A stretch of DNA of 64,000 nucleotides from Candidatus Thorarchaeota archaeon (GTDB taxonomy: Archaea; Asgardarchaeota; Thorarchaeia; Thorarchaeales; Thorarchaeaceae). The first letter of the stretch is position 1, and each line of letters begins with the position of its first letter. Below are positions 1-64,000 of the stretch, one piece after another. Both the position numbers and the translations under genes were made by a program. The notes under the pieces were generated by a model. That model had not been told where the DNA came from. It saw nothing but the letters and a program-made list of their open reading frames with translations, and ran no database searches. The DNA lies in the NCBI GenBank assembly GCA_048884965.1, contig JBHLQH010000009.1, forward strand, positions 66,496-130,495, written 5' to 3'.

Positions 1-513
1 ATGGGGTCGGTGAAGACCAACAGGGAAACGCAAGTTGACACATATTTCAATCATCCCTGTAGGTCCTTTGAAACTACAGATGAAGCACTTCGTCTGAGGA
101 CAAGGGAAAAGATAGCTATCTCTAATCAAGCCGGGAATATTCCTGCTACCAAGATTGAGCTCACATACAAAGGTCCGAAACTGGATACAACTACCAAGAC
201 CCGTCTGGAGCTTTCAGTTGGGATACGGGATACAGAGTCGATTCGTGCAATATTGATACAATTGGGCTTCCAAGAGGTTGCCACCATTGTCAAGGATAGA
301 ATATTCTTCGCCCTTGAGGGCATGATAGCAAGTATAGATCATGTAGATAAAGTGGGTTCTTTTCTTGAGGTCGAGACAGTCGTTGATTCAGAGGATCGAA
401 TTCCGTCGGCAAGAGAGGAGATCCTCAGCTTCGTAGAGAAGATTGGGCTAAGACGTACGGACTCAATTAGAGAATCATATCTCGAGCTCTTCTTGAGGAA
501 GCTGCACTCCTAG
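1..513 (+). CDS. cyaB: CYTH-domain protein / class IV adenylate cyclase (5'-truncated by window)
   Basis: Motifs DTYFNHP, LRLR, TYKGPK, R.E, K.R, D.V..VG.FLEVE and C-terminal SYLEL. The N-terminal ExExK motif is absent, so the gene probably starts before the window. Confidence 0.88.
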   Translation: MGSVKTNRETQVDTYFNHPCRSFETTDEALRLRTREKIAISNQAGNIPATKIELTYKGPKLDTTTKTRLELSVGIRDTESIRAILIQLGFQEVATIVKDRIFFALEGMIASIDHVDKVGSFLEVETVVDSEDRIPSAREEILSFVEKIGLRRTDSIRESYLELFLRKLHS

Positions 514-1106
514 TCACTTGCAGAAATCTCCTTACGTAGCTGCTTGACGAACCTCTCTAGTAATGAGTGACGGTCGTGGGCGATGCGAGACGCTTCCTGC
601 GTGTAGAGCATGTCTTTGAGTTTCAGAAGCTTCTCATCAGCGTGCTCGAGAAATCCACGTAATCCCTTTCCAGAAACTGTGGCCTGTGCAATAGATCGAA
701 AGACTCCAATTGCACCAATGGCATCAAGTTTGTCCGCATCGCTTAGAATCCTGCCTTCAAGTGAAATAGGCTCTATTCCCTCACTAAACCTATGTGTTCT
801 AATTGCACTGAGAACTTCTTCGATCTCATGGTCTGTATACCCAATGTCTTCAAGGAATCTCTTGCTAAGCTCGCCTGATATGACAGAGTGGGACTTTCCA
901 TATTGTTCTTCAAAAGGTCTACCTATGTCATGAAGCAACGCTGCTGCTCCTAGGATGCGAATCTTTGCCCCCATAGTATTTCCAATCTCCAGACAGACCT
1001 GTAGTACCCGGCGTGTATGATCGTAGGTATGAGCTCCCTCGCCATTATCTTCAAGGATACTTCTGGAGAAATCATCAATTTTGGCTTCTGGGAACAGTTC
1101 TATCAC
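510..1106 (-). CDS. HD-domain metal-dependent phosphohydrolase
   Basis: H...HT.RV, AALLHDIGR, H, THRF and SDADKLDAIGAIG are HD superfamily motifs. Confidence 0.9.
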   Translation of the reverse strand: MIELFPEAKIDDFSRSILEDNGEGAHTYDHTRRVLQVCLEIGNTMGAKIRILGAAALLHDIGRPFEEQYGKSHSVISGELSKRFLEDIGYTDHEIEEVLSAIRTHRFSEGIEPISLEGRILSDADKLDAIGAIGVFRSIAQATVSGKGLRGFLEHADEKLLKLKDMLYTQEASRIAHDRHSLLERFVKQLRKEISASD

Positions 1107-1289
1107 AATCCTCTACGAGTTTCGTCAATGAAACGCTTGTCCTTTCTTAAAATCGACGGAAGTTACAATTATTGATGAATAAATATGCTAGAAACGCTTT
1201 AATCATTAGGAATCGTCGGAATACTGTTAAGGAGTTGTGCACCCCCTTAGCCAGCCAAACGCCACCCATGGCAGCGAGAGGAATCATAC

Positions 1290-4200
1290 TTGAGTGCCAG
1301 TGAACCTGTAACCAAACGCAAAGTCGGGATAACAACTATCCTCAGTGCTATTTTCATAATTCTTATGATAGTATGGGGCACCTACACAGTCATCCTAATT
1401 TCTCTCGAACAAGTACGGTCTGAGAATCCACATGTACAGCTGAACGACGTTGAGCCATGGAACTACAATATCAATTGGGCTGGTGGACGTACAAATTGGT
1501 TCGATGACATCAACTATACTGATCTCCCACTAGATCAGCAGCTCCCTGAGGATCTATTGGCCCAGCTCAACAATACGCTATTCATTGTTAGTCCAGCAAA
1601 TCCGGGACAGCTATGGCGAAGCACCGCGTATGACAGCTACGATGGTGCAGGATGGCGAAAGACATTAGACTTGACCACTGAATCTGTCGGGGTAATACCA
1701 GCATCTAGTGCAGTGAACGAAGTCTATACCATCAGTATGAACATCACCGTTAGCGCTAATACTGATCCTATAGAGCTACCAGTGTTATTCCCTTATATTC
1801 TAGTCATTGAGGACTCCTTCACCAGTACACCTTCTGATGCGCTAATCAGTTACTATCTTGAGTATGATGTATACAATACATTGCTATTCTATCCGTTCCT
1901 ATCCGGAAACTTGGGCGACACAGTACTAATCCAGTACCAAGTGACCTATTTGACCCAGGACCTTGCCTATATTGAAGCCAACGCACAGGAAGGAATTACT
2001 GCAGATCGCACAACTCAAGACCAATACGGCCGTGATGCGACTACCACTGATTTATCTGACACCGTACGTAATGAGATTGAACCATTCAGAACCATAGGTA
2101 CTAATGCATATGACAAGGCGATGGCCGTTGATGTCTACTTCCGATCGAACTATCAGCTACTAATGGGAGAGGATGAGATCAATGAACGCCCTGCAGCTGA
2201 TCAAGAGGTCACTGATTGGTTCATCGAGCGAGGTGGCGGTCTGCCTATGGACTTCGCTACAGCCTATTGTGTGTTCATGAGGGAGTTGGATATTCCAGCT
2301 CGGATGACCTTGGGTTATGCTCTGGGTGACCCCAATCCTGATGGCAGCAATTCTCGACTAGTACGAGTTCTTCATATGATGTTCTGGGCTGAAGTGTACA
2401 TCCCATTTGATGGGACGGACGGTGAATGGATTCAGGTCATTCCAATTCCACTGCCCTCTGATTTTGGGGGTGGTGATCTTCCTGAGAATCTTGATCCCGC
2501 CAATGTTACGCTATACGTTGGAACTCCCGAGAATATTGTATTGCAATGGCTCTATCCCGGTACCCCTCTTATTCCTCAATGGTCCATGATTGGTGATTCC
2601 TTCAATCTGAGTGCCATGCTAATAGTAAATGATCAACCCTATACTGGCTCAGAGAATATCAGATTCTATGACCTGACTGATGGAGTCGAGCTGGGAACAG
2701 TACCTATAGAATTCACTCCTGATGCTCGACATCTACCTCTTGCAAACATATCATATTCCTTCCCTGATGGAGCCAATCCTGGTGCGCACAATATCTCCGC
2801 AATGTGGATCACCTCTACTTTCCTATCGACTGGATTCACTTCTTGGGTCGCAGTCGGTCAATCAAATCCCTATGCACCAATCCTCCCAACTTCTCAATTC
2901 GCTCCTAGCGAAACAATAGACCTGAATGTGAAACTCGGACTGACCGATTATTCAGCACAATGGATGGATACACTACATGTCTATGGAACTATGACTATTG
3001 GTGGTTCTCCAGCCAATGGAACAAAACTAGCTGAGCTCGGGAATGATCAAATGTGGCTTCTATGGGATGGTATCTGGTATGGAAATGCGACCATTGGTTC
3101 AGACGGATACTACGAGCTTGATATCTATCTTGATCCAACGGATTTGGCCAGAATGACAGCCGGCCAACATAACGTGACTGCATTCTATGCAGGTGTCTAT
3201 GATCCTTTCACTGGTATTCCAGTAGTTCTTCCAGGCTATTCCCCTGATAACATTGTAACGCTAAGTGCTGTTGTAGGGTTCACACTCTCAGTCAATCCTA
3301 CCACAACCGCTGGTGGAGGAACAATAACCTATGATGGGTATCTCTATCTCCTGAATGGTACAATCTTGCCAGGTGAAACTGTGGGGATCATGTTCGATGG
3401 AACGATTGTTGATACTGCTGTAACCAATGGTTCTGGCGGATTCACCTATGACTATGTCGTCCCACTTTCTCAAGTAGAAGGAGATTATCCTGCACAGGTC
3501 AATTTCACCTCTGGATATTCCCTCGTAAATGGAAATACAAGCTTACCAGTTATCATAACCATCGAGAGTGCTTCTGCAACACTTACCATCGATTCAACCC
3601 CGAAGGACCCTACACCATTGTACATCTACGAGAATATCACAATCTTTGGCACTCTCACCATTACATCAAATAGCTCACCACTAGTAGGTAGGACAGTGGA
3701 CCTCTATTGGGACTGGAACAATGGTACTGTACAATACCTTGGCTCCAATATTACTGGTGCCGGGGGATACTATGAATTCACTTACCAGATCCCAGCATAC
3801 TCTGAAGGTTATGGCACATATTGGGTCGAATTCAACTCTCTCGAAGCTACACTCCAATCAGGAATCTCACCTACGATGAGCATCACCGTGAAGCGATACG
3901 ATGTCCAGGTATACATCCAAGCCCTTCAAAGTTCAGTCGCTGTTGGAGAAGAACTTGATATTCAGGGCTTCCTCTACCTTCCTGAACTTTACGGTCTTCT
4001 TCCGAATGCACTCGTATCATTGTGGTGGGATAATGGCTCTGTGTTCAACATTGCAAATGTTATGACAAGTCCTGCTACTGGCTTTTACACCTTCAATTAT
4101 ACAATTCCTCTAACTCACGCTCTACAAGTGAACTCACTATGGGCGAACTACTCATCAATCTCACCACTACTCTATAGCAACGAGTCCATGTTTCTCCCAA

Positions 4201-7200
4201 TCAATGTTCGGAACTATGACTCTTATCTCTCAATCAGCTCAAACTCTTCTGTCGTTCATCTTAATGAAACAGTATACATCTACGGATATCTGGAACATGA
4301 GAACGGGACTCCTTTGACTGGAATGTTAGTGAATATTCAATGGAATAACGGGTCCGTTACTGTCTTCCCTGTCTACACGAACTCCACTGGTTGGTACAAC
4401 TTCTACTATAATTGTTCTCTATCTATTGATGATGAGGGAACTGTCACCGTAACAGCAATTCATACTTCCATCGATCTATCATACAGTAGCTCAAGTGCTA
4501 TCCTCTCACCACCCCTCACACTACAACTATACCAACTGACTCTGGCTACTACTGTGGATCCAAATCCAGTCCATCTTGACGAATCCTTCATTTTTGATGG
4601 CACTCTTACGCTTGACATCAATGGGAACCCTGTATCAGGAGCTACGATCTGGGTTCATTACCGTTATTCTAACGGGACAGAATACTCTATTCCTAGACTG
4701 ACTAATTCAACTGGAGGATTCTTCTTCCAGTATAACTGCTCGCTAAGTGATACCTTAGGAGCAATCTATGTCTGGGCACAATTCAATAGCGGCAACCCTC
4801 TCTGGGATGATGCGATGTCCCTGAATCATACGGTGAACCTAATATTATACTCTATGACTCTGACCGCATTCACTGACAAGGCATCCTATTATCTTGATGA
4901 GGCCATCTATATTTGGGGTCAATTGACGTATTCGCATAACTCCACGCCATTGGATGGGCATCAGGTAAGGGTGTATGTATCCAATGTATATGGTCCCGTC
5001 TATTGGACGGTAGTAACGAATAGTAGTGGTCATTTCGAGTACACCTACCCCCTATCGCCAAGCGATGAAGGACCAATTGATATTTGGGCTACCTTCACGA
5101 CTTCAGTGCCATTATGGGACAATGCAACTTCTTCAACAGTCCAAGTCAATGCTATCAAGTACGATTTGACAATCGATTTGATGATTTCGCCTAATCCCGT
5201 GTATCTGAATGAAACTATTACCATTCTCCTTCATCTATACTTCTCGCACAATTCGACCGACATTCCTAATGAATGGGTGACCGTTTGGTGGGACAACGGG
5301 GTAGATTCCGCATTCATTGTGGGCGTAGTCCAGACAAACTCCTCAGGATATGCTGAGTTTACCTATTCGGGCATGGACGACTATACGATTCTAGTTGGAA
5401 ACGACCTCTATGCAGTCAGTGGTGGAACGACCTATTTTGATTATGTCACATCAAATCATGTTTATCTCGATTTGCAGAGATGGTCCACTCTTATCCATAG
5501 TCTTGATACAGGTGGCTCTACCAACTTTCAACTCACCGATACTGTAACGGTTACAGGATATCTTGTCTACGATGGACCCGAGCCAGACGTTCCATATTCA
5601 TCAATTCAGGTTGAGATTCTTGTCGATGGAGAGATAGTGGATACTACATTGACTGCATCTGATGGTTCATTTACAGGCTATTGGGTGATTCCTGACGATA
5701 CGACGACTGGCACTCATGTCATATCTGCTAGATTTTCGTCATCTGTAAACTGGATTGCCAACTATACTCTGGTTCCTGGAATCTCTGTTGATGTTACCGC
5801 AATCAATATCATTTGGACCTTCTCTGCGACCCCTGATCCGGTCTATAGAGGCAATTGGCTCTATATCTCAGGTACTTTGGACTTGGACAATGGTAGCGTC
5901 TATGCTGGAGCCATCGTTACAATCTATTGGCAAAGTCCATCCCAAACAATACCCTCCGAGATAGGCACTCGCATAACAGATGGAAGTGGATTCTTTGAGA
6001 TGCGGTACCGCGTAGGCGACACTGCTGAGCTAGGACTTACCATGATTCTGGTAGATTGCTCATCCGGAACCCCAGTTATTGCCTACAGTGGAGATTCTGA
6101 TACAGTTAGTGTTGAGATGATCCCAGTGACACTTACCGGAGGGGGTGATATATCAGGCGTCATCTATCTTGGTGATACCATTCAGTTCTCTGGTACTCTG
6201 ACCTTTGGTAATGGCACCTCAATGGTTGGCTACGATGTAAGTATCATCTGGGATGGTGAAGTGCTAACAACAATTACGATTACCGATGGGGTTGCAGGCG
6301 CGTTCTCATACTCGTATTTACTTCCGTGGGATGAATCCGTTCAAGACATCACCTACTATATTCAATTTGACAGGCCCTCTGAGGCATATCAGGAAGCACA
6401 GACGGTATCTACGGACTTGGAAATCCGTGATGCGGTATCCATAGCCATTGATACACAATCTGTGACAATCATCTTCCGTGATGACACTCTTCTCATTACT
6501 GGAATTGTGACCAATGGTGGTGGTCCGGATGCTGATGTGCCTTTGGAGATACTAGTTGATGGCGCTGCATCAGGTTCCTATGCCATAACCGATCAAAATG
6601 GAAGATTCTCTGCTTCCTTTCTCATTCATGACGCGATTGACAGCGGAACCCGTAACTTCACTGTAAGTCTCGATTCAACGAACTATGATCAGTCAAGTTC
6701 TCCAGCATACTGGTTGGTCGATGTTTACCTCCATTCATATATCACTGTCAACTTCCAAGATTTATCTGATCTAATGCCGGGCGGATCGTTCAACATAAGC
6801 TTCAATATCTTCGATGATGATCAAAACACACCCATCGGTCAGTTCGTTTCTGTATATCTTAATACTACCTACATTGGAGATCTCCTCGTTACTACAGCGG
6901 GTTACAACACATATCTCATGGACCTTGATGCATCTTGGTCTGGCGGGTCTGGTTACTTCGTAGCAATCGTTGAGTGGGATGGTGATTCGTTCATCGAGGG
7001 CTCTTCCGGTCAGACTCGTTATTCCATCCATGTATATGACGAGGTGGTGTTTAGTGGATTTCAACCCGGATATGCAGAAGTCAACGCACAGGTCTTGCTT
7101 CGAGGACAATTACTTGATGGTGCTGGTAATCCTATCATTGGGGCAACAGTCAATCTATATCTGAACACAACTCCTTCGCCTTTAGGACCATCAGCAGTCG

Positions 7201-7520
7201 TTATAACAGGTGAAACAGGAGAGTTCACGTATACTCTGCCTTTTAGATTCACATCAGCAGGTAGTTACTTCTTTGTTGCAGAATTCGTAATGCAAGATGG
7301 CACTCCCGTTACAGGCAGGCATGATTTCTTGGTCACACCAGGAGGACCTCCTGGTCTTGATACAGCTTTGCTATTCACTTGGGTGATAGCAATTGGGCTT
7401 GAATTGATCGTTGCCATGATAATAGTCGCGCGATACCGATATAACCGCGGAGGTTCTGGTTTATTTGGGTTTAGACTTCGCAGCAGAGCTTCAGAGATTT
7501 ATGATACTTTAGTCAGGTGA
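1290..7520 (+). CDS. Giant membrane-anchored surface protein: TgpA/transglutaminase-like domain (catalytic triad degenerate) plus many Ig-like beta-sandwich repeats
   Basis: N-terminal TM; LWRSTAYDSYDGAGW (TgpA_N-like); DFATAYCVFMRELDIPARMTLGY and WAEVY (transglutaminase core); recurring G.L...PL.G..V.I.W.NG...TNSTG.F.F.Y units; many N-x-S/T sequons; C-terminal TM and basic tail. TTG start with GAGG upstream. Confidence 0.85.
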   Translation: MSASEPVTKRKVGITTILSAIFIILMIVWGTYTVILISLEQVRSENPHVQLNDVEPWNYNINWAGGRTNWFDDINYTDLPLDQQLPEDLLAQLNNTLFIVSPANPGQLWRSTAYDSYDGAGWRKTLDLTTESVGVIPASSAVNEVYTISMNITVSANTDPIELPVLFPYILVIEDSFTSTPSDALISYYLEYDVYNTLLFYPFLSGNLGDTVLIQYQVTYLTQDLAYIEANAQEGITADRTTQDQYGRDATTTDLSDTVRNEIEPFRTIGTNAYDKAMAVDVYFRSNYQLLMGEDEINERPAADQEVTDWFIERGGGLPMDFATAYCVFMRELDIPARMTLGYALGDPNPDGSNSRLVRVLHMMFWAEVYIPFDGTDGEWIQVIPIPLPSDFGGGDLPENLDPANVTLYVGTPENIVLQWLYPGTPLIPQWSMIGDSFNLSAMLIVNDQPYTGSENIRFYDLTDGVELGTVPIEFTPDARHLPLANISYSFPDGANPGAHNISAMWITSTFLSTGFTSWVAVGQSNPYAPILPTSQFAPSETIDLNVKLGLTDYSAQWMDTLHVYGTMTIGGSPANGTKLAELGNDQMWLLWDGIWYGNATIGSDGYYELDIYLDPTDLARMTAGQHNVTAFYAGVYDPFTGIPVVLPGYSPDNIVTLSAVVGFTLSVNPTTTAGGGTITYDGYLYLLNGTILPGETVGIMFDGTIVDTAVTNGSGGFTYDYVVPLSQVEGDYPAQVNFTSGYSLVNGNTSLPVIITIESASATLTIDSTPKDPTPLYIYENITIFGTLTITSNSSPLVGRTVDLYWDWNNGTVQYLGSNITGAGGYYEFTYQIPAYSEGYGTYWVEFNSLEATLQSGISPTMSITVKRYDVQVYIQALQSSVAVGEELDIQGFLYLPELYGLLPNALVSLWWDNGSVFNIANVMTSPATGFYTFNYTIPLTHALQVNSLWANYSSISPLLYSNESMFLPINVRNYDSYLSISSNSSVVHLNETVYIYGYLEHENGTPLTGMLVNIQWNNGSVTVFPVYTNSTGWYNFYYNCSLSIDDEGTVTVTAIHTSIDLSYSSSSAILSPPLTLQLYQLTLATTVDPNPVHLDESFIFDGTLTLDINGNPVSGATIWVHYRYSNGTEYSIPRLTNSTGGFFFQYNCSLSDTLGAIYVWAQFNSGNPLWDDAMSLNHTVNLILYSMTLTAFTDKASYYLDEAIYIWGQLTYSHNSTPLDGHQVRVYVSNVYGPVYWTVVTNSSGHFEYTYPLSPSDEGPIDIWATFTTSVPLWDNATSSTVQVNAIKYDLTIDLMISPNPVYLNETITILLHLYFSHNSTDIPNEWVTVWWDNGVDSAFIVGVVQTNSSGYAEFTYSGMDDYTILVGNDLYAVSGGTTYFDYVTSNHVYLDLQRWSTLIHSLDTGGSTNFQLTDTVTVTGYLVYDGPEPDVPYSSIQVEILVDGEIVDTTLTASDGSFTGYWVIPDDTTTGTHVISARFSSSVNWIANYTLVPGISVDVTAINIIWTFSATPDPVYRGNWLYISGTLDLDNGSVYAGAIVTIYWQSPSQTIPSEIGTRITDGSGFFEMRYRVGDTAELGLTMILVDCSSGTPVIAYSGDSDTVSVEMIPVTLTGGGDISGVIYLGDTIQFSGTLTFGNGTSMVGYDVSIIWDGEVLTTITITDGVAGAFSYSYLLPWDESVQDITYYIQFDRPSEAYQEAQTVSTDLEIRDAVSIAIDTQSVTIIFRDDTLLITGIVTNGGGPDADVPLEILVDGAASGSYAITDQNGRFSASFLIHDAIDSGTRNFTVSLDSTNYDQSSSPAYWLVDVYLHSYITVNFQDLSDLMPGGSFNISFNIFDDDQNTPIGQFVSVYLNTTYIGDLLVTTAGYNTYLMDLDASWSGGSGYFVAIVEWDGDSFIEGSSGQTRYSIHVYDEVVFSGFQPGYAEVNAQVLLRGQLLDGAGNPIIGATVNLYLNTTPSPLGPSAVVITGETGEFTYTLPFRFTSAGSYFFVAEFVMQDGTPVTGRHDFLVTPGGPPGLDTALLFTWVIAIGLELIVAMIIVARYRYNRGGSGLFGFRLRSRASEIYDTLVR

Positions 7521-7990
7521 GAACAATGCAATTGGATTTAATTGAGATATTAATGCCAGCGGTTGCACTTACAGGGGCTGTGATAGTTGTACTCCTGTAC
7601 CTTTACTATGTCAAAGGTATGTTTCGTAGTACCACACGAGCTGTTACTTCTGTAGACATCCCTGGCAAACTCAGAAATATCAAGAAACTTGCAGATGCTG
7701 GTAAGTTCGAGGCGGCGATAACTCTTGCTTATCGTACCTTTGAGCAGATGTGTGGGATGAAGATCGGGTCAGAAAGGATGTCTTCCGAAACTGCACGCGA
7801 GTACATCGAGCGTGTCTTGAAGATCATACCCCTTGATGCCGAATCAGTTGAGGAATTCGTGAAAGCATATGAAGAAGCGAGATTCTCAAGCCATGAAATC
7901 TCTCGTGATAGATACGAGCTAGCAATCAAGGTCTTCACGGATATCTATCCCCGAATCGAAGGGGCTACATTAGTCAAGGAGAAACTATAG
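7517..7990 (+). CDS. DUF4129-domain membrane-anchored protein
   Basis: N-terminal TM, then SETAREY and YEEARFS motifs. Overlaps the upstream stop (GTGA). Confidence 0.8.
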   Translation: MRTMQLDLIEILMPAVALTGAVIVVLLYLYYVKGMFRSTTRAVTSVDIPGKLRNIKKLADAGKFEAAITLAYRTFEQMCGMKIGSERMSSETAREYIERVLKIIPLDAESVEEFVKAYEEARFSSHEISRDRYELAIKVFTDIYPRIEGATLVKEKL

Positions 7991-8015
7991 GGTTATTCCA
8001 AGGTGGCGTGTTGAG

Positions 8016-9398
8016 ATGGGATGGAAAGAGGCTCTGCAAATAACGCTGTTCGTCTTAGCTTGGATACCAATAGGGTATCTTAGCATCACGACTGCAATCA
8101 ACTATGAGCAGCAGTACGAGTATGACTTCTCCATCTACAACACCAACTGGGATGGTTGCAGCGAATTTCGCGCGATGATTGAGCGTAATGGGTACGAAGC
8201 AAAGACAATTCAGTCATCCATGAGTGTGATTAATCGATACGAGGGCAATGCGACAATCGTCATCCTAGGGCCTGTGCGTGATTTTTCCATTGACGCGACC
8301 TTAACTCTTCTCCAGCACATGATAGCAGGTGGAGGGGTGATTATTGCGGATGACTTTGGTACAGCGAACAGTTCTTTTGTTTGGCTGAACGAATATCTGA
8401 TTAATCTTCTGGCAGGTGATTCTCCCTATCTCCAATACATTGATGGGTTCCTCTCCTTCACCAAGGGAATCCTCATGGATCTTGATTCATACTATGCAAG
8501 TCCGCGTCTACCAGTCATTAGAGACTTCAATGCGCATCCGCTTTTCAACGGTGTGTCCTCAATCACGTTGAACAATGCATCAGCACTGACTCCGACAAGT
8601 ATCCTTGGGGCAACTGGAATAGCATGGACAACTAATCGTGCATGGAGTGAAACGAACATCTCTGACCCGAATCCTACCCCCACCGAAGGTGAATTCGCAG
8701 GTAGACTTCCCGTTATTGGTGTACTGGATAACAGCTATGGCATCCCAATTGCAGGGCGAATGGTAGCGATATCTGATCCGAGTATCTTCATCAATGAGAT
8801 GTGGGATGCGTTTGACGGCAATCGCCAATTCGGAGCAAATCTCGTCAATTGGATATCTGGTGGAAATCAAGACCGTCCTATTATTTTCTGTGAACAATTA
8901 CTCGCAACGCCAATCGTTAGTGCTGAATTCTTCTTTGGCGGATACATGTCTAGGATGCTTTGGGCTAGTACCAATATCTTTCTCGCACCAATCTATCCTC
9001 TAATGACCGCCATTGGTATCAAGAAGTACTTGCCTGACATGAAGAAGCCCGAAGTCAAAAGCGTATCTGAAGTCTTCATGCGTAGAGGTCAGACCTATTT
9101 CAGTGAGAGGATGACATATTATCGTACAGAAGGGAATTACGCCCGTGTCATAAAAATGATCTATAGAAAGCTCCGTCGAGGGATACGGAAGAAGTATCAA
9201 TGGTCTGACTATAAGTCTCAAAGAGTATGGGAACTAATTCGATACAAGGATCCCTCAATAAAGGAGGCTGACTTTTTCAAAAACCTCCAACGGATTGAAG
9301 AGATATCTTCCAAGCCAAATATGAAAATTAGAGAGGCTGAGATGATGAAACTCTTCTTCTGGATGAAGAACATTCAAGATAAATTAGTAGAAACATAA
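8016..9398 (+). CDS. DUF4350-domain membrane protein
   Basis: FSIYNTNWDGCS, GG.VIIADDFGTANS, SDPSIFINEM and N..F..NL motifs; typical position in MoxR operons. Confidence 0.78.
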   Translation: MGWKEALQITLFVLAWIPIGYLSITTAINYEQQYEYDFSIYNTNWDGCSEFRAMIERNGYEAKTIQSSMSVINRYEGNATIVILGPVRDFSIDATLTLLQHMIAGGGVIIADDFGTANSSFVWLNEYLINLLAGDSPYLQYIDGFLSFTKGILMDLDSYYASPRLPVIRDFNAHPLFNGVSSITLNNASALTPTSILGATGIAWTTNRAWSETNISDPNPTPTEGEFAGRLPVIGVLDNSYGIPIAGRMVAISDPSIFINEMWDAFDGNRQFGANLVNWISGGNQDRPIIFCEQLLATPIVSAEFFFGGYMSRMLWASTNIFLAPIYPLMTAIGIKKYLPDMKKPEVKSVSEVFMRRGQTYFSERMTYYRTEGNYARVIKMIYRKLRRGIRKKYQWSDYKSQRVWELIRYKDPSIKEADFFKNLQRIEEISSKPNMKIREAEMMKLFFWMKNIQDKLVET

Positions 9399-9402
9399 GA
9401 AG

Positions 9403-10404
9403 GTGGAACATAAAGAAATGACAATAGATTCAACGGAAACCAATATGGAAAGTCTGGGTCCACCAATGACCATCTCCGAGGTTCACGACCTCACATCAGA
9501 AATTCTACGTGAATGTGGTCGCATTATCGTTGGGAAGATTGACATAATGCGTGATACATTGATAGCATTTCTTTCAAATGGTCATGTGGTCCTAGAAGGG
9601 GTTCCCGGTCTAGCCAAGACGTATATGGCACGTACCTTTGCGTCTATTCTGGGATGTGCTTTCAAGCGGATTCAGCTTACAGTAGACACCCTACCCGCTG
9701 ATTTGCTCGGAAGCAACGTGTTCAACCAGAAGACCGGTGAATTTTGGTTTAGAAAGGGACCCGTCTTCTCAAACTTGGTACTGGCTGATGAAATCAATAG
9801 ATGCCCTCCAAAATCTCAGAGTGCACTCCTTGAAGTCATGGAGGAGCGTCAAGTTTCAACTGAAGGCATCACAAGAGCATTACCCAGACCCTTCCTGATT
9901 ATAGCTACTCAGAATCCTGTCGAGCAAGAGGGTACTTATCCTCTGCCTGAGGCACAGCTAGATCGATTCATGTTCAGACTCATACTTGATTATCCTACTG
10001 GGTCAGAAGAAGCTGAAGTGATACGAAGGAAGCATGTTGGTGAGGCATCTGACCTACGCATTCTTGCCGATCCCGTTACCATGATGCGAATGCAAGAAAC
10101 CTGTAAGACCGTCTATATTGAGGAGGATATTATCAACTATATCCGTGATATCATAGTCAGGACGCGAAATGACCCTCAGATTTTGCTTGGCGGCTCACCT
10201 CGAGCATCATTAGTATTGATGAACTCATCTAAGACCCGTGCTGCAATGCATGGTCGTGATTATGTCGTTCCCGAGGATGTGCGAAAGCTCGCTGTTCAAA
10301 CTCTGAATCACAGACTCGTTCTCAAGCCTGAGGCAGAACTGGAAGGTCTCACGGTTGAAAGAATCACCAGTAAGATTCTAGGCGAAGTTGACTGTCCACG
10401 CTAG
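9403..10404 (+). CDS. moxR: MoxR-family AAA+ ATPase
   Basis: Walker A GVPGLAKT, RIQ.T.D.LP.D, Walker B LADEINR, ATQNPVEQEGTYPLPEAQLDRF, SPRAS. Confidence 0.96.
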   Translation: MEHKEMTIDSTETNMESLGPPMTISEVHDLTSEILRECGRIIVGKIDIMRDTLIAFLSNGHVVLEGVPGLAKTYMARTFASILGCAFKRIQLTVDTLPADLLGSNVFNQKTGEFWFRKGPVFSNLVLADEINRCPPKSQSALLEVMEERQVSTEGITRALPRPFLIIATQNPVEQEGTYPLPEAQLDRFMFRLILDYPTGSEEAEVIRRKHVGEASDLRILADPVTMMRMQETCKTVYIEEDIINYIRDIIVRTRNDPQILLGGSPRASLVLMNSSKTRAAMHGRDYVVPEDVRKLAVQTLNHRLVLKPEAELEGLTVERITSKILGEVDCPR

Positions 10405-10428
10405 GAACCTAAACGGAGATTAGATGCT

Positions 10429-11751
10429 ATGCTGACCCAGAGAGGCTTTGTTGTGGTGTTTGCAGGGGTCCTATTCCTTACCAGTGGATTCTCTTTCGCT
10501 AATTTCTATCTGACACTACTAGGCGTCTATCTCATCATAGGTCTCGTGGTAACACTGCCCCTTTTCGCAATGACCGCTAATCTCTCTGGGATAGAGGTTG
10601 ACCGACAAATTGACAAGGTCAAGGTGTTCTCAGGGGATTTTCTACGTGTCAAGGTGACGATTAAGAATAGCTCCAAACGTCATTTCGATTTCATTGAAGT
10701 CCATGATCAGTATCCCGAACTATGGATATTAGCAATAGGTGCCAATTTCATTGCATCACGGATACAACCTGGTGGTAGTATCACCTTCTCATACATACTT
10801 CAAGTGCGGATGCGAGGAAGATATTATCTTGGACCTACTGAAGTCATCATGCGTGATAGACTTGGTCTCCACTATTACAAAAGGATTCTAAAGGAACAGA
10901 CTGAGGTTCTTGTTTATCCAACATGGAAAGATGTCAGACGTCTTGAGGCACTTGGGAAACAGCGACAACTCGGGCTGATGTTTGGCGCTCACCGAACCAA
11001 GGTCGTTGGCATGGGCACTGATTTTACTGGTTTCCGAGAATATCAAACTGGAGATTCATTCCGTAATATTGACTGGAAGACAAGTGCCAAACGTGGTGAT
11101 TTGGTCATAAGGCAATATGAGATGGAAAAGAACATACAGATCATGTGCATGGTCGACACGAGCGGTTCCATGGGTAATGGATATCCCGAGAACACAAAGC
11201 TAGAATATGCTATTCGTGCAGCTGTTCTTCTAACACATATGGGTCTTGAGAGAAAAGATCTCGTTGGCACGTGCATCTTTAGTGATGTTGTACATTCTTT
11301 TGTTCCACCTTCTACTCGTCCCAATCACATGTACAACGTACTTGAAGCACTGGCAATGGCTGAGCCTAAGGGCTGGAGCGATTATGAAACTGCCATTTCC
11401 TACGTAACTCAGCATGTAAAGAAGCGAACCTATGTCATATGGCTAACTGACCTAGAGGAATCTCCTGCACCTCTATTGAATGCAATGAAGTCTGTTGTTG
11501 CCAACGGACATCGAGCCACAATCATCAGTCCCTTTGGTCCATGGTTCGAAGCACCAGTTGGACAACTAGGTGCAGTCGAGAAGGTATTGGCTGAGGCAGT
11601 ATCTGAAGAACTGTGGGAACGAAGGCAGAAGATTACTCGAGCTCTCGCAAGGTTTGGAATCACTGTTGTAAATGTCGGTCCCGAGGACTTCTTGCCTATG
11701 ATTATCCGACAGTATGAAGAAGCAAAGCAAAAAGGAGTGGCGATGTTTTGA
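10429..11751 (+). CDS. DUF58 (vWA-like) membrane protein
   Basis: N-terminal TMs; G.DF...REY..GD..R.IDWK.SA; MIDAS-like DTSGSM. Confidence 0.92.
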   Translation: MLTQRGFVVVFAGVLFLTSGFSFANFYLTLLGVYLIIGLVVTLPLFAMTANLSGIEVDRQIDKVKVFSGDFLRVKVTIKNSSKRHFDFIEVHDQYPELWILAIGANFIASRIQPGGSITFSYILQVRMRGRYYLGPTEVIMRDRLGLHYYKRILKEQTEVLVYPTWKDVRRLEALGKQRQLGLMFGAHRTKVVGMGTDFTGFREYQTGDSFRNIDWKTSAKRGDLVIRQYEMEKNIQIMCMVDTSGSMGNGYPENTKLEYAIRAAVLLTHMGLERKDLVGTCIFSDVVHSFVPPSTRPNHMYNVLEALAMAEPKGWSDYETAISYVTQHVKKRTYVIWLTDLEESPAPLLNAMKSVVANGHRATIISPFGPWFEAPVGQLGAVEKVLAEAVSEELWERRQKITRALARFGITVVNVGPEDFLPMIIRQYEEAKQKGVAMF

Positions 11752-13157
11752 AACCAGTTACAGTCGTTCTACAGATACTCTCCATTGTGCTGTTCTTTCT
11801 AATGTGTTTGAATGTCTATTTAGCACTTGAAGGGTACTGGAACTGGAATGCTCCTTATGTGTTCATTGTAACAGTATTTCGACTCATATCCCTCATCCTG
11901 TTCTTCGTTGGTTCGATGGTCATCGCAGGACTCGTCGCTCCGTTCACAGGCTTTACTCCCAGTGAAGCTCTGGTTGGTCTTTACAACACTCAATTATTGC
12001 GAATGTGGTATATGCAACCCTATGGAGTTTCAGGGCCCTTTACGTCAATTCGGGATGTCTTTTCGTCCGTCACAGGAAATTTTGGACAACTGTGGACTAT
12101 ACTATCTCAGTATAGCTTCAACTTCATGTTCTTCCTAGCTGCTGCCTTGGGAATCGTTTTCTTCCTTCAATCTCTTTTCCGCTTTGACCACAAATTTGTA
12201 GGTGGGGCATTCATATCGATTCAATCTGTGTTGGTGATTGCTGCTGTTCGTGCAACTGTTTTTCCCCTACTACCTGTAATCCCAATACCTGAATTTGCAT
12301 CAGGATCAATCCCGCCTGATTTCTTCGAGTACCTTTTCGATAACGCTCAGATAATAGCTCTAATTTCATTTGCTTACCTTGAGATTAGCTACCAAATGAT
12401 ATACAGCCATTCAGTAGGCAAACCTGTGGAAGAACGAGAGGACACCTTGAAGAAGCAGCTATTAGCACTTCGTCAAGTCACACGAAAGAAGGAAGCCATC
12501 GAGAAGGGTGAAAAGATCAGCACGACTGCTATGAGTCGGTCATCCGGTGCCACTGCTTTCTCATTCTTGCGAGAAGCAATCGAACGAAGGGTGTTCGGTG
12601 AGAGTGAGGTGGTCGAAAGTCTGGATGCGATTGCGGATGTAAGACGTCTTCAGATATTTGTCGACGAGCTCTTGTCCACTGATCCAAATGCGAGGGACGA
12701 ATTGACAGCCAAAGCAGCTGCGCCCTCTTCTGCATATATCATCTCATCGACCATTTCTGGATCTATTATCCGTTTCCTCGGCGTCATAACGATCGCCTTC
12801 CTATTTGTGAATCCACTGATTTTCACAACTCTCTTCAGTCTACCCCCTGGGATCCAAAATAGTGTCGAGCTCGAGCAACCTGAACTGGTGATTCTATTTC
12901 TTCTACCAATTCTTCTCGTCTTTGTACTGGTAGCTATGATAATTGGCTGGGCTACCGCACGAGAGGTGGAAGAGAAACCTGCGATGTCCAAGGAGGAGAA
13001 GGAAGCAGAAAATACCAGAAAGACCGAGCTAAAGAAGAAACGAGCCGATGCCAAGAAAGCTAGGAAAGAGCGAGAGATGGCAAGAAAGAAACGGAAGGAC
13101 TCTTCTGAGCCTGTTGACGAATGGGATCGGGCATTAGAAGAAACATACAAGACGTAA
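11748..13157 (+). CDS. Multi-pass membrane protein of unknown function with charged C-terminal coiled-coil tail
   Basis: Several hydrophobic segments and a Lys/Glu/Arg-rich C terminus. Overlaps the DUF58 stop and abuts the next start. Confidence 0.75.
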   Translation: MKPVTVVLQILSIVLFFLMCLNVYLALEGYWNWNAPYVFIVTVFRLISLILFFVGSMVIAGLVAPFTGFTPSEALVGLYNTQLLRMWYMQPYGVSGPFTSIRDVFSSVTGNFGQLWTILSQYSFNFMFFLAAALGIVFFLQSLFRFDHKFVGGAFISIQSVLVIAAVRATVFPLLPVIPIPEFASGSIPPDFFEYLFDNAQIIALISFAYLEISYQMIYSHSVGKPVEEREDTLKKQLLALRQVTRKKEAIEKGEKISTTAMSRSSGATAFSFLREAIERRVFGESEVVESLDAIADVRRLQIFVDELLSTDPNARDELTAKAAAPSSAYIISSTISGSIIRFLGVITIAFLFVNPLIFTTLFSLPPGIQNSVELEQPELVILFLLPILLVFVLVAMIIGWATAREVEEKPAMSKEEKEAENTRKTELKKKRADAKKARKEREMARKKRKDSSEPVDEWDRALEETYKT

Positions 13158-14147
13158 ATGAGGCAATATCCAATGGACTCTGTCGTGCTCTCACATGGAG
13201 ATGTTGATGGAATTACTTCTGGTGCCATCGGACTGTTGAAGTTCCCTGGATCATCCTTCTATTTCTCGCGTCCTTCACAAATACACTCAGATCTGTACCG
13301 GATTGCGAAGGACCGACCGAAGACAGTTAGTGTGAGTGATATCGCTATCAACGAGTTGAGATTCGAACATATTCTAAGAGCATTGGATCGATTTCCTGAA
13401 ACTACCGAGATTTACTGGACTGACCACCACCCTCTCAGCAAAAAGCAGAGGGATCAGTTGCAGAAGAAAGTCCATTTGTTTCATGAGGTGGGCGCATCTG
13501 CAGCTGAGCTGATGTATCGTAGATTTAGTGATGACTTACCAGAGCATGGCCTTAGGCTTGCCCTTTATGGTGCGATTGGAGATTATTGTGACGCCACGTC
13601 CTTCGCAACTCATCAGTTCGAGAACTACGACAAGAGAACGCTGTATCTGGAAGCTGGACTATTGGTACAAGCTTTGCAAGAGATTGACTATCAAAGAGAA
13701 TCAATGGATTTGGTACATGAACTCACTCTAGGTATTGAACCAAGTGCAATGAACAATATAGTCACCCTCGCGATGAAGGCTACTCGAGTCGAGAGAGAAG
13801 TCTTCCGGTATATAGGACACAATGCTAGGAAGCTAGGACCCATAGGATATATTCTTGATATGCCAATAAGCGGTTATCGCGGAAAATCTGCAAAGTTTGC
13901 TGCTTATTTGACTGACTCGAATATAGGAATAAGCGCGAAATCCTCTGAAGATGAGGTCGATATGAGTATTAGACGAAGAGGAAAGAAAATAGACCTGAAT
14001 AAGGCATTGAATTCCATTCTCCCTGAGCTTACAGATGCGCATGGCGGAGGTCATCCTGCTGCAGCTGGAGCTACTTTGAATAAGAGCGAGTTTCCGAAAT
14101 TCCTCGACTATCTAGCCGAGTACGTAGATAGCAACATTAGCCCATGA
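13158..14147 (+). CDS. DHH/DHHA1 family phosphoesterase (RecJ/NrnA-like)
   Basis: HGDVDG, VSD, TDHH, AIGD and GGGHPAAAG motifs. Confidence 0.9.
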   Translation: MRQYPMDSVVLSHGDVDGITSGAIGLLKFPGSSFYFSRPSQIHSDLYRIAKDRPKTVSVSDIAINELRFEHILRALDRFPETTEIYWTDHHPLSKKQRDQLQKKVHLFHEVGASAAELMYRRFSDDLPEHGLRLALYGAIGDYCDATSFATHQFENYDKRTLYLEAGLLVQALQEIDYQRESMDLVHELTLGIEPSAMNNIVTLAMKATRVEREVFRYIGHNARKLGPIGYILDMPISGYRGKSAKFAAYLTDSNIGISAKSSEDEVDMSIRRRGKKIDLNKALNSILPELTDAHGGGHPAAAGATLNKSEFPKFLDYLAEYVDSNISP

Positions 14148-16653
14148 ACATTAGAAGCGCGTTATACAAGACCCAAATCACCGTAACAATTGCCTCTCCT
14201 GCTATCACGCCACTAAGGATTTTGACCCATTTTCTGTATTTCGGCGTTTCAGTTGGATCTGGAGCCTTCTCTGCAATACCTTCCTTCTTCAATCTGTAAT
14301 CCATATACCCTCCAAAGAGCATCGCAATGGTGGTGGCAGGTGGTACAAGAATCCCCACTGCAAGACTAATTGGACTCAGATTCCTTTTGCTCAGCTCTCT
14401 TCCTGCAAGGAATCCAATTATCCCGAATATCAGCAGATACGTGAAGGACAGTAAGGGGTGAACATCAGGAAAAGTATCCAATCCGGGTAACTGGAAGTTG
14501 CTCAGTCCAGTCAAGCTTACGACAAGAAAGCCAAAAAGTTGTGCCGCAGGTGCCGGGAACTCAGTCCCTCCAAATCCATATGTCGAATAAAGCATGAACG
14601 TGATTAGAGACCCTACAAAAGTACCAAGAAGTGCGCCTACAAAGACCCCTTTTGCGATATCTCTTCCACGCACTCCCGTGAGCGTACCTAGTTTGAGATG
14701 CACTAGAAGGGCAATCGCGGAATCTTGGAGAGCTCCCAGCATGGCCATGAACGTCGTTATCGCTGCAAAGGATATACGAAACAGTAGTATAGCTGGTATC
14801 GATATCATGTCCGAGATGTATCCCGCTAGCATCCCTGTTTCGCTGATTGAACGAGCCGTGAAGTATGCCGAAAGCATTGTGATTGGAGAACCTAGGACAA
14901 AGAGTAGTATTGGAACTTCAATCCCTGCGAAGGGGCGGATTACGCCGAAGATGAGCGTACCAATTAGGATGAACAGAGCCATCGAAATTCCAGCGACCCA
15001 TATTGGAACGTGTCCCCTTGTCGAAAGAAGATAACCCCGTGGGTCTCGTACCATAAAGCGGATTTCTTCCTTGAAGACCTCGAGGGACAGTATCTCCTCT
15101 TGCACCCTAAGCAACTTGGGAGATTTCTCACCTTCACTCATGATGTCATCGGTGGTACTAGCCTTCTCCTCTTCTGACTGCTCATCTTGTGTTTCATCAT
15201 CCTTTTCTTTGCCAGAGAATATATCCCCAACAATCACTGTGATGAATATGCCAATAGCCAAATACAGGATTTCTGGACGAGTTAGATGGTCTGCATATTC
15301 CATTGGAAGGGCCCTTTCGAGTACAATCCAGAAGAAGATCGATACTACACTTCCTATGAACATGGTCAGGACCCGCTTCCATCCTACAAAGAATCCGATC
15401 GCACCCATCAATGGTGAGTTCGTTACACCAATCCAATCCGGAACAGCAGGTGTAAAGGCATGAGGTATCGATGACAATCGCAATCCATCATTTGCAGCTT
15501 CGATAGCTTTCATACTCCCTACATATGCTGCAGAAACCGTCAGTCCCTTCATCACTGTTCTCTTCGATTCAGAATCTGCTCCCAAGGAATTGATGGTTTC
15601 AGCCTGAGGTCGCACTTGTGGCCATGGATCATCCTCAAAGTTCTTTCTGAAAGGAGCTAGTAGAAGCAACCCGAATATGGCACTAAGGCCAGTTACAATT
15701 GCAATGAATTCAAACGTGATAATGGTAGAAACGTCAAGCCAGGGCATCTGAGTGGGACCAAAGATGGCGATTGCTGGGAATGTAATCAGCACTCCAACTG
15801 AAACCATGGATGAAGTGTTTGCGATAGCAACAGAGATGGTGTTCTCCTCTGGAGTATATCGACCATTTAGGCTCAAGAGTAAGAATCCCAGAAGCTCAGC
15901 CCCAACAAAATATACGATACCAAGCTTTAGAGCCAGATAGATTCCAAGGAAGGTCATTACGACGCCGACAATGATTCCTGTTCCTACTGCTCTTTTAGTA
16001 AGCGGAAATTTCGGTTCGCTCATCAATCCTGCGTAGATCGTCATCCCTGCTGCTGCCATCACGACAACTTCTGAGAAATCTCCAAAGAGAAATGAGAACA
16101 AGAGGTACGCAAAGATAGCTACTGAAAACAACCCAAGCCCCTTCTTGTCTAGTGCACCTTGAGTAATCGAGCCAACCAAGAGAAGGAACTCAAGTATAAT
16201 TGCTACTATTGTTCCATAGCTGGCTCCTTCTGTACTTGTAGCAAATACTGCATAGAAGAATCCTGCTGCATATATCCCGACTAGGAACAATCTAGTAGAG
16301 CTCAGTTTTGAAGCCAAAGGCTTGACAAAAATGGATTCTGTCATCTCTCCACTCAGAGTAATGAAAATGGCGAATCCAATAGATGCCATCACAACATAGA
16401 ATGAGAAGATTTCCAACAGCAATGAGATTCCGATATAGCCTGTGACTGCAACAATCGAGAAGATGACCTCGTTTCGACTCAGTGTTATCCGTGAGATTGA
16501 GCAGGCGAGGAGTAAGCCTTCTATTACAAAGGCTCCAATCATGCCAAAGTCTGGACTAATATCTGCCATTCCAATAAGAGCGATGAGCAACCCTGTTGCA
16601 AAAGTAAGGACCATCAATAATCGAGTGGCATCGAACCTATCCATCATTTGCAC
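14137..16653 (-). CDS. OPT/YSL-family oligopeptide transporter with extra N-terminal membrane domain
   Basis: LTKRAV..G, YLALKLG, EENTI, LKLG.L.G, FPAPAAQ and LSG.IAGEA match the OPT pattern; about 210 extra hydrophobic N-terminal residues. Confidence 0.82.
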   Translation of the reverse strand: MQMMDRFDATRLLMVLTFATGLLIALIGMADISPDFGMIGAFVIEGLLLACSISRITLSRNEVIFSIVAVTGYIGISLLLEIFSFYVVMASIGFAIFITLSGEMTESIFVKPLASKLSSTRLFLVGIYAAGFFYAVFATSTEGASYGTIVAIILEFLLLVGSITQGALDKKGLGLFSVAIFAYLLFSFLFGDFSEVVVMAAAGMTIYAGLMSEPKFPLTKRAVGTGIIVGVVMTFLGIYLALKLGIVYFVGAELLGFLLLSLNGRYTPEENTISVAIANTSSMVSVGVLITFPAIAIFGPTQMPWLDVSTIITFEFIAIVTGLSAIFGLLLLAPFRKNFEDDPWPQVRPQAETINSLGADSESKRTVMKGLTVSAAYVGSMKAIEAANDGLRLSSIPHAFTPAVPDWIGVTNSPLMGAIGFFVGWKRVLTMFIGSVVSIFFWIVLERALPMEYADHLTRPEILYLAIGIFITVIVGDIFSGKEKDDETQDEQSEEEKASTTDDIMSEGEKSPKLLRVQEEILSLEVFKEEIRFMVRDPRGYLLSTRGHVPIWVAGISMALFILIGTLIFGVIRPFAGIEVPILLFVLGSPITMLSAYFTARSISETGMLAGYISDMISIPAILLFRISFAAITTFMAMLGALQDSAIALLVHLKLGTLTGVRGRDIAKGVFVGALLGTFVGSLITFMLYSTYGFGGTEFPAPAAQLFGFLVVSLTGLSNFQLPGLDTFPDVHPLLSFTYLLIFGIIGFLAGRELSKRNLSPISLAVGILVPPATTIAMLFGGYMDYRLKKEGIAEKAPDPTETPKYRKWVKILSGVIAGEAIVTVIWVLYNALLMFMG

Positions 16654-16741
16654 CGTCAGCTAGTAGTCAGGCATCGCAGAAGCAAACATTATTGGTCGGA
16701 GTTGTTTCCTTGAAGGCTATCGTGAGAGCATGGTCCAATAT

Positions 16742-17050
16742 TTAGCCATTGTGTAATTTGGAGAGCCTCTCGAGCAGTTCCTTTTGGGAGATATGTTGAA
16801 GAATGAGGGTCTTTTTTTTCGCCTTGTGACCAGCTGCTATCACAATATCCAAAGATGATAAATCAAGGGACTTTGATAGCCGTTTGATCAGCTCAGTATT
16901 GGCCTTTCCATCTCTTGCAGGGCTGCTTAGGTTCAAGACGATCTCACTATCATCTAGAGTATGAACAAGCTCTCGTTCTTTTGAACCGGGTCGCACTACC
17001 ACAACAAGGAATGTTCCTTTCTCACTTTCCCATATCCATTCTTCAGTCAT
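16742..17050 (-). CDS. DUF167 (YggU/UPF0235) protein
   Basis: V.VRPGSK, PARDGKANTELI..LSK.L, GHK.K.K. Confidence 0.88.
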   Translation of the reverse strand: MTEEWIWESEKGTFLVVVVRPGSKERELVHTLDDSEIVLNLSSPARDGKANTELIKRLSKSLDLSSLDIVIAAGHKAKKKTLILQHISQKELLERLSKLHNG

Positions 17051-17166
17051 ACATGTAATGATTGAAACGCCGAACTTAAAGGTGTTTCATCAAGGATTCT
17101 TTTTTATGGACTTCCTGCGGCGTAATGTGTAGAAACCGTGTTAATTTTACCACGGGGTGAAGAAAG

Positions 17167-17547
17167 ATGTCCGATCCTGTTATGGATGCATATACACAAG
17201 CGTATAATACGTCAGGTCAGATGGTCCAAGCCTTTGGTGTCATAAAAGGCGACGGCTCTGTTCTCTGGCAAAGTAACAACTGGAGTCTAGAAGCTGATGC
17301 TAAGAGCCTAGTTGCAGCTGTAAATAATAGGGCTGCAAGCGTCACTCAGAACCAGGTGAAATACAGCACGATGCGTACAAGCCCAGAAAGCCTTGTTGCC
17401 CGCAGTATTCAAGGCAATGGAATCTTGATTCTTGCAAGGATCGAAGGTGACAAATGGGTCGTCGCGTGGGCGTCCCCGGATGCTGCTCCGGACGGCGTCT
17501 ATGTTGATGTTGACCGTGCTGCAAAATCCCTTAAGGGAAGAATCTAG
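17167..17547 (+). CDS. Profilin (Asgard type), actin-monomer binding protein
   Basis: 126 aa. AFGVI..DGSVLWQSNNW, VKYS, LVA.S..G.G.L, VAW.SPD and YVDVDRAAK follow the pattern of Asgard profilins. SD-like GGGGTGA upstream. Confidence 0.85.
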   Translation: MSDPVMDAYTQAYNTSGQMVQAFGVIKGDGSVLWQSNNWSLEADAKSLVAAVNNRAASVTQNQVKYSTMRTSPESLVARSIQGNGILILARIEGDKWVVAWASPDAAPDGVYVDVDRAAKSLKGRI

Positions 17548-17557
17548 TTCTACGTAT

Positions 17558-17575
17558 GGGGGAACCACTTCCCCC
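17558..17575 (+). terminator. Intergenic stem-loop between the two profilin genes
   Basis: GGGGGAA-CCAC-TTCCCCC perfect 7-bp stem; no strong U tract. Confidence 0.5.
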
Positions 17576-17616
17576 TGAACTTGATTTGAAATTCAAATCT
17601 GAGGTGTGATGATTCT

Positions 17617-17976
17617 CTGTCACTAGATGATATTTGGACGCATCTTTATTCTCATAATAACAAGATTCAGGCCTTTGCAGTGATTAGCGCAGGCAAGATT
17701 GTCTGGCAGACAGACAATTGGAATCTCGTGGACTCTGTTTCATCATTGCTTGAAGGTGTGACAAAACGAGCAGGGACCATCGAAGTATCGAATATTCCCT
17801 ACCAGATCGGTGAAGCGACTGGTGATTCGCTTATCGCAACATCAACAGAGGGGAAAGGTCATGTTCTCATGGCTAAGACAAAGAATGATGCTTGGTTTGT
17901 CGCATGGGCGACGCCAGACTCTATTTCAGACCTCACCATTATCGATCTCAAGTATGCTGCATCCAAGGTGAGGTAG
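17617..17976 (+). CDS. Second, divergent profilin paralog (probable CTG start)
   Basis: The frame is open from 17590. The extension LSLDDIWTHLYSHNNKIQAFAVI aligns with profilin 1. GAGGTG (17601-17606) precedes the CTG at 17617, giving 119 aa. The ORF track starts it at the GTG at 17680. Confidence 0.75.
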   Translation: MSLDDIWTHLYSHNNKIQAFAVISAGKIVWQTDNWNLVDSVSSLLEGVTKRAGTIEVSNIPYQIGEATGDSLIATSTEGKGHVLMAKTKNDAWFVAWATPDSISDLTIIDLKYAASKVR

Positions 17977-18105
17977 CAATCAACACGTTCGTTTTCAAAC
18001 GATTGTTTTCGTCGTTTGCATGAATTGGAGCTTCCACACCTTTATAGCGCACACAAAGAATAAGAGTACGGTTGTATAAGAATCCATAAGGAGAGGAAGC
18101 TACCA

Positions 18106-18339
18106 TTGACAGTTACAGCGTTCATTCTGCTTACGGTTGAGATGGCATCTCAGCGAGAGATATTAAACACTATACGTGCTCTTGATGAGGTATCTGAGGC
18201 TCATCTTATCTTTGGAGCATTTGATATTATAGTGAAGGCTGAGTTTGGAAATAACGAGGAACTAAGTGTGTTCGTCGTGGATAAAATCAAATCGATACCA
18301 GGTGTTGGCGACACCCAAACGAACATTGCCGCTGTATAG
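18106..18339 (+). CDS. Stand-alone Lrp/AsnC ligand-binding (RAM) domain protein
   Basis: TAFILL.V, V.EAH.IFG.FDIIVK, I..IPGV.DTQT; GGAGAGG SD before a TTG start. Confidence 0.88.
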   Translation: MTVTAFILLTVEMASQREILNTIRALDEVSEAHLIFGAFDIIVKAEFGNNEELSVFVVDKIKSIPGVGDTQTNIAAV

Positions 18340-18411
18340 GACAGGAAGCAGGTTCCCGTCCACACACAGGCATACAGTTTATGGTGATTGCAACAGATTG
18401 TCTTTCGTTGG

Positions 18412-19146
18412 TTATTTGAATAGGAGATCTCGAATCTTCTTATGAATCTCAATGTATTCCTCATTTCCTAAGGCATACATCTGCAAGAGAAACTCGTACA
18501 TGTCCAGAACATCCTTGTCTGCAACATCGCTACGAATCAGTTTCACAATCTCTTTCCGTGCTGCAAGCTCGATTTTCAAGGCATCAAACCTAAGGTTCTC
18601 GAACCTCTTCTGTTCCTCCTCAGTTATATTGATCTTGAAATGCTGCATCATCTTCTGAGTGACTTTCTCGTTCTTCTTCCTGAGCATCTTCTCATCAGCG
18701 GCACTCAACACTCCTGTGATTAGGACAAAGCCTCCTGCTGTTCGTCTATAGTAATCTGTGGTTCTCTTTCCTGTGGTGACTGTGCCCAGCTTTATCACAT
18801 ACCCCATTTCAATGAGCTTTGGTAAGTGATGATAGACCTGATTCTTGGTCACATTCTCGACATACTCGATGTCTTCTGACATCTTGACAATCTCTACAAC
18901 TGACAGAGCTTTCCTTGTGACCTCACGTTGACGAATGATTGTATCGCCGGTTTCAGGATCCTTCGTCTTGGTGGTCTTTGTATCTTCAACTCCTTTTCTC
19001 AATACTTGAAGGATGGCTAGACGTACGCTATCATCGAGCTCCTTCGCTCGGTCTATATCATATACGAATTCAATATCAGGTACTGCTTTCTTGGCCTCAG
19101 GAGTCAATTCAATGCCTTCCAAGGTGTCGGTTATATCATCGTCCAT
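18412..19146 (-). CDS. Winged helix-turn-helix (ArsR-like) transcriptional regulator
   Basis: L.D.VRL.IL..L, an insertion, then LSV.EI, T.NQVYHHL.KL...G.V and YYRRTA. Confidence 0.8.
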   Translation of the reverse strand: MDDDITDTLEGIELTPEAKKAVPDIEFVYDIDRAKELDDSVRLAILQVLRKGVEDTKTTKTKDPETGDTIIRQREVTRKALSVVEIVKMSEDIEYVENVTKNQVYHHLPKLIEMGYVIKLGTVTTGKRTTDYYRRTAGGFVLITGVLSAADEKMLRKKNEKVTQKMMQHFKINITEEEQKRFENLRFDALKIELAARKEIVKLIRSDVADKDVLDMYEFLLQMYALGNEEYIEIHKKIRDLLFK

Positions 19147-19256
19147 TCTATCACCATTTCAAGTGCTTTATCTCACTATTATCTATAATTGGATGGTATA
19201 TTAAAGTTTTGTTAGATGAACCGTTTTAGGCACGAATGAAAATTACATAATAGTTT

Positions 19257-19297
19257 GGTATACAAACCTTTATATGGAAATGTTGTGGTGTATAAAC
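19257..19297 (+). promoter_or_regulatory. Promoter of micropeptide operon: TATA box flanked by direct repeats
   Basis: TTTATAT at 19269-19275 lies between GGTATACAAAC (19257-19267) and GGTGTATAAAC (19287-19297). Confidence 0.55.
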
Positions 19298-19308
19298 TGT
19301 GAACAATC

Positions 19309-19416
19309 ATGGCGTTAGAAAGCAACTCACGAACCGAATCTGGAACAAAGAACAAGAAGATCGCACAGTCAATCTCGACTGCAGCTATCCGATACGCATA
19401 CGCTTACAGGAGGTAA
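19309..19416 (+). CDS. Micropeptide 1 (35 aa) MALESNSRTESGTKNKKIAQSISTAAIRYAYAYRR
   Basis: Manually translated; ATG about 34 nt after the TATA box; paralogous to the next ORF. Confidence 0.7.
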   Translation: MALESNSRTESGTKNKKIAQSISTAAIRYAYAYRR

Positions 19417-19422
19417 GAAACG

Positions 19423-19509
19423 ATGGCACTTGTTAAGAAGCAAAGCATGAAGCCAAGGAATACGATTTCAACTCAAGCAATACGCTTTTCCTACATCTAT
19501 AATAGGTGA
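19423..19509 (+). CDS. Micropeptide 2 (28 aa) MALVKKQSMKPRNTISTQAIRFSYIYNR
   Basis: Strong SD AGGAGGT (19408-19414); shares MAL...IST.AIR[YF].Y.Y.R with peptide 1. Confidence 0.72.
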   Translation: MALVKKQSMKPRNTISTQAIRFSYIYNR

Positions 19510-19514
19510 TTCAA

Positions 19515-19634
19515 ATGACTCGCGAATCAAGATCCCTGAGCTCAAATGAGCGATTTAACGCAGCATACACCATTGATAAGATTCGCCGGCAAGAAATCAC
19601 GACCAAAGATGTTCTTGAACTAGAGGCGACCTAG
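19515..19634 (+). CDS. Micropeptide 3 (39 aa) MTRESRSLSSNERFNAAYTIDKIRRQEITTKDVLELEAT
   Basis: SD AGGTGA overlaps the previous stop; the ORF ends inside the terminator hairpin. Confidence 0.65.
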   Translation: MTRESRSLSSNERFNAAYTIDKIRRQEITTKDVLELEAT

Positions 19635-19652
19635 TCGCCTCCTTCTCTTTTT
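19623..19652 (+). terminator. Stem-loop plus pyrimidine/U-tract terminator of micropeptide operon
   Basis: GAGGCGAC-CTA-GTCGCCTC followed by CTTCTCTTTTT. Confidence 0.7.
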
Positions 19653-19679
19653 GAAACAGGCTCTATTGATACTGTACAG

Positions 19680-20489
19680 CTACTTTCTGAAGACGATTTG
19701 GTAGAATGTGTCATTCATTACGTAGGTGACTTCTACTTCCTTTGCTCTTTCAGGAAGGTATTCCAGAGGTGGTTTGGCGGCAAAGAGGCTATTCGCCTTT
19801 ATGATCTCTTGACCTCTGTCAGTCCCTCGCAGTCTGGGAGAAACTCCCTCATCGATCACAATGACAAATCCATCCTTCTTTACAATTCTGAGCATCTCTT
19901 CTAAGGCTCCGGATATATCTGAGAAAGTATTGATTCCTCCAGTATGTAGCACGATATCGAAGGTATTGTCAGGATAGGGAATATTAAACACACTACCATG
20001 TACAAGATTGATTGTTAGACCGAGCTTCCCTGCTTTTCTTTGGGCAACGTGAAGCATCCCCCATGAGACATCAAGTCCATGCAGATTGAAACGTCCCATC
20101 TTTCCTTTGAATGCACTCTCAAGAGCTTCAAAGTTAGCTGCTGTGCCTATGCTCACGTCAATGATCTTTGACGGACCTTCTATTGGTATGAACTGGGTGA
20201 ATCCTTGTCGTTCCTTGTTTATATCTATATCAAGCCACTCATTGTACTGCTTGACAGCTTCATCATACCCCTCTGCCATCTGATCATATTCCTCAATCCA
20301 TTTCTTGTCCTCGTCGGTCAGATCTGGGAAAAGAAGTGAGGGGATTCCATCAATGATTGGCCAATGATGGCCCTTCTCACAGGTCAAGGATCCGTTATCA
20401 ACGCCATCAGTCTGCTCTGTCACATCTGATATCCTAAGGCCGTTTTTGCATTTTGGACATCGTAGAAGATTAAGGTGTGGTGTTTGCAT
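19680..20489 (-). CDS. Class I SAM-dependent methyltransferase with N-terminal Trm112-like zinc-ribbon domain
   Basis: LLRCPKC...LTCEKGH.WPI.DGIP.L, then IDVSIGTA, GLD.S.GML, PYPDNTFD and EMLRIVK.DG. Confidence 0.85.
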   Translation of the reverse strand: MQTPHLNLLRCPKCKNGLRISDVTEQTDGVDNGSLTCEKGHHWPIIDGIPSLLFPDLTDEDKKWIEEYDQMAEGYDEAVKQYNEWLDIDINKERQGFTQFIPIEGPSKIIDVSIGTAANFEALESAFKGKMGRFNLHGLDVSWGMLHVAQRKAGKLGLTINLVHGSVFNIPYPDNTFDIVLHTGGINTFSDISGALEEMLRIVKKDGFVIVIDEGVSPRLRGTDRGQEIIKANSLFAAKPPLEYLPERAKEVEVTYVMNDTFYQIVFRK

Positions 20490-20565
20490 TGGTAGTCAGA
20501 TTTGAAAGATATCAATCATTTATGAAATAATCGCAAAGTCGTAGGATATGTTATCCTATGTTTCT

Positions 20566-21441
20566 CTAACTCTCTTCTAGGATGCTGTGGATGAGTCCCT
20601 CGATTGTGTATAGGGCGGTCTTAATGACCTGCCATTGAATTGTTACGATAAGTGGGTTCCTGATGTGCAATGCCCAAGGCTTCTGACTCTCAGTCATTGG
20701 TCTGAATATTGCGATACTCTCTATTCCGTCAATCATCATGATTGACATGGCATCTGGATTCCAACCTATATACTGTAGGTCAATCTCCTGCAATACTTGT
20801 CGAAGGTTCTCAACTAGAACCTCCGAACTAGGTATTGCGCTATGAATTTCCATGTAATGCCTGAAGGGCTCAAAGCTCTCCACTAGTGAACCCGTGGTAT
20901 GCAATTCTATATTTACTCCTCTTGCCTTTGCTCCAGAGAATGACGAACGCAGCGGACTAAGAAGGCTTGGAAGTCTGGTCGCTATGAATATGGACCTCTT
21001 TGCCCCTTCCAAGGCTGACATGATCCCGAGATTGATTTGCTCATCTCCCTGTGTCGTCCAGACGAACTCCTCTTCAACAGACTCTCTTTCGCTCTCAAGA
21101 TTCTCAAGTGCAGCAAGTGCTGACTCACTAGAGGATTCTAGCTTCTTTCGAAGGAACTCAATAGTCGTTCTTGGTGGTGCTGCCTTGAATGTCGCAGGTT
21201 CTCTTCCGAGAACTCGCTGGATTATCCCCCGCTTCTCCAGCAAACCAACCGTTTCGTAGACCTTGCTTCTTGGGATGCCAGAGACCTCTGCAATCTCTCG
21301 TGCAGTTGAGTTTCCTTGTTGCACCAGGGCCTTGTAGGCCCGAGCCTCGTTGAGTGTAAGACCAAGCCGTATTAGGTCATCTATGACAGAATCTGAGAGC
21401 AATCTTATCGCCAACCTTACTAGTACACCATCACATATCAA
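20566..21441 (-). CDS. TrmB-family transcriptional regulator
   Basis: LGLT.NEA.AY..L, A.EIA..SGIPRSKVYE...L..RG, followed by a sugar-binding/PLD-like C-domain. The exact start is uncertain and may be a few codons downstream. Confidence 0.9.
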   Translation of the reverse strand: MICDGVLVRLAIRLLSDSVIDDLIRLGLTLNEARAYKALVQQGNSTAREIAEVSGIPRSKVYETVGLLEKRGIIQRVLGREPATFKAAPPRTTIEFLRKKLESSSESALAALENLESERESVEEEFVWTTQGDEQINLGIMSALEGAKRSIFIATRLPSLLSPLRSSFSGAKARGVNIELHTTGSLVESFEPFRHYMEIHSAIPSSEVLVENLRQVLQEIDLQYIGWNPDAMSIMMIDGIESIAIFRPMTESQKPWALHIRNPLIVTIQWQVIKTALYTIEGLIHSILEES

Positions 21442-21446
21442 TTAGT

Positions 21447-21558
21447 TGTCACTCTAGGAGTTACACATTTACATGTCTTCAACAACTCTGAGTTTTCAAG
21501 AACTCAGAGCTCCTTTGGAAATTCGACTCTCGAATATGATGTTACTCCCTTCGTGACA
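21447..21558. promoter_or_regulatory. Two palindromic operator candidates TGTYAC-N7-GTKACA between trmB-like and ABC genes
   Basis: TGTCAC-TCTAGGA-GTTACA (21447-21465) and TGTTAC-TCCCTTC-GTGACA (21540-21558). An additional inverted repeat CTCTGAGTT-N6-AACTCAGAG lies at 21486-21509. Confidence 0.6.
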
Positions 21559-21595
21559 TCAGTGCTATATTCTCCGTTGTCAAGTAGAGTATGAG

Positions 21596-22558
21596 TTGAT
21601 GTTGTTGATTGAAATAGAACATCTAAGCCATATCTACTCAGGTGAGATAAAAGCGCTTGATGACCTCTCTTTCAAAGTAGAGCGAGGAGAGGTTATTGGG
21701 CTGCTAGGTCCAAATGGAGCCGGTAAGTCTACCTGTGTGAAGATGATAACAGGAGCGCTTAAGCCAACTGCTGGTAGTGTCCGGGTTTCTAACTATGAGG
21801 TTTCTGAGAATCTAAGGGCAGTCCGTCGCCTCATAGGTGTGATGCCCCAAGAAACTGCTCTCTATAGAGATCTCACTGCTCAAGAAACCCTTGAATATCA
21901 TGCTGACATCTATGGGGTACCAAAAGAGGAACGAGATGATAGGATCGCAGAGATGCTTGAGCTTGCAGGTCTTACAGCGCGTAAGGATGACCTTGTCAAG
22001 ACATACTCGGGTGGTATGAAACGTAGGCTTGCCCTTGTTCGTGCCCTACTCCATAAGTCCGAGCTGCTGATATTGGATGAGATGAGCTTGGGCGTTGATG
22101 TCCAGAGTCGTGCTCTTATTTGGCAGCAGGTCAAGCTGCTCAAGAAACAAGGTAAGACCGTTCTCTTCTGTACGAACTACATGGATGAAGCTGATGAGCT
22201 GGCCGACAGGTTGGTAGTCATAGATCGTGGAAAGCTTATGGCTGAAGGTTCTCCAAGAAGTCTCAAACAAGCACATGTGGGAAACTACATCATTGAAGTA
22301 GAGCTAGAAGGTCTCACTGAAGGACAAGGAGAGTCATGGATCAGTGAGCAGGTGGGACTTCAGGTCGACAAGGTAACTGAATACAAGGAAATGCACTCAC
22401 GAACAGCACGCATCTGGAGTGTGGAGGGATACAAGGATCTCCCACTAGTGATACGGGTCCTTTCAGAGCGTGGGATTGTAGTGAAGCAAGCATCAATGCG
22501 AGCTCCTTCACTTGGCGATGTGTTCCTGACAATAACTGGTTCGAAGCTGAGGGATTAG
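21596..22558 (+). CDS. ABC-2 (DrrA-like) exporter ATP-binding subunit
   Basis: Walker A GPNGAGKS, signature YSGGM, Walker B LILDE, C-terminal PSL.DVFL.ITG. Confidence 0.93.
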   Translation: MMLLIEIEHLSHIYSGEIKALDDLSFKVERGEVIGLLGPNGAGKSTCVKMITGALKPTAGSVRVSNYEVSENLRAVRRLIGVMPQETALYRDLTAQETLEYHADIYGVPKEERDDRIAEMLELAGLTARKDDLVKTYSGGMKRRLALVRALLHKSELLILDEMSLGVDVQSRALIWQQVKLLKKQGKTVLFCTNYMDEADELADRLVVIDRGKLMAEGSPRSLKQAHVGNYIIEVELEGLTEGQGESWISEQVGLQVDKVTEYKEMHSRTARIWSVEGYKDLPLVIRVLSERGIVVKQASMRAPSLGDVFLTITGSKLRD

Positions 22559-22560
22559 AG

Positions 22561-23691
22561 TTGATGCGTGAGTTACTTGCTATAATTAGAAAGGATTTGA
22601 GAGTCGCACGAAGAGACCCCAGATTCCTTGGTCCCTCTCTCATCGTGCCCTTCGTTCTTCTAAGCGTCTATGTCATCCTGTGGTCATCCTTCGGAGGAGG
22701 TGAAGCCTTTACGTGTGGCCTAGTTGTTCAGGATGATACTGTCTATGGTGAGGAGATGGCTGAGATAATCGAAGGGATGCGATCATCGACCAATCACACT
22801 TGGTTCTCCATAACGAGATATGACCTTACAGAAGCAGAGAACCATTTCCTGTCAGGTGACTTGATTGCATACATAGTAATACCATCTGGTTTTGGGGCGA
22901 ACATCTCTAGTGAGAATGATGCACAGTTAATCATGTATGTGAATAACATCAATGATGATATAGTCAAGAACTATGTGCATAGGATTGAAGCAGCTGTCCT
23001 CCTGTACAATCAAGGTGCTCTATCTCCTGACTTTGACCAAAGTGAGGCCATGGTCTCCCTAGAAGAATATCACTCACTGGCACTGACACCAGGAAATACA
23101 GAATATGCTGGAGCTGCTGCAATCATTCTCTCGTTGATTACATGCACTCTTGCCGGCCAAGGAATGAACACTGCTGCTGACTATGAGAATAAGGCAATTG
23201 AGGATACGCTAAACTCACCTGTTTCAAGAGTTGTCCTTATGTTAGGACATTCTCTATCAGCAGTTCCTCGATCATTATTTGTTCTGGTCATCAGCTTTCC
23301 AATCGTTTCGATTATTCTGAATATCTCTCCTGTCGGGAACCCTGTTCTTTTGCTCGCAGTGCTCATACTCTCTGCACTCGCATTGACCCCTCTTGGAGAG
23401 CTCATAGGCATCCTCACAAAGGAAAAGGAGAAGGCGCTGCTGGCATCGGTTCTTCTTACAATCATCGGTTTTCTTGCAGGTGGAGGATTAGCGCCAGTAT
23501 CTCTGATGCCTATTCAATTCAGAATGGTTGCACTAATGATCCCAGTCACTCACGTGATTATCCTATGGACTCGCTTGTTCTATTTCGATACGACATTGGG
23601 TCTTGTTTCCAGCTCACTTGCTCTGGTAGTGTTCTGGCTACTTTTCACAGCTGCTGTTGTCTTTGTCACAAAGAAGGAGGTCGAGAGGTAA
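22561..23691 (+). CDS. ABC-2 type permease
   Basis: N-terminal TM, an extracellular domain, then several TMs; cotranscribed with the ATPase. Confidence 0.88.
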   Translation: MMRELLAIIRKDLRVARRDPRFLGPSLIVPFVLLSVYVILWSSFGGGEAFTCGLVVQDDTVYGEEMAEIIEGMRSSTNHTWFSITRYDLTEAENHFLSGDLIAYIVIPSGFGANISSENDAQLIMYVNNINDDIVKNYVHRIEAAVLLYNQGALSPDFDQSEAMVSLEEYHSLALTPGNTEYAGAAAIILSLITCTLAGQGMNTAADYENKAIEDTLNSPVSRVVLMLGHSLSAVPRSLFVLVISFPIVSIILNISPVGNPVLLLAVLILSALALTPLGELIGILTKEKEKALLASVLLTIIGFLAGGGLAPVSLMPIQFRMVALMIPVTHVIILWTRLFYFDTTLGLVSSSLALVVFWLLFTAAVVFVTKKEVER

Positions 23692-24848
23692 TGAATCCGT
23701 TCCTTAGAGTCTTGGAATCGACAATTAGAAAGGAATTCAGAATCCTGCGTAGGAACAAAGCCAAGATTGGACTCGTAGTTCTCTCGCCCTTAATGTTCTG
23801 GTCAGGATTCGTCTTACTAATGGGCGGTGTCTACTCACAGGGTATCGAAGCTGGTTTGGTGGTGCTCGAAACCAATCCCGGGTACTATACAAATGGGCTC
23901 ATTGAGATCTTGGGGGAGCATGATGAGATCCCTCCAAGCCTCGTTCTTCTTGAGATGGACAATGACACAGCCTATAGCCTCTTTGCATCAGGAGAAATCA
24001 TGTTAGTGATTGTAATCCCTGAAGACTTCGAGGAAGCCCTTGGTCAGAATGAAACTACAAACATCAAGATTTGGGTCAATAATGTGCATGAAGACATGAC
24101 AAAGAATCTGCGCATGCCCGTCATTCGAAAGCTGGATATCTTCTATCAAACATATCTGGATGATGCTCCTCTTGTAGACTTTGACTATGAATTGCTGCGC
24201 ACCTTTACATATCCACGTCTTGGCTATATGGCATGGACCATGTCTATCTATGCAGTGATGTTTGGCGCTATGTTCTCGTCAGGATCAATGATCACACAGG
24301 AATTTGAGAACGAAACATTCGAGGAGTTGGAGATGGCCAATCAATCACCTATAGCCATCAATGCGGGAAAGATGCTCACAGGTATGTCAGTTGGGTTCAT
24401 AGCACCCCCTATCCTGATGATTATCGGTCTGCTGGGATTTGGAGTCTGGCCTAGTGGTAGCATCGGAGTATATCTCCTACTAACCATACCCTTGGCAATT
24501 ATAGCATCAGGGATTGGTATTGTTCTTGGAGCAATAGCAAGGAGTTCCATCTATGTAGTCCCCCTCGCTGCACTCTCCTCGCTATTCTATTGGATCATGG
24601 GCGGTGGTATGGCACCTCTGCTGCTTGCTGGTCTTGGATTCGATTGGGTTGATTCATATTCTCCCATTTCGAATGCCTATCGTTCATTGACAAGTATGTT
24701 TGTGGATGGTAACTATGCTTCACTCATTGTTGATTTGGGAGTTCTTGGGATATCGATCCTCGCCACTCTCATAATTGCTCCCCTCGTGACAGATAGGCTT
24801 TCAAGGGTCAAGTATCCGAGTATATCACGGCCTAAGAGGCGGAGATGA
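23691..24848 (+). CDS. ABC-2 type permease (second subunit)
   Basis: Start reassigned to ATG 23691, overlapping the upstream TAA with GAGG upstream; same topology as the previous permease. Confidence 0.87.
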   Translation: MNPFLRVLESTIRKEFRILRRNKAKIGLVVLSPLMFWSGFVLLMGGVYSQGIEAGLVVLETNPGYYTNGLIEILGEHDEIPPSLVLLEMDNDTAYSLFASGEIMLVIVIPEDFEEALGQNETTNIKIWVNNVHEDMTKNLRMPVIRKLDIFYQTYLDDAPLVDFDYELLRTFTYPRLGYMAWTMSIYAVMFGAMFSSGSMITQEFENETFEELEMANQSPIAINAGKMLTGMSVGFIAPPILMIIGLLGFGVWPSGSIGVYLLLTIPLAIIASGIGIVLGAIARSSIYVVPLAALSSLFYWIMGGGMAPLLLAGLGFDWVDSYSPISNAYRSLTSMFVDGNYASLIVDLGVLGISILATLIIAPLVTDRLSRVKYPSISRPKRRR

Positions 24849-24875
24849 GGTCTCTATAGGGTTGGGACTTGTTTC

Positions 24876-25718
24876 TCAACCCTTTGCTGGGGATCCAATG
24901 GAGTACATCATGTTAGAGAATGAAGGCATCTCCATCCTACTACGCACCATTCTAATTGAGAAGAACTTCTCGTGAAGACCCACTCTGTTCAAAGTATCAA
25001 GAGCGTTCTGATTCGTTTCTAAGACTCCTATTGACAAGGATTGACTCTTTCTTGCTCTTGCAACTGCATTGATAAGATCTCCTGCATTTTCATGGTGATT
25101 TGAAATAATCCAAGGAGCGATTCGTACTGTACTCCCTCTATCACTGGCCATGATGAAACCATCCACTCTATCTTCACCACTATCGATGACATAGCAAAGA
25201 TCTGGAAACTCCCTATATCGATGTTTCAAGAAATGCGATCGGTTTCCTGCAAATGCTCTTTCATCCAGACGGAGGAGTCCTTCGAGGTCATCATCAGTTG
25301 CTTTTCTTACATTCCTAACCTCTGTCGCATCCGGGATACCGCTCAAGCGTAAGGACTTACAACATCTTTTGAATCCCAATCCTTCGTATATTGGAGCCGC
25401 ATCAGGGACTGCATCAAGCATCATAGTCATTGCCTGATTACTCTCCAAGTAGCTGATAGCGTGTTTCATGAGGGTAGTTCCGATCCCTTTCTTTCTATGG
25501 TCTTTCAATACAATGAGACTACCAATGAACCCAATTGTTCCATAGGCAACAGCACTGATCATACCTATGGACTGGCCATTTTCCAATGCAATGAATGCCG
25601 CTTGTGGACTATGGGAGATGAGCATCTCAAAGTCACTTCGAATGTCCGACCAGCCCTCGCTGGATGTGAGCTGCAGTGCAAAGTCAATATCCTCATTCTC
25701 CATGAATCGAACTCTCAT
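24876..25718 (-). CDS. GNAT-family N-acetyltransferase (tandem GNAT, YitH-like)
   Basis: Acetyl-CoA motif V..DHRKKGIGT.L and YEGLGF; second degenerate GNAT domain. Confidence 0.88.
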   Translation of the reverse strand: MRVRFMENEDIDFALQLTSSEGWSDIRSDFEMLISHSPQAAFIALENGQSIGMISAVAYGTIGFIGSLIVLKDHRKKGIGTTLMKHAISYLESNQAMTMMLDAVPDAAPIYEGLGFKRCCKSLRLSGIPDATEVRNVRKATDDDLEGLLRLDERAFAGNRSHFLKHRYREFPDLCYVIDSGEDRVDGFIMASDRGSTVRIAPWIISNHHENAGDLINAVARARKSQSLSIGVLETNQNALDTLNRVGLHEKFFSIRMVRSRMEMPSFSNMMYSIGSPAKG

Positions 25719-25864
25719 GATGATGCGCTCCTGCTACTCACATCACTAACTAGTATATCATTCTACACTTCAAAGTAAGAATCTGAGTTTGAGCAACTCG
25801 GCATGCTATTATACTGGTACTGCACATGTAGTAGGTCGTACTCTTGATTCAAGGAGAGAGAGAA

Positions 25865-27208
25865 ATGTCGAACGAAGATTCTACTGTTACTGAAACTCCT
25901 GTGACAAAGAACGAGTCTGAACCGATGCGTTGGCTCTATGTCTTCGTCATAGGACTTGGATTCTTTACGACTGGAGTCAGCTGGAGTGTCTACAACAGCT
26001 ACCTTCCTGCTGATTTCCTGCCGTTATTCATCCAAGGTCCCATTCAGAACACACTCATTGGTCTCATAATGGTACTTGATAACGTGTTTGCACTTTTCCT
26101 GCAGCCGTATATTGGTGCTCGATCAGACCGCGAACGCTCCAAGCTAGGTAGGCGAATGCCATACATTCTAATCGGCACTCCTGCTGCAGCAGTCTTCTTT
26201 GCGCTTATTGCACTCGGGTGGGCCGCATTCAGCTTCTGGTTGATGTTCTTCTTCATCACAGTGTTCAATGTGTCAATGGCATACTACAGGGCACCTGTTG
26301 TTGCGCTGATGCCTGATGTTGTATCGTCTGAGCATCGCAGCAAAGCGAATGGTGTCATCAATCTAATGGGCGGCGTTGGTGCCATTTACGCATTTGCTAT
26401 AGCCTCTCAAATCTACAAGATAAAGGATCCCGGACTTGCAGCACTCTTTGGAACGACAACCACAAGAATAGGGCCTATCCTAACGTTCCTCACCACCTCT
26501 GTGATTATGATCGTGGCTACAATCATTCTCTTTGTAATTGTTAGGGAACCTGAGGTGCCGCCTATCGATCCAAACAAACCGAAGGAAGTCGGAATAGTTG
26601 AGGCGATAAAGCAAGTTTCCTTTGGTACTGATAAATCGGTCATTGCCCTCCTCCTTGCCATCCTTTTCTGGTTCTTTGGGTGGAATGCCATGGAAACTTG
26701 GTACACCAAATATGGTGGAGAGGTTCTTGGATTCGCAACCGCTGATGCCGCATTCCAGCTGACCGCATTTGCATTATCATTCGTCATTTTTGCCATTCCT
26801 GGAGGATTACTAGCAGGGAAACTTGGTCGAAAGAGGACGATCCTTGGAGGGCTCATCATCATGATAGCTGGAATTGCGCTGCTGTTCGTCATAACAGACT
26901 ATTACATCATGATGATTATCCTCGTGATCGCTGGCCTCGGATGGGCGATGGTCAACGTTAATTCCATAGTGATGGTATGGGAAGCACTTGGGAAATCTCG
27001 GATAGGCGCAGGAACAGGGCTCTACTACCTATTCAGCATGAGCGCTGCCATCTTTGGCCCTCTTGTCAGCGGTATCATCTTTGATTTAACCTCGATATCG
27101 ATTCTGTTCCCACTTTCAATCGCATTCTTGGTCATCGCCTTCGTTTTCATGCTCGGAGTCAAGACTGGAGAGGTTGGCGACGAAGCGACTTCTGAGCATG
27201 CCGCATAA
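25865..27208 (+). CDS. MFS transporter (SLC45/maltose-like sugar:cation symporter)
   Basis: QPYIGARSDR..S.LGRRMPYI, RAPVVALMPD, RSKANGVIN.MGG; about 12 TMs. Start placed at the ATG after GGAGAG. Confidence 0.88.
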   Translation: MSNEDSTVTETPVTKNESEPMRWLYVFVIGLGFFTTGVSWSVYNSYLPADFLPLFIQGPIQNTLIGLIMVLDNVFALFLQPYIGARSDRERSKLGRRMPYILIGTPAAAVFFALIALGWAAFSFWLMFFFITVFNVSMAYYRAPVVALMPDVVSSEHRSKANGVINLMGGVGAIYAFAIASQIYKIKDPGLAALFGTTTTRIGPILTFLTTSVIMIVATIILFVIVREPEVPPIDPNKPKEVGIVEAIKQVSFGTDKSVIALLLAILFWFFGWNAMETWYTKYGGEVLGFATADAAFQLTAFALSFVIFAIPGGLLAGKLGRKRTILGGLIIMIAGIALLFVITDYYIMMIILVIAGLGWAMVNVNSIVMVWEALGKSRIGAGTGLYYLFSMSAAIFGPLVSGIIFDLTSISILFPLSIAFLVIAFVFMLGVKTGEVGDEATSEHAA

Positions 27209-27217
27209 TTAGATTCT

Positions 27218-27248
27218 GGGAGCTTCGGCTCCCCCTCTTTTCTTCTTC
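27218..27248 (+). terminator. UUCG-tetraloop hairpin terminator after MFS gene
   Basis: GGGAGC-TTCG-GCTCCC followed by CCTCTTTTCTTCTTC. Confidence 0.72.
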
Positions 27249-27390
27249 ATCACGATACGTAAGTTACTTGAGAGAATCCCTTCATATTGCCACAAACGAG
27301 TCGTTTCTTTCAATGCTTGAGATCGATGTCCATATTCCAGAACGAACATGAGCATCTTTGTGTGCAGACAGAGCATCTCATAGCATATAG

Positions 27391-27416
27391 AAAAAAGGAG
27401 AGAGTATTCTCTCTCC
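27391..27416 (-). terminator. Hairpin plus U6 terminator of minus-strand secreted-protein gene
   Basis: GGAGAGAG-TATT-CTCTCTCC preceded on the + strand by AAAAAA. Confidence 0.7.
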
Positions 27417-27441
27417 AAAAAGTAGAATCTTGCTAAGTGTA

Positions 27442-27996
27442 CTAAGCTGTCATATAGACTTGTACGACGGGTTGTCCCAGAATCCATGCCGAATCTGACA
27501 AATCCGAATCGGGATTTGCATCATTGAAGAAGATGTATACCGTATTTCCTTCAGCAGCTGATCCAAGGTTAATAGTGATATATGCACCATTCAGATAATT
27601 GCTTGGAGAATAGGTATAGACTCCCCAATAACCTGACCCCGCGGCTACACTTACTTTCATCGCCTCATTATGGTACAAGCCAAAGAAGTAGAAATACGCC
27701 TTAAAGTAGAATCTGACTCGTACTCCTGAAATATCAACACCTCCTGGAATATTGCTTGGGGTGCGCCATGAGGCACTGAAAACATATCGTGCTGATCCGC
27801 CTGGTGGCGTAATTAGTCCCTCAGAGGCTGTTTGCGTACTTGGGTAGTATTGAGAATTGAGAATCAATGTTGGTCCTGTCATACTCACATCTACCCATTC
27901 ACCGGTTGGACCCGCCTGAGTAGGTATAGGTGCCACACTGATAGATACCAAGAAAACTAATGCTGCCATTAGAATTTGGATTCTTCTATTATTCAC
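27442..27996 (-). CDS. Secreted beta-rich hypothetical protein
   Basis: Signal-peptide-like N terminus (basic residues, hydrophobic stretch, TQA); GGAGG SD before GTG; own terminator. Confidence 0.72.
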   Translation of the reverse strand: MNNRRIQILMAALVFLVSISVAPIPTQAGPTGEWVDVSMTGPTLILNSQYYPSTQTASEGLITPPGGSARYVFSASWRTPSNIPGGVDISGVRVRFYFKAYFYFFGLYHNEAMKVSVAAGSGYWGVYTYSPSNYLNGAYITINLGSAAEGNTVYIFFNDANPDSDLSDSAWILGQPVVQVYMTA

Positions 27997-28554
27997 TATT
28001 TGATATTCCTCCTAATGAGCTTCAACACTAAGAATGATTGTCAACACATTGACCTGATTTTTCATTCATCAAGTCATTTGATATTGAAACCCTATCCTTG
28101 TCGAAACTCCACACATGCAAATGCCTAACTGCCTATACTCTGTTTTTGTGTTGTGAAATACACCTTTCATGCTATATCGAAATAATCCATAGCAGCTTGA
28201 TTCTAAGGATATCATTTGATTAATGGATATACTGATTCTCTTTCCATATGAGTTCGAACCACATTTCATGAAGCGTCAGACTCGTCCTTGACAACCTCTA
28301 TCTGTACAGAGAGGTGGAGCAAGGATTCCCCCGTATCGTCGCAATAGGGTCGAAATTGTGAGGTGTCTTCGCTATCTACTTCAGTTGACATATATCTAGT
28401 AATGTGTTCAAATCAATTCAGTATTGAGTATCAAATACAAAGCCACTCATAGAAACTTATTGCGTTTTTTAGAATCCCATATCCTCTCATAGCTCGAAAA
28501 GGACCTTTATAGATTGTATTTGTGAAAGATGACAGAGACTTCGAAACACACACT

Positions 28555-29712
28555 CTATGTGCAATCTCGTTCCAATTTAGTGTCTTTCTCGATGATAATC
28601 TCGATAGAACTTTTCCGCTCTTGAAGCCCGTTCTCTAGATCTCGATTGCTAAAGTAGAATATCACGAAGGAAATTATTGCCATAATGGCTGCAAAAAAGA
28701 TGATGGTGTAGTAGTCACCACCTAGAGTGAACAACACAGCTGCATAGATTGGACCCAACACCCCAGATATTGAGAGCATGGACTGGAGCAGTCCTGATGC
28801 TGTTGCACGCTCCGCATTCCGTTCTGTGACATACTTGAGAGCGCCAACATAGAGGCACGCCCATGAGAATCCGAGCAGGACCTGGGCAGGGAAGACTTCC
28901 CAGATTGTTCGGGCGAGTCCTATCCAGATGAATGTGGCAGAGGAAGCAATGAGTCCTGTAGCAAAGAGCTTGGTATATTCGAATCGATCCGTGATTGCAA
29001 GCATGAAGATTACTTGAGACAGAGAGTTCGTAGCTTGAATGAGACCTATAGTAACAAGGTCTCCCCCAAGATTCGAGAGGATGAGAGGCCAGTAGGTCCA
29101 TACTGCGAAAGCACTGCTGTGTCGAATAAAGACCGCCAGATACACAGGGTAGTTCTTCCTGAAGGTTTCGACTGGAAAGAGCGGGACCTTGATTGGTGTT
29201 ACCTGTATCTTTGGGAGGGTGAATGCGCTCGCGAATGCCAACAGGAAGAATAGGGCAGACACCAAGAACGCGTAGTAGATATTGAAACCAGCTGCGTACC
29301 CAGCTAATACCGTACCAACTCCCCATCCAAGTGCCCCGAATGATGCAAAGCGACCCATCTTCATCTTCGATTCGTATGCATAGGCTGCAAGAGCACCTGG
29401 GTAGATGCCTATTGAGAACCCATTCAGGACTCTTACGATGAAGAGAATCTCCAATGTACTAGAAACTAGAAGCAGTCCAAAGCTTAGTGTAGACAGGAAT
29501 ATTCCAATCCGCAGGATGATGCGCCTACCATAGATATCTCCAGCTCGACCAAAGATGTAGCTAGAGAAAAATGATGCAGTTGCGTAGGCTGATACCATGA
29601 TTGCGATGAACAGATCATCAGCACCGAGATGATCCTGTGCAAGTATTGGGATGTACGTGACCGCTGAAAGAATTGCGGCACCTGCCATTGTTTGAATGAC
29701 TTCGGTTCTCAC
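28555..29712 (-). CDS. MFS transporter
   Basis: Motif A FGRAGDIYGRR; about 12 TMs. Confidence 0.9.
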   Translation of the reverse strand: MRTEVIQTMAGAAILSAVTYIPILAQDHLGADDLFIAIMVSAYATASFFSSYIFGRAGDIYGRRIILRIGIFLSTLSFGLLLVSSTLEILFIVRVLNGFSIGIYPGALAAYAYESKMKMGRFASFGALGWGVGTVLAGYAAGFNIYYAFLVSALFFLLAFASAFTLPKIQVTPIKVPLFPVETFRKNYPVYLAVFIRHSSAFAVWTYWPLILSNLGGDLVTIGLIQATNSLSQVIFMLAITDRFEYTKLFATGLIASSATFIWIGLARTIWEVFPAQVLLGFSWACLYVGALKYVTERNAERATASGLLQSMLSISGVLGPIYAAVLFTLGGDYYTIIFFAAIMAIISFVIFYFSNRDLENGLQERKSSIEIIIEKDTKLERDCT

Positions 29713-29846
29713 GTTCGGTTCCCGTTATTTTGCCAATCTCTCCATCATATTAAGAGTCTGGTCGGTACAACACCGTGGCACATGTGACAAACCTTTTTTC
29801 CCTTCAAATGCTATAAGACACAGACTAAAACTGGAGTTCGTATAAG

Positions 29847-30227
29847 ATGGTTTCACCAAAGGTCAAGTTTATCGCCATAACGGTTGACGAGTTAATATTA
29901 GTACCACTAGCAATAGTGTTCGTGTTCTATTTCCTACCTGATTACTTCTTTGCAAGTATCATTATTGGGATTCTTGGCTCAGCGGTGTTCGTTGCCATCA
30001 AGTACTGGCTGGTATATCCTCAACTTCTAGATACATCATATGCATTCTATGGTCTTGAAGGCATTGTTGGAACTGTCAAAGTGACTGTAACTCCCCAATC
30101 AGGGAAGATCACTGTGGGACAGGAACTTTGGGACGCACGCTGCGATGTGGGCGAGATCGCACCTGGCACCAAGGTCAGAGTAATCGCACGAGATAGTATG
30201 CTGGTCCGAGTGACTCCCGAAGGATAA
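29847..30227 (+). CDS. NfeD-family protein
   Basis: Two TMs plus an OB-fold C-domain (G..G.V, G.I.V..ELW.A, I..G..V.V). Confidence 0.85.
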   Translation: MVSPKVKFIAITVDELILVPLAIVFVFYFLPDYFFASIIIGILGSAVFVAIKYWLVYPQLLDTSYAFYGLEGIVGTVKVTVTPQSGKITVGQELWDARCDVGEIAPGTKVRVIARDSMLVRVTPEG

Positions 30228-30234
30228 CCCGTTC

Positions 30235-31275
30235 TTATTCTCCGAGGAGAAAACTGAAGACCAAATCAATGACATTCTCTACATCAGAAGGATCAATGCA
30301 TTCAAAGCTGCTATGAGTATATCTACAGGGGATTCCTACTGTGGAAACAGGTTGTCCCTGAGCAGCAATTCGAAATCCATCTGTTGCATAGTGATGATAC
30401 ACCGCTCTCTGGATTCGGATATGTTTCTTACTTGCGACTTCAAAGAGCCTTTTATTGAGTTTGTGCGAATACACTAATTGACTGTCCTTTACTACAATAA
30501 CTGGACCCTTTCCCAGACTTACAGATGCTTCGCCATGAGTACCAGGATAGTCATCTGCCAGTCCCACTTCTAGGACTATGACCCCTTCCACATCAATATC
30601 TTTAGCAACTGACTCTACTCCTCTGGCTCCAATCTCTTCCATGACCGTCGAAACGAAGGTCACAGTTGGTCTTCTGTCCTTCGGAGTCATCGATAGTCTT
30701 TCAGCCAGAGTGATCATCACTGCAAGTCCAATTCTATCATCAAAGGACTTGCCCATGAGATTCCTTCCTATTTTCTCAAGCGGAGCTGCATATATCACAG
30801 GTGTTCCAATGTGTATCCCTAAAGCTTCCACCTCTTGTGCGGACTGAACGCCTAAGTCTATGAACACCTCATCCCAAGTAGGGATCATCTTCTTCTTCTT
30901 AGGACCTGCGATGTGAGCTGTTTGCACACAGAAGCATCCAGGTATGAGTCCGGTTTCTGTCATAAGCAGTACCCATTGCCCTGGAAGCAACCGCATATCT
31001 GGCATATGACCTTGGGTGCTCCACTTTGCTTTCAGAAATCCATTGTCATCAATATTGCTCACAAAGAATCCTACCTCATCCGCATGTGCAACTATAGCAT
31101 AGTGTGTGTCAGTACCTTCTAGGGTAGCCACCAGATTTCCTATTTTGTCAGAGGATATATCGCTACAATAATCCTTCAGACGATCTCTCATGAATTCTTG
31201 AACCATTTCCTCTCTTCCCACTGGTCCTGGTATTGCCGTAAGTTCCTTCAGTAGCTCGAATATTCGTTCTGACAA
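30235..31275 (-). CDS. M42-family (TET-like) aminopeptidase
   Basis: PGPVGRE, AHADEVG, KSFDDR, MEEIG.RG, PCRYTHS..E. Confidence 0.93.
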   Translation of the reverse strand: MSERIFELLKELTAIPGPVGREEMVQEFMRDRLKDYCSDISSDKIGNLVATLEGTDTHYAIVAHADEVGFFVSNIDDNGFLKAKWSTQGHMPDMRLLPGQWVLLMTETGLIPGCFCVQTAHIAGPKKKKMIPTWDEVFIDLGVQSAQEVEALGIHIGTPVIYAAPLEKIGRNLMGKSFDDRIGLAVMITLAERLSMTPKDRRPTVTFVSTVMEEIGARGVESVAKDIDVEGVIVLEVGLADDYPGTHGEASVSLGKGPVIVVKDSQLVYSHKLNKRLFEVASKKHIRIQRAVYHHYATDGFRIAAQGQPVSTVGIPCRYTHSSFECIDPSDVENVIDLVFSFLLGE

Positions 31276-31382
31276 TCTGATTTCCTCATCACTTTCAAGG
31301 AAACTGACTCAGATAAGGGATTTCTTTCAGTCGGAATGCTTTAGTGCCACTCAGAATTTCCTATCTTGGCTGGTACAAAGGT

Positions 31383-32360
31383 ATGATAATCACTGTGACA
31401 ACAGTCATCATCCTGGTGTTAGGGATGCTTTCTATTGCACTATCTATGTATGGTGGTTTTGTATCATCTCAAATCATCGATAGATATGAAGAAGGGCCAA
31501 CCAGTCAAGCTGTTGAGCGAAAATACTACCTTTTGGGGATGATAGGCACTATTGTACTCCTTACTCGAATTCTAATTGTTCCGATTTACTTCTGGATGTT
31601 ACAATCCTTGGTCCCATATTGTCCCGGTGCGATGTGTGCATCAGGAGTAGTCAATGTCAGTGAGCCCTATTCTTTCATTAGCCTGATTCTCAAGATACTG
31701 CTTCCCTTCGTCTATGGGATTTGGTTGCTTGTTGAGATTGCTAATCGGCGAGACCCCACCCTTCCCTTCACTCGAACACTCACTATGACCTTTCTAGTTA
31801 TCCTTCTCCCACTATTAGTCATCGACTCTGCTGCAGATGTTCTTCTGACGGCAACAATTCAACCGGTCTTCGCTCCCTGTTGCTCAAGTATCTACGATGT
31901 AGATCCTCCTTTTTCACCATCCGCCGTCCTTGGACCCGAAGTAGGTATAGTCATTCTGGCTGCGACTGTGCTTGTTTCATTGAGTTTGAGTGCGTTCCAG
32001 TGGCTTGAATCCAAGTATGGACCTTTAAGATACCTGACCCTTTTGCTTGCTATAGCGGCCTCAATTCTGTACTTCATCACACTTCATGATACCTTAGCTC
32101 CATTAGCCCTTGGCCTTCCGAATCATCATTGCCCCTTTTGCCTATTTCAGGAATTTCCAGACACTGCTCTTTTCGCTGGATTATTCTGGATTGGCATTGC
32201 AAGTGCGTGTTGGAGGGTGATACTTGAGCTATCTTGGGAAAGAAGAGGCCTTGAAAGCAGAGTCAATATCAACACCATCTCCATACTACGGAAGATATCA
32301 TCAGTGTTCTTGCTCTTCAGTATCGTTAGCCTCATCTCTCACGTTCTCATAGCTGTTTAG
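31383..32360 (+). CDS. Cys/His-motif multi-pass membrane protein
   Basis: CPGAMCA, PCCSSIY and HHCPFC motifs between TMs; start moved to ATG 31383. Confidence 0.75.
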   Translation: MIITVTTVIILVLGMLSIALSMYGGFVSSQIIDRYEEGPTSQAVERKYYLLGMIGTIVLLTRILIVPIYFWMLQSLVPYCPGAMCASGVVNVSEPYSFISLILKILLPFVYGIWLLVEIANRRDPTLPFTRTLTMTFLVILLPLLVIDSAADVLLTATIQPVFAPCCSSIYDVDPPFSPSAVLGPEVGIVILAATVLVSLSLSAFQWLESKYGPLRYLTLLLAIAASILYFITLHDTLAPLALGLPNHHCPFCLFQEFPDTALFAGLFWIGIASACWRVILELSWERRGLESRVNINTISILRKISSVFLLFSIVSLISHVLIAV

Positions 32361-33826
32361 GACCTTCGTCGGAGAACGAAGAAGATCACCACTACAGCAA
32401 TAGATGCAATCAGGACCACCACGATAATCGTCAGGGTGGTCTGGTCCATAGGTACAGGGATATCTGATTCAAAGACTCCATGTGCATAGAAGATATCCAT
32501 CTCATCGTTCCTACCATCACTCCATACGACATGAGGTCTATCATTTTGATCCAGTCTAATGGTAAAATAGTCGCCTGGTCGAGTGAATGTACTGGAGGTT
32601 GATACCTCTGCAATGGAAATGGGATCACTGAATTCGGGGGAATCATCCTCCTCGTCACTGAATGTAGCAGTGAGATAGAAGGGTCTGTATTCTTCAAAGG
32701 ATTCATCATAGTATACGATATGCAGATTCCCCTCCGAGTCGATGTCCATATCAGGTTGCCACTGATCACCTATTGTTTGGGGATTCACCTGAAACCTTTC
32801 TGACCAAGTATCACCTTCATCTAGGGAGACTCGCATATAGATATCAAATGAGTGCGCTGTTGGATCGAATGTGTCAGCCCACAGGAGTATCAATCTTCCT
32901 TGCTGATCGAATCTGATGACGGGCAGAGTGGATTTTGCTGGTCTGCCATCAACACTAGTGAATTTGGAGAAATTCCCATCCATGTTGATAATCTTGGGTG
33001 TATCGAAGGTTTCTCCCATATCCGTACTCTTTGCGATATACAAATTCCCCGTATATGTTTCATCAACCCAAGTCCAAGCGACAAACAAATGTCCTTCCTC
33101 ATTGAGCGTGGCATATGGTCCTAGATGTCCTGGATCTGGCCAACCAATGACGCCAACTTCTTCGAATGTTAGACCTCCGTTTGTTGATCGGGACACTCTG
33201 ATTGTTACATTGCCTTCAGCGCTCGAAGTATCTGCGTCATCATATACTACATAGATAGTGCCATCCTCTGCAATGACCATCGTTTCCTTGTCAGCAAAGT
33301 AATCGTTGTAGGATGCTTTGACAGGAATCCATCCGCCACTATAGTTCTCCATTCGTGCGACAGTCATCTGCGTGAAATCCGTGTCAGTTAGAGAGTATTC
33401 CAAATATGCATAGAACAATGTGTCCTCATACCAGACCAACCATGGATCTGATTGCCTTGTAGGCTCTTCTCCAAAGTAGTCTATGTTGTACGGATCCGTC
33501 CATGTGGTCCCTCCATCGACCGATTTGGCAACACTTACTCGAGCTCCTCCTCCATTATGGGTTTCCGAATTCTTCCATCCTGCAAATAGGGTCCCATTGT
33601 CTGAAACCGCAATTGTTGGCTCGACATGATGAGCATATGGCAAGTCCCTTGTTGATAGAAGCACATTCTCGGAGAACTCCGTGATATTGCGCCCTCCTTC
33701 TTGCGCAATATGATAGTACGTAGGCTTCCCCTCTTGACGTTCGATGCCACAAGAAATGGGAACCGTAGATAACATGAGCAGCAGAGTCAGAAATACTGCA
33801 AATCCGTTATATCTGTTCAATAACAT
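32357..33826 (-). CDS. BNR/Asp-box beta-propeller (sialidase-like) membrane-anchored protein
   Basis: Asp-boxes SVDGGTTW, STNGGLTF, STDMGETF and SLDEGDTW; signal peptide; C-terminal TM plus RRRS. Confidence 0.85.
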   Translation of the reverse strand: MLLNRYNGFAVFLTLLLMLSTVPISCGIERQEGKPTYYHIAQEGGRNITEFSENVLLSTRDLPYAHHVEPTIAVSDNGTLFAGWKNSETHNGGGARVSVAKSVDGGTTWTDPYNIDYFGEEPTRQSDPWLVWYEDTLFYAYLEYSLTDTDFTQMTVARMENYSGGWIPVKASYNDYFADKETMVIAEDGTIYVVYDDADTSSAEGNVTIRVSRSTNGGLTFEEVGVIGWPDPGHLGPYATLNEEGHLFVAWTWVDETYTGNLYIAKSTDMGETFDTPKIINMDGNFSKFTSVDGRPAKSTLPVIRFDQQGRLILLWADTFDPTAHSFDIYMRVSLDEGDTWSERFQVNPQTIGDQWQPDMDIDSEGNLHIVYYDESFEEYRPFYLTATFSDEEDDSPEFSDPISIAEVSTSSTFTRPGDYFTIRLDQNDRPHVVWSDGRNDEMDIFYAHGVFESDIPVPMDQTTLTIIVVVLIASIAVVVIFFVLRRRS

Positions 33827-33890
33827 CTCTCCTGTTCTAGACTCTGATTAATGTACAATGAGATGTATTGTATTTGCTGTTGGAGCAATG

Positions 33891-34571
33891 CTATCCAGCT
33901 ACTAATTCTCCATCTCTCAGAATGTAGTTATTATCAGCCCATTCCAGCACTCTTTTGTCATGTGATGCTACTATGACTGTAAGGCCCTCCTTCTCAGTCA
34001 TCAGTCGAAGGATGGAAAGCAAGTCCTCTGTTAGTGCATCATCAATGGAGCTGCTAGGTTCATCAGCAATTAGGATGCTTGGATTATTTATCAGAGCCCG
34101 AGCAATACTGACACGTTGTTGTTCTCCCCCACTAAGTTCAGCAATCCGAAAGTCAAGTCTATGCTCCATGCTAAGTTTGGTCAGCAAAGTCTCCGCCTTC
34201 TCTTCAGCCGCTTGACGTGTGGTATCTGTACATATAGTTGGGAGTGCGACATTCTCTATAGAGGTCATTTGAGGAAGAAGATACTGTGCTTGGAAGATGA
34301 ATCCGATCCTATCCCTGCGTATCCTTGTTCTATACACCTCGGAGAATCCTGACACTTCCTCCTCGCCGATATAGAGATGTCCTTTGCTAGGCTTTGTCAA
34401 CAATCCGATGACACTCAGGAGGGTTGATTTGCCCGACCCACTGACTCCTCCAATAGCAGTGACTTTCCCTTCTTCTATACTAAGTGTGATGTTTCTTAGA
34501 GCTTCAACGCTCTGTCCGCCCTTGCTGCTGAAGGTCTTGGATATGTCCTCTGTTCGAATAATCGAGCTCAT
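33891..34571 (-). CDS. LolD/MacB-type ABC ATP-binding protein
   Basis: GVSGSGKST, IGFIFQ, LSGGEQQRV, ADEP, SHD. Confidence 0.93.
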   Translation of the reverse strand: MSSIIRTEDISKTFSSKGGQSVEALRNITLSIEEGKVTAIGGVSGSGKSTLLSVIGLLTKPSKGHLYIGEEEVSGFSEVYRTRIRRDRIGFIFQAQYLLPQMTSIENVALPTICTDTTRQAAEEKAETLLTKLSMEHRLDFRIAELSGGEQQRVSIARALINNPSILIADEPSSSIDDALTEDLLSILRLMTEKEGLTVIVASHDKRVLEWADNNYILRDGELVAG

Positions 34572-34572
34572 C

Positions 34573-35787
34573 TCAGACCCCCCTCAGTACCACATCAGGT
34601 TCGGTAATCGCATTTTTCCAAGCGGGTACGACTGATGCTACCAGAATGGGTACGATAGCTATGACATACACCGTGAAGAGTACAGGTGCTGAAATTGCAA
34701 GTGGAATCTCCCAATTCAGAAGAAGCAGAGTCCACCCCAATAGGTACCCGGATAGAATAGGCGCTCCTAGAATATAATCGAATACAATTGCGCATGAGAT
34801 ACCAAGGCTGGCACTAAGAATGCCTAAGGTCAAGCTCTCGAACATGCGTATCTCGATGATATCTACAGTATCAAATCCCAGTGCCTTCAAGAGACCCACT
34901 TCTCGTCTTGCTTCATCCGATCCGGCACTGGACACAGTAAAAGCCACCATTACGCTAGTCAATAGTAATACTGCCCATAGTAATGACACAATACCAGATC
35001 TTCCACTGTAAGTCTTGAGAAGCTCATCGGTGATTCCCTCATTTGTAAGAATACGCGCATCGGCTAGAGATGTATCAAGTCTAAAGGCAACATCATTGAC
35101 GTTCGATCCTGATGTAGTCCATATGGCTAGGTCCGTACATGATAGATCGTCCACTCCGAATAGGTCACGAGCGCTATTCTGGTCTGTTAGTATGGTGTCA
35201 TAGCTATAGGCCTTCGATTGGCTACTGAATATCCCTATCACTTCAAACTCAATGAGGCTGCCATTGAAGGATATCAAAGAAATCGAAGTCCCAACATCAA
35301 TGGTCACTCTTGATACAGAGGCAGCCATCACATCGATGATTCCTTGCCCAATGACAATCTTTCGTGTATCACTTTCCTCAAGGAACCTACCATTCCCAAG
35401 GATATCCGTTCCAGTTACTCCTGCAATGGATCCATACTCAGTTGCGTTGATGCCTATTATGGTCATGAGAATCCCATTCCCAATGTCCGTATATCCCCAT
35501 ACTCTGGAAGTAACTAGATTCACTCCGGTTGTTGCAGAAACACTCTCAACCCAATCTATAGGCACATTGGTCTGTCTTCCGCCTATGAGTTTCTGTACAA
35601 TAATATCTGGTCCAGAATCCATTGATGCCGTGATATCAAGTACTACTCCTTCTCGGATGAACTCTGCTGAGCACAGCAGTGTCGTAGAGATAACTAATGC
35701 AGTGATGATAGCGACACTTCTTGTTCTGTATTTGAGAACATTCCCTAGCGCATAGCTTGCAAGATTACTGTGTTTTAGAAGCCCCAT
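34573..35787 (-). CDS. FtsX/MacB-type ABC permease
   Basis: N-terminal TM, extracellular domain, REVGLLKALG and three C-terminal TMs ending PAW.....P. Confidence 0.9.
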   Translation of the reverse strand: MGLLKHSNLASYALGNVLKYRTRSVAIITALVISTTLLCSAEFIREGVVLDITASMDSGPDIIVQKLIGGRQTNVPIDWVESVSATTGVNLVTSRVWGYTDIGNGILMTIIGINATEYGSIAGVTGTDILGNGRFLEESDTRKIVIGQGIIDVMAASVSRVTIDVGTSISLISFNGSLIEFEVIGIFSSQSKAYSYDTILTDQNSARDLFGVDDLSCTDLAIWTTSGSNVNDVAFRLDTSLADARILTNEGITDELLKTYSGRSGIVSLLWAVLLLTSVMVAFTVSSAGSDEARREVGLLKALGFDTVDIIEIRMFESLTLGILSASLGISCAIVFDYILGAPILSGYLLGWTLLLLNWEIPLAISAPVLFTVYVIAIVPILVASVVPAWKNAITEPDVVLRGV

Positions 35788-36157
35788 AAGATCGCCTACC
35801 TAGAAGCAAAACGATAGCAATTGGAATGGCACTCAATGCAATAGCAAGAACCAGAGGTCCTATTCTGAACGTCCAACCTGTTGATGTATCATTAATTTGC
35901 TGCAATGGGTTTCCTTCGTATATCGGATAGAGACCCGGCAGATTCTCTATGATGCCAATAGGGGATTCAAGAGCAGGAGCTCGTCCAAAGCTAGAATCTT
36001 GAATCACAGCTGGTCCCAACTCTGGGAAAAGCCAGCTTGGTCGCTCTATGACATCCTCACTCTGACCGAATATGAAGAGGGCATTGAATGTGATCGATGC
36101 CATGATAACTACTAGAAGCACCTTCTTTCTATTCATCATCATCGACCTCAAGACCAT
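35765..36157 (-). CDS. Small membrane protein, unknown function
   Basis: N- and C-terminal TMs; overlaps its neighbours in the operon. Confidence 0.65.
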   Translation of the reverse strand: MVLRSMMMNRKKVLLVVIMASITFNALFIFGQSEDVIERPSWLFPELGPAVIQDSSFGRAPALESPIGIIENLPGLYPIYEGNPLQQINDTSTGWTFRIGPLVLAIALSAIPIAIVLLLGRRSYGASKTQ

Positions 36158-36618
36158 ACATATGGGTTCTCTATGATGATGCCGCCATAAAGATCCATAA
36201 AGTGGCTCTCACATAGATCCTCATTCTCAATATCCTCGCAGAGCGGAACTATGGTCGGCTCGTTCGTGGTAGGATTGAGATAGCTTGGAGAGTAGACCCA
36301 GACAATCATGGTGTCATCCCACGCCATAAGCATACCACACATCGGACATCGCACATCAATTTCATCAAGTAGCTCTATCGTGCCTTTCTCCTTGAGTTCC
36401 TCGAAGGCGAGCAATGATACATTCACACAACAATAGAACGCACGTGTTCCATTGGCAAATGTGAATGTAACTTCATGTCCAATCCTTTCCTGTATCTCAA
36501 GTCCAGTAAGGGCACAGTAGTGATGGACAGGAATAGCCAGAGTTGTATAGGAGTAAATGCTGAACACACCAATGATTACAAGGACCACTTCTACTAGACG
36601 TTTTTGCTCAGCATTCAT
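36148..36618 (-). CDS. Membrane-anchored Cys-rich metal-binding protein (NosL/TRASH-like)
   Basis: N-terminal TM; HHYCALTG, FYCCV, CPMCGM and C...F...YGG resemble NosL-type motifs. Confidence 0.6.
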   Translation of the reverse strand: MNAEQKRLVEVVLVIIGVFSIYSYTTLAIPVHHYCALTGLEIQERIGHEVTFTFANGTRAFYCCVNVSLLAFEELKEKGTIELLDEIDVRCPMCGMLMAWDDTMIVWVYSPSYLNPTTNEPTIVPLCEDIENEDLCESHFMDLYGGIIIENPYVWS

Positions 36619-36639
36619 CAGGGCTTACACCTTGGTCTG

Positions 36640-36834
36640 CTATTGTGCTTCTAGGCTCTTATATGAACCAACGAGAGCCACAACTGCTATTATCGCTCCA
36701 AAAATGGTTTCGATATCCCGCGTGAAGTAGCAGCGCATCTCAGTCATGCACACCGGCGCAAAGGTCCAGGGTGCTAGAGCTACAAGAAGTCCGAGCACTA
36801 AGAGAATTAGATAGAGCATCGTATCAAATTTCAT
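36640..36834 (-). CDS. DUF4418-like small membrane protein
   Basis: TM, P...APVC...M.C.FT, TM. Confidence 0.65.
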   Translation of the reverse strand: MKFDTMLYLILLVLGLLVALAPWTFAPVCMTEMRCYFTRDIETIFGAIIAVVALVGSYKSLEAQ

Positions 36835-36850
36835 GTTCTACACCATCAAT

Positions 36851-37258
36851 CTAAGATTCAATCTGGATGCTGAAAACCTCAGTATCTGCTGAATTGAATG
36901 TCGGTGAGTCATCAAAGGCCGTGACATAGAATTCCCCCACATCCCCATCTTGAAGAGGTCCAAAGTTGGCAACCCATCGCCCTCCAGCAAGACAGAGACA
37001 TGCATAGAAATTCATATCCACACTCTGCCATTCCTCCCCATTGATAGAATAACTCAGCTTTGCATCTGATATGCCTGACGAATCGATGCAATAGATAACG
37101 ACACTAATAGTGTCTCCTGCGACCGGAGCGGATGGAAGCACGTCGATTTGATAGATCAACGGTCCTTCGACATCTTCAAAGACTGCCATCATAATGATGC
37201 CTGAGAGAAGTACCATGATGATTGCACCTATGCAGATGAGCTTGGTCTGAGCCTTCAC
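36851..37258 (-). CDS. Membrane-anchored Ig-like protein with CxC motif
   Basis: N-terminal TM; P.I..I...P, D.SGI....L.YS.NG..W....M; inserted ACLCLAG. Confidence 0.65.
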   Translation of the reverse strand: MKAQTKLICIGAIIMVLLSGIIMMAVFEDVEGPLIYQIDVLPSAPVAGDTISVVIYCIDSSGISDAKLSYSINGEEWQSVDMNFYACLCLAGGRWVANFGPLQDGDVGEFYVTAFDDSPTFNSADTEVFSIQIES

Positions 37259-37455
37259 GAGTTCACCATCCTACAGGTTTCAAGCGAAACACAAAGATTC
37301 GCGTCTATCTATTTAGTCTTTCTTGAAACTTAGATTCGGCTTTTCATCTTCTTGTTCGATCGGTCAAATAGTTTACGATACGTGACCCGATTATTGATTC
37401 CAATTACAGTTTCGAACCAAAGAAAAGGAACAATCTCAATAGGCGGACATTCGAT

Positions 37456-38556
37456 TCAAAGTCCAATCGATTTCAAGGGAGCATCCAGACAAAAGTCCTT
37501 ATCCACTCGCCAGTCAGACGTTTTCTGATCAAATGCCCCATGCCAAAGCCCATAGACATCAGAATGCTTGTAATCGATCATCAATAGTTCATAGCTATCA
37601 GATATCTGCCAAATCAATGAGATCATCTCCGAAAGATGAGCTGACGGCAACCGCGCTGACCATACAAAACCGCTAGGAGTCTGTCGGATGCTTGAACCAA
37701 ATGGGAATTCGCTATTTCGTAGATGCGTGATGAGCTTTCGAGTTGTATCTGCTTGAGCTTTTGCTATAACGAAGGCTGTGTTATAGACATCAAAATGAGT
37801 CCAGTTGATAAAGACGCGGTAGGACTCAACAAGTTCATCTTTGATTCTATTTAGACGCGTAGAGAAATCTTGCTGAACTCCCTTCGCATTGGGATCCAAG
37901 CCCATCGCCGTGATGATCTCAACATTCTTTCGTCGAGCATTCATTGTGATCTCCTGTAGTATCTTAGTATCGACTAAATCGAAATCGATTCGTTCATCAT
38001 CTGGCTTTTTGATGGGAGGAGTTTCACTATCATTCGGTGCCTTCGACCACCAATCCTGCCAGTCGAAGTCCCATATCATCTTCTCAGGAACCCAGTTATC
38101 AAGACGTGGTCTTGTATATGTAGAACCGTAGACAGCTCGAAGTGTAGGCAATTCTCTGATAGTTGTAATCATCTCAGCTTTCTTCATGCGATACAGTGCC
38201 TGCTCCAAATGCTTTCTCGCCGCGTCTGGTTGCCTGAATTGGAGAATCATGCCCTGAGTTTTTCCACCATACACCCGCGCACGATAGGACGTATATGGAT
38301 GCTCATTGCAGAATTTCTCGATGCTCTTCAAGGCATCGAAGGAACTGACTCCAACAAGGAAATCATCAATCTCAAGACCGAGTTTTCTAACTCGCAGATT
38401 CGCTTGGACACCATTATACACCTCATCCTTACTCAGGTCTTCTAACCATGCTCGTGCTGTGGGTGGAGTCACGCCTGCCTCTTCAGCGAGCTTGGCAGCT
38501 GGTGCTATTGGCTGCTCCTGAAGCGCGAACAGGAGCGCAAGCTTCTGGTCCCTCAC
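37456..38556 (-). CDS. Tandem Lrp/AsnC-like wHTH transcriptional regulator
   Basis: N-terminal HTH (P..KLAEEAGVTPPTARAWL..L) and a second FD.VD.KILQE...NAR repeat. Start moved to GTG 38556 because the longer call overlaps the upstream gene. Confidence 0.78.
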   Translation of the reverse strand: MRDQKLALLFALQEQPIAPAAKLAEEAGVTPPTARAWLEDLSKDEVYNGVQANLRVRKLGLEIDDFLVGVSSFDALKSIEKFCNEHPYTSYRARVYGGKTQGMILQFRQPDAARKHLEQALYRMKKAEMITTIRELPTLRAVYGSTYTRPRLDNWVPEKMIWDFDWQDWWSKAPNDSETPPIKKPDDERIDFDLVDTKILQEITMNARRKNVEIITAMGLDPNAKGVQQDFSTRLNRIKDELVESYRVFINWTHFDVYNTAFVIAKAQADTTRKLITHLRNSEFPFGSSIRQTPSGFVWSARLPSAHLSEMISLIWQISDSYELLMIDYKHSDVYGLWHGAFDQKTSDWRVDKDFCLDAPLKSIGL

Positions 38557-38576
38557 TAGGTTCTTACCTTCTTCCT

Positions 38577-39044
38577 TCAGAAGTACCCCACAACGCCTGG
38601 AATCCCTGAACCTGTGCTTGTTGGTGGATCGAAGATTACCGTGTCCGTGATGTAATACTTGCCTCCACCTGTACCCATCACTGAAGTGACCAAGTAGACT
38701 GTGTACCAACCTGATTCAATCGCCATATCAAAGCAATCCAGATTGAGTACAGAATCATTTGGTGCTCTCCATACTGAAACTCTGAAGTTGAATGTCAGTC
38801 CTGAAGGCAACTCTATCCAGATGTTCAGATCAATTCTGACAGGTTCAACTGTCGGGAATGAGAACTCGATTAAGAGCTTAATGTCATCCTCGTACCCATC
38901 ACCGTCAAGGTCTGCATAGTAAGCATCTAAAATGCCAACGTAATCGACATCTGCCACTCGAAGTTGACCTGCATCAACTGCTGGGACAGACATCAGGACA
39001 AGGAGTCCTGCAACGAGGATTAATGGAAACAATGCTTTCTTCAT
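38577..39044 (-). CDS. Secreted acidic protein with DxDxDG calcium-binding-like motif
   Basis: Signal peptide MKKALF...VDA; DLDGDGYED; GGTGGAG SD. Confidence 0.72.
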   Translation of the reverse strand: MKKALFPLILVAGLLVLMSVPAVDAGQLRVADVDYVGILDAYYADLDGDGYEDDIKLLIEFSFPTVEPVRIDLNIWIELPSGLTFNFRVSVWRAPNDSVLNLDCFDMAIESGWYTVYLVTSVMGTGGGKYYITDTVIFDPPTSTGSGIPGVVGYF

Positions 39045-39246
39045 GTACTCCACCGTCAACTTACAATGTCTTGAGATTCCAAACGCTTCTTATAAGTGTA
39101 CTTTCATTATAAAAGAAAACAAACCTTATAAAATACTTTCTTTTCTAGGCAGCTTTATTAGGAACGTTTGTACAGAAAAACTCGTTTCTCGTGCATACTC
39201 GCGATCCGTTGGTTGGGAGATTGAGAGACAAGTAGCGGTGAAAACC

Positions 39247-40077
39247 ATGAAACGAACAATCGCAGCCATGCTCCTATTCGGTCTTGCGTTGGGTCTACTC
39301 CTTCCTTCACTTGCTGTCGCTGTTGACAACAAGATGATTATGGGAAATGGTAAAGGTGGTCCACCAAGTGGTGGTGAGCCTGAACCCATTGTTTACTACA
39401 CAGACTCAGGTCAAGACAAATGGGCTGTCATTATTGGTATCTCAGATTATGATGGACAGTCATCAGACCTCTGGAATCCTCATAATGACGCTCTTGAGAT
39501 GAAGCAAGTCCTTGAAGCAGACGGATATAACTACGCTCTGGCACTAAACAGTGCTGGTACACGTGATAACTTCTACCTGCTTATGGATTGGCTAATTGCA
39601 CATGAAGGGCCAAATTCTGAAGTCGTCTTCTTCTACTCTGGACACGGCTCAAATACTCAGGACGGTAGCTGGGACACAGATATCGAGTCTGATGGCTATG
39701 ATGAGTGCCTAGTATCCTGGGACCTCCGTGCGATACCTGATTCCTATATGGCAAGCAAGTTCGCTGAGATGGAGTCCAATCACATTGCAGCTATTTTCGC
39801 AAGCTGCATGAGTGGTGGAATGTTTGACGAGCCTTATGAAACCCGAAGCGGAATGCTTTACATTGCTGCTGCTGAGGCTGACCAGTACGGTTGGGACTAT
39901 CTCGACCTACAGAACACCTTGTTCATCTACTGGTTCCTCGACCAAGGCATCATCAACGGTCCCTACAACAACTTCCAGGACGCCTTCTGGTACGCAAGAC
40001 CAATTGTCATTGCTGAGCAGCCTGACAGCTGCCCAACCATGCTTGACAACCTTGGTGTCCCCTTCTACTGCAAGTAG
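39247..40077 (+). CDS. Secreted C14 peptidase (metacaspase-like)
   Basis: Signal peptide; WAVIIGISDY, NDA..M, FFYSGHG (His), DGYDECL, ASCMSG (Cys). Start moved to ATG 39247. Confidence 0.88.
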   Translation: MKRTIAAMLLFGLALGLLLPSLAVAVDNKMIMGNGKGGPPSGGEPEPIVYYTDSGQDKWAVIIGISDYDGQSSDLWNPHNDALEMKQVLEADGYNYALALNSAGTRDNFYLLMDWLIAHEGPNSEVVFFYSGHGSNTQDGSWDTDIESDGYDECLVSWDLRAIPDSYMASKFAEMESNHIAAIFASCMSGGMFDEPYETRSGMLYIAAAEADQYGWDYLDLQNTLFIYWFLDQGIINGPYNNFQDAFWYARPIVIAEQPDSCPTMLDNLGVPFYCK

Positions 40078-40083
40078 TGAAGT

Positions 40084-40116
40084 AAGGGCTTTTTGCCCTT
40101 CTTCTTTTTCTTTTTT
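40084..40116 (+). terminator. Hairpin plus long U-tract terminator after metacaspase
   Basis: AAGGGC-TTTTT-GCCCTT followed by CTTCTTTTTCTTTTTT. Confidence 0.72.
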
Positions 40117-40302
40117 GATAATCAATCTTTGAGATTCTGCGTTGCTATTGCCATTTTGATATCAGTTTCTGCCCTCTGAGTGGGAGGCAATTTTACTGTA
40201 AATAAAGAGAGCTTGCTATCCATCCCCTTTTTTGGTTACTTCTATTGATTGCCTTTTTCTATTCCATTAGTTAGTCAATTGGCGTGAAGCAATATTTTCC
40301 TA

Positions 40303-41331
40303 CTATTCAGTGCTTGTATCTTCATCATCTGGTTTATCTCGGAACATGAATCGGGATTCATCCTTTGCCAACAGAAGGATGTATACAGTCGCACCAAGTG
40401 TAATCGGTATGACAAATGCAAAGATGGATGCTGGAAGATTGATCATTCCGAAACCTATCACCGTTATGATAGTGCTAGCAGTGATGACAGCCATTGAAAT
40501 GACGAGTCGTTTCATTTCCTTCTTAGTCTTCTTGATTTTTTGATCTTGTGCTATTTTCGGATCGGCGTATCGCATGAATTCTTCTATCTGATCATCATCG
40601 ATTCTCTGCCTTCCAAATACCCTACTGCTCGCGACCACTGGAGGAACACGATAGATGGCCTCGATTCTCTGATTTACTATATCTGTTTTTGATTCGAATA
40701 TGAATGGGAGCAGGCAAAGACCAAATATTAACAGCATGCTGATTGCTATGATAAAAGATCCCAGTACTCTATCCTCGAAAATGGAAAAGGGGTCGAATCC
40801 AGAGGTACTCAATCCAAATGTTGTACCGAAGAGAAACGAAGCTCCTGTTCCTGCTAGTAGGATGATGGGATGAATTCTTTTCAGAGCCATGATTTTGGTG
40901 GCTAGAACAATCTCGCCATCAATAGGATTATTGCAGATGTCCTGAATAGCAGTCTTGGACATGAGAATAGCAGTATGCAATGGGGATCTACTGCTTGTAC
41001 ATACAAGATTTGGAGATTCTCTTAGCCATAATTCAACTTCGTCATCGAAACCAATCCTTGCTTTCGCTTTCTCAAGAATAAGGTCGATCTGCGGGTCGTT
41101 GAATGGATGTCTATACCGTCTGATTAGAAGAACTAGCCATAGAATGTAGCAACCAATTCCTACTATGACGCTTAGTATAGTCCACTCTACCAGAACAAAA
41201 TTGAGATTGAAGAGCCATACCGATAGAAATCCCCAGAGAAATCCAACGGCATAATTGGTTCCTCCTGTTGTTCCTTTGAACAGAGGTACTGATTCCTCTG
41301 CATCAGGGTAATATCCTTCTGGCAATGGCAT
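40303..41331 (-). CDS. Multi-pass membrane protein (degenerate M48/HtpX-like layout, no HExxH)
   Basis: Several TMs; a soluble region reminiscent of M48 topology, but the zinc motif is absent. Confidence 0.6.
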   Translation of the reverse strand: MPLPEGYYPDAEESVPLFKGTTGGTNYAVGFLWGFLSVWLFNLNFVLVEWTILSVIVGIGCYILWLVLLIRRYRHPFNDPQIDLILEKAKARIGFDDEVELWLRESPNLVCTSSRSPLHTAILMSKTAIQDICNNPIDGEIVLATKIMALKRIHPIILLAGTGASFLFGTTFGLSTSGFDPFSIFEDRVLGSFIIAISMLLIFGLCLLPFIFESKTDIVNQRIEAIYRVPPVVASSRVFGRQRIDDDQIEEFMRYADPKIAQDQKIKKTKKEMKRLVISMAVITASTIITVIGFGMINLPASIFAFVIPITLGATVYILLLAKDESRFMFRDKPDDEDTSTE

Positions 41332-41720
41332 CAGCCTCTCTCACAACCACACTCGCCATATTGGATATCGAGTATTAAGCATTCTGATGATCTTGGTTTT
41401 CCCCTCTGCTGCATTTGTGAAGTAAGCCCGTCTTTCCCTTTCTTCTTCCTATTTGCTTGTCGTATTTATTCTCACTCAGAATCCTAGCAATCAGGAAGTA
41501 TGTATCTGGGTCTTTCATAGTCCAGAATTCTCTAGATTTATATGCTTTCAAGTGGGGCATCAGAATACAATGTCAGACTACAGAAGCCTAGCGTCCTCGA
41601 ATCTGAGGACACTCAATAGCACACTATCTCAGTTGAGATAAGAGCTTGAGAAAGACTTCAGAGCCTCTGACATGCGATTTTTTCTGGATTGGACTGTTAG
41701 GGGCAGTCGATATTAGGAAA

Positions 41721-41809
41721 GCTGGTGTGGCTGAGTGATCAAAAGCGCGAGATTCAAACTCTTGGTCGGGTAGCCGACAACGTAGGTTAGAGTCCTACCA
41801 CCAGTACCA
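41721..41809 (+). tRNA. tRNA-Leu(CAA)
   Basis: Acceptor GCTGGTG/CACCAGT plus ACCA; anticodon arm CGAGA-TTCAAAC-TCTTG; long variable arm GTCGG-GTAG-CCGAC; T arm GTAGG-TTAGAGT-CCTAC. Confidence 0.88.
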
Positions 41810-41811
41810 AC

Positions 41812-41899
41812 GGCGCAGTGGCAGAGTGATCGAACGCGCTGGGCTTAGAACCCAGTCCTTAGTGTGACATCGCAGGTTTAAGTCCTGCCTGCGCCACCA
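41812..41899 (+). tRNA. tRNA-Leu(TAG)
   Basis: GGCGCAG/CTGCGCC plus ACCA; CTGGG-CTTAGAA-CCCAG; long, imperfect variable arm; GCAGG-TTTAAGT-CCTGC. Confidence 0.88.
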
Positions 41900-41901
41900 T
41901 T

Positions 41902-41987
41902 GCACCAGTAGTCAATCGGAAACGACGATGGACTGAGACTCCATGAGGGCAGCCTCTTTGCAGGTTCAATTCCTGTCTGGTGCACCA
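41902..41987 (+). tRNA. tRNA-Leu(GAG)
   Basis: GCACCAG/CTGGTGC plus ACCA; ATGGA-CTGAGAC-TCCAT; variable arm GAGG-GCAG-CCTC; GCAGG-TTCAATT-CCTGT. Confidence 0.88.
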
Positions 41988-41992
41988 ATCAT

Positions 41993-42078
41993 AGGCTAGT
42001 GGCGGAATATCAGACGCGCTTGGTTTAAGCCCAAGTCCGTTAGTCGGGTTGTAGGTTAGAGTCCTACCTAGCCTACCA
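41993..42078 (+). tRNA. tRNA-Leu(TAA)
   Basis: AGGCTAG/CTAGCCT plus ACCA; CTTGG-TTTAAGC-CCAAG; variable arm CCG-TTAGT-CGG; GTAGG-TTAGAGT-CCTAC. Confidence 0.88.
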
Positions 42079-42079
42079 A

Positions 42080-42153
42080 GGAGCAGTCGTTCAACGGGAG
42101 GACGCGCGACTGAAGATCGTGGGATGGTGGTTCGACTCCACCCTGCTCCACCA
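42080..42153 (+). tRNA. tRNA-Phe(GAA)
   Basis: GGAGCAG/CTGCTCC plus ACCA; D stem GTTC/GGAC; CGCGA-CTGAAGA-TCGTG; GGTGG-TTCGACT-CCACC. Confidence 0.92.
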
Positions 42154-42212
42154 AATACTATCGCCAATCGATTAGTTTCACACACAAGATGGTATCCTAG
42201 CAGAAATGTAAT

Positions 42213-42737
42213 ATGCTGAAGAACGAAGTCTATGTTATGGACGATACCAAGAAAAGAAGTATACCGTGTCTTCAGGTTGGTGACCCTGCGCCTGATTTTG
42301 TTCTCCCCGCGACCAACGACCAAGATGTTCATCTCTACGATCTATTAGACAATAATGTCGTCCTTGTATTCTTCTCAGATACGTTCACTCCATTTGCTAC
42401 AGGACAGGCAGATTCTTTCCTTCACCTGCATGAGTCCCTGAGCAATCTCGGTGTGACCTTTATTGGTATAGCCACAGAGCCCTTAGCGACACTGGAAACC
42501 TTCATTGAGGATCTTGAACTCCCATTTCTTATGGCCAGTGACTTCGATCGTAAGGTTTCGAAAGCCTATGGAGTCTATACTGATGTGCTCAGGAACTTGA
42601 GATGTGTCGCAAGACCGAGTATTGTGGTAGTTGATGTCGATGGTTTGATCGATTACATCTGGATCGATGAAGGTACAGAGGGAATACCCCCTGTACAGGA
42701 GATTGCAGACAGGATAATCAAGTCTAAACTGGATTGA
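42213..42737 (+). CDS. AhpC/TSA peroxiredoxin-like protein lacking the peroxidatic Cys
   Basis: L.VGD.APDF.L, VVLVFF...FTPFAT, SDFDRKVSKAYGV, ARPS..VD.DG.I.Y. The start may be ATG 42237. Confidence 0.82.
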   Translation: MLKNEVYVMDDTKKRSIPCLQVGDPAPDFVLPATNDQDVHLYDLLDNNVVLVFFSDTFTPFATGQADSFLHLHESLSNLGVTFIGIATEPLATLETFIEDLELPFLMASDFDRKVSKAYGVYTDVLRNLRCVARPSIVVVDVDGLIDYIWIDEGTEGIPPVQEIADRIIKSKLD

Positions 42738-42740
42738 TCC

Positions 42741-43841
42741 CTATACAGCGAATTGCTCGAGGTAAATGGTAACGATTTGAGTAATAGCGAAGAGTATCAA
42801 TAGAAAAATACCTTCTGTCCGAGTAACTCTCCAATCACGCCGAATAATGTAGAAGAATATCAGGGCAACTGCAAGGGCAAAAAACATAATCACTACATTT
42901 CCTAGATCGAGAAGAATTGTAGTTGGTATAAACAAGGAAATTAATCCTAGACCCAATGTTATATTCACAATATTGCTCCCTATCACATTGCCAATAAGTA
43001 ATCGCCCAAACCCTCGCCGAGCACTATTTACTGATACAGTAAGCTCAGGGAGTGATGTTCCGAGCGCTACTATGACCAGGCCAATGACTCCTTCTTGGAT
43101 ACCCCATGTGATTGTTATGAAATCGCTACCTGCAACAACCAGCTGTGCGCCAAGTACTATGAAAGCAGATGATACTATAACAAGAAGGGCTCCTCGAATT
43201 GATTCTGATCGTCTTCTTCTCTCTTGATCTTGCGACTCCACTGAAGAGTCTTGGTCCTTACTTTTAGCCATGTCACGCGGCTTCGGGAAAAGCCCACGAA
43301 GTGAGGTCAGGAACCGTAATCTAATGAGATAGTCAACAAATACATGGAACTGATAGCAAGACTCACACTCTTCCTGTCGTGTGATGAGAAATGAGAGGTA
43401 GGCGAGGAATAGTATCAACAGAAATCCTGCTTCCCAGATTGCAATGACCCCGGGTGTCAGGGGATCAAGCAGGAAAACTGCTAACGCTCCAATGACTAGA
43501 ATCATCACTTTTGCGTCTCGATCAATCACCACTGCGTTCGATGCTAATGGACTAATGATTGCACTGACCCCTATGATCAAGGTCAGGTTGATGAGTGTAC
43601 TGCCTATTATGTTAGTGAAGGCAAGCTCTGGTTTCCCTGCAATGACGGCTGTTGAACTGGCGACAATTTCAGGAAGGGAGGTTCCAATTGCTACGATTGT
43701 GAGGCCAATGAAGAGTTCAGAAACTCCCAGATTACGTGCGAGCTTTGATGCAGACTCAACGAAGACATCTGAGCCGTAGATAAGCAGAGCTAGACCCAAT
43801 GAGAAAAGACCAAGGTTTGCCACGATTAGTTCTAGCTGCAT
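42741..43841 (-). CDS. Ca2+/Na+ antiporter (CaCA, YrbG family)
   Basis: Two alpha repeats: GTSLPE...NIIGS..IN and GTSLPE...GNVIGSNIVN. Confidence 0.93.
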   Translation of the reverse strand: MQLELIVANLGLFSLGLALLIYGSDVFVESASKLARNLGVSELFIGLTIVAIGTSLPEIVASSTAVIAGKPELAFTNIIGSTLINLTLIIGVSAIISPLASNAVVIDRDAKVMILVIGALAVFLLDPLTPGVIAIWEAGFLLILFLAYLSFLITRQEECESCYQFHVFVDYLIRLRFLTSLRGLFPKPRDMAKSKDQDSSVESQDQERRRRSESIRGALLVIVSSAFIVLGAQLVVAGSDFITITWGIQEGVIGLVIVALGTSLPELTVSVNSARRGFGRLLIGNVIGSNIVNITLGLGLISLFIPTTILLDLGNVVIMFFALAVALIFFYIIRRDWRVTRTEGIFLLILFAITQIVTIYLEQFAV

Positions 43842-44004
43842 AAGGACATCACACCTTCAAGACCTCTATCCGAAAAGAAGTATTTCTCCTTGATATAAAT
43901 TGAGTCGCTTGCTTTACAATTATATTTTTAGGGATAGATATGTGAGTGTTTTCATCACCTGAATTATACTTGGGTGATTTCGTGGTGAGTGAAGTTGGAT
44001 AGGA

Positions 44005-45441
44005 GTGAATGAAATGTCTATAGAAAAGTTTGGGAGTGTTTTTCTTGTGTTCCTGACTGCATTGAGTCTGTGTCTAGTATCGGGATTTCTGCCCATCAGG
44101 GAAGATTCTATCATATCCCCTACGAGTTCTGCACCTCATTCCATTGCTCAAGCGAAGATAGAGCACGCTCCAGTCCTTATAATTTCCGAGTCGGATTTTG
44201 CTACCTTGGGATTTAGTGGAGCAGGTTCACTTGAAGACCCTTATGTCATTGACAATCTATGGATTCATGGCTCTCATTCCTATGGAATCTCAATAATCAA
44301 CATTGATGCCTATGTATCTATCAGAAATGTTCGAGTCGAGCTAGATGATGGATTCTCACTATTCTTTCGTGATTGTCTTAGTATCGTTCTTCAGGACGTT
44401 GATGTGATTGGTGGTTGGGAAGGCGTTTCTGCTCTTGATTGCACATCTTTGAATATGACAGATTGTAGGCTTGAGGATATCGATGACATCGGATTGTCTG
44501 TTCTGGATACTTCATTCCACTCAGTAGTATCCACATCCTTCCTCCGATGCAACTCAGCGGCAGTGATTGACGGAGGTTTTCTTTCTTACAATAATGTTAA
44601 TGTGACTGGTGGTTTCGGAGGCATCCGGGTTGGTGGGGCTGTATCTTCATCCTTTGTCAATTGCCATTTTTCAGATTGCGCCCTTTCCGGGCTACTACTA
44701 GCTTCAACTACCCTCATGACAATTCACGGGAACACATTCAACAACTGCAGCATCCAGATGCTTGGTAGCAATATACTGCATTGGACTCACATCGTCTATG
44801 ATAATACAGTGAATGGCAAACCTCTTGGTTACCTGCTGATGGATGAGGGCTCTGTCATCGACTTGAATGACTATGGGGCCATGTTCGTTGTGCTGTCAAA
44901 TGGCACTAAGTTACAAGGAGGAACTTTTTCCAATGTGACAGTAGGAATAACAATGGTATTCTCCTCCAACTGCATCATCAACGGAACGTCATTTGAGATG
45001 TGTGACTTGGCTATCGCATTGACGAGCTGCATTTTGACTACCATTTTAGACTGCACTGTATCTAATGGAGGCTCTGGACTGGATGTTATGGATTGTGCGA
45101 ACATCACTATCGAGCACAATTCGTTCTTAAACCTCGATATGGGACTAGCCTTGAATTGGAGGACTTCCAATTGCTCTATAGTTTCGAATCTTTTCGTGAC
45201 TAGCACTCTATCCGACAACGGTCACAATAATCTATGGTATGGAAATACCTATGATGACTACGATCTTAGCGGACTGTATGAAATACCCGGTAGTGCATCA
45301 TCTATTGACACGAACCCATCCAAATACACTCATCAAGCAGACCTTGAGATGATGTTTCTCATCGAGTCTATCCCAGCCATTATTGTAGCTGTAGTGATCA
45401 TTCTTATTGTGAATTGGAAGCTTTCGAAGATCAAAGAATGA
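44005..45441 (+). CDS. NosD/CASH right-handed beta-helix surface protein
   Basis: Signal peptide, G.GS.EDPYVI.NL.I, NTVNGKPL.Y, DNG..N.W..N.YDDY, YEIPG.A..ID..P, C-terminal TM. Confidence 0.83.
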   Translation: MNEMSIEKFGSVFLVFLTALSLCLVSGFLPIREDSIISPTSSAPHSIAQAKIEHAPVLIISESDFATLGFSGAGSLEDPYVIDNLWIHGSHSYGISIINIDAYVSIRNVRVELDDGFSLFFRDCLSIVLQDVDVIGGWEGVSALDCTSLNMTDCRLEDIDDIGLSVLDTSFHSVVSTSFLRCNSAAVIDGGFLSYNNVNVTGGFGGIRVGGAVSSSFVNCHFSDCALSGLLLASTTLMTIHGNTFNNCSIQMLGSNILHWTHIVYDNTVNGKPLGYLLMDEGSVIDLNDYGAMFVVLSNGTKLQGGTFSNVTVGITMVFSSNCIINGTSFEMCDLAIALTSCILTTILDCTVSNGGSGLDVMDCANITIEHNSFLNLDMGLALNWRTSNCSIVSNLFVTSTLSDNGHNNLWYGNTYDDYDLSGLYEIPGSASSIDTNPSKYTHQADLEMMFLIESIPAIIVAVVIILIVNWKLSKIKE

Positions 45442-45471
45442 AGAGCCTTGCTCGTTTCATTCAGAACTATA

Positions 45472-46506
45472 TTACCAATTCGTGTCCCTTCTCAGCATCC
45501 TTCTCTTCCCACTTTCTTTGAATTGATCGCTCAGTGCCCACCCTGCCATACCTATTATGATGGAAATGACACTATACCTGACGATGAACACCACTAGTAC
45601 AATGATAATTGATGTATCAATGAAGATTGCAACTAAGGTGCTTAAAGGACTAACAAGGATTTGAAGGACTGCGAATAGAGCTATCCCGCAGAAGAGTAAA
45701 TGGAATACACCGTATTTCCATTGGATTTTCCAGATTCTTTCTGACAGCCATGCATTGATGAGTCCCGTTCCTACAAAGATTGAGCCCAGTACCAGACCCA
45801 GAGCGAGTACGAGAGGTACGCTTCCTAGATAGACTCCTGAGGCAAGTGCTATACCTGCCAGGATTGGCCACATCAACCCAAATATCAAGTCTAGCACAGA
45901 GAAGGCAAGACCGTGAATGAAGAATCTCTTGACTCGATATGTCGTTGTTGTCCTTTTTTCTGGAAGAGGTTCATTTAGCGCTTCTGCAGGTGGCTGAGTA
46001 TAAACTGATTCTTGTGCTTCTGTCTGAATTTGCAGTGGCTCCATGCTGCTGGGAATCTCATCCTGAATCACCTCACCATTGTAAAGAATCATTCTTAGAA
46101 TGACTCCAATGGCGACAAAAGGAATTGGAAACACACTCAAACCCCCAATTATGAGCATCAGAATACTAAGCCATATGATTCCTGTTACGACATCGCTCCT
46201 CTCTTTCTTTCCTCCTGAGTATAGCCAGAGATAGACTATGATTCCCAGATTTAATCCACCATAGATGAGACCATAAATCCAAAGTGTCATGGTAGTATTT
46301 GGGCCAAGAGTAAGGAACTGAAGGTCGAAGGTAATCCCCTCGAAGGAAATTATTCCCCCTGCAACACCGATGATCGAAACAAATCCAATCACTTCTGCGC
46401 CACTTTGTAGAGTGAGAAAGATAAAGCCCGATGGCATCACCAGCATGAAAAGGATGAGAAATCCAATTCTCTGCCTGATCAACTCATAGTAATCTGTGAT
46501 TTGCAT
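45472..46506 (-). CDS. Multi-pass membrane hypothetical protein (two hydrophobic domains with acidic linker)
   Basis: Hydrophobicity pattern only. Confidence 0.7.
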   Translation of the reverse strand: MQITDYYELIRQRIGFLILFMLVMPSGFIFLTLQSGAEVIGFVSIIGVAGGIISFEGITFDLQFLTLGPNTTMTLWIYGLIYGGLNLGIIVYLWLYSGGKKERSDVVTGIIWLSILMLIIGGLSVFPIPFVAIGVILRMILYNGEVIQDEIPSSMEPLQIQTEAQESVYTQPPAEALNEPLPEKRTTTTYRVKRFFIHGLAFSVLDLIFGLMWPILAGIALASGVYLGSVPLVLALGLVLGSIFVGTGLINAWLSERIWKIQWKYGVFHLLFCGIALFAVLQILVSPLSTLVAIFIDTSIIIVLVVFIVRYSVISIIIGMAGWALSDQFKESGKRRMLRRDTNW

Positions 46507-46654
46507 TCTCTTTTCTCTCCCTATCCTTAAGTTCGAGTTATTGAACCAGTGTTCATAGCACTCATTTCGATATTCCCTCTACCACATGAATACCATTTCT
46601 TCTCGTGCACAATCGAGCTTGGTGAGATATAATTCTGCCGTGTTAAATACACCC

Positions 46655-47479
46655 TCAATAGGCTTCTTTTTGCTTTACTGCTGCAACAATCAAGGAGTAG
46701 GGTACAATTTGATTAGCCTTGATGAACTCTTCATTTCTCCACATAGCATCTGCATATGGTATTGCATCAGCTGGAATTTTCCTCATCTCCTCCTTTGAAT
46801 ATCCTCGTGGCTCTTCGAGTCGTTTAATAATGAATCTTGCATTACATAGAGCATTCACGATCTGACTCAATCTCCATGGCGTACTCTCAAAGGTGGCAAT
46901 CTTCTCACCGCTTCTCCTTTCCCAATCCCATCGTTCTCGCTTTGTGTCAAAGTAGTTTGCGATGCTATTCAAATTTCCCTTTTCAAGCGCTTCGCCAAGC
47001 ACAATCCATATCGGATGTGCCATACAAATGATGATTCGACCTCCATAACGGAGGACTCTGGAACATTCCATGAACACCTTTTCAATGTTTGAGGCATAAT
47101 TCATCGCGTGAGAGGAAACGACCAAGTCAAAGGAATCATCAGGTAGTATGGACATGTCTTCCATATCGCATTTCAAGATTCGGATATCCTGTTTTTCTCG
47201 CTTGGCTAATCTCTTGGCATAATCAAGCTGACTTTCCGATTGATCTATTGCTGTGACAGACTTTGCTCCCCACTTACTGAGTACAATGGAATTCTGCCCA
47301 CATCCACAACCTACATCCAATACATCCAACCCTTTCACATCTCCTATGATACCAAGCTCTTTGTCGCCCGGACCGTATGGATTGTAGTGAAAATTGTTCA
47401 GCGATATCCGTGTGAACTCCTGATAGAAAACTGAGAGTCTGTTCCATGACTCCTCGTTCATCTTGTTAGACATGGACAC
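46655..47479 (-). CDS. Class I SAM-dependent methyltransferase
   Basis: VLDVGCGCGQ, IDQSESQL, DDSFDLV, RVLR.GG. Confidence 0.92.
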   Translation of the reverse strand: MSMSNKMNEESWNRLSVFYQEFTRISLNNFHYNPYGPGDKELGIIGDVKGLDVLDVGCGCGQNSIVLSKWGAKSVTAIDQSESQLDYAKRLAKREKQDIRILKCDMEDMSILPDDSFDLVVSSHAMNYASNIEKVFMECSRVLRYGGRIIICMAHPIWIVLGEALEKGNLNSIANYFDTKRERWDWERRSGEKIATFESTPWRLSQIVNALCNARFIIKRLEEPRGYSKEEMRKIPADAIPYADAMWRNEEFIKANQIVPYSLIVAAVKQKEAY

Positions 47480-47583
47480 TTTCTCATTTGCTCCTTCTCT
47501 ACTTCTCTTCTTCTTTCAATGTAGTATTAAGATAACTATGTGTTCAAGGTGAAATTGGTAGAAACCTGCAGAAACGCGAAAAT

Positions 47584-47880
47584 TCATCGTGGTCTTATTG
47601 GGAATCTACAATCAGGGCAATAGGCAATCTCGGATTCCGGATCCCACTCCACGCTAAAGGGAGATATCTCAGCTCCGCATGATGGACACATATCAGGTAT
47701 GCTGTTCATTTTTTCATCAGAAGGTTTGTATGGTACTAAAACCGTTGGTCCCCAATCTTTTGGAGGCTCTTCTGCTGGCTGGTCGATGAAGAAACTCACT
47801 ATGAAACCGAAGACCGCTATTCCAATTATAGCTACCACAAGAATAGTAAGTATCACATCTAAGAAAGCCTGCATCTTCAA
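47584..47880 (-). CDS. Single-TM protein with C-terminal zinc ribbon
   Basis: N-terminal TM; CPSCG...CPDC. Confidence 0.75.
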   Translation of the reverse strand: MKMQAFLDVILTILVVAIIGIAVFGFIVSFFIDQPAEEPPKDWGPTVLVPYKPSDEKMNSIPDMCPSCGAEISPFSVEWDPESEIAYCPDCRFPIRPR

Positions 47881-47927
47881 TCATCCCTGTCATAATTGTT
47901 CCCTCAAATGGGATTAATGTTGTCTTC

Positions 47928-48731
47928 CTACTTGTGTTTTCTTGCAGAGATTATCATTGCACTTGGGACTATTCTATTTGCACGAATGAAGTCCTTGTTT
48001 GGGATGTTATCCACATAGGGCACTGCATCAGGATGTAGACTATTCAACTCCTCTTCAGAGTACCCCCTTGGCTCCTCAAACCGTTCAATTGTAAAACCAG
48101 ATTCAATCAATCCATTAATGACATGTTCCAATCTCCATGATTTGGAGTGGAATGTTGCCACTGAATCTCCTGGAGAACGCTCCCACTCCCAGATATCGTC
48201 TATCCCTTCGAAGTAATTTACTATTCTCGAGAGAGTATTCTCTATTAGAACTGATTCAAGGACTATCCAGAGTGGGTGACTCACACAGGTTACTACTCTT
48301 CCTGAGTTTCTTAGTAGTCTATTGCATTCCTGAAATACTCTTTTGATATCCGAAGCATAATTCATAGCATGAGCGGATAATATCAAATCAAAAGAGCCAT
48401 CCTCTAATTCAGACATATCCTCCATATCCATCTTCAGGAATCTAATCTGAATACCAAGCGTAGCAGCTAATGCTTTGGCATGTTTAATTTGACTCTCTGA
48501 CTGATCTATTCCTACTACAAAATTCGCTCCTTGTTTCTTGAGGACTATCGAGTTTTGACCTCCGCCACATCCAATCTCAAGGATATCAAGTCCTGAAACA
48601 TCCTCAATTATCTTTAGCTGATTCTCACCAGGTGCATATGCACCATAGTGGACATTCGCAAGTGATATTCTTCGGGATTGCTGATAATACTCAGATAGCT
48701 TATCCCATGCCATCTCATTCTGCTTCTTCAT
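47928..48731 (-). CDS. Class I SAM-dependent methyltransferase (paralog of 46655-47479)
   Basis: ILEIGCGGGQ, IDQSESQI, DGSFDLI; extensive similarity to its neighbour. Confidence 0.92.
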   Translation of the reverse strand: MKKQNEMAWDKLSEYYQQSRRISLANVHYGAYAPGENQLKIIEDVSGLDILEIGCGGGQNSIVLKKQGANFVVGIDQSESQIKHAKALAATLGIQIRFLKMDMEDMSELEDGSFDLILSAHAMNYASDIKRVFQECNRLLRNSGRVVTCVSHPLWIVLESVLIENTLSRIVNYFEGIDDIWEWERSPGDSVATFHSKSWRLEHVINGLIESGFTIERFEEPRGYSEEELNSLHPDAVPYVDNIPNKDFIRANRIVPSAMIISARKHK

Positions 48732-48878
48732 CTATTCTCCAACCCTTGAGGATAGTTCCTTGTTTCAATTCTCGCTTTTGATAAAACAGTTCGTAGACAC
48801 GCAATGCGTTCGGATGTGTTGCAGGGAGCATACCCTGCGATTACTGGTGCATATATTGTATAATATGTACCGAATAGT

Positions 48879-49334
48879 ATGGCACTCTTGGATACACTCC
48901 TTGGACTGATGATGGGATTAATCATCGCAATCCTTGTTTACATGGCAATGAATGCAAGGTTGCGTCATCGGATCGAGAAGGTACAAGCAGAGTTTGAGAG
49001 AACATGGCTTGAGCAAGAATCTAGTATTAGGAAGGATGCAACGAGCAGAAGTCGAAGTGTACTCAAGGGTAAGATTGCTGAACACATGGTTCCTATGATT
49101 CCTGAAGTATTTCATTATGAGCCAGCTGATGCCCGTTTCATTGGCGCTCCTATCGACTACCTGATCTTTGATGGCTATACCAGAGTAAAGGATGACAATG
49201 TGGATGAGCCCATTACTGTTATTCTTGCGGATATCAAAACTGGCAATGCGGTATTGAGTCGTACTGAACGAAAGATCAAGGAAGCAGTTGAATCAGGTCG
49301 AGTCAAATGGGAAACGATCCAGATCGATTTCTGA
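48879..49334 (+). CDS. Holliday-junction-resolvase-like endonuclease (Endonuc_Holl) with N-terminal TM
   Basis: RKDA..RSRSVLKG.I.E...P, DARF.G.PID...FDG, DIKTG...LS. Confidence 0.88.
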   Translation: MALLDTLLGLMMGLIIAILVYMAMNARLRHRIEKVQAEFERTWLEQESSIRKDATSRSRSVLKGKIAEHMVPMIPEVFHYEPADARFIGAPIDYLIFDGYTRVKDDNVDEPITVILADIKTGNAVLSRTERKIKEAVESGRVKWETIQIDF

Positions 49335-49417
49335 AGACTTGAGTTTAGCTGCTTTAACCGTGTAGATGATATATCCGAAGTACTCCCCCCTCTCTGGACA
49401 TTATGGAGTAATCCACT

Positions 49418-49933
49418 ATGGAAGATGACGGTATCCATAAGTTCGACGAGGACATTCAAGGAATCTCCTATCGGCAATACCTCCGAGATGCGTATGCAGG
49501 TCGAATCACGCTCATCAGAGAGCTTGAGGCCATACTTGGGCAAAAAAGAACTCATGAGATCATAGAGAAGTTCTACACTCAGAACACGATAGATAGTGTC
49601 AAGAAGCTAGTCGATGGTCTTGATACCTCTCTTGAGTCCATCGAGGATTTCAGGGACCTTATGATGAAGCTCAAAGAAGCTCCTTTTGCCAAGCAGTGTC
49701 AGACAGATGAGTTCATTGAATCAGAACCTGGCACTGTCCGATTCTGTACGAAGGAGTGTCTATATGCTGATGTCTTCAGAGGAATGGATGCAGCTGATTT
49801 GGGACTCATCATTCTTTGCAATGGAGATATTTCATCAGCCGAGGTTTTTCACCCCAAGCTGCGTCTTGAACGAACGAAGACTCTGATGCAAGGCGATGAT
49901 TGTTGCGACTTCAAATATATGTGGGACGACTAG
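49418..49933 (+). CDS. L-2-amino-thiazoline-4-carboxylic acid hydrolase-like (ATC hydrolase/V4R-related) protein
   Basis: CLYA..F, C.GD, L.RTKTLMQGD.CCDF. Confidence 0.85.
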   Translation: MEDDGIHKFDEDIQGISYRQYLRDAYAGRITLIRELEAILGQKRTHEIIEKFYTQNTIDSVKKLVDGLDTSLESIEDFRDLMMKLKEAPFAKQCQTDEFIESEPGTVRFCTKECLYADVFRGMDAADLGLIILCNGDISSAEVFHPKLRLERTKTLMQGDDCCDFKYMWDD

Positions 49934-49939
49934 ATCGTT

Positions 49940-51754
49940 TCAGAACCAATCCCATCCATCTTCATTCCTTCTATATCGAACGATAACCAGACCTAGGACA
50001 ATGGCGATAGTGATTGAACTGGAGGTTATCACGATGCTGAAGAAGGCTGTATCAGGAGGTGCTATTGCAGTAGAAATTGCAGGCGCTGCTGACTCAGGCT
50101 TGAAGATAGTATAATTTCTATTACGAGTAAGCTCAACATACTCGCCATTGCTTCTTACATCAGATATGAAGAATGGTCCTGAAGTGACCAGCTCATCATA
50201 TTCTGGATGGTACTTCGACACATTGACAGTTGACCATTGAGCTTTTGGCAGGATTGGTACTTTTGCTATATCTGATAGATACCAATAGGACTCATCGGTG
50301 AACTCGATAACAAATTGAAAGTCCGTCTTTGCTTGAATTGAAGACAGGTCATCCCTGAACTCTGGTGTCAATAGGTAACCTGTTTCTCTAAGAAGATCGA
50401 ATGTATACGCGATATCGCTTGCATTCAAGATTGTTCCATCTGACCATCGAATATCCCTTCTAATGTTGAACGATATTCGAGTATGGTTTTCAGGAACATC
50501 TGGGTCATCATCTGTGGTTTGAATCATATATGAATCAGCAATCCACTCTATAGGATTCCCCTCCGCATCCATCCTTAGTAGAGGGTCATATAGCTCGCAG
50601 AGGATATCCTTCGCATACGCACTTCTTGATGTCAGGATATTGAAAGTATCCGGATAGAGGGGGCTAACCCATCTAAATGTTCCACCTCTTTGCGGTTTTC
50701 CTAGACTTTTGCTAAACACCTCTTGATTTGTCCACCAAGAAGGAGTTCCATCCAAGGCATCATTCACATGTCCATCAAAGATATCAACACGGTGAGCATG
50801 GAGGATCTTGTTCTGATAGCAGACGATGATTGGACTTTCGTAAACGAATATTTCTTGCATCTTGAATGCCGCTTCATATACCTCTTCAAATGAAGTTCCA
50901 TGCAGAAGCTGTTCTATCCATGAATCGAATAAGTCATTCCTAAAGTTAGGGAAATTCAAGTAGCTCCGGTCCGCAGAATCCGAGCAATAGTCCTTTGCCA
51001 ACCAATCCACTGCGAAATCATTGAACGATTTCCCGATGAATACCACATCATAGTCTCCATGAAAGTAGAGTCTGTTCAGATAGTCATAGAAGTCAGTCGG
51101 TTCGTAATGAGCGTTGATATCTATGTCCAGCAATGCTTGAGCTGCTATTGGTGCAACCTCAATAGAGATTCCCCCGCTTTGAGGACACTCTATCGTTACA
51201 TTGAATGGGATACCATTCGGAGCTTCTCTAAACCCATCATTGTCAACATCAAAGAATCCTGCTTGGTCTAATAGATAATCTGCATGCTGAAGATCTTGCT
51301 CATAGTAGGAATCTAGCAACTTGCCCTCACATGATAAAGGATTGTTCTTTGGAACAGGGCTATCCAATGGCTCTGCAAAATTGTCCCAGACTCTCTCAGC
51401 GATTTGATTTTTATCAAGTGCAAATGCAAAGGCCCTCCGAAACGCCGTAATATTGAATGGGTATTTTGCTGTATTTATGCAAAGGAATCCATATCCATTT
51501 TTCATAGAATGCGTGATCGATATGTCATTATCGGCAAGCAGTGTATCGTAAAATGTCGGATCGATATCACACCCAATGATATCAACGCTACTGGTCTGAA
51601 GTGCTTGAACCATCTGATCGTCTTGCGTTACTACGGTGAAGCTGAGTTCGTCAATGTATGGACCTCCCAAATTGATTGATTCAACTACAACTGGTTGGAT
51701 TGCTAGAAGCACAATCATAGATGTGAGTCCAAGAATTCGTAAGAGATTCCTCAT
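49940..51754 (-). CDS. ABC peptide/nickel substrate-binding protein (family 5, circularly permuted archaeal type)
   Basis: GPYIDE, N..KYPFN...FRRAFAFALDK, LYDPL, WSDG..L.A.D..YTF, SGPF; C-terminal TM. Confidence 0.88.
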   Translation of the reverse strand: MRNLLRILGLTSMIVLLAIQPVVVESINLGGPYIDELSFTVVTQDDQMVQALQTSSVDIIGCDIDPTFYDTLLADNDISITHSMKNGYGFLCINTAKYPFNITAFRRAFAFALDKNQIAERVWDNFAEPLDSPVPKNNPLSCEGKLLDSYYEQDLQHADYLLDQAGFFDVDNDGFREAPNGIPFNVTIECPQSGGISIEVAPIAAQALLDIDINAHYEPTDFYDYLNRLYFHGDYDVVFIGKSFNDFAVDWLAKDYCSDSADRSYLNFPNFRNDLFDSWIEQLLHGTSFEEVYEAAFKMQEIFVYESPIIVCYQNKILHAHRVDIFDGHVNDALDGTPSWWTNQEVFSKSLGKPQRGGTFRWVSPLYPDTFNILTSRSAYAKDILCELYDPLLRMDAEGNPIEWIADSYMIQTTDDDPDVPENHTRISFNIRRDIRWSDGTILNASDIAYTFDLLRETGYLLTPEFRDDLSSIQAKTDFQFVIEFTDESYWYLSDIAKVPILPKAQWSTVNVSKYHPEYDELVTSGPFFISDVRSNGEYVELTRNRNYTIFKPESAAPAISTAIAPPDTAFFSIVITSSSITIAIVLGLVIVRYRRNEDGWDWF

Positions 51755-51871
51755 GTCTGCCTACCATATTCCAGTACACTCTGTTACGGAAGGGGAACGG
51801 CGTTCTCTCCACATAACACTTATTGTGTGCGAAATTACAGGTGGTAAAACCGCCTCTAATAGAAGATGCAG

Positions 51872-52201
51872 TCACTCACAGAAGCAATCATGCATTATCG
51901 CTTTCACGATAGCATCTCGAACTGAACCTTCTCGTGGTAGCCCAACGATACATTCGTTGCATATCTCTATGGTAGGAAGCGCGACTATTCCCTCATCTGC
52001 AGCAGATGTATCATCTATGCCGAAATCCACCTCGTGAATCATATCTTCTGAAACACCAAATTGCTTGAGAACATCTCGTAGAATCTCATCTGCAGGCGAA
52101 CAAAAGATGCAGTGCTCTCCCTTGTAGAAGATGATACACCCTCGTTTTCCACACGCAACTTGAAGATCACTCGGGCATTCAGCTGGCAACTTTGCTTTCA
52201 T
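51872..52201 (-). CDS. Small thioredoxin-fold protein, Cys-rich
   Basis: FY...CIFC, GI.ALPT (cis-Pro) and C-terminal DCFC. Confidence 0.78.
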   Translation of the reverse strand: MKAKLPAECPSDLQVACGKRGCIIFYKGEHCIFCSPADEILRDVLKQFGVSEDMIHEVDFGIDDTSAADEGIVALPTIEICNECIVGLPREGSVRDAIVKAIMHDCFCE

Positions 52202-52320
52202 ATGAGGTCAATCCGGTGGCGACTTCTACGGCATGGTTTGAGATTGCAGTCCTACCACAATGAACATTGGATTCAAAGCTTTATAGGAGTAGTTTGCTTA
52301 TCCCATTGCTTCATTGAACA

Positions 52321-52782
52321 TTACTTTAGAAGATGTCCCGCAATCGACTCCCCAAAGTCCTTTGCCTTCGCCTCTTCTCCTTCTGCCAAGGGGCCTTTCC
52401 TACCCTCTACTTTGGCAGAGAACCCTGTCCCCATGAGCTGTATTCCTGTGAATTTCTCCTCGACGACCTTGGAAAGTTTCTGCAATGCAATACCTTTGTT
52501 TCCTCCTGTATAGGTATCGAAGACACCTCCAAGTTTTCCTTTTACATGGACAATTGATGCACGTTCCAAGAATTTCATCATATTAAGAGCAGGAGCTTGA
52601 TTGTGATTCGGGCACCCAAAGAGAATCACATCATATTCGCAAATCTCGTCTGTGTGAATCTCTCCAGTCTTGGCGACCTTGCTTTCAATCTCGCCAGTCG
52701 TACTCAGGCCATCTGCAATGGCTTCTGCTATCTTCTTGGTATTTCCATAGACACTTTCGTATACGATGATTGCGCGTTTCAT
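52321..52782 (-). CDS. Flavodoxin
   Basis: IVYES.YGNTKKIAEAI, FGCPNH, FDT. Start moved to ATG 52782. Confidence 0.88.
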   Translation of the reverse strand: MKRAIIVYESVYGNTKKIAEAIADGLSTTGEIESKVAKTGEIHTDEICEYDVILFGCPNHNQAPALNMMKFLERASIVHVKGKLGGVFDTYTGGNKGIALQKLSKVVEEKFTGIQLMGTGFSAKVEGRKGPLAEGEEAKAKDFGESIAGHLLK

Positions 52783-52845
52783 TGCCTTACCCCGCAGATT
52801 GTTTCTTTCTCCTCTTTTTTTCTTATCTTTCGTCAATTTGAGGGA

Positions 52846-53013
52846 TTAACCTGTTCTTGCACCTGTCGTTTCTTCCTCTTTTAGCCACCGCTTGACCATA
52901 TTATGCAGCAGGTCGACCTGCTCATAGGTAAGTTTCGGAAGTTTTGCTGAGATATAGCTCCTCTTCATTTTAGCATCCATAAACTCATCTTTCAGAGACT
53001 TGCCCCGACCCAT
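52846..53013 (-). CDS. Small hypothetical protein (55 aa) MGRGKSLKDEFMDAKMKRSYISAKLPKLTYEQVDLLHNMVKRWLKEEETTGARTG
   Basis: Manually translated ORF filling the intergenic gap; amphipathic helical pattern; GAGTGG upstream. Confidence 0.55.
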   Translation of the reverse strand: MGRGKSLKDEFMDAKMKRSYISAKLPKLTYEQVDLLHNMVKRWLKEEETTGARTG

Positions 53014-53140
53014 GAAATCCACTCTGGATGCAATAATAGCACTTTGACACTTGTATCTATCGATTCATCTCACTAAACTACAAATGCGGGATTTGATTCC
53101 TATATGAAACTGTAGTCCCATAATATTGATGGTGTAGCTG

Positions 53141-54034
53141 ATGACTGAGGAAATGAATCGCGAAATCGAGGACCTATTGAAACGCGGTGAGAAGTTCCTT
53201 AGATTTAGAGAGGTCGAGGCGGCAAAGGAATCCTTCAAGAAGGCACTCAGGTTGGATGAGTCGAATGCACGAGGATGGTACCTCCTGGGTGTTGCACATA
53301 GGGATGGGAAGGAGATTGACAAAGCTCGTGACTGCTTGAAGAAGGCAATCAACAACGATCCTGAATGGCTGGAACCACTCGAAACGCTTGGCAATCTGGA
53401 GTTCTCCATTGACAATGATCGTGATGCAGTCAAATATCTGAAGAAGTACATGGAGAAAGATGGGCGTGATATTGACACCCTCCTCATATTGGCGCGTGCT
53501 TCATTCGAGATTGAGGATTGTAAAACTGTTTTGACTGTTACATCACGAATCCTAGAATCCGATGATACAATATCTCAAGTGTGGGTAATGAGAGGTATCT
53601 GTCAGGCGAAATTGGACCGATTCAATGCAGCATGCACGAGTCTTACCGTGGCATTGGATCTCCACCCCGGTTCAGTGAGCGCTCTCAATACAGTGGGCGA
53701 GCTATCATTCAAAGCAGGCAACTATCCTGTAGCAATCGAACTATACACTGCTAGCTATCAACAGAATAATGAACAACCCGAAGTTTTGTTTCGTTTAGGT
53801 GCTTCCCATTGGCTCACTAAGAATTGGTCTGCAGCCATACCATATCTAGAAACCTACGTCAAGCTTGTTCCTAATGACTCCAAAGGATGGAATAATCTGG
53901 GTGTGGTTCTTCGAGAAAAAGGTGAGGTGAAAAGAGCTATGGAGTGCTATACGAAAGCTCTAGCCTTAGATCCCTCACTTGATATTGTTAGAAAGAACAT
54001 GGCAACTGCAAAGGAAATGGAGATGCTAATCTGA
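53141..54034 (+). CDS. Tetratricopeptide repeat protein
   Basis: Repeated W..LG.......A...F.KAL.L.P units, e.g. GWNNLGVVL...G....A..CY.KALALDP. Confidence 0.92.
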   Translation: MTEEMNREIEDLLKRGEKFLRFREVEAAKESFKKALRLDESNARGWYLLGVAHRDGKEIDKARDCLKKAINNDPEWLEPLETLGNLEFSIDNDRDAVKYLKKYMEKDGRDIDTLLILARASFEIEDCKTVLTVTSRILESDDTISQVWVMRGICQAKLDRFNAACTSLTVALDLHPGSVSALNTVGELSFKAGNYPVAIELYTASYQQNNEQPEVLFRLGASHWLTKNWSAAIPYLETYVKLVPNDSKGWNNLGVVLREKGEVKRAMECYTKALALDPSLDIVRKNMATAKEMEMLI

Positions 54035-54057
54035 ACTTGGCGTTCGATACAGCCTGC

Positions 54058-54885
54058 TCATCTTCTCGCAATAATTCCAAGTGATGCTTCGTTCCTAAGT
54101 ACATCACGGAAACCAACATCTCGTAGTCGAGATATGACTCCCTTTTGTATGTCCCTCTTTTTATATCGCTTGCCAGGTGAGCCCACATAATGGTAAAGGA
54201 CTCCCCTTGGTTTCAATACTCTGTATAGATTCTCATAGAACTCGGTAGTATATAGCTCAGATTCCAGAGTGAATCTCGGCGGATCGTGAAGAATTCCATC
54301 ATATCTGCTGTTGCCAATCTCGGTGATTTTGAGAACCGCATCACCTTCAATGATTGAAACACGTTCATCTGAGAACAGCTTTCGTGACCAAGGATTCACC
54401 TGTGCAATCTTGAGAACATTTGGATCCTTCTCAATGGTGGTTATGGAGGCAGCACCTCGTTCCAGACATGAAATTGTCGAATAGCCAAGACCTGTGCAGA
54501 TCTCTAACATAGTTGAGCCCTTTCTAACGCACAGAGCTGCTTTCATTCTTGCATCTTGCATGGGATCGATTCCCTTAACTCGATGCATCAACACGCCATC
54601 GATTAGTAATGCAGGTGCCTTTCCCACCTCGGACAGAAAGAGTCTGTAATAATGCTCCTCGCTAACAGCTGCTTGATAGTATTCTCCGTCTTGGATGAAG
54701 TATACTGCATTTTCTTGTGTTGCGATCTTCTCAAGGGACTCCACATCCCAACTATCATCTAGATCAATCATGATTGTGGAAAGCCCAAGGTCTAATGAGA
54801 CCTCCATTCTCTGCAATCCCTTACTAAGTGCTTCTAGAATTGCTTTTGCTGCTGTTGCATCGAGAACTATCATTTCAGACTCCAT
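54058..54885 (-). CDS. Predicted archaeal SAM-dependent methyltransferase (COG2521-like)
   Basis: IDG..MH, LEICTGLGYS, EKDPNVL..A..NPWS, HDPPRF, LY..EFY, YRVLKP.G...HYVG.P. Confidence 0.88.
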   Translation of the reverse strand: MESEMIVLDATAAKAILEALSKGLQRMEVSLDLGLSTIMIDLDDSWDVESLEKIATQENAVYFIQDGEYYQAAVSEEHYYRLFLSEVGKAPALLIDGVLMHRVKGIDPMQDARMKAALCVRKGSTMLEICTGLGYSTISCLERGAASITTIEKDPNVLKIAQVNPWSRKLFSDERVSIIEGDAVLKITEIGNSRYDGILHDPPRFTLESELYTTEFYENLYRVLKPRGVLYHYVGSPGKRYKKRDIQKGVISRLRDVGFRDVLRNEASLGIIARR

Positions 54886-54983
54886 TGAAATCCCTTTGAA
54901 AGGCTCTGGTTAAGACTGTTTTCACGTCAGTTCATCATTGTTGATATATAGGGGATTGTAAGGATAAATCCAAGGTGAGATAG

Positions 54984-55373
54984 TTGAATCGTGTAACCTA
55001 TCACAGATGGATGTATTCTATTGCAGCAATATGGAATTGGGTATTAGCTATTACCTTTCTTGCTCTGCCGCGAATAGACATCAATAATTTCTACATTGCA
55101 GGAGATACTATTCCTCCCACTCTACTATGGTTCGACTCTTTCATGGGATTGGTATTTGCGTTCGGAATCGGATTCTATTTGATCAGTCTCGATATGAAAG
55201 CGAACCATGGAATGATTATGGTTGCCTCATTTGAGAAGGTCTGGGTCTTCATCATCGGATTCTTCTACTTCTTGATTGCTGAGGCTTCGATATGGGTTGC
55301 TGTTGTAGTGCTTGGGGACTTGATCTTTGGTCTGCTCTTCATAGAGGATTTGCGAGCAATAAGGAAGATGTGA
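54984..55373 (+). CDS. Small 4-TM membrane protein
   Basis: Hydrophobic segments; AAIWNW, FGIGFY, GD..FG.LF; GGTGA SD before TTG. Confidence 0.75.
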   Translation: MNRVTYHRWMYSIAAIWNWVLAITFLALPRIDINNFYIAGDTIPPTLLWFDSFMGLVFAFGIGFYLISLDMKANHGMIMVASFEKVWVFIIGFFYFLIAEASIWVAVVVLGDLIFGLLFIEDLRAIRKM

Positions 55374-55378
55374 AACTT

Positions 55379-56497
55379 CTATTTTGCATGCTTCTCGATT
55401 ACTCCTAGATAGCTCTCAAGAGGTATATTCCATCTCTCTTCTTGACCGTCGTAGAGATTGAAAATCTCTCTATATTTCGATTCCACTTTATCTGGCAGAT
55501 GGAATTGAAATGCATAGGATTTCAGATGTGGTCGGAATAGCCTAAAACCGTCCATGAACTGCTTCACGTCTGAAGCGCTCAGTCCCAGTCGTACACAGAA
55601 GCTTTTTGGGTTCTCAACAAGCACTACCCCTGGAAAAGGTAATTCCATAATACTCTGAAGGATGCTTCCTACCTTTCCTGTTGGCTGTAGGAAACATGAG
55701 AACCAGAGAAAATCTCCTGCAAAGCCATATGCGCGAGAGTACCCCTTGATGACACTCATCTTTCTCAGTCGTTGAATTCTATCCCGTACAGTCCCTATCG
55801 GTAGACGAGTTATACTTGCAAGACTTGTCATGGTGGCATCTGGATCATCTCGAAGGACTCGGAGAATCAAGATATCCTTTGAATCATATTCTATCACTTC
55901 ATTTGATGTCTTGATATCAATGGGCGGATCCATGTTCTTTTCCAAGTGTGATTCTATTCCTGTCTTCCATTCGTTCCACTTGCACGCCCATCCCTTACTT
56001 GGTCTATAAAGACTGAAATCGATGGTTTTTGTGTGGTGGTTTGCTATGTCAAAGAAGAACGAATCCTGAATCAGGCCATGTTTCTTCAGCTTCTTGGAAA
56101 TATCATCGACCATGGATGGTTTTGTTATATCGTAGGTTGTATGAACTAGATATCCATCTTGTTTTCCATTCGTTGGCACATACCAATGAAAAATAGGAAT
56201 TTCCCGAATGACTCTCTCAAGAAGGTCCGTATTCCTTGGTGCTTCTTGAAGGACTAAAATTCCCTCACCCAAGCCAATCTTTCGCTCGTCAGTTTCCAAG
56301 AATGAAGGCAGGAGGATTCCTCTCTCGATCAAGGTGGAGAGTCGGTATCGAATAGTTCTAGCAGGGATGCGTTTTGTCTTCCCATCTTTATCCTTCTCAT
56401 GTTTCGAAATATAGTCACTGAGCTCCTGAGCTGATGCATTCCCACCTAGTTTTTCAAGGGCAGTCAGAATCTTCTGATCATCAGACCATCTTTTCAT
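55379..56497 (-). CDS. Tandem Lrp/AsnC-like wHTH transcriptional regulator
   Basis: Two HTH modules: D.KIL..L...RTIRYRL..L..RG and D.KDILIL..L..D....LA....L...TVRDRI.RL...VI. Start moved to ATG 56497. Confidence 0.82.
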   Translation of the reverse strand: MKRWSDDQKILTALEKLGGNASAQELSDYISKHEKDKDGKTKRIPARTIRYRLSTLIERGILLPSFLETDERKIGLGEGILVLQEAPRNTDLLERVIREIPIFHWYVPTNGKQDGYLVHTTYDITKPSMVDDISKKLKKHGLIQDSFFFDIANHHTKTIDFSLYRPSKGWACKWNEWKTGIESHLEKNMDPPIDIKTSNEVIEYDSKDILILRVLRDDPDATMTSLASITRLPIGTVRDRIQRLRKMSVIKGYSRAYGFAGDFLWFSCFLQPTGKVGSILQSIMELPFPGVVLVENPKSFCVRLGLSASDVKQFMDGFRLFRPHLKSYAFQFHLPDKVESKYREIFNLYDGQEERWNIPLESYLGVIEKHAK

Positions 56498-56644
56498 TAG
56501 AGCTACACATCCCACTATGCATTATGAGCCACTGCCAATCTCAATATGAAACTTGCCACATATATGTAGTTAATCACCGTCACTTAGGGACGATTTCTTC
56601 TTTGAGAATCCACTTCACGTTGGTCAAAATCTACAACATTGCGC

Positions 56645-56719
56645 ACGGCAAAATATTAAAAAGAAACTTGCCGTATGTATTTCACAAGGTTCGGCAAATT
56701 CTATTGGATATTTTTGCCG
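56645..56719. promoter_or_regulatory. Two palindromic operators CGGCAA-N16-TTGCCG
   Basis: Sites at 56646-56673 and 56692-56719 have identical 16-nt AT-rich spacer lengths; the first spans the TATA-like ATATTAAA. Confidence 0.68.
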
Positions 56720-56739
56720 GTCTGTTACGGGTGAGGACT

Positions 56740-57024
56740 ATGACGTTGACGGGACTACCAATAAGCGCTCTCATTGTTTTGAATGAACTCCAGACTAAGG
56801 GGCCTATGACGCCCAAGCAATTGCGAGATGAAGTGAGTCTATCTCCACGGTCAGTTTCTGATGCACTTAGGCGATTGACTGACAAGGCTCTTTGTAAGAA
56901 GACACCCAACTTACTTGATATGCGCCAACCTATCTATAGCACAAATCCTCATGCTATTAGGGAGCTGAACGTGAATTTCGAGCAGATACGTGCAATGACT
57001 CGAATATACATGAAAGTTGTATAA
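56740..57024 (+). CDS. Small winged-helix (MarR-like) DNA-binding protein
   Basis: SA..VL..L...GPMT.K.L...V.L..R.V..AL..L, PNL.D.RQ..Y; GGTGAGG SD before ATG 56740. Confidence 0.82.
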   Translation: MTLTGLPISALIVLNELQTKGPMTPKQLRDEVSLSPRSVSDALRRLTDKALCKKTPNLLDMRQPIYSTNPHAIRELNVNFEQIRAMTRIYMKVV

Positions 57025-57037
57025 TTACAGGTACTCT

Positions 57038-58180
57038 TCATACATCTATCACTATAAGCGGCACGAGCATCTCATCCTCACACATGCCTCCATGATGTCC
57101 TTTTAGTTGATATGGCTCAATACCCGGAAATGAATTTACTATCGCATGTCCTTCCTTGCAGACCAAGGTGAAGTCACCAACTCTCCCCCGAAGTCTTCGA
57201 TTCACATCAAATAGACCAAACCAACCTTCGTCAATTAGCTTCTGGCTCTCATAGATATCGCAGGAGTCTGCAAGATTCTTCTCTACATATCTCTCGAACT
57301 CGGCTATTTGAGAAGGTTTGACATAGCAGAAAGCTGTACGAGTATCGCCACAGACTGGTAAGGTTAGAAGATCTTGTAGCAATGGATGGTCATGCATGTA
57401 TATCACACCTCCCTCTCTTGTATCATTGAACCCATGATCGCCTGTTAGAATGAAGGTAGTATTCTCCTGCTGTTCTAGGAAGGTGTCTAGCATCTGGGTA
57501 AACTCCTGCAGATGTTCAATCGCCTCAGCACTGCCTACTCCCAGCAGGTGAGCTATTGAATCCAATTCTGGCCAATATGCATGTGTATAGGTCCGTCCTG
57601 GTGTCGAAATGGCTCGTTCGATGCTTCTGAAGAAGTCACGGCTTCCAGTATATCCCTCTCTTTGCGTCGTTCCTGTCATGTATCGTGTATACACGGAGTC
57701 GATGATTCTATTCCCCATAACACTAAACACTTTCCTATTCATCCGTGGAAGTAAAGGATCAACATCAATAGTATTGCTGATTGGTATACCAATAAGATTC
57801 CCATCGATCATGTTCGTGAAGGGAAGATATCTAGAAACTAGTCCATACTCAGGAAGATGTACGTACCATCCAGTAATCGCATGTTGCTGAGGTGCTAATC
57901 CTGTAAGAAAGGTTGTGATGGCTGAGCCTGTCGAGGGCAGAAAGACCGAGGTCATCGAATCCTTCAATGATTTGCGTAATATGGAACCTGACCCATGCTT
58001 TTGTAGGTAGTTATATCCTAGTCCATCTATAATCATAAGAACGATATTCTCGGAGTCTTGTAGGTTTGCGAGGTGTGTTGAGCTAAGTTTTGCATAGGGT
58101 GTCGAAACTCCAGAAGCCTCAGCTATATCGCGCATGAGATTGACGATACTGCCTCCTTGGTATTCGGGTTTTGTAGACAT
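57038..58180 (-). CDS. Alkaline-phosphatase superfamily / nucleotide pyrophosphatase-phosphodiesterase
   Basis: IIDGLGY, TSVF.PST, HAITG, ELD..AH..G, TGDHG, HHGG....EM.VP. Confidence 0.9.
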   Translation of the reverse strand: MSTKPEYQGGSIVNLMRDIAEASGVSTPYAKLSSTHLANLQDSENIVLMIIDGLGYNYLQKHGSGSILRKSLKDSMTSVFLPSTGSAITTFLTGLAPQQHAITGWYVHLPEYGLVSRYLPFTNMIDGNLIGIPISNTIDVDPLLPRMNRKVFSVMGNRIIDSVYTRYMTGTTQREGYTGSRDFFRSIERAISTPGRTYTHAYWPELDSIAHLLGVGSAEAIEHLQEFTQMLDTFLEQQENTTFILTGDHGFNDTREGGVIYMHDHPLLQDLLTLPVCGDTRTAFCYVKPSQIAEFERYVEKNLADSCDIYESQKLIDEGWFGLFDVNRRLRGRVGDFTLVCKEGHAIVNSFPGIEPYQLKGHHGGMCEDEMLVPLIVIDV

Positions 58181-58208
58181 CTTATAATTTCACCTCTGAT
58201 TTCTATCT

Positions 58209-59039
58209 TCAGAATGGTGCCTTGAATTGTACCTTCACAGATGCTATCTCTTCTCCCAGAACCTCTGGATGTAAGCTACCGATACCATTCTCGCTTGCTA
58301 GCACAAGATGCTGGACTCGGTCTATATCGAGTCCCATCATCCTCATGACTGTTGCATCAACTGATACTGGATTCTTGCCTAACAAGAATACTCCTATCGG
58401 TCTTGTCTTTGGTCCATTCCATCCCTCTACTCCTACTCGTCCATCGACTATACAGAGATCTGGAGGTACTATCCTGTTCAAATCGACTAGTATTCTGCTG
58501 ATATTTGAATGAAATGACGCCTTTCCCTTACTCGGTAGTAGCCCGAACTGGTTCTTGAGAGAAGCAGTCAGGAAAGTCGTTTCATGGGTCTTTGCAATGG
58601 CCACTGAGATGTAATAATGAGGTTGTGTCAGGATCTCATTAAGCTCGACTGTATCGTAGTAGAGCCCGTCGACTTTTACTGATACAAGAGGTTTTGAGCT
58701 TAGATTGACTGCATCTACATCATATCCGCTCTCCCTTTTCGTATCTCGAAGTTTGAGGTACCCGAACTTTTTGAAAGCATCCATTGTATTCTTGCTCTGG
58801 CTATCCGATTCGACAAAGCGGATACAAGTGTCTGGATACTCTTGTAGAATGATATCGACAACTGCCTCGACAACCTTGATATCGGTCACTGAGTGCCCAG
58901 TTCCATCCGAGATTGTACAGATATTGGGTTTGATTAATACCGGACCACTTTTTGATCCGATGCCTTTGATATGATTCAATCCTTTCTGAAGAGTTGCTTT
59001 GATTGAATCCTCGAATCTTACCAGTGCGACTTTCTCCAA
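58209..59039 (-). CDS. DUF362-domain protein
   Basis: VLIKPN, KTH, T.SLKN.FG, IVDG..G.EG..GP, NPV.VD. Confidence 0.9.
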   Translation of the reverse strand: MEKVALVRFEDSIKATLQKGLNHIKGIGSKSGPVLIKPNICTISDGTGHSVTDIKVVEAVVDIILQEYPDTCIRFVESDSQSKNTMDAFKKFGYLKLRDTKRESGYDVDAVNLSSKPLVSVKVDGLYYDTVELNEILTQPHYYISVAIAKTHETTFLTASLKNQFGLLPSKGKASFHSNISRILVDLNRIVPPDLCIVDGRVGVEGWNGPKTRPIGVFLLGKNPVSVDATVMRMMGLDIDRVQHLVLASENGIGSLHPEVLGEEIASVKVQFKAPF

Positions 59040-59140
59040 AGTACCAACCTCTTTCTACCACAAAATGAATGACCTCTTAAATCTCCATTCATACCCCTTT
59101 ATTAGAGAGTGCTTCTCTCAGGTTTCTTGGATTTGTTAGT

Positions 59141-59761
59141 ATGGATGATGAAATCACATTTTGGAGCGAAACGAAAAAGGGTGGGAAAGTAGTAGAGCGT
59201 TTTGCGCCAAATGCCACTGCAATTAACCTTAGTGACAGGAGAATCGGCTCAACAGATCTCTCTCCGTTGGACCAATTTCCGAATCTGGAAGTTCTCATTC
59301 TCTCTGGAAATGAGCTGCAGAATATCGACCTATCACCATTGTCAAACTGCCCTAACTTACTTGAACTCTCCCTCGGTAGCAATGAGATGGAAGCCATTGA
59401 CCTTTCACCCTTGAGGGACTGCAAGAGTCTGATGCATCTCGATATATCATTCAATCGTCTGAAAGAGATAAGCCTCCTACCACTTGCATCCTGCACTGAA
59501 TTGAAGGCATTGCATCTCTACCAGAATAAACTGACCTCAATTGATCTTGCTCCAATGAAGAAGTGCAAGAAGCTGCGAAACATCACGCTTGAAAAGAATG
59601 ACTTCGTACAAGTTGACATCTCTGCTCTGTTCTCATGCCCTAGACTTATGAAGATAGGATTTGATGACGCAACCACATTGAAGGCTGCAATCAAGAACAA
59701 GGAAATAACAAAGCTACCTATTGGATTCAAACCCATCCGCCCACGAATTGAATGGACCTAG
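59141..59761 (+). CDS. Leucine-rich repeat protein
   Basis: About six 23-aa repeats LxxLxLxxNxLxxIDLSPLxxCxx. Confidence 0.9.
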   Translation: MDDEITFWSETKKGGKVVERFAPNATAINLSDRRIGSTDLSPLDQFPNLEVLILSGNELQNIDLSPLSNCPNLLELSLGSNEMEAIDLSPLRDCKSLMHLDISFNRLKEISLLPLASCTELKALHLYQNKLTSIDLAPMKKCKKLRNITLEKNDFVQVDISALFSCPRLMKIGFDDATTLKAAIKNKEITKLPIGFKPIRPRIEWT

Positions 59762-59818
59762 GGTTTCATTGCTGAGAACTGCCGTCTTTTATCTCTAAAG
59801 ACACTACTTTCACACTCC

Positions 59819-60979
59819 ATGAAGTCCCCCTCATCAGTCCTACTCATACTCATCATTCTATCGATGATGAGCACATCTCCTTTCACTGCAGAGCCCACGG
59901 AGCGTATGTCCTCCCTCCCCGACCATGATCCTATCCTAGTTGGTGGCAACAGTGATTTCCTAAATCTAGCCGAACAAGAAGGCTGGTCTGGAAATGGTAG
60001 TGCAAATAATCCCATCATCGTTGAAGGTTATAGATTCTATCGAGCTAGCCATATGCTTCGATTATCCAACATTGATCTTCACATCCTCTTTCGTAACAAT
60101 GAGTTTGATGGAATTGCCAAGGTCTGGTGTGCGATTGTGCTGGACAAGGTGAGGAACATTGTTATTGCAAACAACACTATTCACCATGCTGCTGCAGGAG
60201 TCCATGTCGCGTGGAGCAATGATACAGTCATCTCAGGCAATGAGATGTACGGGATAACCTATGATGGAGTGTTCCTCGATTACTATTGCTATAACAACAC
60301 GATAGTACACAATGAGATGTATGATATGGGCGAGGCAGGCGTCTTTGCCATTGGTTTCTGCCGTGATAACCTCATTGCTGATAATCAGATACATAACAAT
60401 CCATATGGTATCTGCCTGACGGTAGGATCTGATAGCAATACGATTCTGAGCAATCGCCTCTCCACTAGCTCCTCACACGGTCTGTATCTGCTCACTTCGA
60501 ATAATCTCGTCAAGAACAATCTGATCTATAGCAACACAGGTGCCGGCATATTGGTAGGATCAATGACGCATCACAACTATATTGCAGAGAATTTCCTGTA
60601 CAACAATAGTCGAAGAGGTGTTGAACTCTCAACATCTAGTAACAACACTATCGAACAGAACGATTTCATTGATAATAAGTCCCCACAAGCCTGTGATAAC
60701 GGAAGTGAGAATGTATTTCGTCATAATTACTGGAGTGATTGGACTGAACCTGATGAGGATGAAAATGAAATTGTCGACGCTCCCTATGCAATCGCAGGAA
60801 CTGCTAGCAGTATCGATAGATTTGCCATGACAGAATCCTATCGAAATGTGTCTGCAGTGCTGAACACCAAAGTAGCAGTTCACTCAGTGCCAATGGAATA
60901 CCTGATTGCAGGGCTTGGACTAGTCATTATTATACCAGTTGCATTGGTATTTATCGCAAGACGCAGAGGCAATTTCTAA
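59819..60979 (+). CDS. NosD/CASH beta-helix surface protein
   Basis: Signal peptide, HDPI...W.G.GS..NPII.EG, repeated N.I..N, NYWSDW..PD, PY.I.G....D, C-terminal TM plus RRR. Confidence 0.87.
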   Translation: MKSPSSVLLILIILSMMSTSPFTAEPTERMSSLPDHDPILVGGNSDFLNLAEQEGWSGNGSANNPIIVEGYRFYRASHMLRLSNIDLHILFRNNEFDGIAKVWCAIVLDKVRNIVIANNTIHHAAAGVHVAWSNDTVISGNEMYGITYDGVFLDYYCYNNTIVHNEMYDMGEAGVFAIGFCRDNLIADNQIHNNPYGICLTVGSDSNTILSNRLSTSSSHGLYLLTSNNLVKNNLIYSNTGAGILVGSMTHHNYIAENFLYNNSRRGVELSTSSNNTIEQNDFIDNKSPQACDNGSENVFRHNYWSDWTEPDEDENEIVDAPYAIAGTASSIDRFAMTESYRNVSAVLNTKVAVHSVPMEYLIAGLGLVIIIPVALVFIARRRGNF

Positions 60980-61527
60980 TCAAAGAGATTGGAACCTGCC
61001 GCCTTTGCTAAAGAAAGTATGTCTGGTTTGTCCATTACTTCCCCCTTCTCAAAGACTCCTGGTGCTATGATACTACCTTTCACATCCAATTTCATGTACT
61101 CACACGAATCCTCTATCATGCCTATTGCATGGCGAGCATAGTGTGCGCTGCTAGCACCAAGAGGCATCACGATTACCACACGCTTTCCCGTGAACACCTC
61201 TCGACTGATGCCGTACCACCTATCCATGAATGCCTTGAATTGAGCTGTTGGTCCCCAGAAATACACAGGGCTCCCAAACACCCAAGCATCTGACGCTTTC
61301 ATACTTGCTACCAGCTTATCGAGGTCGTCATTGTGGATGCACTTCCCAGTATCTTCACAGGTGTTGCAGCCCCTGCAGGGTTGAATTGTAAGGCTGCTAA
61401 GGTAGACCTTCTCCGTCTTGCCCCCGTTGCTCTCAACAGATCGTAGGACCTCATCGACCAATATATCGGTATTTCCCTTTCGTCGAGCGCTACCTACAAT
61501 ACCAAGGACTCGGATCGTCTTTGCCAT
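60976..61527 (-). CDS. Iron-sulfur flavoprotein / NADPH-dependent FMN reductase family
   Basis: GSARRKGNT, CRGCNTC....C.HNDD, FGSPVYF, KAFMDR. Confidence 0.9.
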   Translation of the reverse strand: MAKTIRVLGIVGSARRKGNTDILVDEVLRSVESNGGKTEKVYLSSLTIQPCRGCNTCEDTGKCIHNDDLDKLVASMKASDAWVFGSPVYFWGPTAQFKAFMDRWYGISREVFTGKRVVIVMPLGASSAHYARHAIGMIEDSCEYMKLDVKGSIIAPGVFEKGEVMDKPDILSLAKAAGSNLFD

Positions 61528-61593
61528 GAACTCTCAGCTCGCAACCACACATTAGATAGAATCAGGTAATCAGTCTATCCTCTTGCTAGGATG

Positions 61594-62340
61594 TCAGAAT
61601 GCATATGGATCCCACGGGATCGTACACCAATAGATTCCTATTTGATTGAATTCAAGGTCTTCTTGGAGATTAACGCCAGTATTTGCGTACATAGAACGTA
61701 TGACTAATGGCGATAGAGTTAGTGAGATATCTGCATAGACATCCAAGCCTCCAATACCATATGATTCCAGAGCATCTTCAAAAGGTGATACAATTCGCCC
61801 ATCTGTTATTTTAGGTATCACAACTAAGATCGTCGTATTATCTCCTCTGAACTCCAATGCCCAGTTGACGGGAAATGCAAAGTCGATTCTGATACTCCAA
61901 GTGTCGTTGCTAAACACATCAATCTCAGTCCATTGAATATACATTCCTGAGGTACGTTCATACATCATCTCTGCAAATGCACCAGTATCCTCCGTACTCG
62001 CACCTACATGCGTTTCAATCCAGTCGAGATGAGTCCCATATGCATCGGTGTAGATGCCACTAGCAATCCACTGATACGAAGATGTATATTCATGACTTGT
62101 TGAATTCGATTGGTAGGTGATAGTGAGATCGAGCTCAGCTTCTATAGGTGGTGGAAGTGTGATCACGATGACAAAAACCAATGGGACTACTATGCCTATG
62201 ATGATGACTGCTGCGACGAACCTCTTGAGCAGGTCCGGTCTGCTAACCTGTATTTTCTTAGCGAGATAGTACACGACTACCGCAACTATCAGAAGAACCA
62301 CTGGTAGAGCTGTAAAGGTATAGAACATCTGCAATTGCAT
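61594..62340 (-). CDS. Membrane-anchored hypothetical protein (2 TM plus extracellular domain)
   Basis: Two N-terminal TMs; start moved to ATG 62340 after GGGGAG. Confidence 0.68.
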   Translation of the reverse strand: MQLQMFYTFTALPVVLLIVAVVVYYLAKKIQVSRPDLLKRFVAAVIIIGIVVPLVFVIVITLPPPIEAELDLTITYQSNSTSHEYTSSYQWIASGIYTDAYGTHLDWIETHVGASTEDTGAFAEMMYERTSGMYIQWTEIDVFSNDTWSIRIDFAFPVNWALEFRGDNTTILVVIPKITDGRIVSPFEDALESYGIGGLDVYADISLTLSPLVIRSMYANTGVNLQEDLEFNQIGIYWCTIPWDPYAF

Positions 62341-62411
62341 TAGTATCTCTCCCCACAGATTATCCTTGATTTCGAAAACATATGAAGATTTAGTGAAAAT
62401 GAACACAGCAG

Positions 62412-62687
62412 TTAGTACGTCGCTTCCACATAGTAGAGATATTTGCCAGTCGTCCCATCATAGACATTGGTGACCCTGAAGTCAGTTGCCATGATCTTAG
62501 TATCCTTAGAGAACCATGCAAATCGCTCGTACTGCCCGTTAATTCTAGCCATTTCTTCCATTGCAGGAATAGTAAGGATTACAGCATACTCGTCAGTATG
62601 TCTGCAACCAACGACTTTTGACCCATCAGAAGAGATTGCCCAATAGTCGAACCTATCGCTCGCCATCTTCTCAAGATTCTCTGACAT
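62412..62687 (-). CDS. Small hypothetical protein (WD40/beta-propeller blade-like fragment)
   Basis: AISSDGSKVV, WFSKD.KI, V.VYD..TG; GGGAG SD. Confidence 0.6.
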   Translation of the reverse strand: MSENLEKMASDRFDYWAISSDGSKVVGCRHTDEYAVILTIPAMEEMARINGQYERFAWFSKDTKIMATDFRVTNVYDGTTGKYLYYVEATY

Positions 62688-62755
62688 TCATTCTCCCTTT
62701 GCTCACATACTCAATATGCACTATTTCTCTCTATCCACAATGTGCAACTTAAGGA

Positions 62756-63619
62756 CTACATCTTCTGGAAGACTACTAGCATGTGTGTACCTCCATCGAT
62801 TGCGCCGGGCTCTTTACAGAAATCCAACTCCCACTTGAGAAACATCTCTTTCGTCTTTGGGTCTTTCATCATTTCCATTAGTATCTCTTCTGATGTGCTT
62901 CCAGTGGATAGAAAGTTGGTAGCTGAAGCATCCAGTATCTCAATTGGATGGTTATACAGAATCTCTCTGAACTCATTCCATCTGTACATGTGACACTGAT
63001 GTGTTCCTTTTGATGCAAGCTTACCAACGACATCTCCTGTTCTTGTTAGATTGTCGAATTCCTCCAGACTGACATTTCCGGCTATCACTTCTTCGAACAC
63101 ATTGTGCAAATAATGCTGATATGTTCCAATGCATGACATGACACTGGCAAGCACTATTCCTTTACTTTTTGTGACTCGTAGCACCTCTCTTATTGCATCA
63201 TTGATGAACTCCAAGACGTAGCTAAACGGACCCCCAAAGCATACTACCATATCAAAGGAGCTATCTGGGATACCCTCCAGATTCAGAATATCCCGCTTCT
63301 TTCGCCAGAGCACCTCCTTCTCACATCCAGCTTCTTTGACCTTTGTTTCATTCAATTGGAGCTGAACATTGGAAATATCTACTATCCCAATTTTCGTTCC
63401 CATCTTCGCCAATTCAATAGTGAATCTCCCTGGTCCAGGCCCGATCTCCAGAACGCGAGAACCTGATTGGATGTACTTCTTGAGATAGTGCATATGGATG
63501 TGAAACTGAACTTGTCCCAATGGATTCTTCTCAAGCCTGTCCCATTCGTCTTCACCATATTCATCAAAATGCCCTTCAATCACCTTTGGGTCATATATTG
63601 GCAAGAACAGAGCCTCCAC
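62756..63619 (-). CDS. Class I SAM-dependent methyltransferase
   Basis: EWDRL, VLEIGPGPGRF, VDIS..QL, DSSFD.V, RVTK..G. Confidence 0.92.
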   Translation of the reverse strand: MEALFLPIYDPKVIEGHFDEYGEDEWDRLEKNPLGQVQFHIHMHYLKKYIQSGSRVLEIGPGPGRFTIELAKMGTKIGIVDISNVQLQLNETKVKEAGCEKEVLWRKKRDILNLEGIPDSSFDMVVCFGGPFSYVLEFINDAIREVLRVTKSKGIVLASVMSCIGTYQHYLHNVFEEVIAGNVSLEEFDNLTRTGDVVGKLASKGTHQCHMYRWNEFREILYNHPIEILDASATNFLSTGSTSEEILMEMMKDPKTKEMFLKWELDFCKEPGAIDGGTHMLVVFQKM

Positions 63620-63696
63620 TTGTCCATTATACAGATATCAGGTTCTGCAAAAGGCTATGGGCAACTTTAGTTGAACTAATGATCAAAAGATGAACA

Positions 63697-63718
63697 TTGG
63701 GGAGAGTCTTCTCCCCAA
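63697..63718 (-). terminator. Stem-loop downstream of rps19
   Basis: TTGGGGAGA-GTCT-TCTCCCCAA 9-bp stem, 12 nt past the rps19 stop. Confidence 0.65.
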
Positions 63719-63730
63719 AAGATACGATTC

Positions 63731-64000
63731 TTACTTGAGTGGAACGTATGCTGAGCTCTTGGTAGCACCGATACCTGGGTTACCATGGCTAACACGCTTG
63801 GTAGTTAAGCTGAACTCGCCAAGCACATGTCCGATCATCTGTGGGAGAATCTTGGTCCTTTGGAATTCCTTTCCATTGTGAATAGCGATTGTGAGATCGA
63901 CCATCTCGGGTAGAATGACCATGTCGCGGCAGTGGGTTCTCACAACGACTTCCTTGCCCTTTCTCTGTGATTTTCGAGCATTTCGTAGCTTAACAAGGAG
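63731..64000 (-). CDS. rps19p: 30S ribosomal protein S19 (uS19), 5'-truncated by window
   Basis: RTHCRDM.ILPEMV, HNGKEF, MIGH.LGEF, HG.PGIGAT.SS..VPLK; the frame is open to the window edge. Confidence 0.97.

Follow-up and report, generated by a model that had tools for sequence, protein, structure and literature searches.

Operons for class IIb and leaderless multi-peptide bacteriocins, such as lactococcin G, enterocin L50A/B, and aureocin A70, encode adjacent paralogous cationic peptides of ∼25–45 residues together with a further small gene. These peptides carry small-xxx-small helix-packing motifs and aromatic or basic C-terminal ends. Conserved-peptide uORFs and arrest peptides, exemplified by TnaC, SecM, ErmCL, the fungal arginine attenuator peptide, and the plant CPuORFs, are very short reading frames in which the N-terminus varies and a C-terminal motif is kept up to the stop codon, and they are tightly coupled to the next ORF. 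RiPP precursors are small unannotated ORFs that occur as several paralogs per genome and contain a short motif rich in modifiable Tyr, Ser, and Thr. Clade-restricted tiny ribosomal proteins, such as Thx of Thermus and aL45–aL47 and aS21 of Archaea, are lineage-specific, very small, very basic, and missed by annotation pipelines. All of these features are shared by the cassette of three micropeptide genes from Thorarchaeota that is described here.

The cassette also differs from these systems. Relative to the bacteriocins, its peptides are hydrophilic, show no sequence similarity, and lack a leader, an immunity membrane protein, and a dedicated exporter, and the cassettes are multicopy, family-wide parts of the core genome with conserved synteny. 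Most copies, including that in the window, have no downstream gene. Selection along the whole length, tandem paralogs, and a conserved third peptide would be unexpected for leader peptides. The architecture is the reverse of that of a RiPP precursor, in that the C-terminus is conserved and the N-terminus varies; the neighborhoods surveyed contain no conserved modifying enzyme or transporter, and the distribution is core rather than accessory. Unlike the tiny ribosomal proteins, the family comprises multiple regulated paralogous operons with an acidic third partner.

No part of the archaeal proteome is less well charted than its small proteins. Literature searches for small proteins of Asgard archaea and Thorarchaeota returned nothing relevant, and no characterized small protein of Asgard archaea was found in the literature searched. 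The window analyzed here is a stretch of 64,000 nucleotides from the genome of a Candidatus Thorarchaeota archaeon.

Organization of the Locus

The long ORFs at 18412–19146 and 19680–20489, both on the minus strand, are separated by 533 nt. An unannotated stretch of ∼350 bases within this interval contains three plus-strand ORFs for micropeptides of 35, 28, and 39 residues, denoted pep1 (19309–19416), pep2 (19423–19509), and pep3 (19515–19634, counted from its ATG). The initial annotation, which had described a TATA box and three ATG-initiated ORFs of these lengths in a gap of ∼530 nt, is borne out at each position. As read from the signals described below, pep1, pep2, and pep3 constitute a single short operon in the region 19297–19652.

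The TATA box of the operon (TTTATAT, 19269–19275, plus strand) was assigned from sequence and conservation, and TTATATA is conserved about 30–35 nt 5′ of the pep1 Shine-Dalgarno sequence and ATG. A candidate operator, the inverted repeat GTTTG-N5-CAAAC at 19253–19267, was read from the sequence and abuts the TATA box; the arrangement GGTT(T/G)G...CAAACC immediately 5′ of TTATATA is kept across genera. A second operator-like copy, TGGTGTATAAAC, occupies 19286–19297, past the TATA box and ahead of the start region. Most orthologous promoters have a TTGGTGTG element at the equivalent site.

A Shine-Dalgarno-like GTGA precedes pep1 (19299–19302, plus strand), and the consensus GTGA(A/T)AA sits 8–12 nt 5′ of the pep1 ATG in the comparison of 40 cassettes. 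The Shine-Dalgarno sequence of pep2, AGGAGGT (19408–19414, plus strand), is formed by the two last Arg codons of pep1 and the first base of its stop codon, and the pep2 ATG appears 8 nt past it in the window copy. Nearly all orthologs have (A/C)GGAGGT(A/G)A at the end of pep1 and a gap of 4–8 nt to the next start. For pep3, the corresponding AGGTGA (19504–19509, plus strand) consists of the last Arg codon of pep2 and the stop codon, with the ATG 5 nt past it in the window. AGGTAG or AGGTGA is found at the end of pep2 in the orthologs, and 0 or 6 nt separate it from the pep3 start in 37 of 40. Coupling among the three ORFs is tight: each stop codon falls within the Shine-Dalgarno sequence of the ORF that follows, and the gaps are 0–8 nt. 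Promoter and Shine-Dalgarno sequences are both near consensus. Both embedded Shine-Dalgarno sequences had been recognized at the outset; the double use of the terminal Arg codons of the A-type ORFs had been missed.

The operon ends at a terminator (19623–19652, plus strand), in which an 8-bp hairpin (19623–19641) is followed by a T-tract. The terminator scan, which detected 2 sites against 0.3 expected in shuffles, agrees with the earlier description of a hairpin and U-tract. The 5′ arm of the hairpin is formed by the E-A-T codons of pep3 and the loop holds the stop codon. A comparable stem is found in many orthologs, where the E-A codons pair with the sequence past the stop and a T-run follows.

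Properties of the Three Peptides

Pep1, assigned from profile matches and dN/dS, is a basic type-A micropeptide that begins with MAL and carries the C-terminal motif ST.A[ILV]..[AS]Y.YRR. Pep2 is a basic type-A paralog of pep1, as indicated by alignment and dN/dS. The C-terminal 15 residues of the two align with 9 of 15 identical (BLASTP, E 6e-6) and the common residues are encoded by different codons, as had been proposed in the initial annotation. The length of pep1 is 35 residues in 30 of 40 cassettes. The motif small-[ILVM]-xx-small-[YFH] is present in 76 of 80 A-type peptides, and the tails beyond the Tyr differ in length (YR, YNR, YRR, YREV). Pep3, assigned from profile matches and dN/dS, is the type-C peptide with the acidic C-terminal motif [ST].[EK][ED]VL.[LW]EAT. 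Its C-terminal end is [LW]-E-A-T in 31 of 40 cassettes, and Thr is the last residue in 39 of 40.

The mean net charges of the N-terminal parts of the two A-type peptides are +3.6 and +5.0, and that of the C-terminal part of pep3 is −2.2. Charge and length are conserved in the N-terminal halves, and Cys is nearly absent from the A peptides. The A-type peptides are hydrophilic, with GRAVY values of −0.7 to −0.8, and all three peptides have a maximum 15-residue Kyte–Doolittle hydropathy of 1.1 or less. No hydrophobic window that could form the transmembrane helix of a type I toxin or membrane micro-protein was found in pep1, pep2, or pep3.

AlphaFold was applied to an artificial read-through chain from genome G023, translated with genetic code table 6. 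Helices are predicted over the motifs with pLDDT values of about 75–92. The pTM of this single chain is 0.31, with no confident three-helix packing, and the model is neutral on assembly, giving it neither support nor refutation. The single helix that spans the pep1–pep2 junction in the model is an artifact of the construct.

Two short linear motifs were considered and rejected. The HbYX proteasome-docking motif, a hydrophobic residue followed by Tyr and any residue at the exact C-terminus, is present in 15 of 40 pep2 sequences and in 0 of 40 for both pep1 and pep3, and the window pep2 ends in YNR. The PCNA-interacting PIP box, Q-x-x-[ILM]-x-x-[FYW]-[FYW], occurs in 0 of 120 peptides.

Coding Potential and Selection

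The dN/dS values pooled from 8 independent pairs are 0.08–0.17 for the motifs and 0.32–0.40 for the variable halves. For the motif and the N-terminal half, respectively, the values are 0.17 and 0.36 (pep1), 0.15 and 0.32 (pep2), and 0.08 and 0.40 (pep3); pairwise values range from 0.07 to 0.67. The N-terminal halves vary, and most of the conservation is found in the C-terminal 11–13 residues, strictly up to the stop for pep3. As measured by these substitution rates, all three peptides are shown to be under purifying selection along their whole length.

The entropy at codon position 3 is ∼2 times the value for positions 1 and 2, and invariant Ser, Thr, and Ala residues draw on all four codons. 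Starts, stops, and lengths are kept across genera in which the DNA can no longer be aligned. In paralog C29 the terminal RR is retained, encoded by AGA CGC, with no coupled ORF following it. Comparative sequence data thus strongly support the three ORFs as real protein-coding genes, a verdict of more than chance that comes from conservation across genomes and not from the window alone. Protein-level selection had been suggested previously from the differing codons, and dN/dS and codon-position variation agree with it; when frames, starts, and motif were compared among relatives, and conservation of codons was set against that of RNA structure, the outcome favored coding.

No Rfam covariance model gave a match above its gathering score in the region. 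The one match, sR38, was below threshold (E 0.26, 17 bits against a gathering score of 50 bits) and falls within the regulator gene, on the other strand. An RNA gene was rejected on the basis of the subthreshold Rfam scores and the codon periodicity.

Distribution and Paralogous Cassettes

Profile searches detected an A-type peptide in 83 of 85 genomes of the Thorarchaeota family and pep3 in 63 of 85; both were found in 0 of the 315 other genomes of the phylum. About 40 distinct cassettes, drawn from many genera, contain the A-A-C trio with constant order, lengths, and motifs. About four to seven paralogous cassettes appear per genome, corresponding to about six ancient syntenic loci. Among the genomes and libraries searched, the comparison shows the cassette to be a multigene family confined to Thorarchaeota. 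Its multicopy and lineage-restricted nature extends beyond the initial annotation.

The tandem A-A arrangement is found in nearly all cassettes, and certain lineages have a single A-type ORF or no pep3 (0 of 5 in genus g5). Most cassettes have a terminator at the end and no gene downstream. At some paralogous loci, the A-A ORFs are followed not by pep3 but by different small ORFs and a gene for an MFS transporter. An MFS ORF with no canonical start directly follows the pep2 stop on contig C1 of genome G000, and A-type ORFs lead a chain of coupled small ORFs into MFS genes in C11, G342, G009, and G372.

The cassettes lie in core syntenic regions, among them that beside the genes for S12, S7, and EF-1alpha. 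Several of the G000 copies are located at contig ends and have ∼100 nt of upstream DNA in common, which reflects ancient paralogs and assembly breaks at repeats. A mobile element was rejected: synteny of the loci extends across genera, and searches for matches among plasmids, phages, and IMG/VR returned none.

Neighboring Genes

The divergent gene at 18412–19146 (minus strand) encodes a winged-helix regulator of 244 residues that was identified as a homolog of Pyrococcus PH1932 from Pfam and from a profile compared with the PDB. The Pfam matches (HTH_5 and HTH_20) are weak; the profile of 14 orthologs matches PH1932 (1ULY/2CWE) with E 1e-8 over residues 98–239. This likeness to an archaeal winged-helix protein of the PH1932 type concerns the neighboring gene only. 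The Thorarchaeota protein differs from PH1932 in an added acidic N-terminal region and in having several paralogs, some of them beside PAS-domain genes. PH1932 itself is functionally uncharacterized.

The A-A-C trio lies divergently upstream of regulator orthologs in 47 of 50 loci, and the regulator is probably the controller of the window cassette. The link to the regulator drawn in the initial annotation holds at this locus but not across the family, in which about five other cassettes per genome lack the regulator. Because of these, a general function of the peptides as partners of the regulator is unlikely. Most paralogous cassettes have no adjoining regulator, and some head transporter genes.

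The convergent gene at 19680–20489 (minus strand) encodes a Trm112-like zinc ribbon together with a class I SAM methyltransferase, with the domains Methyltransf_11 and Trm112p (Pfam) and Trm112_arch and UbiE-like (NCBIfam). A functional link to this enzyme was dropped: its synteny is kept in the orthologous loci, but the gene is convergent and is absent from all paralogous cassettes. Neighbors of the G000 cassettes carry MFS, GNAT, nitroreductase, TPR, and ATC_hydrolase domains (Pfam), and none is a RiPP enzyme.

The peptide families gave no usable match in Pfam, NCBIfam, PDB sequences, PHROGs, PADLOC, or the ESM Atlas, consistent with the earlier statement that the family was not recognized. 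A collection of 15 billion proteins contains none of the exact window peptides. Apparent fusions of pep2 and pep3, seen with HMMER as database proteins of 69–72 residues, were set aside as gene-calling artifacts; their contigs yield such chains only if TAG is read as Gln. A Rosetta-stone argument for physical association of pep2 with pep3 was dropped for this reason.

Discussion

The explanation that we favor, at a little short of even probability, is that the cassette encodes helical micro-proteins that are made at a set ratio and work jointly in trans. A ribosome ending one ORF would re-initiate on the next, so that a single short mRNA under repressor control would yield the three peptides at this ratio. 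Most of each peptide would be a single α-helix. The type-A helices would be basic, with Arg following a conserved face of the form small-[ILV]-x-x-small-Tyr, and pep3 would be an acidic amphipathic helix (EEVL.LEAT). The conserved C-terminal helices may pack into a small hetero-oligomer (A/A′/C), and the positively charged N-terminal tails of conserved length may bind, in trans, a target that is either polyanionic or a protein. Variants of the module would be produced by the paralogous cassettes as conditions change, each cassette having a different promoter.

Action in trans is argued for by the terminators with no downstream gene, the constrained N-terminal halves, the opposite charges of the A-type peptides and pep3, the motif found in 76 of 80 peptides, and the helices that AlphaFold places over the motifs. 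Against it, the trio is not obligatory, because some lineages have one A-type ORF or no pep3, and the MFS gene that takes the place of pep3 at some loci fits a cis-regulatory role.

Such a role would be that of cis-acting leader peptides, in the manner of conserved-peptide uORFs or ribosome-arrest peptides, with the nascent C-terminal motif working in the exit tunnel at or near termination. The rate of re-initiation on the next ORF, either pep3 or, at paralogous loci, an MFS transporter gene, would be set by the motif, perhaps as a response to a small molecule. We consider this unlikely. The C-terminal motif is conserved to the stop, as in arrest leaders, and the lengths of 26–40 residues are comparable with the capacity of the ribosome exit tunnel. 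The embedding of every stop codon in the next Shine-Dalgarno sequence and the coupled MFS ORFs at C1, C11, G342, G009, and G372 also agree with a leader. However, the tail of the A-type peptides after the Tyr varies in length, unlike motifs held in register with the peptidyl-transferase center. There is no downstream cis gene in the window copy, which ends at its terminator before a convergent gene, and the same strand is likewise empty past most cassettes; MFS genes follow at paralogous loci. Purifying selection acts on the N-terminal halves, in which charge and length are kept, and the tandem A-type paralogs are almost always retained, whereas a simple leader needs no pair. We know of no archaeal precedent for an arrest-peptide or leader-peptide mechanism.

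More speculatively, the A-A-C cassette might be an archaeal nascent-peptide sensor in which exit-tunnel motifs gate termination and re-initiation onto the next ORF, pep3 or a transporter gene; an equally novel alternative would be a Thorarchaeota-specific hetero-trimeric micro-protein, not seen before, that forms part of the ribosome or chromatin. This proposal is regarded as doubtful.

The strongly basic, hydrophilic A-type peptides, with their conserved Tyr and Arg and C-termini ending in Arg, could also be lineage-specific micro-proteins that bind the ribosome, RNA, or DNA, with the acidic pep3 as partner or chaperone. Their presence in nearly all genomes of the lineage, their core synteny, including the locus beside S12/S7/EF-1alpha, and the near-consensus promoter and Shine-Dalgarno sequences are consistent with this assignment, which is one form of the trans-acting model, in which the target is named. 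It is nevertheless quite improbable. Five to seven differently placed paralogous cassettes per genome, lineages with a single A-type ORF, and a repressor-type promoter are unusual for structural ribosomal proteins, and no similarity to a ribosomal protein or nucleic-acid-binding family was found in the family databases.

It is very unlikely that the peptides are exported bioactive products, whether as a leaderless two-peptide bacteriocin-like pair (A and A′) assisted by the third peptide or as RiPP precursors whose modifying enzymes are encoded at other sites. Two adjacent, paralogous, cationic sequences of 26–36 residues with a GxxxG-like helix-packing motif and a third small gene in the operon do resemble such a pair. 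An MFS transporter gene comes after the cassette at some paralogous loci, Tyr is abundant at the C-termini, and the window copy has a methyltransferase gene beside it. However, hydropathy values and the surveyed neighborhoods revealed no hydrophobic or amphiphilic membrane-active peptide, immunity-type membrane protein, or exporter of the ABC class as a conserved neighbor. Neither a signal peptide nor a double-glycine leader is present, Cys is scarce, and the synteny is family-wide rather than strain-variable. The RiPP-like precursors suggested in the initial annotation are similarly disfavored: among the neighbors of about 28 cassettes no RiPP-modifying enzyme, such as a radical SAM, YcaO, LanM, P450, or ATP-grasp protein, is conserved, and the C-terminus is conserved in place of an N-terminal leader that would precede a variable core.

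Chance ORFs within a conserved noncoding RNA or promoter region would account for the failure of gene callers to find the ORFs, the absence of the exact peptides from the large protein collection, and the overlap of ORF ends with RNA signals (Shine-Dalgarno sequences and terminator stem), but this explanation is effectively refuted by the comparative data, namely, three-base periodicity, dN/dS well below 1, synonymous recoding of invariant residues, starts, stops, and lengths kept across genera, and no Rfam family at the gathering score.

Conclusions

An operon family that standard annotation has missed is present, in several copies, in essentially every Thorarchaeota genome, and intergenic "gaps" in these genomes conceal conserved genes. 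The cassette is a clean lineage marker. With ∼100 residues in total, it is a compact, synthesizable system in which the assembly of micro-proteins or control by nascent peptides could be tested in an Asgard setting. If the peptides act in trans, a lineage-specific cellular target is implied. If they act in cis, arrest-peptide biology would be extended to Archaea as the first such control described there, and the novelty would fall in the lineage group closest to eukaryotes.

Organization of the Three-ORF Cassette

The minus-strand genes for a winged helix-turn-helix (wHTH) regulator (18412–19146) and a methyltransferase (19680–20489) are separated by 533 nt without long ORFs. Three ATG ORFs lie on the plus strand of this segment, pep1 (19309–19416, 35 aa), pep2 (19423–19509, 28 aa), and pep3 (19515–19634, 39 aa). 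A TATA box, TTTATAT, is read on the same strand at 19269–19275. The two terminal arginine codons of pep1 and its stop codon form AGGAGGT (19408–19414), with the pep2 ATG 8 nt further on, and the last arginine codon of pep2 and its stop form AGGTGA (19504–19509), with the pep3 ATG 5 nt further on. A terminator scan returned an 8-bp hairpin (19623–19641) followed by a T-run, and this hairpin dominates the predicted fold. All of the signals listed in the initial annotation (TATA box, three ORFs, embedded Shine-Dalgarno sequences, and terminator) are present in the window. The proposed paralogy of pep1 and pep2 is borne out by their 15 C-terminal residues, 9 of which are identical (E = 6e-6); these two peptides are denoted type-A and pep3 type-C. 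No Rfam family reached its gathering score at the locus; one match fell below threshold, and it maps within the regulator gene on the opposite strand.

The methyltransferase combines an N-terminal Trm112-like zinc ribbon with a UbiE/Methyltransf_11 domain. As Trm112 usually occurs as an activator subunit of its own, this gene is a natural fusion. A tandem pair of profilin-like genes is found at 17167–17976 (+) and is syntenic in genome G372 (locus L133). Only the first of the two is matched by Pfam, weakly, as Profilin (E = 4e-4).

Evidence for Protein Coding

Of 24 genomes from the same family, 23 encode an ortholog of the 244-aa regulator. Divergently upstream of these orthologs, across genera, are three ORFs with the order, lengths, and C-terminal motifs found in the window, although the underlying DNA has changed past alignment. 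The inspection of DNA beside regulator orthologs, as initially suggested, recovered the cassette at 47 of 50 ortholog-level loci versus 1 of 7 paralog-level loci (named records with sufficient upstream DNA), the two levels being divided at 45% identity, a value chosen by eye.

In total, 40 different A-A-C triples were assembled. The nucleotide entropy is 0.7–0.8 bits at codon position 1, 0.4–0.6 at position 2, and 1.1–1.5 at position 3, approximately twice that of the other two, and all four codons are used for the invariant Ser, Thr, and Ala residues. Pairwise Nei-Gojobori dN/dS values for close orthologs are 0.07–0.67, with a single pair at 0.87. Pooling eight phylogenetically independent pairs gives dN/dS values for pep1, pep2, and pep3 of 0.17, 0.15, and 0.08, respectively, in the C-terminal motifs and of 0.36, 0.32, and 0.40 in the variable N-terminal parts. 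The length of pep1 is 35 aa in 30 of the 40 cassettes, that of pep2 is 28–30 aa in 34, and that of pep3 is 38–40 aa in 36. The terminal Arg-Arg-stop and Arg-stop codons also serve as the Shine-Dalgarno sequence of the next ORF, and part of their conservation is therefore at the RNA level; a paralog from the window's genome that lacks a coupled downstream ORF retains both arginines with the codons AGA CGC. The initial annotation would have been refuted by conservation following RNA structure rather than frames, starts, and codons. Synteny, entropy, dN/dS, and lengths instead favor protein-coding genes, and chance ORFs are effectively excluded.

Distribution and Novelty

A profile built from 32 type-A peptides was run on 400 genomes from across the phylum and matched 83 of the 85 genomes of this family, Candidatus Thorarchaeota, and none of the 315 others, with 1–13 matches per genome. 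The pep3 profile matched 63 of the 85 and none of the 315. Among 1.84 billion representative proteins searched exhaustively with HMMER, only 39 matched, all of 29–72 aa, and the motif was found in no larger protein. A 15-billion-protein collection contains none of the exact window peptides and one ortholog, labeled "hypothetical protein". No match was obtained in Pfam, NCBIfam, PADLOC, PHROGs, PDB sequences, the ESM Atlas, or plasmid, phage, and IMG/VR collections, and literature searches for small proteins from Thorarchaeota or other Asgard archaea returned nothing. None of the sequence, structural, defense, phage, and RNA families or papers searched covers the peptides, which are taken to be a new family. 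Their resemblance to two-peptide bacteriocins, conserved-peptide uORFs, RiPP precursors, and tiny ribosomal proteins is one of analogy; in each case at least one defining feature tested fails.

Public "proteins" of 69–72 aa (P0022, P0025, P0042, and P0044–P0046) run from pep2 through a TAG stop into pep3. The encoding contigs (ENA metagenome loci L137 and L138) give these products only when TAG is read as Gln. They are gene-calling artifacts on short contigs, carry no weight as natural pep2-pep3 fusions, and could mislead fusion-based inference. Locus L146 (JBHLLF010000013.1) is from a genome deposited as "Candidatus Hermodarchaeota". It has a regulator ortholog of 53% identity, and its complete cassette is almost the same as the Thorarchaeota genus g3 copies; a taxonomic mislabel or mis-binning of the contig is the likely explanation.

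Promoter, Coupling, and Regulator

The 75 nt upstream of pep1 were aligned across orthologous loci. An inverted repeat, GGTT(T/G)G...CAAACC, is conserved immediately against TTATATA, a second TTGGTGTG element is conserved 3′ of the TATA box, and GTGA(A/T)AA is conserved 8–12 nt 5′ of the pep1 ATG. The operator-like elements of the window are GTTTGGTATACAAAC (19253–19267) and TGGTGTATAAAC (19286–19297). The arrangement resembles that of an archaeal promoter under repressor control. The gaps in nearly all cassettes are 4–8 nt between pep1 and pep2 and 0 or 6 nt between pep2 and pep3. In many orthologs, Glu-Ala codons at the end of pep3 pair with post-stop sequence to form a stem that is followed by a T-run.

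The regulator ortholog profile matches Pyrococcus PH1932, a solved but uncharacterized protein. Regulator paralogs (~40% identity) at L040, L043, and L048 (genomes G003, G001, and G012) are divergent from PAS-domain-like proteins, not cassettes, which suggests that this family has repeatedly been paired with differing divergent targets.

Paralogous Cassettes

The window's own genome (G000) contains at least seven cassettes. The A-A-C arrangement is found in the window and on contigs C81 and C53. On C1, an MFS transporter ORF stands immediately after the A-A pair, in place of pep3; on C11, the pair precedes two unrelated 40-aa ORFs and then an MFS gene; and on C29, it precedes a terminator. A divergent A-A pair is found on C32, and fragments lie at the ends of C40 and C62; such breaks reflect near-identical recent copies. 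Genus g7 (L035, L066, and L079) has A-A-A-C cassettes. Genus g3 loci L028 (G023), L068, L076, L146, and L194 have a fourth 35-aa ORF ~110 nt upstream of pep1, ending ...ESLYYDYCAWR, which looks like a divergent additional type-A paralog.

Approximately 28 cassettes from six genomes were surveyed. They fill ~6 loci, each syntenic across genera. The first, that of the window, adjoins the methyltransferase and the wHTH regulator. A second precedes the genes for a 485-aa MFS transporter and a zinc-ribbon protein, a third separates an ScpB-like gene from an MFS gene close to ScpA/SMC, and a fourth lies downstream of a PolX-like gene. The others are located near S12/S7/EF-1alpha, with GNAT as a direct neighbor, and near genes for superoxide reductase/rubrerythrin and a zinc-ribbon protein. 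Pfam runs on G000 gave the names MFS, zinc ribbon, and GNAT, and the remainder were read from ORF sequences. This synteny identifies the cassettes as ancient paralogs and rules out mobile elements.

No regulator paralog adjoins the other surveyed loci, which have a different upstream motif of GTGACC repeats. GTGACC/GGTCAC hexamers sit upstream of the TATA box of "ATVVR" subfamily cassettes and recur within long multi-ORF leaders before MFS genes (C81:1310–1380, C40, C11:1–50, and C1:227880–227945 of G000; the C11 leader, L086:280–350; and L136). These hexamers may be bound by a different regulator or may act as an RNA motif. At C1:228149–228480 (L081:5204–5540), the MFS_1/MFS_3 transporter ORF starts right after the second type-A stop. 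Homology to the N-terminus of the G372 ortholog reaches ~55 codons 5′ of the first ATG, a stretch without ATG, GTG, or TTG, which suggests a putative non-canonical start (CTG or ATT ~7–15 nt after AGGAGGT) or strict termination-reinitiation.

Predicted Structure and Possible Function

GRAVY values of –0.7 to –0.8 mark all three peptides as hydrophilic, and none contains a TM-like window. The N-terminal parts of the two type-A peptides have average net charges of +3.6 and +5.0, and the pep3 C-terminus averages –2.2. The conserved residues of the type-A motif, Ala-[ILV]-x-x-[Ala/Ser]-Tyr-x-Tyr, at i, i+1, i+4, i+5, and i+7 define one helix face with a small-xxx-small pair; the pattern small-[ILVM]-x-x-small-[YFH] occurs in 76 of 80 peptides. 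For an assembly probe, the three ORFs of G023, which share one frame, were read through two stops (NCBI table 6) to give an artificial 109-residue chain, and its alignment with 29 equivalent rows was submitted to AlphaFold2. The mean pLDDT is 76.9, the pep3 motif and the two type-A peptides are modeled as helices, and the pTM of 0.31 is uninformative on packing. There is good support from this model for helical peptides.

The most likely function, advanced tentatively, is action in trans. Translational coupling would deliver the three helices at a fixed ratio, and association would be through the conserved C-terminal helices, of which two are basic and one is acidic. The basic tails would carry out the action, and paralogous cassettes behind differing promoters would supply variants. 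The main rival, that the peptides are cis-acting leader or arrest peptides, draws on conservation that runs up to the stop, on stops within the next Shine-Dalgarno sequence, and on transporter-linked paralogs, but it is unlikely given cassettes that end in a terminator, constraint over the whole length, and type-A tails that vary in register. Ribosome or nucleic-acid binding, a special case of the trans model, is somewhat less probable still. Secreted two-peptide or RiPP-like products are improbable; the enzymes and exporters expected of them are missing, as are hydrophobicity and an accessory distribution.

The cassette is a conserved, regulated, translationally coupled three-gene micro-protein operon and a member of a Thorarchaeota-specific multigene family. 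That it exists, is conserved, and is restricted to this lineage is solidly established, and surprising for an unannotated locus.

Follow-up and report, generated by a model that had tools for sequence, protein, structure and literature searches.

Leu and Phe tRNA genes of an Asgard-type archaeon as a probable unit of a second, horizontally acquired tRNA set

Five tightly packed tRNA-Leu and tRNA-Phe genes lie in a 64-kb stretch of DNA (the window) from an Asgard-type archaeon, and they most probably belong, as one transcription unit out of three, to a second tRNA set of 25 genes that is nearly complete and was acquired horizontally. This set would consist of the five window genes and 20 genes on another contig (C4), intron-poor and standing beside dispersed, intron-rich canonical genes. 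Related, collinear tRNA arrays would form a group, this set included, that is exchanged horizontally among archaea of the same taxonomic family and virus-like or mobile-genetic-element (MGE)-like elements. In the ancestral order the Leu/Phe block would have stood between the Val and Lys genes, and here it would have been detached as a 0.7-kb cassette. The genome under study (G000) is 95.7% complete with a CheckM-type contamination estimate of 7.2%; C4 and the window contig (C9) are linked by binning only, and both have same-genus flanks. Metagenomic contigs are given L-numbers.

The Leu/Phe cluster and its cassette

ARAGORN found exactly five tRNA genes in the 64 kb of the window, all on the + strand at 41721-42153. 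The cluster and the elements around it are as follows.

41481..41502, no strand: left one of the two imperfect direct repeats that enclose the cassette (repeat family D3)
41537..41543, + strand: TATA-box-like element, putative promoter of the Leu/Phe unit; motif common to the C4 leader units
41570..41641, + strand: leader mini-ORF of 23 codons; its position fits a predicted leaderless or near-leaderless translation
41593..41610, + strand: hairpin within the leader, conserved in L037 with compensatory changes
41678..41683, + strand: oligo-T tract of six T between leader ORF and tRNAs, candidate archaeal termination/attenuation signal
41721..41809, + strand: tRNA-Leu(CAA) (ARAGORN and Rfam tRNA model), with A73 and a long variable arm
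41812..41899, + strand: tRNA-Leu(TAG) (ARAGORN and Rfam tRNA model)
41902..41987, + strand: tRNA-Leu(GAG) (ARAGORN and Rfam tRNA model), with GG D-loop and T-loop both canonical
41993..42078, + strand: tRNA-Leu(TAA) (ARAGORN and Rfam tRNA model)
42080..42153, + strand: tRNA-Phe(GAA) (ARAGORN and Rfam tRNA model, 57.6 bits)
42194..42215, no strand: right copy of the direct repeat, where similarity to the AhpC upstream region of the same-genus genome G005 begins

The preliminary description of this DNA had reported five intron-free cloverleaves, 1-5 nt apart and ending in ACCA, and this picture was confirmed by ARAGORN and Rfam. All five cloverleaves are intact, with Rfam tRNA model scores of 49.5-57.6 bits (cut-off 29), and all five lack an intron and have the discriminator A73 and an encoded CCA. 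The spacers are 2, 2, 5 and 1 nt, which gives 5 genes in 433 bp or about 11.5 per kb. The encoded CCA is not special to the array because the dispersed host tRNA genes also encode CCA. The same anticodons were obtained as in that description (four Leu isoacceptors and one Phe), and by wobble they can read every UUN and CUN codon. The tRNA-Phe(GAA) carries A73, the anticodon GAA and a G at D-loop position 20 (D-loop numbered by hand), which together make up the set of PheRS identity elements of archaea and eukaryotes. The G18G19 doublet is missing from three of the four Leu tRNAs, whose T-loop position 56 is A or U, features that could reduce their function. In tRNA-Leu(CAA), position 56 is A rather than C and the D-loop has no GG doublet; tRNA-Leu(TAG) has an unusual U at this position; and tRNA-Leu(TAA) has an unusual T-arm in common with tRNA-Leu(CAA) (repeat family D1). 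Compared with its orthologue in L037, tRNA-Leu(TAG) is 86% identical, with two compensatory stem changes and no broken pairs, and U56 is kept there. L037 has no tRNA with the anticodon GAG matching tRNA-Leu(GAG) of the window.

As read from its sequence, the block is a 0.7-kb cassette of a predicted TATA box, a 23-codon leader ORF, an oligo-T tract and five tRNA genes, located upstream of an AhpC gene. The direct repeats on its two sides are 22 nt long with 73% identity and 713 nt spacing, and short two-copy repeats of this kind can arise by chance. The TATA-like core motif is also found upstream of both C4 leader units (C4:160770 and C4:161778), and the distance from its start to the leader ATG is 33-37 nt in all three units of G000 and 36-39 nt in L037 and the same-genus genome G006. 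Scans for sigma-70-like sites and for hairpin terminators found none, as expected for an archaeon. The leader ORF has a counterpart in L037 at 5789-5869, with the same start and a similar length, and a paralogue within a gap of the C4 array (C4:161815-161895). The minimum-free-energy fold of the leader has a z-score of -3.2 versus shuffles, and the hairpin at 41593-41610 is the same in the L037 alignment with changes on both arms, which is weak evidence from two sequences only. Oligo-T tracts are known to act in archaeal termination; L037 has a five-T run (5900-5904) at the place homologous to the window tract, and the C4 leaders have no run of at least five T. A second small ORF beside the array (41672-41716), which has a Phe-Phe-Leu run, is taken as chance because it is not conserved in L037, where the T-tract alone stands at the equivalent place. 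There is no island signal in the base composition around the window array. The unit would be transcribed from its own archaeal promoter as a single precursor, which would then be cut by RNase P and trimmed at the 3′ ends.

An artefact, in the form of a chimeric insert or a co-binned element, is extremely improbable. It would fit the contamination estimate given above and the fact that tRNA arrays are typical of viruses, but Logan contigs from three sequencing runs cross the array and both junctions without loose ends (X1, 67 kb; X3, 1.8 kb; and the overlapping contigs of X2). All three come from a single sediment study and are possibly the source samples themselves. The array is not a mis-join because these contigs span both junctions. 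In addition, a fourth run of the same study has the array in a variant with a few SNPs, and the array lies 22 kb inside the end of a 130-kb contig. The genes flanking the arrays on C9 and C4 are 72-80% identical to those of same-genus genomes; for the AhpC and Na/Ca-exchanger pair next to the cassette, protein identity to G005 is 75-80%, and G005 has no tRNA upstream of it. G005 does not provide a clean empty site, because synteny is limited to this pair and the remainder is rearranged. The 342-aa ORF upstream has only weak homologues (25-28% identity). The genome itself gives an Asgard-type signal, with two Snf7 genes above the Pfam cut-off.

A partner array and a separate host tRNA set

The C4 array has 20 tRNA genes in 2.4 kb (C4:160883-163299), or about 8 per kb. 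It contains Ala x2, His, Trp, Met, Pro, Glu, Gly, Gln, Tyr, Val, Lys, a CAU gene, Arg x2, Thr, Asn, Ser x2 and Asp. Leu and Phe are absent from it, as are Cys and Ile-GAU, and a 290-bp gap lies between Val and Lys. As signs of function, both Ala genes keep G3:U70, and the tRNA-Tyr of G000 and of L037 is of the archaeal/eukaryal type, with C1:G72 and a short variable arm. Anticodon-arm segments are duplicated in two aberrant genes of the C4 array. The whole set lacks Cys and Ile(GAU), both of which are present in relatives. Identity between an array tRNA and the host tRNA of the same anticodon is only 56-76%, and the stems of the array tRNAs differ from those of their orthologues by many compensatory changes.

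Canonical host genes for the same two amino acids are found elsewhere in the genome. A pattern scan located a tRNA-Phe(GAA) gene at about C8:86-192, with a T-loop intron and a TATA box upstream, and there are canonical archaeal-type tRNA-Leu genes with the anticodons CAG, TAG and GAG; the preliminary description had proposed looking for such genes. Since these intron-bearing canonical tRNA-Phe and tRNA-Leu genes exist elsewhere, the spare set is redundant, and redundancy with a separate housekeeping set is also a mark of accessory tRNA arrays like the Anabaena L-array (PMC8421152). There is hardly any chance that the cluster is an ordinary housekeeping one holding the only or main Leu/Phe tRNA genes of the genome. 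That view could appeal to ARAGORN alone, which reports no other Phe gene in the genome and miscalls several Leu genes, but the canonical Phe and Leu genes just described contradict it, and so does the absence of the array from the six same-genus and about 80 same-family genomes searched.

In the preliminary description the cluster had been read as an accessory, amino-acid-specialised operon, a possible pool of Leu- and Phe-tRNAs set aside to supply a non-ribosomal transfer reaction (by L/F-transferase or cyclodipeptide synthase) or to boost Leu/Phe-rich proteins. The accessory part stands, given the canonical Leu/Phe genes elsewhere and the absence of the array from the relatives searched. The specialised part does not: C4 lacks exactly Leu and Phe while carrying the other amino acids except Cys and Ile-GAU, the Leu/Phe block is internal to a large general array in L037, and Phe stands between Lys and Arg in L047. 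The window cluster does have Leu and Phe isoacceptors only, and Leu, with four genes, has the highest count of any amino acid in the whole set, but three or four Leu isoacceptors are expected of a minimal full set because Leu has six codons. A profile search of the 95.7%-complete genome with PF03588, PF04377 and PF16715 (Leu_Phe_trans, ATE_C and CDPS), which covers the suggested Aat, ATE1 and CDPS homologues, gave no match, while the control genomes were positive. Leu- and Phe-tRNAs are the donors in L/F-transferase (Aat) and cyclodipeptide synthase systems; here this search detected no such enzyme, and a general set includes the tRNAs. The reading as a Leu/Phe pool is very improbable and has already been largely refuted. 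In the explanation that we prefer, the array tRNAs would be charged by the host LeuRS and PheRS and would serve ordinary ribosomal translation as a spare pool.

Relatives, distribution and known tRNA arrays

L037 has 24 tRNAs in the same order as the G000 arrays; there the block Leu(CAA)-Leu(TAG)-Leu(TAA)-Phe follows Val and precedes Lys, at the place of the 290-bp gap in the C4 array. Its nucleotide similarity to both G000 arrays is 70-74%, including a leader of about 27-40 nt before Leu(CAA). In L047 the Lys..Ser part is repeated at 84-87% identity. A search of the other 399 genomes of the phylum found no Leu/Phe block, only 44-nt matches to single tRNAs. Two genomes, G006 of the same genus and G347 of the same family, have related array pieces, which adjoin an IS607-like resolvase with TnpB, a class II CCA-adding enzyme, a DNA methylase and a Ro60-like protein. 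L036 and L037 encode HNH and LAGLIDADG endonucleases, a phage-type RNA ligase and an aRF1-like gene, and a VapB-like ORF is among the neighbours of related arrays. Such a patchy distribution with horizontal acquisition is likewise found in accessory tRNA arrays like the Anabaena L-array (PMC8421152).

A PHROGs search for virus hallmarks on L036, L037, L041 and L051 matched only RNA ligase, HNH, LAGLIDADG and an RNase H-like protein. No capsid, terminase or integrase was found on any related contig, all of which are 15 kb or less, so that a viral nature of these elements is putative. A contig with T4 gp13/gp15 shares only the RNA ligase, at 37% identity. In G000, no tyrosine integrase (PF00589) was found in the whole genome, and the arrays are flanked by genes for AhpC, a Na/Ca exchanger, a caspase-like protein, methyltransferases, PadR, a solute-binding protein and MttB; no hallmark gene or integrase of the kind that marks a virus-borne cluster or provirus adjoins them. 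Blastn of the 433-nt array against INPHARED phages, PLSDB plasmids and E. coli genomes gave no match, and an initial impression that the Leu D-arms look bacterial was dropped because of this result. Exact-pattern scans of viral, genome and metagenome collections for the shared Leu D-arm and the Leu(TAG) core found nothing, the metagenome collection being evidently without L037, and specific probes had no match in IMG/VR. The family of an 81-aa array ORF has no relative in IMG/VR and one locus each in the metagenome and genome collections, without tRNAs there. Leu(CAA) and Leu(TAA) have an unusual 18-nt T-arm that was also found in 11 IMG/VR contigs, where it lies mostly within tRNA-Arg(TCG); at least nine of these contigs have tRNA arrays. 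As for CRISPR-spacer-like links between related contigs and G000, only 22-23-nt matches were found, to canonical tRNA genes or once to a TPR gene, and no CRISPR array was found among them.

Accessory tRNA arrays are already known from bacteria, their phages, haloarchaea and methanogens, and we found no literature report of them in Asgard archaea. For a tRNA array unit, 20 or more tRNA genes with a density of at least 2 per kb are required (Tran et al. 2016, PMC4758250), and for an archaeal tRNA gene cluster at least 10 genes at the same density (Morgado and Vicente 2019, PMC6333295). With five genes the window cluster falls short of both sizes, whereas the C4 array, with 20 genes in 2.4 kb, reaches both; the density of 2 or more per kb is exceeded by the window cluster and by C4. 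Like the bacterial L-arrays (Anabaena sp. PCC 7120 trn operon; PMC4758250, PMC8421152), the present set is dense, co-oriented and supernumerary, duplicates a housekeeping set, and combines horizontal acquisition and patchy distribution with a few aberrant or pseudogene members; HNH endonuclease, RNA ligase and other RNA-processing genes abound near the L-arrays and near the relatives described here. Unlike them, it has an Asgard-type host, putative archaeal TATA promoters and an archaeal/eukaryal-type tRNA-Tyr, and is distributed over two loci and three units, each headed by a mini-ORF whose amino acids, over the array family as a whole, mirror the tRNAs. For the Anabaena operon, control by a repressor that acts at promoter repeats has been proposed, with no leader or attenuator mentioned (PMC8421152). 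The Anabaena L-array is normally silent and is induced under translational stress, and its tRNAs are aminoacylated in vivo; by analogy, expression of the present array is probably conditional. No RNA run was listed among the sequencing runs that contain the stretch.

The clusters of Halobacteria and Methanobacteria (PMC6333295) have 10-29 genes, Leu and Ser as the commonest isotypes and some pseudogenes; they resemble the present set in their archaeal-type tRNAs, redundancy and link to mobile elements. In that survey of 2,481 genomes, archaeal clusters occurred in no group outside Euryarchaeota (PMC6333295). The tRNA clusters of large tailed viruses (mycobacteriophages and others; PMC5966550, PMC6409571) resemble L036 and L037 in being tight arrays interspersed with homing endonucleases and RNA ligase, whereas both G000 arrays are located among ordinary cellular genes without virus hallmark genes.

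The spare set might be kept as a counter-measure, its divergent sequences escaping tRNA-cleaving toxins or virus-induced tRNA degradation. This would be a selective benefit only, compatible with the explanation preferred here. The related suggestion of the preliminary description, that the tRNAs replace host tRNAs cut by anticodon nucleases, would, if true, concern all 25 genes rather than Leu and Phe. The low identity between the array tRNAs and their host counterparts is consistent with it, as are the RNA ligase, CCA-adding enzyme, Ro60-like protein and VapB-like ORF beside the relatives and the RNA-repair genes in which the neighbourhood of the Anabaena L-array is likewise rich (PMC8421152). 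However, the neighbourhoods of the two arrays yielded no anticodon nuclease and no cognate defence system, and we regard such a benefit as rather unlikely.

Leader mini-ORFs and a candidate control of tRNA supply

Across the array family as a whole, the leader mini-ORFs are written in the amino acids of the tRNAs that they head. The leaders of first-half units have 46 first-half versus 6 second-half residues, and those of second-half units have 9 first-half versus 61 second-half residues; empirical P values for the six leader ORFs, which represent two groups of homologues, range from 1e-4 to 0.019. In the window leader ORF, 19 of 22 residues are amino acids of the second-half tRNAs (Leu, Phe, Lys, Arg, Thr, Asn, Ser and Asp), with an empirical P of 5e-4 for this set of eight against 18,216 small ORFs of the genome. 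For Leu and Phe alone the count is 5 of 22 (P = 0.19), so that the window unit taken by itself is not enriched in them. Its composition fits the ancestral unit and not the present Leu/Phe content.

This mismatch is one of the points that would suit a decaying relic, that is, a fragment of a virus- or MGE-borne tRNA island drifting without function in the chromosome. The non-canonical elbows of three Leu tRNAs, the two aberrant C4 genes, the absence of Cys and Ile(GAU) from the set and the patchy distribution would suit it as well. Decay is nevertheless unlikely, somewhat more so than a counter-measure: the five cloverleaves are intact with their identity elements, the differences from orthologues are mostly compensatory, even the odd U56 of Leu(TAG) is kept in L037, the putative promoter, leader ORF, hairpin and oligo-T are all retained, and the array is kept in the SNP variant of another run.

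A further, tentative possibility, which we consider rather doubtful, is that the spare set senses its own supply through an archaeal ribosome-mediated attenuator governing tRNA genes by means of a leaderless mini-ORF. Ribosomes would stall on the mini-ORF when charged tRNAs of its amino acids run short, and this stalling would let transcription pass the oligo-T tract into the tRNA genes. The window leader would then be a duplicated copy of the second-half leader that moved along with the detached Leu/Phe module. Leader-peptide attenuators are carried by the bacterial amino-acid operons leu, pheA, trp and his. On this reading the array units would be like them in having an early short ORF with cognate codons, and the window unit also in the structure and T-tract that follow it. 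They differ in that the bacterial attenuators regulate biosynthetic enzymes whereas tRNA genes of an archaeon would be regulated here, and in that the array leader showed one conserved hairpin and no pair of alternative hairpins. The window leader is also unlike them in being enriched for the ancestral set of eight amino acids rather than for Leu and Phe alone.

For annotation, the lesson is that a special function should be proposed for a small, seemingly specialised tRNA cluster only after comparison with the rest of the genome. Two parallel decoding sets can be present in one Asgard-type archaeon, a dispersed set rich in introns and a compact, mobile one, and the mobile set would be common to the archaeon and to virus- or MGE-like elements of sediments. 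This bears on the movement of translation capacity between archaea and mobile elements. In addition, the match between leader mini-ORFs and tRNA content offers a testable candidate for a translation-coupled control of tRNA supply in archaea.

A compact and accessory Leu/Phe tRNA cluster

Exactly five tRNA genes, every one on the + strand, were found by ARAGORN in the 64-kb window:

41721-41809, +, tRNA-Leu(CAA)
41812-41899, +, tRNA-Leu(TAG)
41902-41987, +, tRNA-Leu(GAG)
41993-42078, +, tRNA-Leu(TAA)
42080-42153, +, tRNA-Phe(GAA)

These genes score 49.5-57.6 bits with the Rfam tRNA model (cut-off, 29). They are separated by 2, 2, 5 and 1 nt, lack introns, and have discriminator A73 and an encoded CCA, as the preliminary description had stated. 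The encoded CCA is not distinctive for the cluster, since dispersed tRNA genes of the same genome (G000; a 4.09-Mb MAG of 99 contigs, 95.7% complete with 7.2% contamination) encode CCA too. In G000, the window spans C9:66496-130495. The elbow is unusual in three of the four Leu genes, whose D-loop is without a GG doublet and whose T-loop has A at position 56 in Leu(CAA) and Leu(TAA) and U in Leu(TAG). The 18-nt T-arm of Leu(CAA)/Leu(TAA), with A56, recurs exactly in 11 viral contigs (IMG/VR loci L012-L021), mostly within tRNA-Arg(TCG); tRNA genes were found by ARAGORN in 10 of the 11, and at least nine have arrays of 7 to 28 tRNA genes.

A chimeric or mis-assembled insert had been considered as an explanation of the cluster. 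Logan contigs from three runs of a single sediment study, possibly the source samples themselves, cross the array and both junctions, which shows that the cluster is real and not a mis-join. A SNP variant of the array is present in a fourth run of the same study.

G000 also has dispersed tRNA genes with G+C-rich stems and many introns, several of which are missed or miscalled by ARAGORN and Rfam. At about C8:86-192, a pattern scan revealed a canonical tRNA-Phe(GAA) whose T-loop is interrupted by an intron and which is preceded by a TATA box. The scan also revealed canonical archaeal-type tRNA-Leu genes on contigs C15 (CAG), C7 (TAG) and C8 (GAG) and a further Leu gene on C49. The Phe gene was overlooked by both programs, and introns cause ARAGORN to miscall several canonical Leu genes as 'Stop' or 'Gly'. 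Thus, the window genes are not the only Leu/Phe tRNA genes of the genome and the array is accessory; array and host tRNAs of the same anticodon are merely 56-76% identical. For tRNA-Cys, identical copies were found at two contig ends (C41:23842-23917 and C45:1-74) and nowhere else in G000; because they are identical and both terminal, they are probably a single locus. Their T-loop is non-canonical and resembles that of the array-type tRNA-Cys of locus L046.

A complementary array and collinear relatives

Whole-genome ARAGORN showed a second tight tRNA array in G000, at C4:160883-163299 (positions 883-3299 of excerpt L004). It has 20 genes, counting a tRNA-Ala(UGC) with G3:U70 that the default run overlooked:

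Block 1: Ala, Ala, His, Trp, Met, Pro, Glu, Gly, Gln, Tyr, Val; then a 290-bp gap
Block 2: Lys, an aberrant CAU gene, Arg, Arg; then a 389-bp gap with an 81-aa ORF
81-aa ORF: C4:162461-162697 (L004:2453-2698), without a Pfam or PHROG family
Block 3: an aberrant Thr gene, Asn, Ser, Asp, Ser

Exactly Leu and Phe are missing from this array, and Cys and Ile(GAU) are absent too. Jointly, the C4 and window arrays are a minimal decoding set of 25 genes, and four Leu genes for six codons are what a minimal full set requires. Two C4 members are unusual for archaea: one tRNA-Val has the anticodon AAC, and one tRNA-His combines A73 with a G at position -1 that is encoded in the gene. The 'introns' of the aberrant CAU and Thr genes (C4:162139-162275 and C4:162831-162957) hold a second, near-duplicate anticodon-arm segment.

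About 20 metagenomic homologues of the 81-aa ORF, all sharing an invariant core, occur in tRNA-rich virus-like contigs and in cellular-looking tRNA-free contigs (L035, L038-L040). Contigs bearing these homologues were fetched. On contig L037 (10,979 bp; JGI sample 3300040952), 24 tRNA genes follow the gene order of G000, and L047 (1.8 kb) carries a shorter array:

L037, first part: Ala, Ala, Trp, Met, Ile, Pro, Glu, Glu, Gly, Gln, Gln, Tyr, Met, Val, Val
L037, rest: Leu(CAA), Leu(TAG), Leu(TAA), Phe, Lys, Lys, Arg, Arg, 81-aa ORF homologue, Arg
L047: Lys, Lys, Phe, Arg, Arg, ORF, Thr, Asn, Ser, Asp, Ser

The gene order of L037 therefore places the Leu/Phe block between Val and Lys, exactly where the C4 array has its 290-bp gap. 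As determined by blastn, L037 is collinear with both G000 arrays at 70-74% similarity, and its similarity to the window's Leu/Phe block starts about 27 nt upstream of Leu(CAA); the alignment is conserved over the last ~40 nt of the leader. Leu(TAG) of the window and of L037 are 86% identical, with compensatory stem changes, no broken pairs and the odd U56 kept, and stem differences are mostly compensatory over all orthologous tRNA pairs. For L047, identity to G000 is 88% in the 81-aa ORF and 84-87% in the tRNAs. A tRNA-Tyr with C1:G72 and a short variable arm is of the archaeal/eukaryal type, and both G000 and L037 have such a tRNA-Tyr, which speaks for an adaptation of these arrays to archaeal hosts.

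The cluster had been proposed to be an accessory operon specialised for Leu and Phe, possibly one feeding a transferase. Pfam models of L/F-transferase, ATE_C and CDPS had no match in G000 and gave matches in control genomes. Taken together with the complementarity to C4 and the collinearity of the relatives, this leaves a Leu/Phe-specific role, including a transferase-feeding pool, unsupported; the accessory nature of the cluster holds, its Leu/Phe specialisation does not.

The leader unit upstream of the tRNA genes

The following elements precede the five tRNA genes of the window:

41537-41543, TATA-like element
41570-41641, 23-codon leader ORF, beginning 33 nt past the start of the TATA-like element
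41593-41610, hairpin
41678-41683, run of six T, followed by the tRNA genes

The same TATA core lies ahead of both C4 leader units, and in each of the three units of G000 its start precedes the ATG of the leader by 33-37 nt. At homologous places, L037 has an ORF start, a hairpin changed in both arms, and a five-T run.

Two amino-acid sets were defined by tRNA content alone. The first-half set comprises the ten amino acids whose tRNAs make up block 1 on C4, and the second-half set comprises Leu, Phe, Lys, Arg, Thr, Asn, Ser and Asp. In the block-1 leader (C4:160806-160865), 15 of 18 residues belong to the first-half set, all ten of whose amino acids are present (P=1.6e-4), and a single residue, a Ser, is of the second-half set. 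The corresponding leaders of L037 and of the same-genus genome G006 show a like composition. The share of second-half residues is 86% in the window ORF, 76% in the C4 gap leader (C4:161815-161895) and 92% in L037:5789-5869. When residues are pooled, first-half versus second-half counts are 46 versus 6 in first-half leaders and 9 versus 61 in second-half leaders. Compared with 18,216 small ORFs of G000, empirical P values range from 1e-4 to 0.019 (window ORF, 5e-4), the six leader ORFs being two homologue groups and not six independent trials. For the Leu and Phe of its own unit, the window leader shows no significant enrichment (5 of 22 residues, P=0.19). By eye, it resembles the C4 gap leader in sequence, and it may be read as a duplicate of the second-half leader that moved along as the Leu/Phe module separated. 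The match between leader composition and tRNA content is statistically supported; the ORFs may be translated and would be candidates for attenuation.

An imperfect 22-nt direct repeat flanks the unit (41481-41502 and 42194-42215). Similarity to the AhpC upstream region of G005, a same-genus genome with no tRNA in that region, starts at the right copy, and therefore the unit has the appearance of a 0.7-kb cassette that was inserted ahead of AhpC. Since the repeat is short, this is suggestive only.

Distribution, genomic context and relation to known arrays

Neither 40 relatives nor the other 399 phylum genomes searched yielded the Leu/Phe block; matches in the latter were 44-nt single-tRNA pieces only. 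With the C4 array as query, related multi-tRNA pieces were found in two genomes, G006 and the same-family genome G347:

G006 contig C338 (L063, positions 1-6000): Ala, Ala, two Ile-like genes, Pro, Glu, Glu, Gln, Gln
G347 contig C161 (L062, positions 21000-39409), at a contig end: Thr, Asn, Ser, Ser, His

The G006 piece adjoins an IS607-like resolvase with TnpB and a class II (PolyA_pol + HD) CCA-adding enzyme, class I being the norm in archaea. The G347 piece is near a C5 DNA methylase, an RNase H-fold protein and a weak Ro60/TROVE-vWA-like protein. L037 and a further tRNA-rich metagenomic contig, L036, contain short co-directional ORFs, HNH and LAGLIDADG endonucleases, a phage-type RNA ligase, and aRF1-like and GatB/YqeY-like genes; some of their genes are 35-44% identical to G000 genes. 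The translation-related ones (L037:358-960, L036:13472-13912) are 40-44% identical. No capsid or terminase was seen on either contig, and a contig with T4 gp13/gp15 has only a 37%-identical RNA ligase in common with them, so that the virus- or MGE-like nature of these relatives is an inference.

Both G000 arrays lie among ordinary cellular genes (C9, the contig of the window: caspase-like protein, HTH protein, AhpC/TSA, Na/Ca exchanger and methyltransferases; C4: PadR, histidine kinase, solute-binding protein and MttB), and their flanking genes are 72-80% identical to those of same-genus genomes. Tyrosine integrase (Pfam Phage_integrase, PF00589) had no match in the whole 4.09-Mb G000 and was present in 14 of 14 control genomes. 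Two Snf7 genes above the Pfam cut-off fit an Asgard archaeon as host.

Accessory tRNA array units, or L-arrays, are known from bacteria (PMC4758250). In Anabaena, the trn operon is normally silent, translational stress induces it 100-1000-fold, and HNH and RNA-repair genes are abundant in its neighbourhoods (PMC8421152). Phages have tRNA clusters too (PMC5966550, PMC6409571). In a survey of 2,481 genomes, archaeal tRNA clusters were found in Halobacteria and Methanobacteria and in no other archaeal group (PMC6333295), and our literature search found no paper on accessory tRNA arrays in Asgard archaea. By the bacterial array-unit and archaeal cluster definitions, the window cluster alone falls below the size criteria, whereas its C4 partner passes. 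The Leu/Phe cluster is probably a module that became separated from a mobile spare set of archaeal-type tRNA genes and, as such, a new variant of known accessory tRNA arrays. It also has the leader-ORF feature described above, which is statistically supported and for which attenuation is a candidate mechanism.

Follow-up and report, generated by a model that had tools for sequence, protein, structure and literature searches.

Replaced elbow bases in three tRNA-Leu genes of a compact five-gene tRNA operon from a Thorarchaeota archaeon

Three of the four tRNA-Leu genes in a compact tRNA operon of a Candidatus Thorarchaeota archaeon, Leu-CAA, Leu-UAG and Leu-UAA, have lost both the GG of the D-loop and the C56 of the T-loop, and in two of them the substituted bases re-form a Watson-Crick pair between positions 19 and 56. 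G18, G19 and C56 are commonly presented as almost invariant in tRNA, and many enzymes, together with the ribosome, dock on the pair that they form. We consider it somewhat probable, on the evidence of sequence comparison, that the three genes encode working, redundant leucine tRNAs belonging to a horizontally acquired accessory set, composed of this operon and a larger array on another contig (C4), and that their elbow change represents tolerated and largely compensated drift. The operon lies in the window, by which we mean the whole 64,000-nt stretch of DNA analyzed here (positions 66496-130495 of contig C9), taken from a 4.09-Mb assembly of 99 contigs that is 95.7% complete.

The five-gene operon and its elbow bases

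The operon spans 433 nt on the forward strand (window positions 41721-42153) and consists of five abutting tRNA genes with a spacing of 1-5 nt, each of which encodes its own CCA: tRNA-Leu(CAA) (41721-41809, +), tRNA-Leu(UAG) (41812-41899, +), tRNA-Leu(GAG) (41902-41987, +), tRNA-Leu(UAA) (41993-42078, +) and tRNA-Phe(GAA) (42080-42153, +). All five were called by ARAGORN and by the Rfam RF00005 model, with scores of 49.5-57.6 bits, where the family's gathering score is 29, and those of Leu-CAA (52.7 bits), Leu-UAG (54.5 bits) and Leu-UAA (49.5 bits) are similar to those of their canonical neighbors. Between them, the CAA, UAG, GAG and UAA anticodons decode all six leucine codons.

The loss of GG and of C56 in three Leu tRNAs, first noticed in the initial annotation of this DNA, is evident both in the ARAGORN and Rfam calls and in the sequence itself: the D-loops of Leu-CAA (AGUGAUCAAA), Leu-UAG (AGUGAUCGAA) and Leu-UAA (AAUAUCAGA) are devoid of GG, and the corresponding T-loops (UUAGAGU, UUUAAGU and UUAGAGU, respectively) are devoid of C56. 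The same annotation had described Leu-GAG and Phe as keeping GG and TTC, and sequence and Rfam alignment agree that both genes have a canonical elbow, with GG and UUC retained (UUCAAUU in Leu-GAG). Among the approximately 55 tRNAs of the genome, C56 is missing only from Leu-CAA, Leu-UAG and Leu-UAA, and no others lack GG and C56 together.

The D-loop register, which the initial annotation had called ambiguous, was set by homology with canonical Leu tRNAs of equal D-arm length. The canonical Leu D-arm of another Asgard family comprises 17 nt (GCCGAGUGGUCAAAGGC), and those of Leu-UAG (GCAGAGUGAUCGAACGC) and Leu-CAA (GCUGAGUGAUCAAAAGC) are of the same length, so that the change in these two tRNAs reads as G19 to A, with G18 kept. 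The D-arm of Leu-UAA (GGCGGAAUAUCAGACGC) equals in length that of bacterial and phage Leu tRNAs (GGUGGAAUGGYAGACAC), which makes the change there G18G19 to A18U19. In this register, Leu-UAG (G18 at 41828, A19 at 41829, U56 at 41879) carries a compensated A19:U56 pair with G18 present, and Leu-UAA (A18 at 42009, U19 at 42010, A56 at 42058) carries a compensated U19:A56 pair without G18. In Leu-CAA (G18 at 41737, A19 at 41738, U20 at 41739, A56 at 41789) the homology register yields an A.A mismatch, and the elbow would not pair unless U20 slides opposite A56. Set against a compensated swap, then, Leu-UAG pairs and has G18, Leu-UAA pairs and has A18, and Leu-CAA is unpaired; the invariant G18/G19/C56 combination is absent from all three tRNAs, and a Watson-Crick pair is re-formed in two.

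The D-arm of Leu-CAA matches the canonical Asgard Leu D-arm except for the change of G19 to A and of C12:G23 to U12:A23, and it shares all 18 nt of its T-arm with Leu-UAA. Judging from these matches, Leu-CAA is probably a mosaic that combines a D-arm of the Leu-UAG type with a T-arm of the Leu-UAA type. The 19:56 covariation that had been proposed for the three genes hence stands for Leu-UAG (A19:U56) and Leu-UAA (U19:A56) and fails for Leu-CAA, where A19 faces A56 in the homology register; with three related genes, two of them compensated, the window by itself proves no covariation.

Upstream of the operon, a TATA-box-like TTTATAT read in the sequence (41537-41543, +) may act as an archaeal operon promoter. 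It forms part of a putative promoter region with a leader of ~150 nt (41521-41714, +) that contains a hairpin (GCGUCCUC...GAGGACAC) and is related to C4:161759-161964. This relatedness went undetected by BLAST alone and is revealed by local alignment (score 71), with the TATA box, AATGTCAGA and the hairpin arms in common; the TTTATAT box and its flanks can be aligned to the leader that precedes the second block within the C4 tRNA array. The genes near the operon encode a caspase-like peptidase, a membrane protein, a peroxiredoxin and a Na/Ca exchanger. We discarded provirus integration, having found no integrase or viral genes among these neighbors, and target duplication, for which the direct repeats flanking the array (41481-41502 and 42194-42215) are short and too weak for a call.

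A putative accessory tRNA set with signs of structural constraint

A genome-wide ARAGORN search revealed two classes of tRNA genes in this organism, with scattered, mostly intron-bearing host genes on the one hand and compact arrays on the other. The host's own tRNA genes are canonical, with GG and UUC, and they include intron-bearing Leu genes with UAG, GAG, CAG and UAA anticodons, which were read directly. The arrays are two, both compact and mostly intron-free: one of about 19 genes at C4:160883-163299, and the five-gene operon. The C4 array has no Leu, Phe, Ile or Cys gene, and the operon provides Leu and Phe; because it thereby supplies two of the four missing amino acids, the two loci look like parts of one accessory set. 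The tRNAs are densely packed, co-oriented, duplicate housekeeping isoacceptors and are patchily distributed, as expected of accessory arrays, and only when counted together do the operon and the C4 array reach the minimum of 20 genes set in the literature. Nearly all tRNAs in the C4 array keep a canonical elbow, and Pro-UGG in that array is without GG.

Since the host has a Leu set of its own, the array Leu copies are redundant, and this redundancy means that nothing obliges them to work. Relaxed selection, under which redundant copies would be drifting to pseudo-tRNAs and the elbow would be early damage tolerated thanks to the canonical host Leu tRNAs, has to be weighed on these grounds, and the irregular tRNAs in the C4 array, such as Pro-UGG, fit it as well. 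The rest of the tRNA structure bears directly on this alternative. A count by script over the four array Leu tRNAs found 79 standard pairs out of 80 in the stems (a MAFFT alignment misplaced the 3' anticodon strand), and comparison of the Leu paralogues shows two-sided differences at 12 of 20 stem positions, with pairing kept. Leu-CAA, Leu-UAG and Leu-UAA depart from the 12 classical invariant positions seven times, always at positions 18, 19 or 56, and are intact at U8, A14, A21, U33, G53, U54, U55, A58 and C61. All three have the T-loop core (U54-A58, U55, R57 and G53-C61), with loops closed by GG/CC. Their anticodon loops are canonical, and A73 is present in all four array Leu tRNAs. The Levitt pair, which had been described as intact in all five genes, is so in four of them: Leu-CAA and Leu-UAG have G15:C48, Leu-UAA and Phe have A15:U48, and Leu-GAG has U15 and U48 in the Rfam alignment. 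Covariation of this pair among Leu-CAA, Leu-UAG and Leu-UAA speaks for function. The cloverleaf is the predicted minimum-free-energy fold of Leu-CAA and Leu-UAA.

Other features point towards damage. Leu-UAG has a D-stem mismatch (A12.C23) and a variable arm without a stable stem, and its predicted cloverleaf lies at -29.5 kcal/mol versus -33.2 kcal/mol for its minimum-free-energy fold; these properties count against reading it as a working tRNA, and the first two agree with relaxed selection. So does the absence of G18 from Leu-UAA, which likewise counts against a working tRNA in that 97 of the 98 swapped-elbow tRNAs listed from other genomes (see below) keep this base. The A19 opposite A56 of Leu-CAA is a further point for relaxed selection. 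Its lack of compensation counts against the working-tRNA reading, given that D-loops of the same type go with U56 in nine phage tRNA-Cys selected by this D-loop. Against relaxed selection, the deviations are confined to three elbow positions instead of being scattered, only one of the 80 stem pairs is irregular, and no other invariant base has changed. In addition, two of the three elbows have Watson-Crick compensation, each of a different kind, and the same elbow states occur in bacterial tRNA-Arg and tRNA-Tyr genes of so many phyla that it is unlikely for every one of them to be a pseudogene. We regard decay under relaxed selection as a rather unlikely explanation. The earlier proposal that the structure is under selection rather than decaying is reasonably supported by the pair count, the two-sided stem changes and the canonical T-loop core and anticodon loops, and the three genes look, at the sequence level, structurally constrained rather than like decaying copies.

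The distribution of the operon is narrow. It was found in four assemblies, all of this species: the source assembly, GCA_048883605.1, GCA_048883545.1 and a Logan contig of SRR30758813. In two of the three further assemblies the operon is identical base for base, and in the third there is a single difference in the array; this near-identity speaks for working genes. This sole strain polymorphism, G to A at 41782, affects G49 of Leu-CAA and breaks the G49-C65 pair of the T-stem; it counts against the working-tRNA reading and, together with the confinement of the array to one species, agrees with relaxed selection. BLAST searches with the array, run on 61 and later on 400 Asgard species genomes, returned only partial matches to canonical Leu and Arg tRNAs, and a T-arm pattern search of the 400 Asgard genomes gave three matches outside the source genome, none of them a tRNA and within the control count. 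No copy of the array is present among the matches listed from scans of metagenomes and species genomes. The peroxiredoxin/Na-Ca-exchanger gene pair downstream of the operon is kept in relatives with 62-77% protein identity, and at the orthologous locus of four to five relatives the upstream DNA is different each time and contains no tRNA. No homolog occurs outside the species in these searches, which counts against the working-tRNA reading.

The genome encodes one LeuRS, on contig C46, an archaeal-type enzyme with a full-length TIGR00395 match (992 bits); a second LeuRS dedicated to foreign tRNAs was considered, and none was found in the genome. In Haloferax volcanii, leucine identity resides in A73, in A47c and G47d of the variable-arm loop and in U47h at its base, whereas in E. 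coli the G18:U55 and G19:C56 contacts play a part in leucylation (PMC9976931). An archaeal host should accordingly tolerate changes in the elbow of tRNA-Leu better than a bacterium, its identity elements lying off the elbow. AG is found in every variable loop of the array Leu tRNAs (GUAG, UUAGU, GCAG and UUAGU) and likewise in host and other Asgard Leu tRNAs, and in the array the base preceding position 48 is U in three of them and A in Leu-CAA, the 47h numbering being uncertain. On this sequence pattern, the intact invariant bases, the stems, A73 and the AG of the variable loop fit working tRNAs charged by the single LeuRS.

The genome also contains RNase P RNA. The 19:56 pair has a flat face that serves RNase P and the ribosome as a stacking platform (PMC4810234). 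The initial annotation had suggested that an altered elbow could change how RNase P, the L1 stalk or modification enzymes recognize the tRNA, which is speculation; a Watson-Crick swap preserves the flat face on which such partners stack, and this weakens the suggestion.

In archaeal tRNAs, methylation of C56 to Cm56 is a hallmark and needs Trm56. The stand-alone Cm56 methyltransferase Trm56 was found neither in this genome nor in 18 genomes of the same family, and was found in seven of the 12 other Asgard families sampled. The constraint that Cm56 places on C56 may hence be missing in this lineage. Escape from Cm56 methylation was rejected as a cause of the elbow change, since with no Trm56 found in the family there would be no target to escape from.

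In the reading that we favor, of working tRNAs with a tolerated elbow change, the outermost pair G19:C56 would be replaced by A19:U56 in Leu-UAG, by U19:A56 in Leu-UAA and by A19 or U20 opposite A56 in Leu-CAA, and the intact T-loop core (U54-A58, U55, R57 and G53-C61) would build the elbow. With this core intact, the L-shape and its flat stacking face should persist, and charging should work because archaeal LeuRS recognizes its tRNA by A73 and by the tip of its long variable arm, not by the elbow. The tRNAs would then be expressed from the TATA-like promoter, fold, be processed and charged, and be used in translation.

The 19:56 pair in bacterial, phage and archaeal tRNAs

Searches of viral and cellular sequences place the elbow change in a wider context. 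In IMG/VR, a pattern defined on the D-loop only (GUGGCNGARURAUC...) retrieved nine phage tRNA-Cys, all nine with U56, and a T-arm pattern with A56 retrieved nine phage tRNAs (Arg and Asn), all nine with G18 U19. The corresponding T-arm pattern with U56 retrieved tRNAs for Trp, Arg, Met and Pro from phages, most of them with G18 A19, and phage tRNA-Trp with the GUGAU D-loop core of Leu-CAA also has U56, in a sample that was selected for U56. Taken together, the IMG/VR scans for both odd T-arms and both odd D-arms yielded Cys, Arg, Trp, Pro, Met and Asn tRNAs and no Leu tRNA; the D-arm pattern of Leu-UAA gave 49 chance matches and zero tRNAs in the same database.

A scan of metagenomes and species genomes with a T-arm pattern carrying A56 or U56 yielded at least ~98 distinct tRNAs. 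Most of these ~98 listed matches are bacterial tRNA-Arg from many phyla, and among them A56 is accompanied by U19 in 29 of 39 cases and U56 by A19 in 51 of 59, with a further eight U56 tRNAs having G19 (a wobble pair) and none having U19. The association between positions 19 and 56 in the ~98 listed tRNAs is strong (Fisher P ~ 1e-16, uncorrected for kinship). G18 is present in 97 of the 98 listed, the exception being one tRNA-Arg without G18, as in Leu-UAA, and the state of Leu-CAA, G18 A19 with A56, is found only in one bacterial tRNA-Tyr family (five of the 98 listed matches). There is no archaeal Leu tRNA among the listed swapped-elbow cases. That A:U or U:A takes the place of G19:C56 is a real compensatory rule, widespread in bacteria and phages. 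Reviews describe G18, G19 and C56 as conserved (PMC7912444, PMC4810234).

The elbow change in the operon is most simply seen as a drift state common in phage and bacterial tRNAs. An adaptive origin was also considered, in which a rewired elbow would hide the tRNAs from a toxin, nuclease or modification enzyme that reads G18, G19 and C56 or the T-loop, leaving the cell with a backup set under attack or stress, in the manner of bacterial L-arrays or phage tRNAs. Such rewiring would fit the membership of these tRNAs in an accessory, nearly complete set, the recurrence of swapped elbows in phage-encoded tRNAs, the occurrence of three distinct elbow solutions in a single operon and the induction of a bacterial array by translational stress (PMC8421152). 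However, no candidate nuclease or partner was identified, the canonical elbows of Leu-GAG, Phe and nearly all C4 tRNAs would leave the set as a whole unprotected, and escape from Trm56 would be without a target in a family where the enzyme was not found, all of which make adaptive rewiring improbable. We deem it quite improbable that the elbows were selected to make backup Leu tRNAs resistant to, or separately handled by, an elbow-reading factor such as a toxin, a viral nuclease or a maturation enzyme, with a register-flexible AUC in the D-loop offering either A or U to position 56.

As read from its sequence, the operon is an archaeal (Asgard), class II, accessory-array case of the swapped-elbow tRNAs that are otherwise common in bacteria and phages, and the frequency of the same swap in bacterial and phage tRNAs indicates that it is a real yet fairly ordinary variant. 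Its interest lies in offering, beside a canonical sister gene, a natural panel composed of two compensated swaps, one with G18 and one lacking it, and of what looks like an A.A mismatch, which is suited to asking what archaeal LeuRS, RNase P, enzymes of the Pus10 and TrmI type and the ribosome need from the elbow. It carries little weight for the biology of the organism unless the tRNAs are expressed.

Relation to known tRNA systems

Canonical archaeal class II tRNA-Leu, such as those of another Asgard family (L061-L075), have the same cloverleaf, long variable arm, A73 and CCA as the array Leu tRNAs. The canonical Leu(UAG) and Leu(GAG) of that family also share with the array a 17-nt D-arm and an AG at the tip of the variable loop, and array Leu-UAG is 82-84% identical to canonical Asgard Leu(UAG) over 44 nt that take in the anticodon arm and the 5' portion of the variable arm. 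The array tRNAs differ from canonical archaeal Leu in the change of G19 to A or of G18G19 to AU, and of C56 to U or A; canonical Asgard Leu(UAG) thus reads AGUGGUC where array Leu-UAG reads AGUGAUC. They differ from the Leu genes of the host in being intron-free and 1-5 nt apart, whereas the latter are scattered and intron-bearing.

The swapped-elbow tRNAs of bacteria and phages comprise mainly tRNA-Arg of Proteobacteria, Acidobacteriota, Planctomycetota and Verrucomicrobiota and phage tRNA-Cys, tRNA-Trp and tRNA-Arg. They share with the array the T-loops UUAGAGU and UUURAGU, the T-arms (GYAGG...CCURC) and the A56-U19 and U56-A19 combinations, and the D-loop AGUGAUC occurs among them with U56, as in Leu-UAG. 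The presence of G18 in nearly all of those listed sets them apart from Leu-UAA, which has A18.

In the non-proteinogenic tRNA-Gly of staphylococci, extra isoacceptors have lost the D-loop GG and have an altered T-loop. The initial annotation had drawn an analogy with these tRNAs, and a corresponding use here would have leucine and phenylalanine donated off the ribosome, as glycine is to the staphylococcal cell wall. The restriction of the operon to tRNAs for Leu and Phe, which L/F-transferase and some cyclodipeptide synthases use as substrates, is in line with such a use, as are the altered elbows themselves. Nevertheless, searches of the genome, 95.7% complete, for the Leu_Phe_trans (PF03588) and CDPS (PF16715) domains found neither. 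The four Leu anticodons suffice to decode every leucine codon, the choice of Leu and Phe simply matches what is absent from the C4 array, and the neighboring genes suggest no pathway of this kind. The 19:56 pair is, moreover, mostly re-formed here, and the T-stem and the full anticodon set fit ribosomal use. The analogy is thus unsupported for want of an Aat- or CDPS-type transferase and in view of the full decoding set, and a non-translational use appears very improbable.

As an accessory set, the operon and the C4 array resemble the bacterial "tRNA array units" (PMC4758250) and the cyanobacterial L-arrays (PMC8421152), which are likewise dense, co-oriented and CCA-encoding, duplicate housekeeping tRNAs, show a patchy distribution suggesting transfer and contain some irregular members. 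In a 2019 survey of archaeal tRNA clusters, these were found only in Halobacteria and Methanobacteria (PMC6333295). Unlike the bacterial arrays, the set described here resides in an Asgard host and is split over two loci with related leaders.

Genomic surroundings of the tRNA operon

The gene pair encoding a peroxiredoxin and a Na-Ca exchanger (window 42213-43841) is kept across the Thorarchaeota (relatives' loci L431-L433 and L093), and the sequence directly upstream of the peroxiredoxin gene is different in each of the relatives examined at these loci, so that the site upstream of this gene constitutes a variable insertion spot.

On the minus strand, a gene encoding a 342-aa membrane protein without a Pfam family (window 40303-41331) is flanked by two copies of one sequence (window 40051-40117 and 41391-41455). 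One of these copies is genuine and forms the 3' end, with its terminator hairpin, of a caspase-like (Peptidase_C14) gene; the second is a decayed version of this 3' end and terminator, spanning approximately 65 nt with approximately 70% identity. The same-genus genome G003 harbors a single copy only of the Peptidase_C14 3'-end sequence. The arrangement suggests that the membrane-protein gene entered as a cassette of a single gene, duplicating its target, and is reminiscent of cassettes lacking an integrase at other sites of this genome. This presumed cassette directly adjoins the tRNA operon.

Elbows and Trm56 in the host genome and its relatives

Outside the window, the host genome's own tRNA-Cys(GCA) (C41:23842-23917), of which a partial second copy is located at C45:1-74, presents a D-loop without GG (AGUAGCUGA) and a T-loop, UGCAAUU, with G at position 55; therefore, one housekeeping tRNA of this genome is also non-canonical at the elbow. 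The tRNA-Pro(UGG) of the accessory tRNA array on contig C4 (C4:161293-161368), likewise outside the window, combines a D-loop without GG (AAUAGCGA) with a retained UUCAAGU T-loop, and its elbow is apparently uncompensated.

Searches for the stand-alone Cm56 methyltransferase Trm56 (PF01994) did not find it in the host genome or in any of 18 genomes of the same family (G000-G018); it is present in seven of the 12 other Asgard families sampled (comparison set G038-G048).

Altered elbows in bacterial and phage tRNAs

A bacterial family of class II tRNA-Tyr(GUA) on metagenome and MAG contigs (L096, L129, L199, L257 and L295) has the D-loop AAUGAAAAA, with G18 A19 and no U, and the T-loop UUAAAGU, with A56. 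The resulting A19.A56 elbow is apparently uncompensated, and is retained in five distinct sequences among the matches listed. Two phage tRNA genes with a GCA (Cys) anticodon, identified on IMG/VR contigs (L008:12743-12826, 84 nt; L016:6686-6772, 87 nt), carry an extra arm resembling that of class II tRNAs and an A19:U56 elbow. For several tRNA-Arg isoacceptors from species genomes (L215-L320), a swapped A19:U56 or U19:A56 elbow is the norm in taxa that include Halieaceae, Pyrinomonadaceae, Planctomycetia, Verrucomicrobiota and Bradyrhizobium, and these tRNAs often share the T-arm GYAGG-UUWRAGU-CCURC with the altered Leu tRNAs of the operon.
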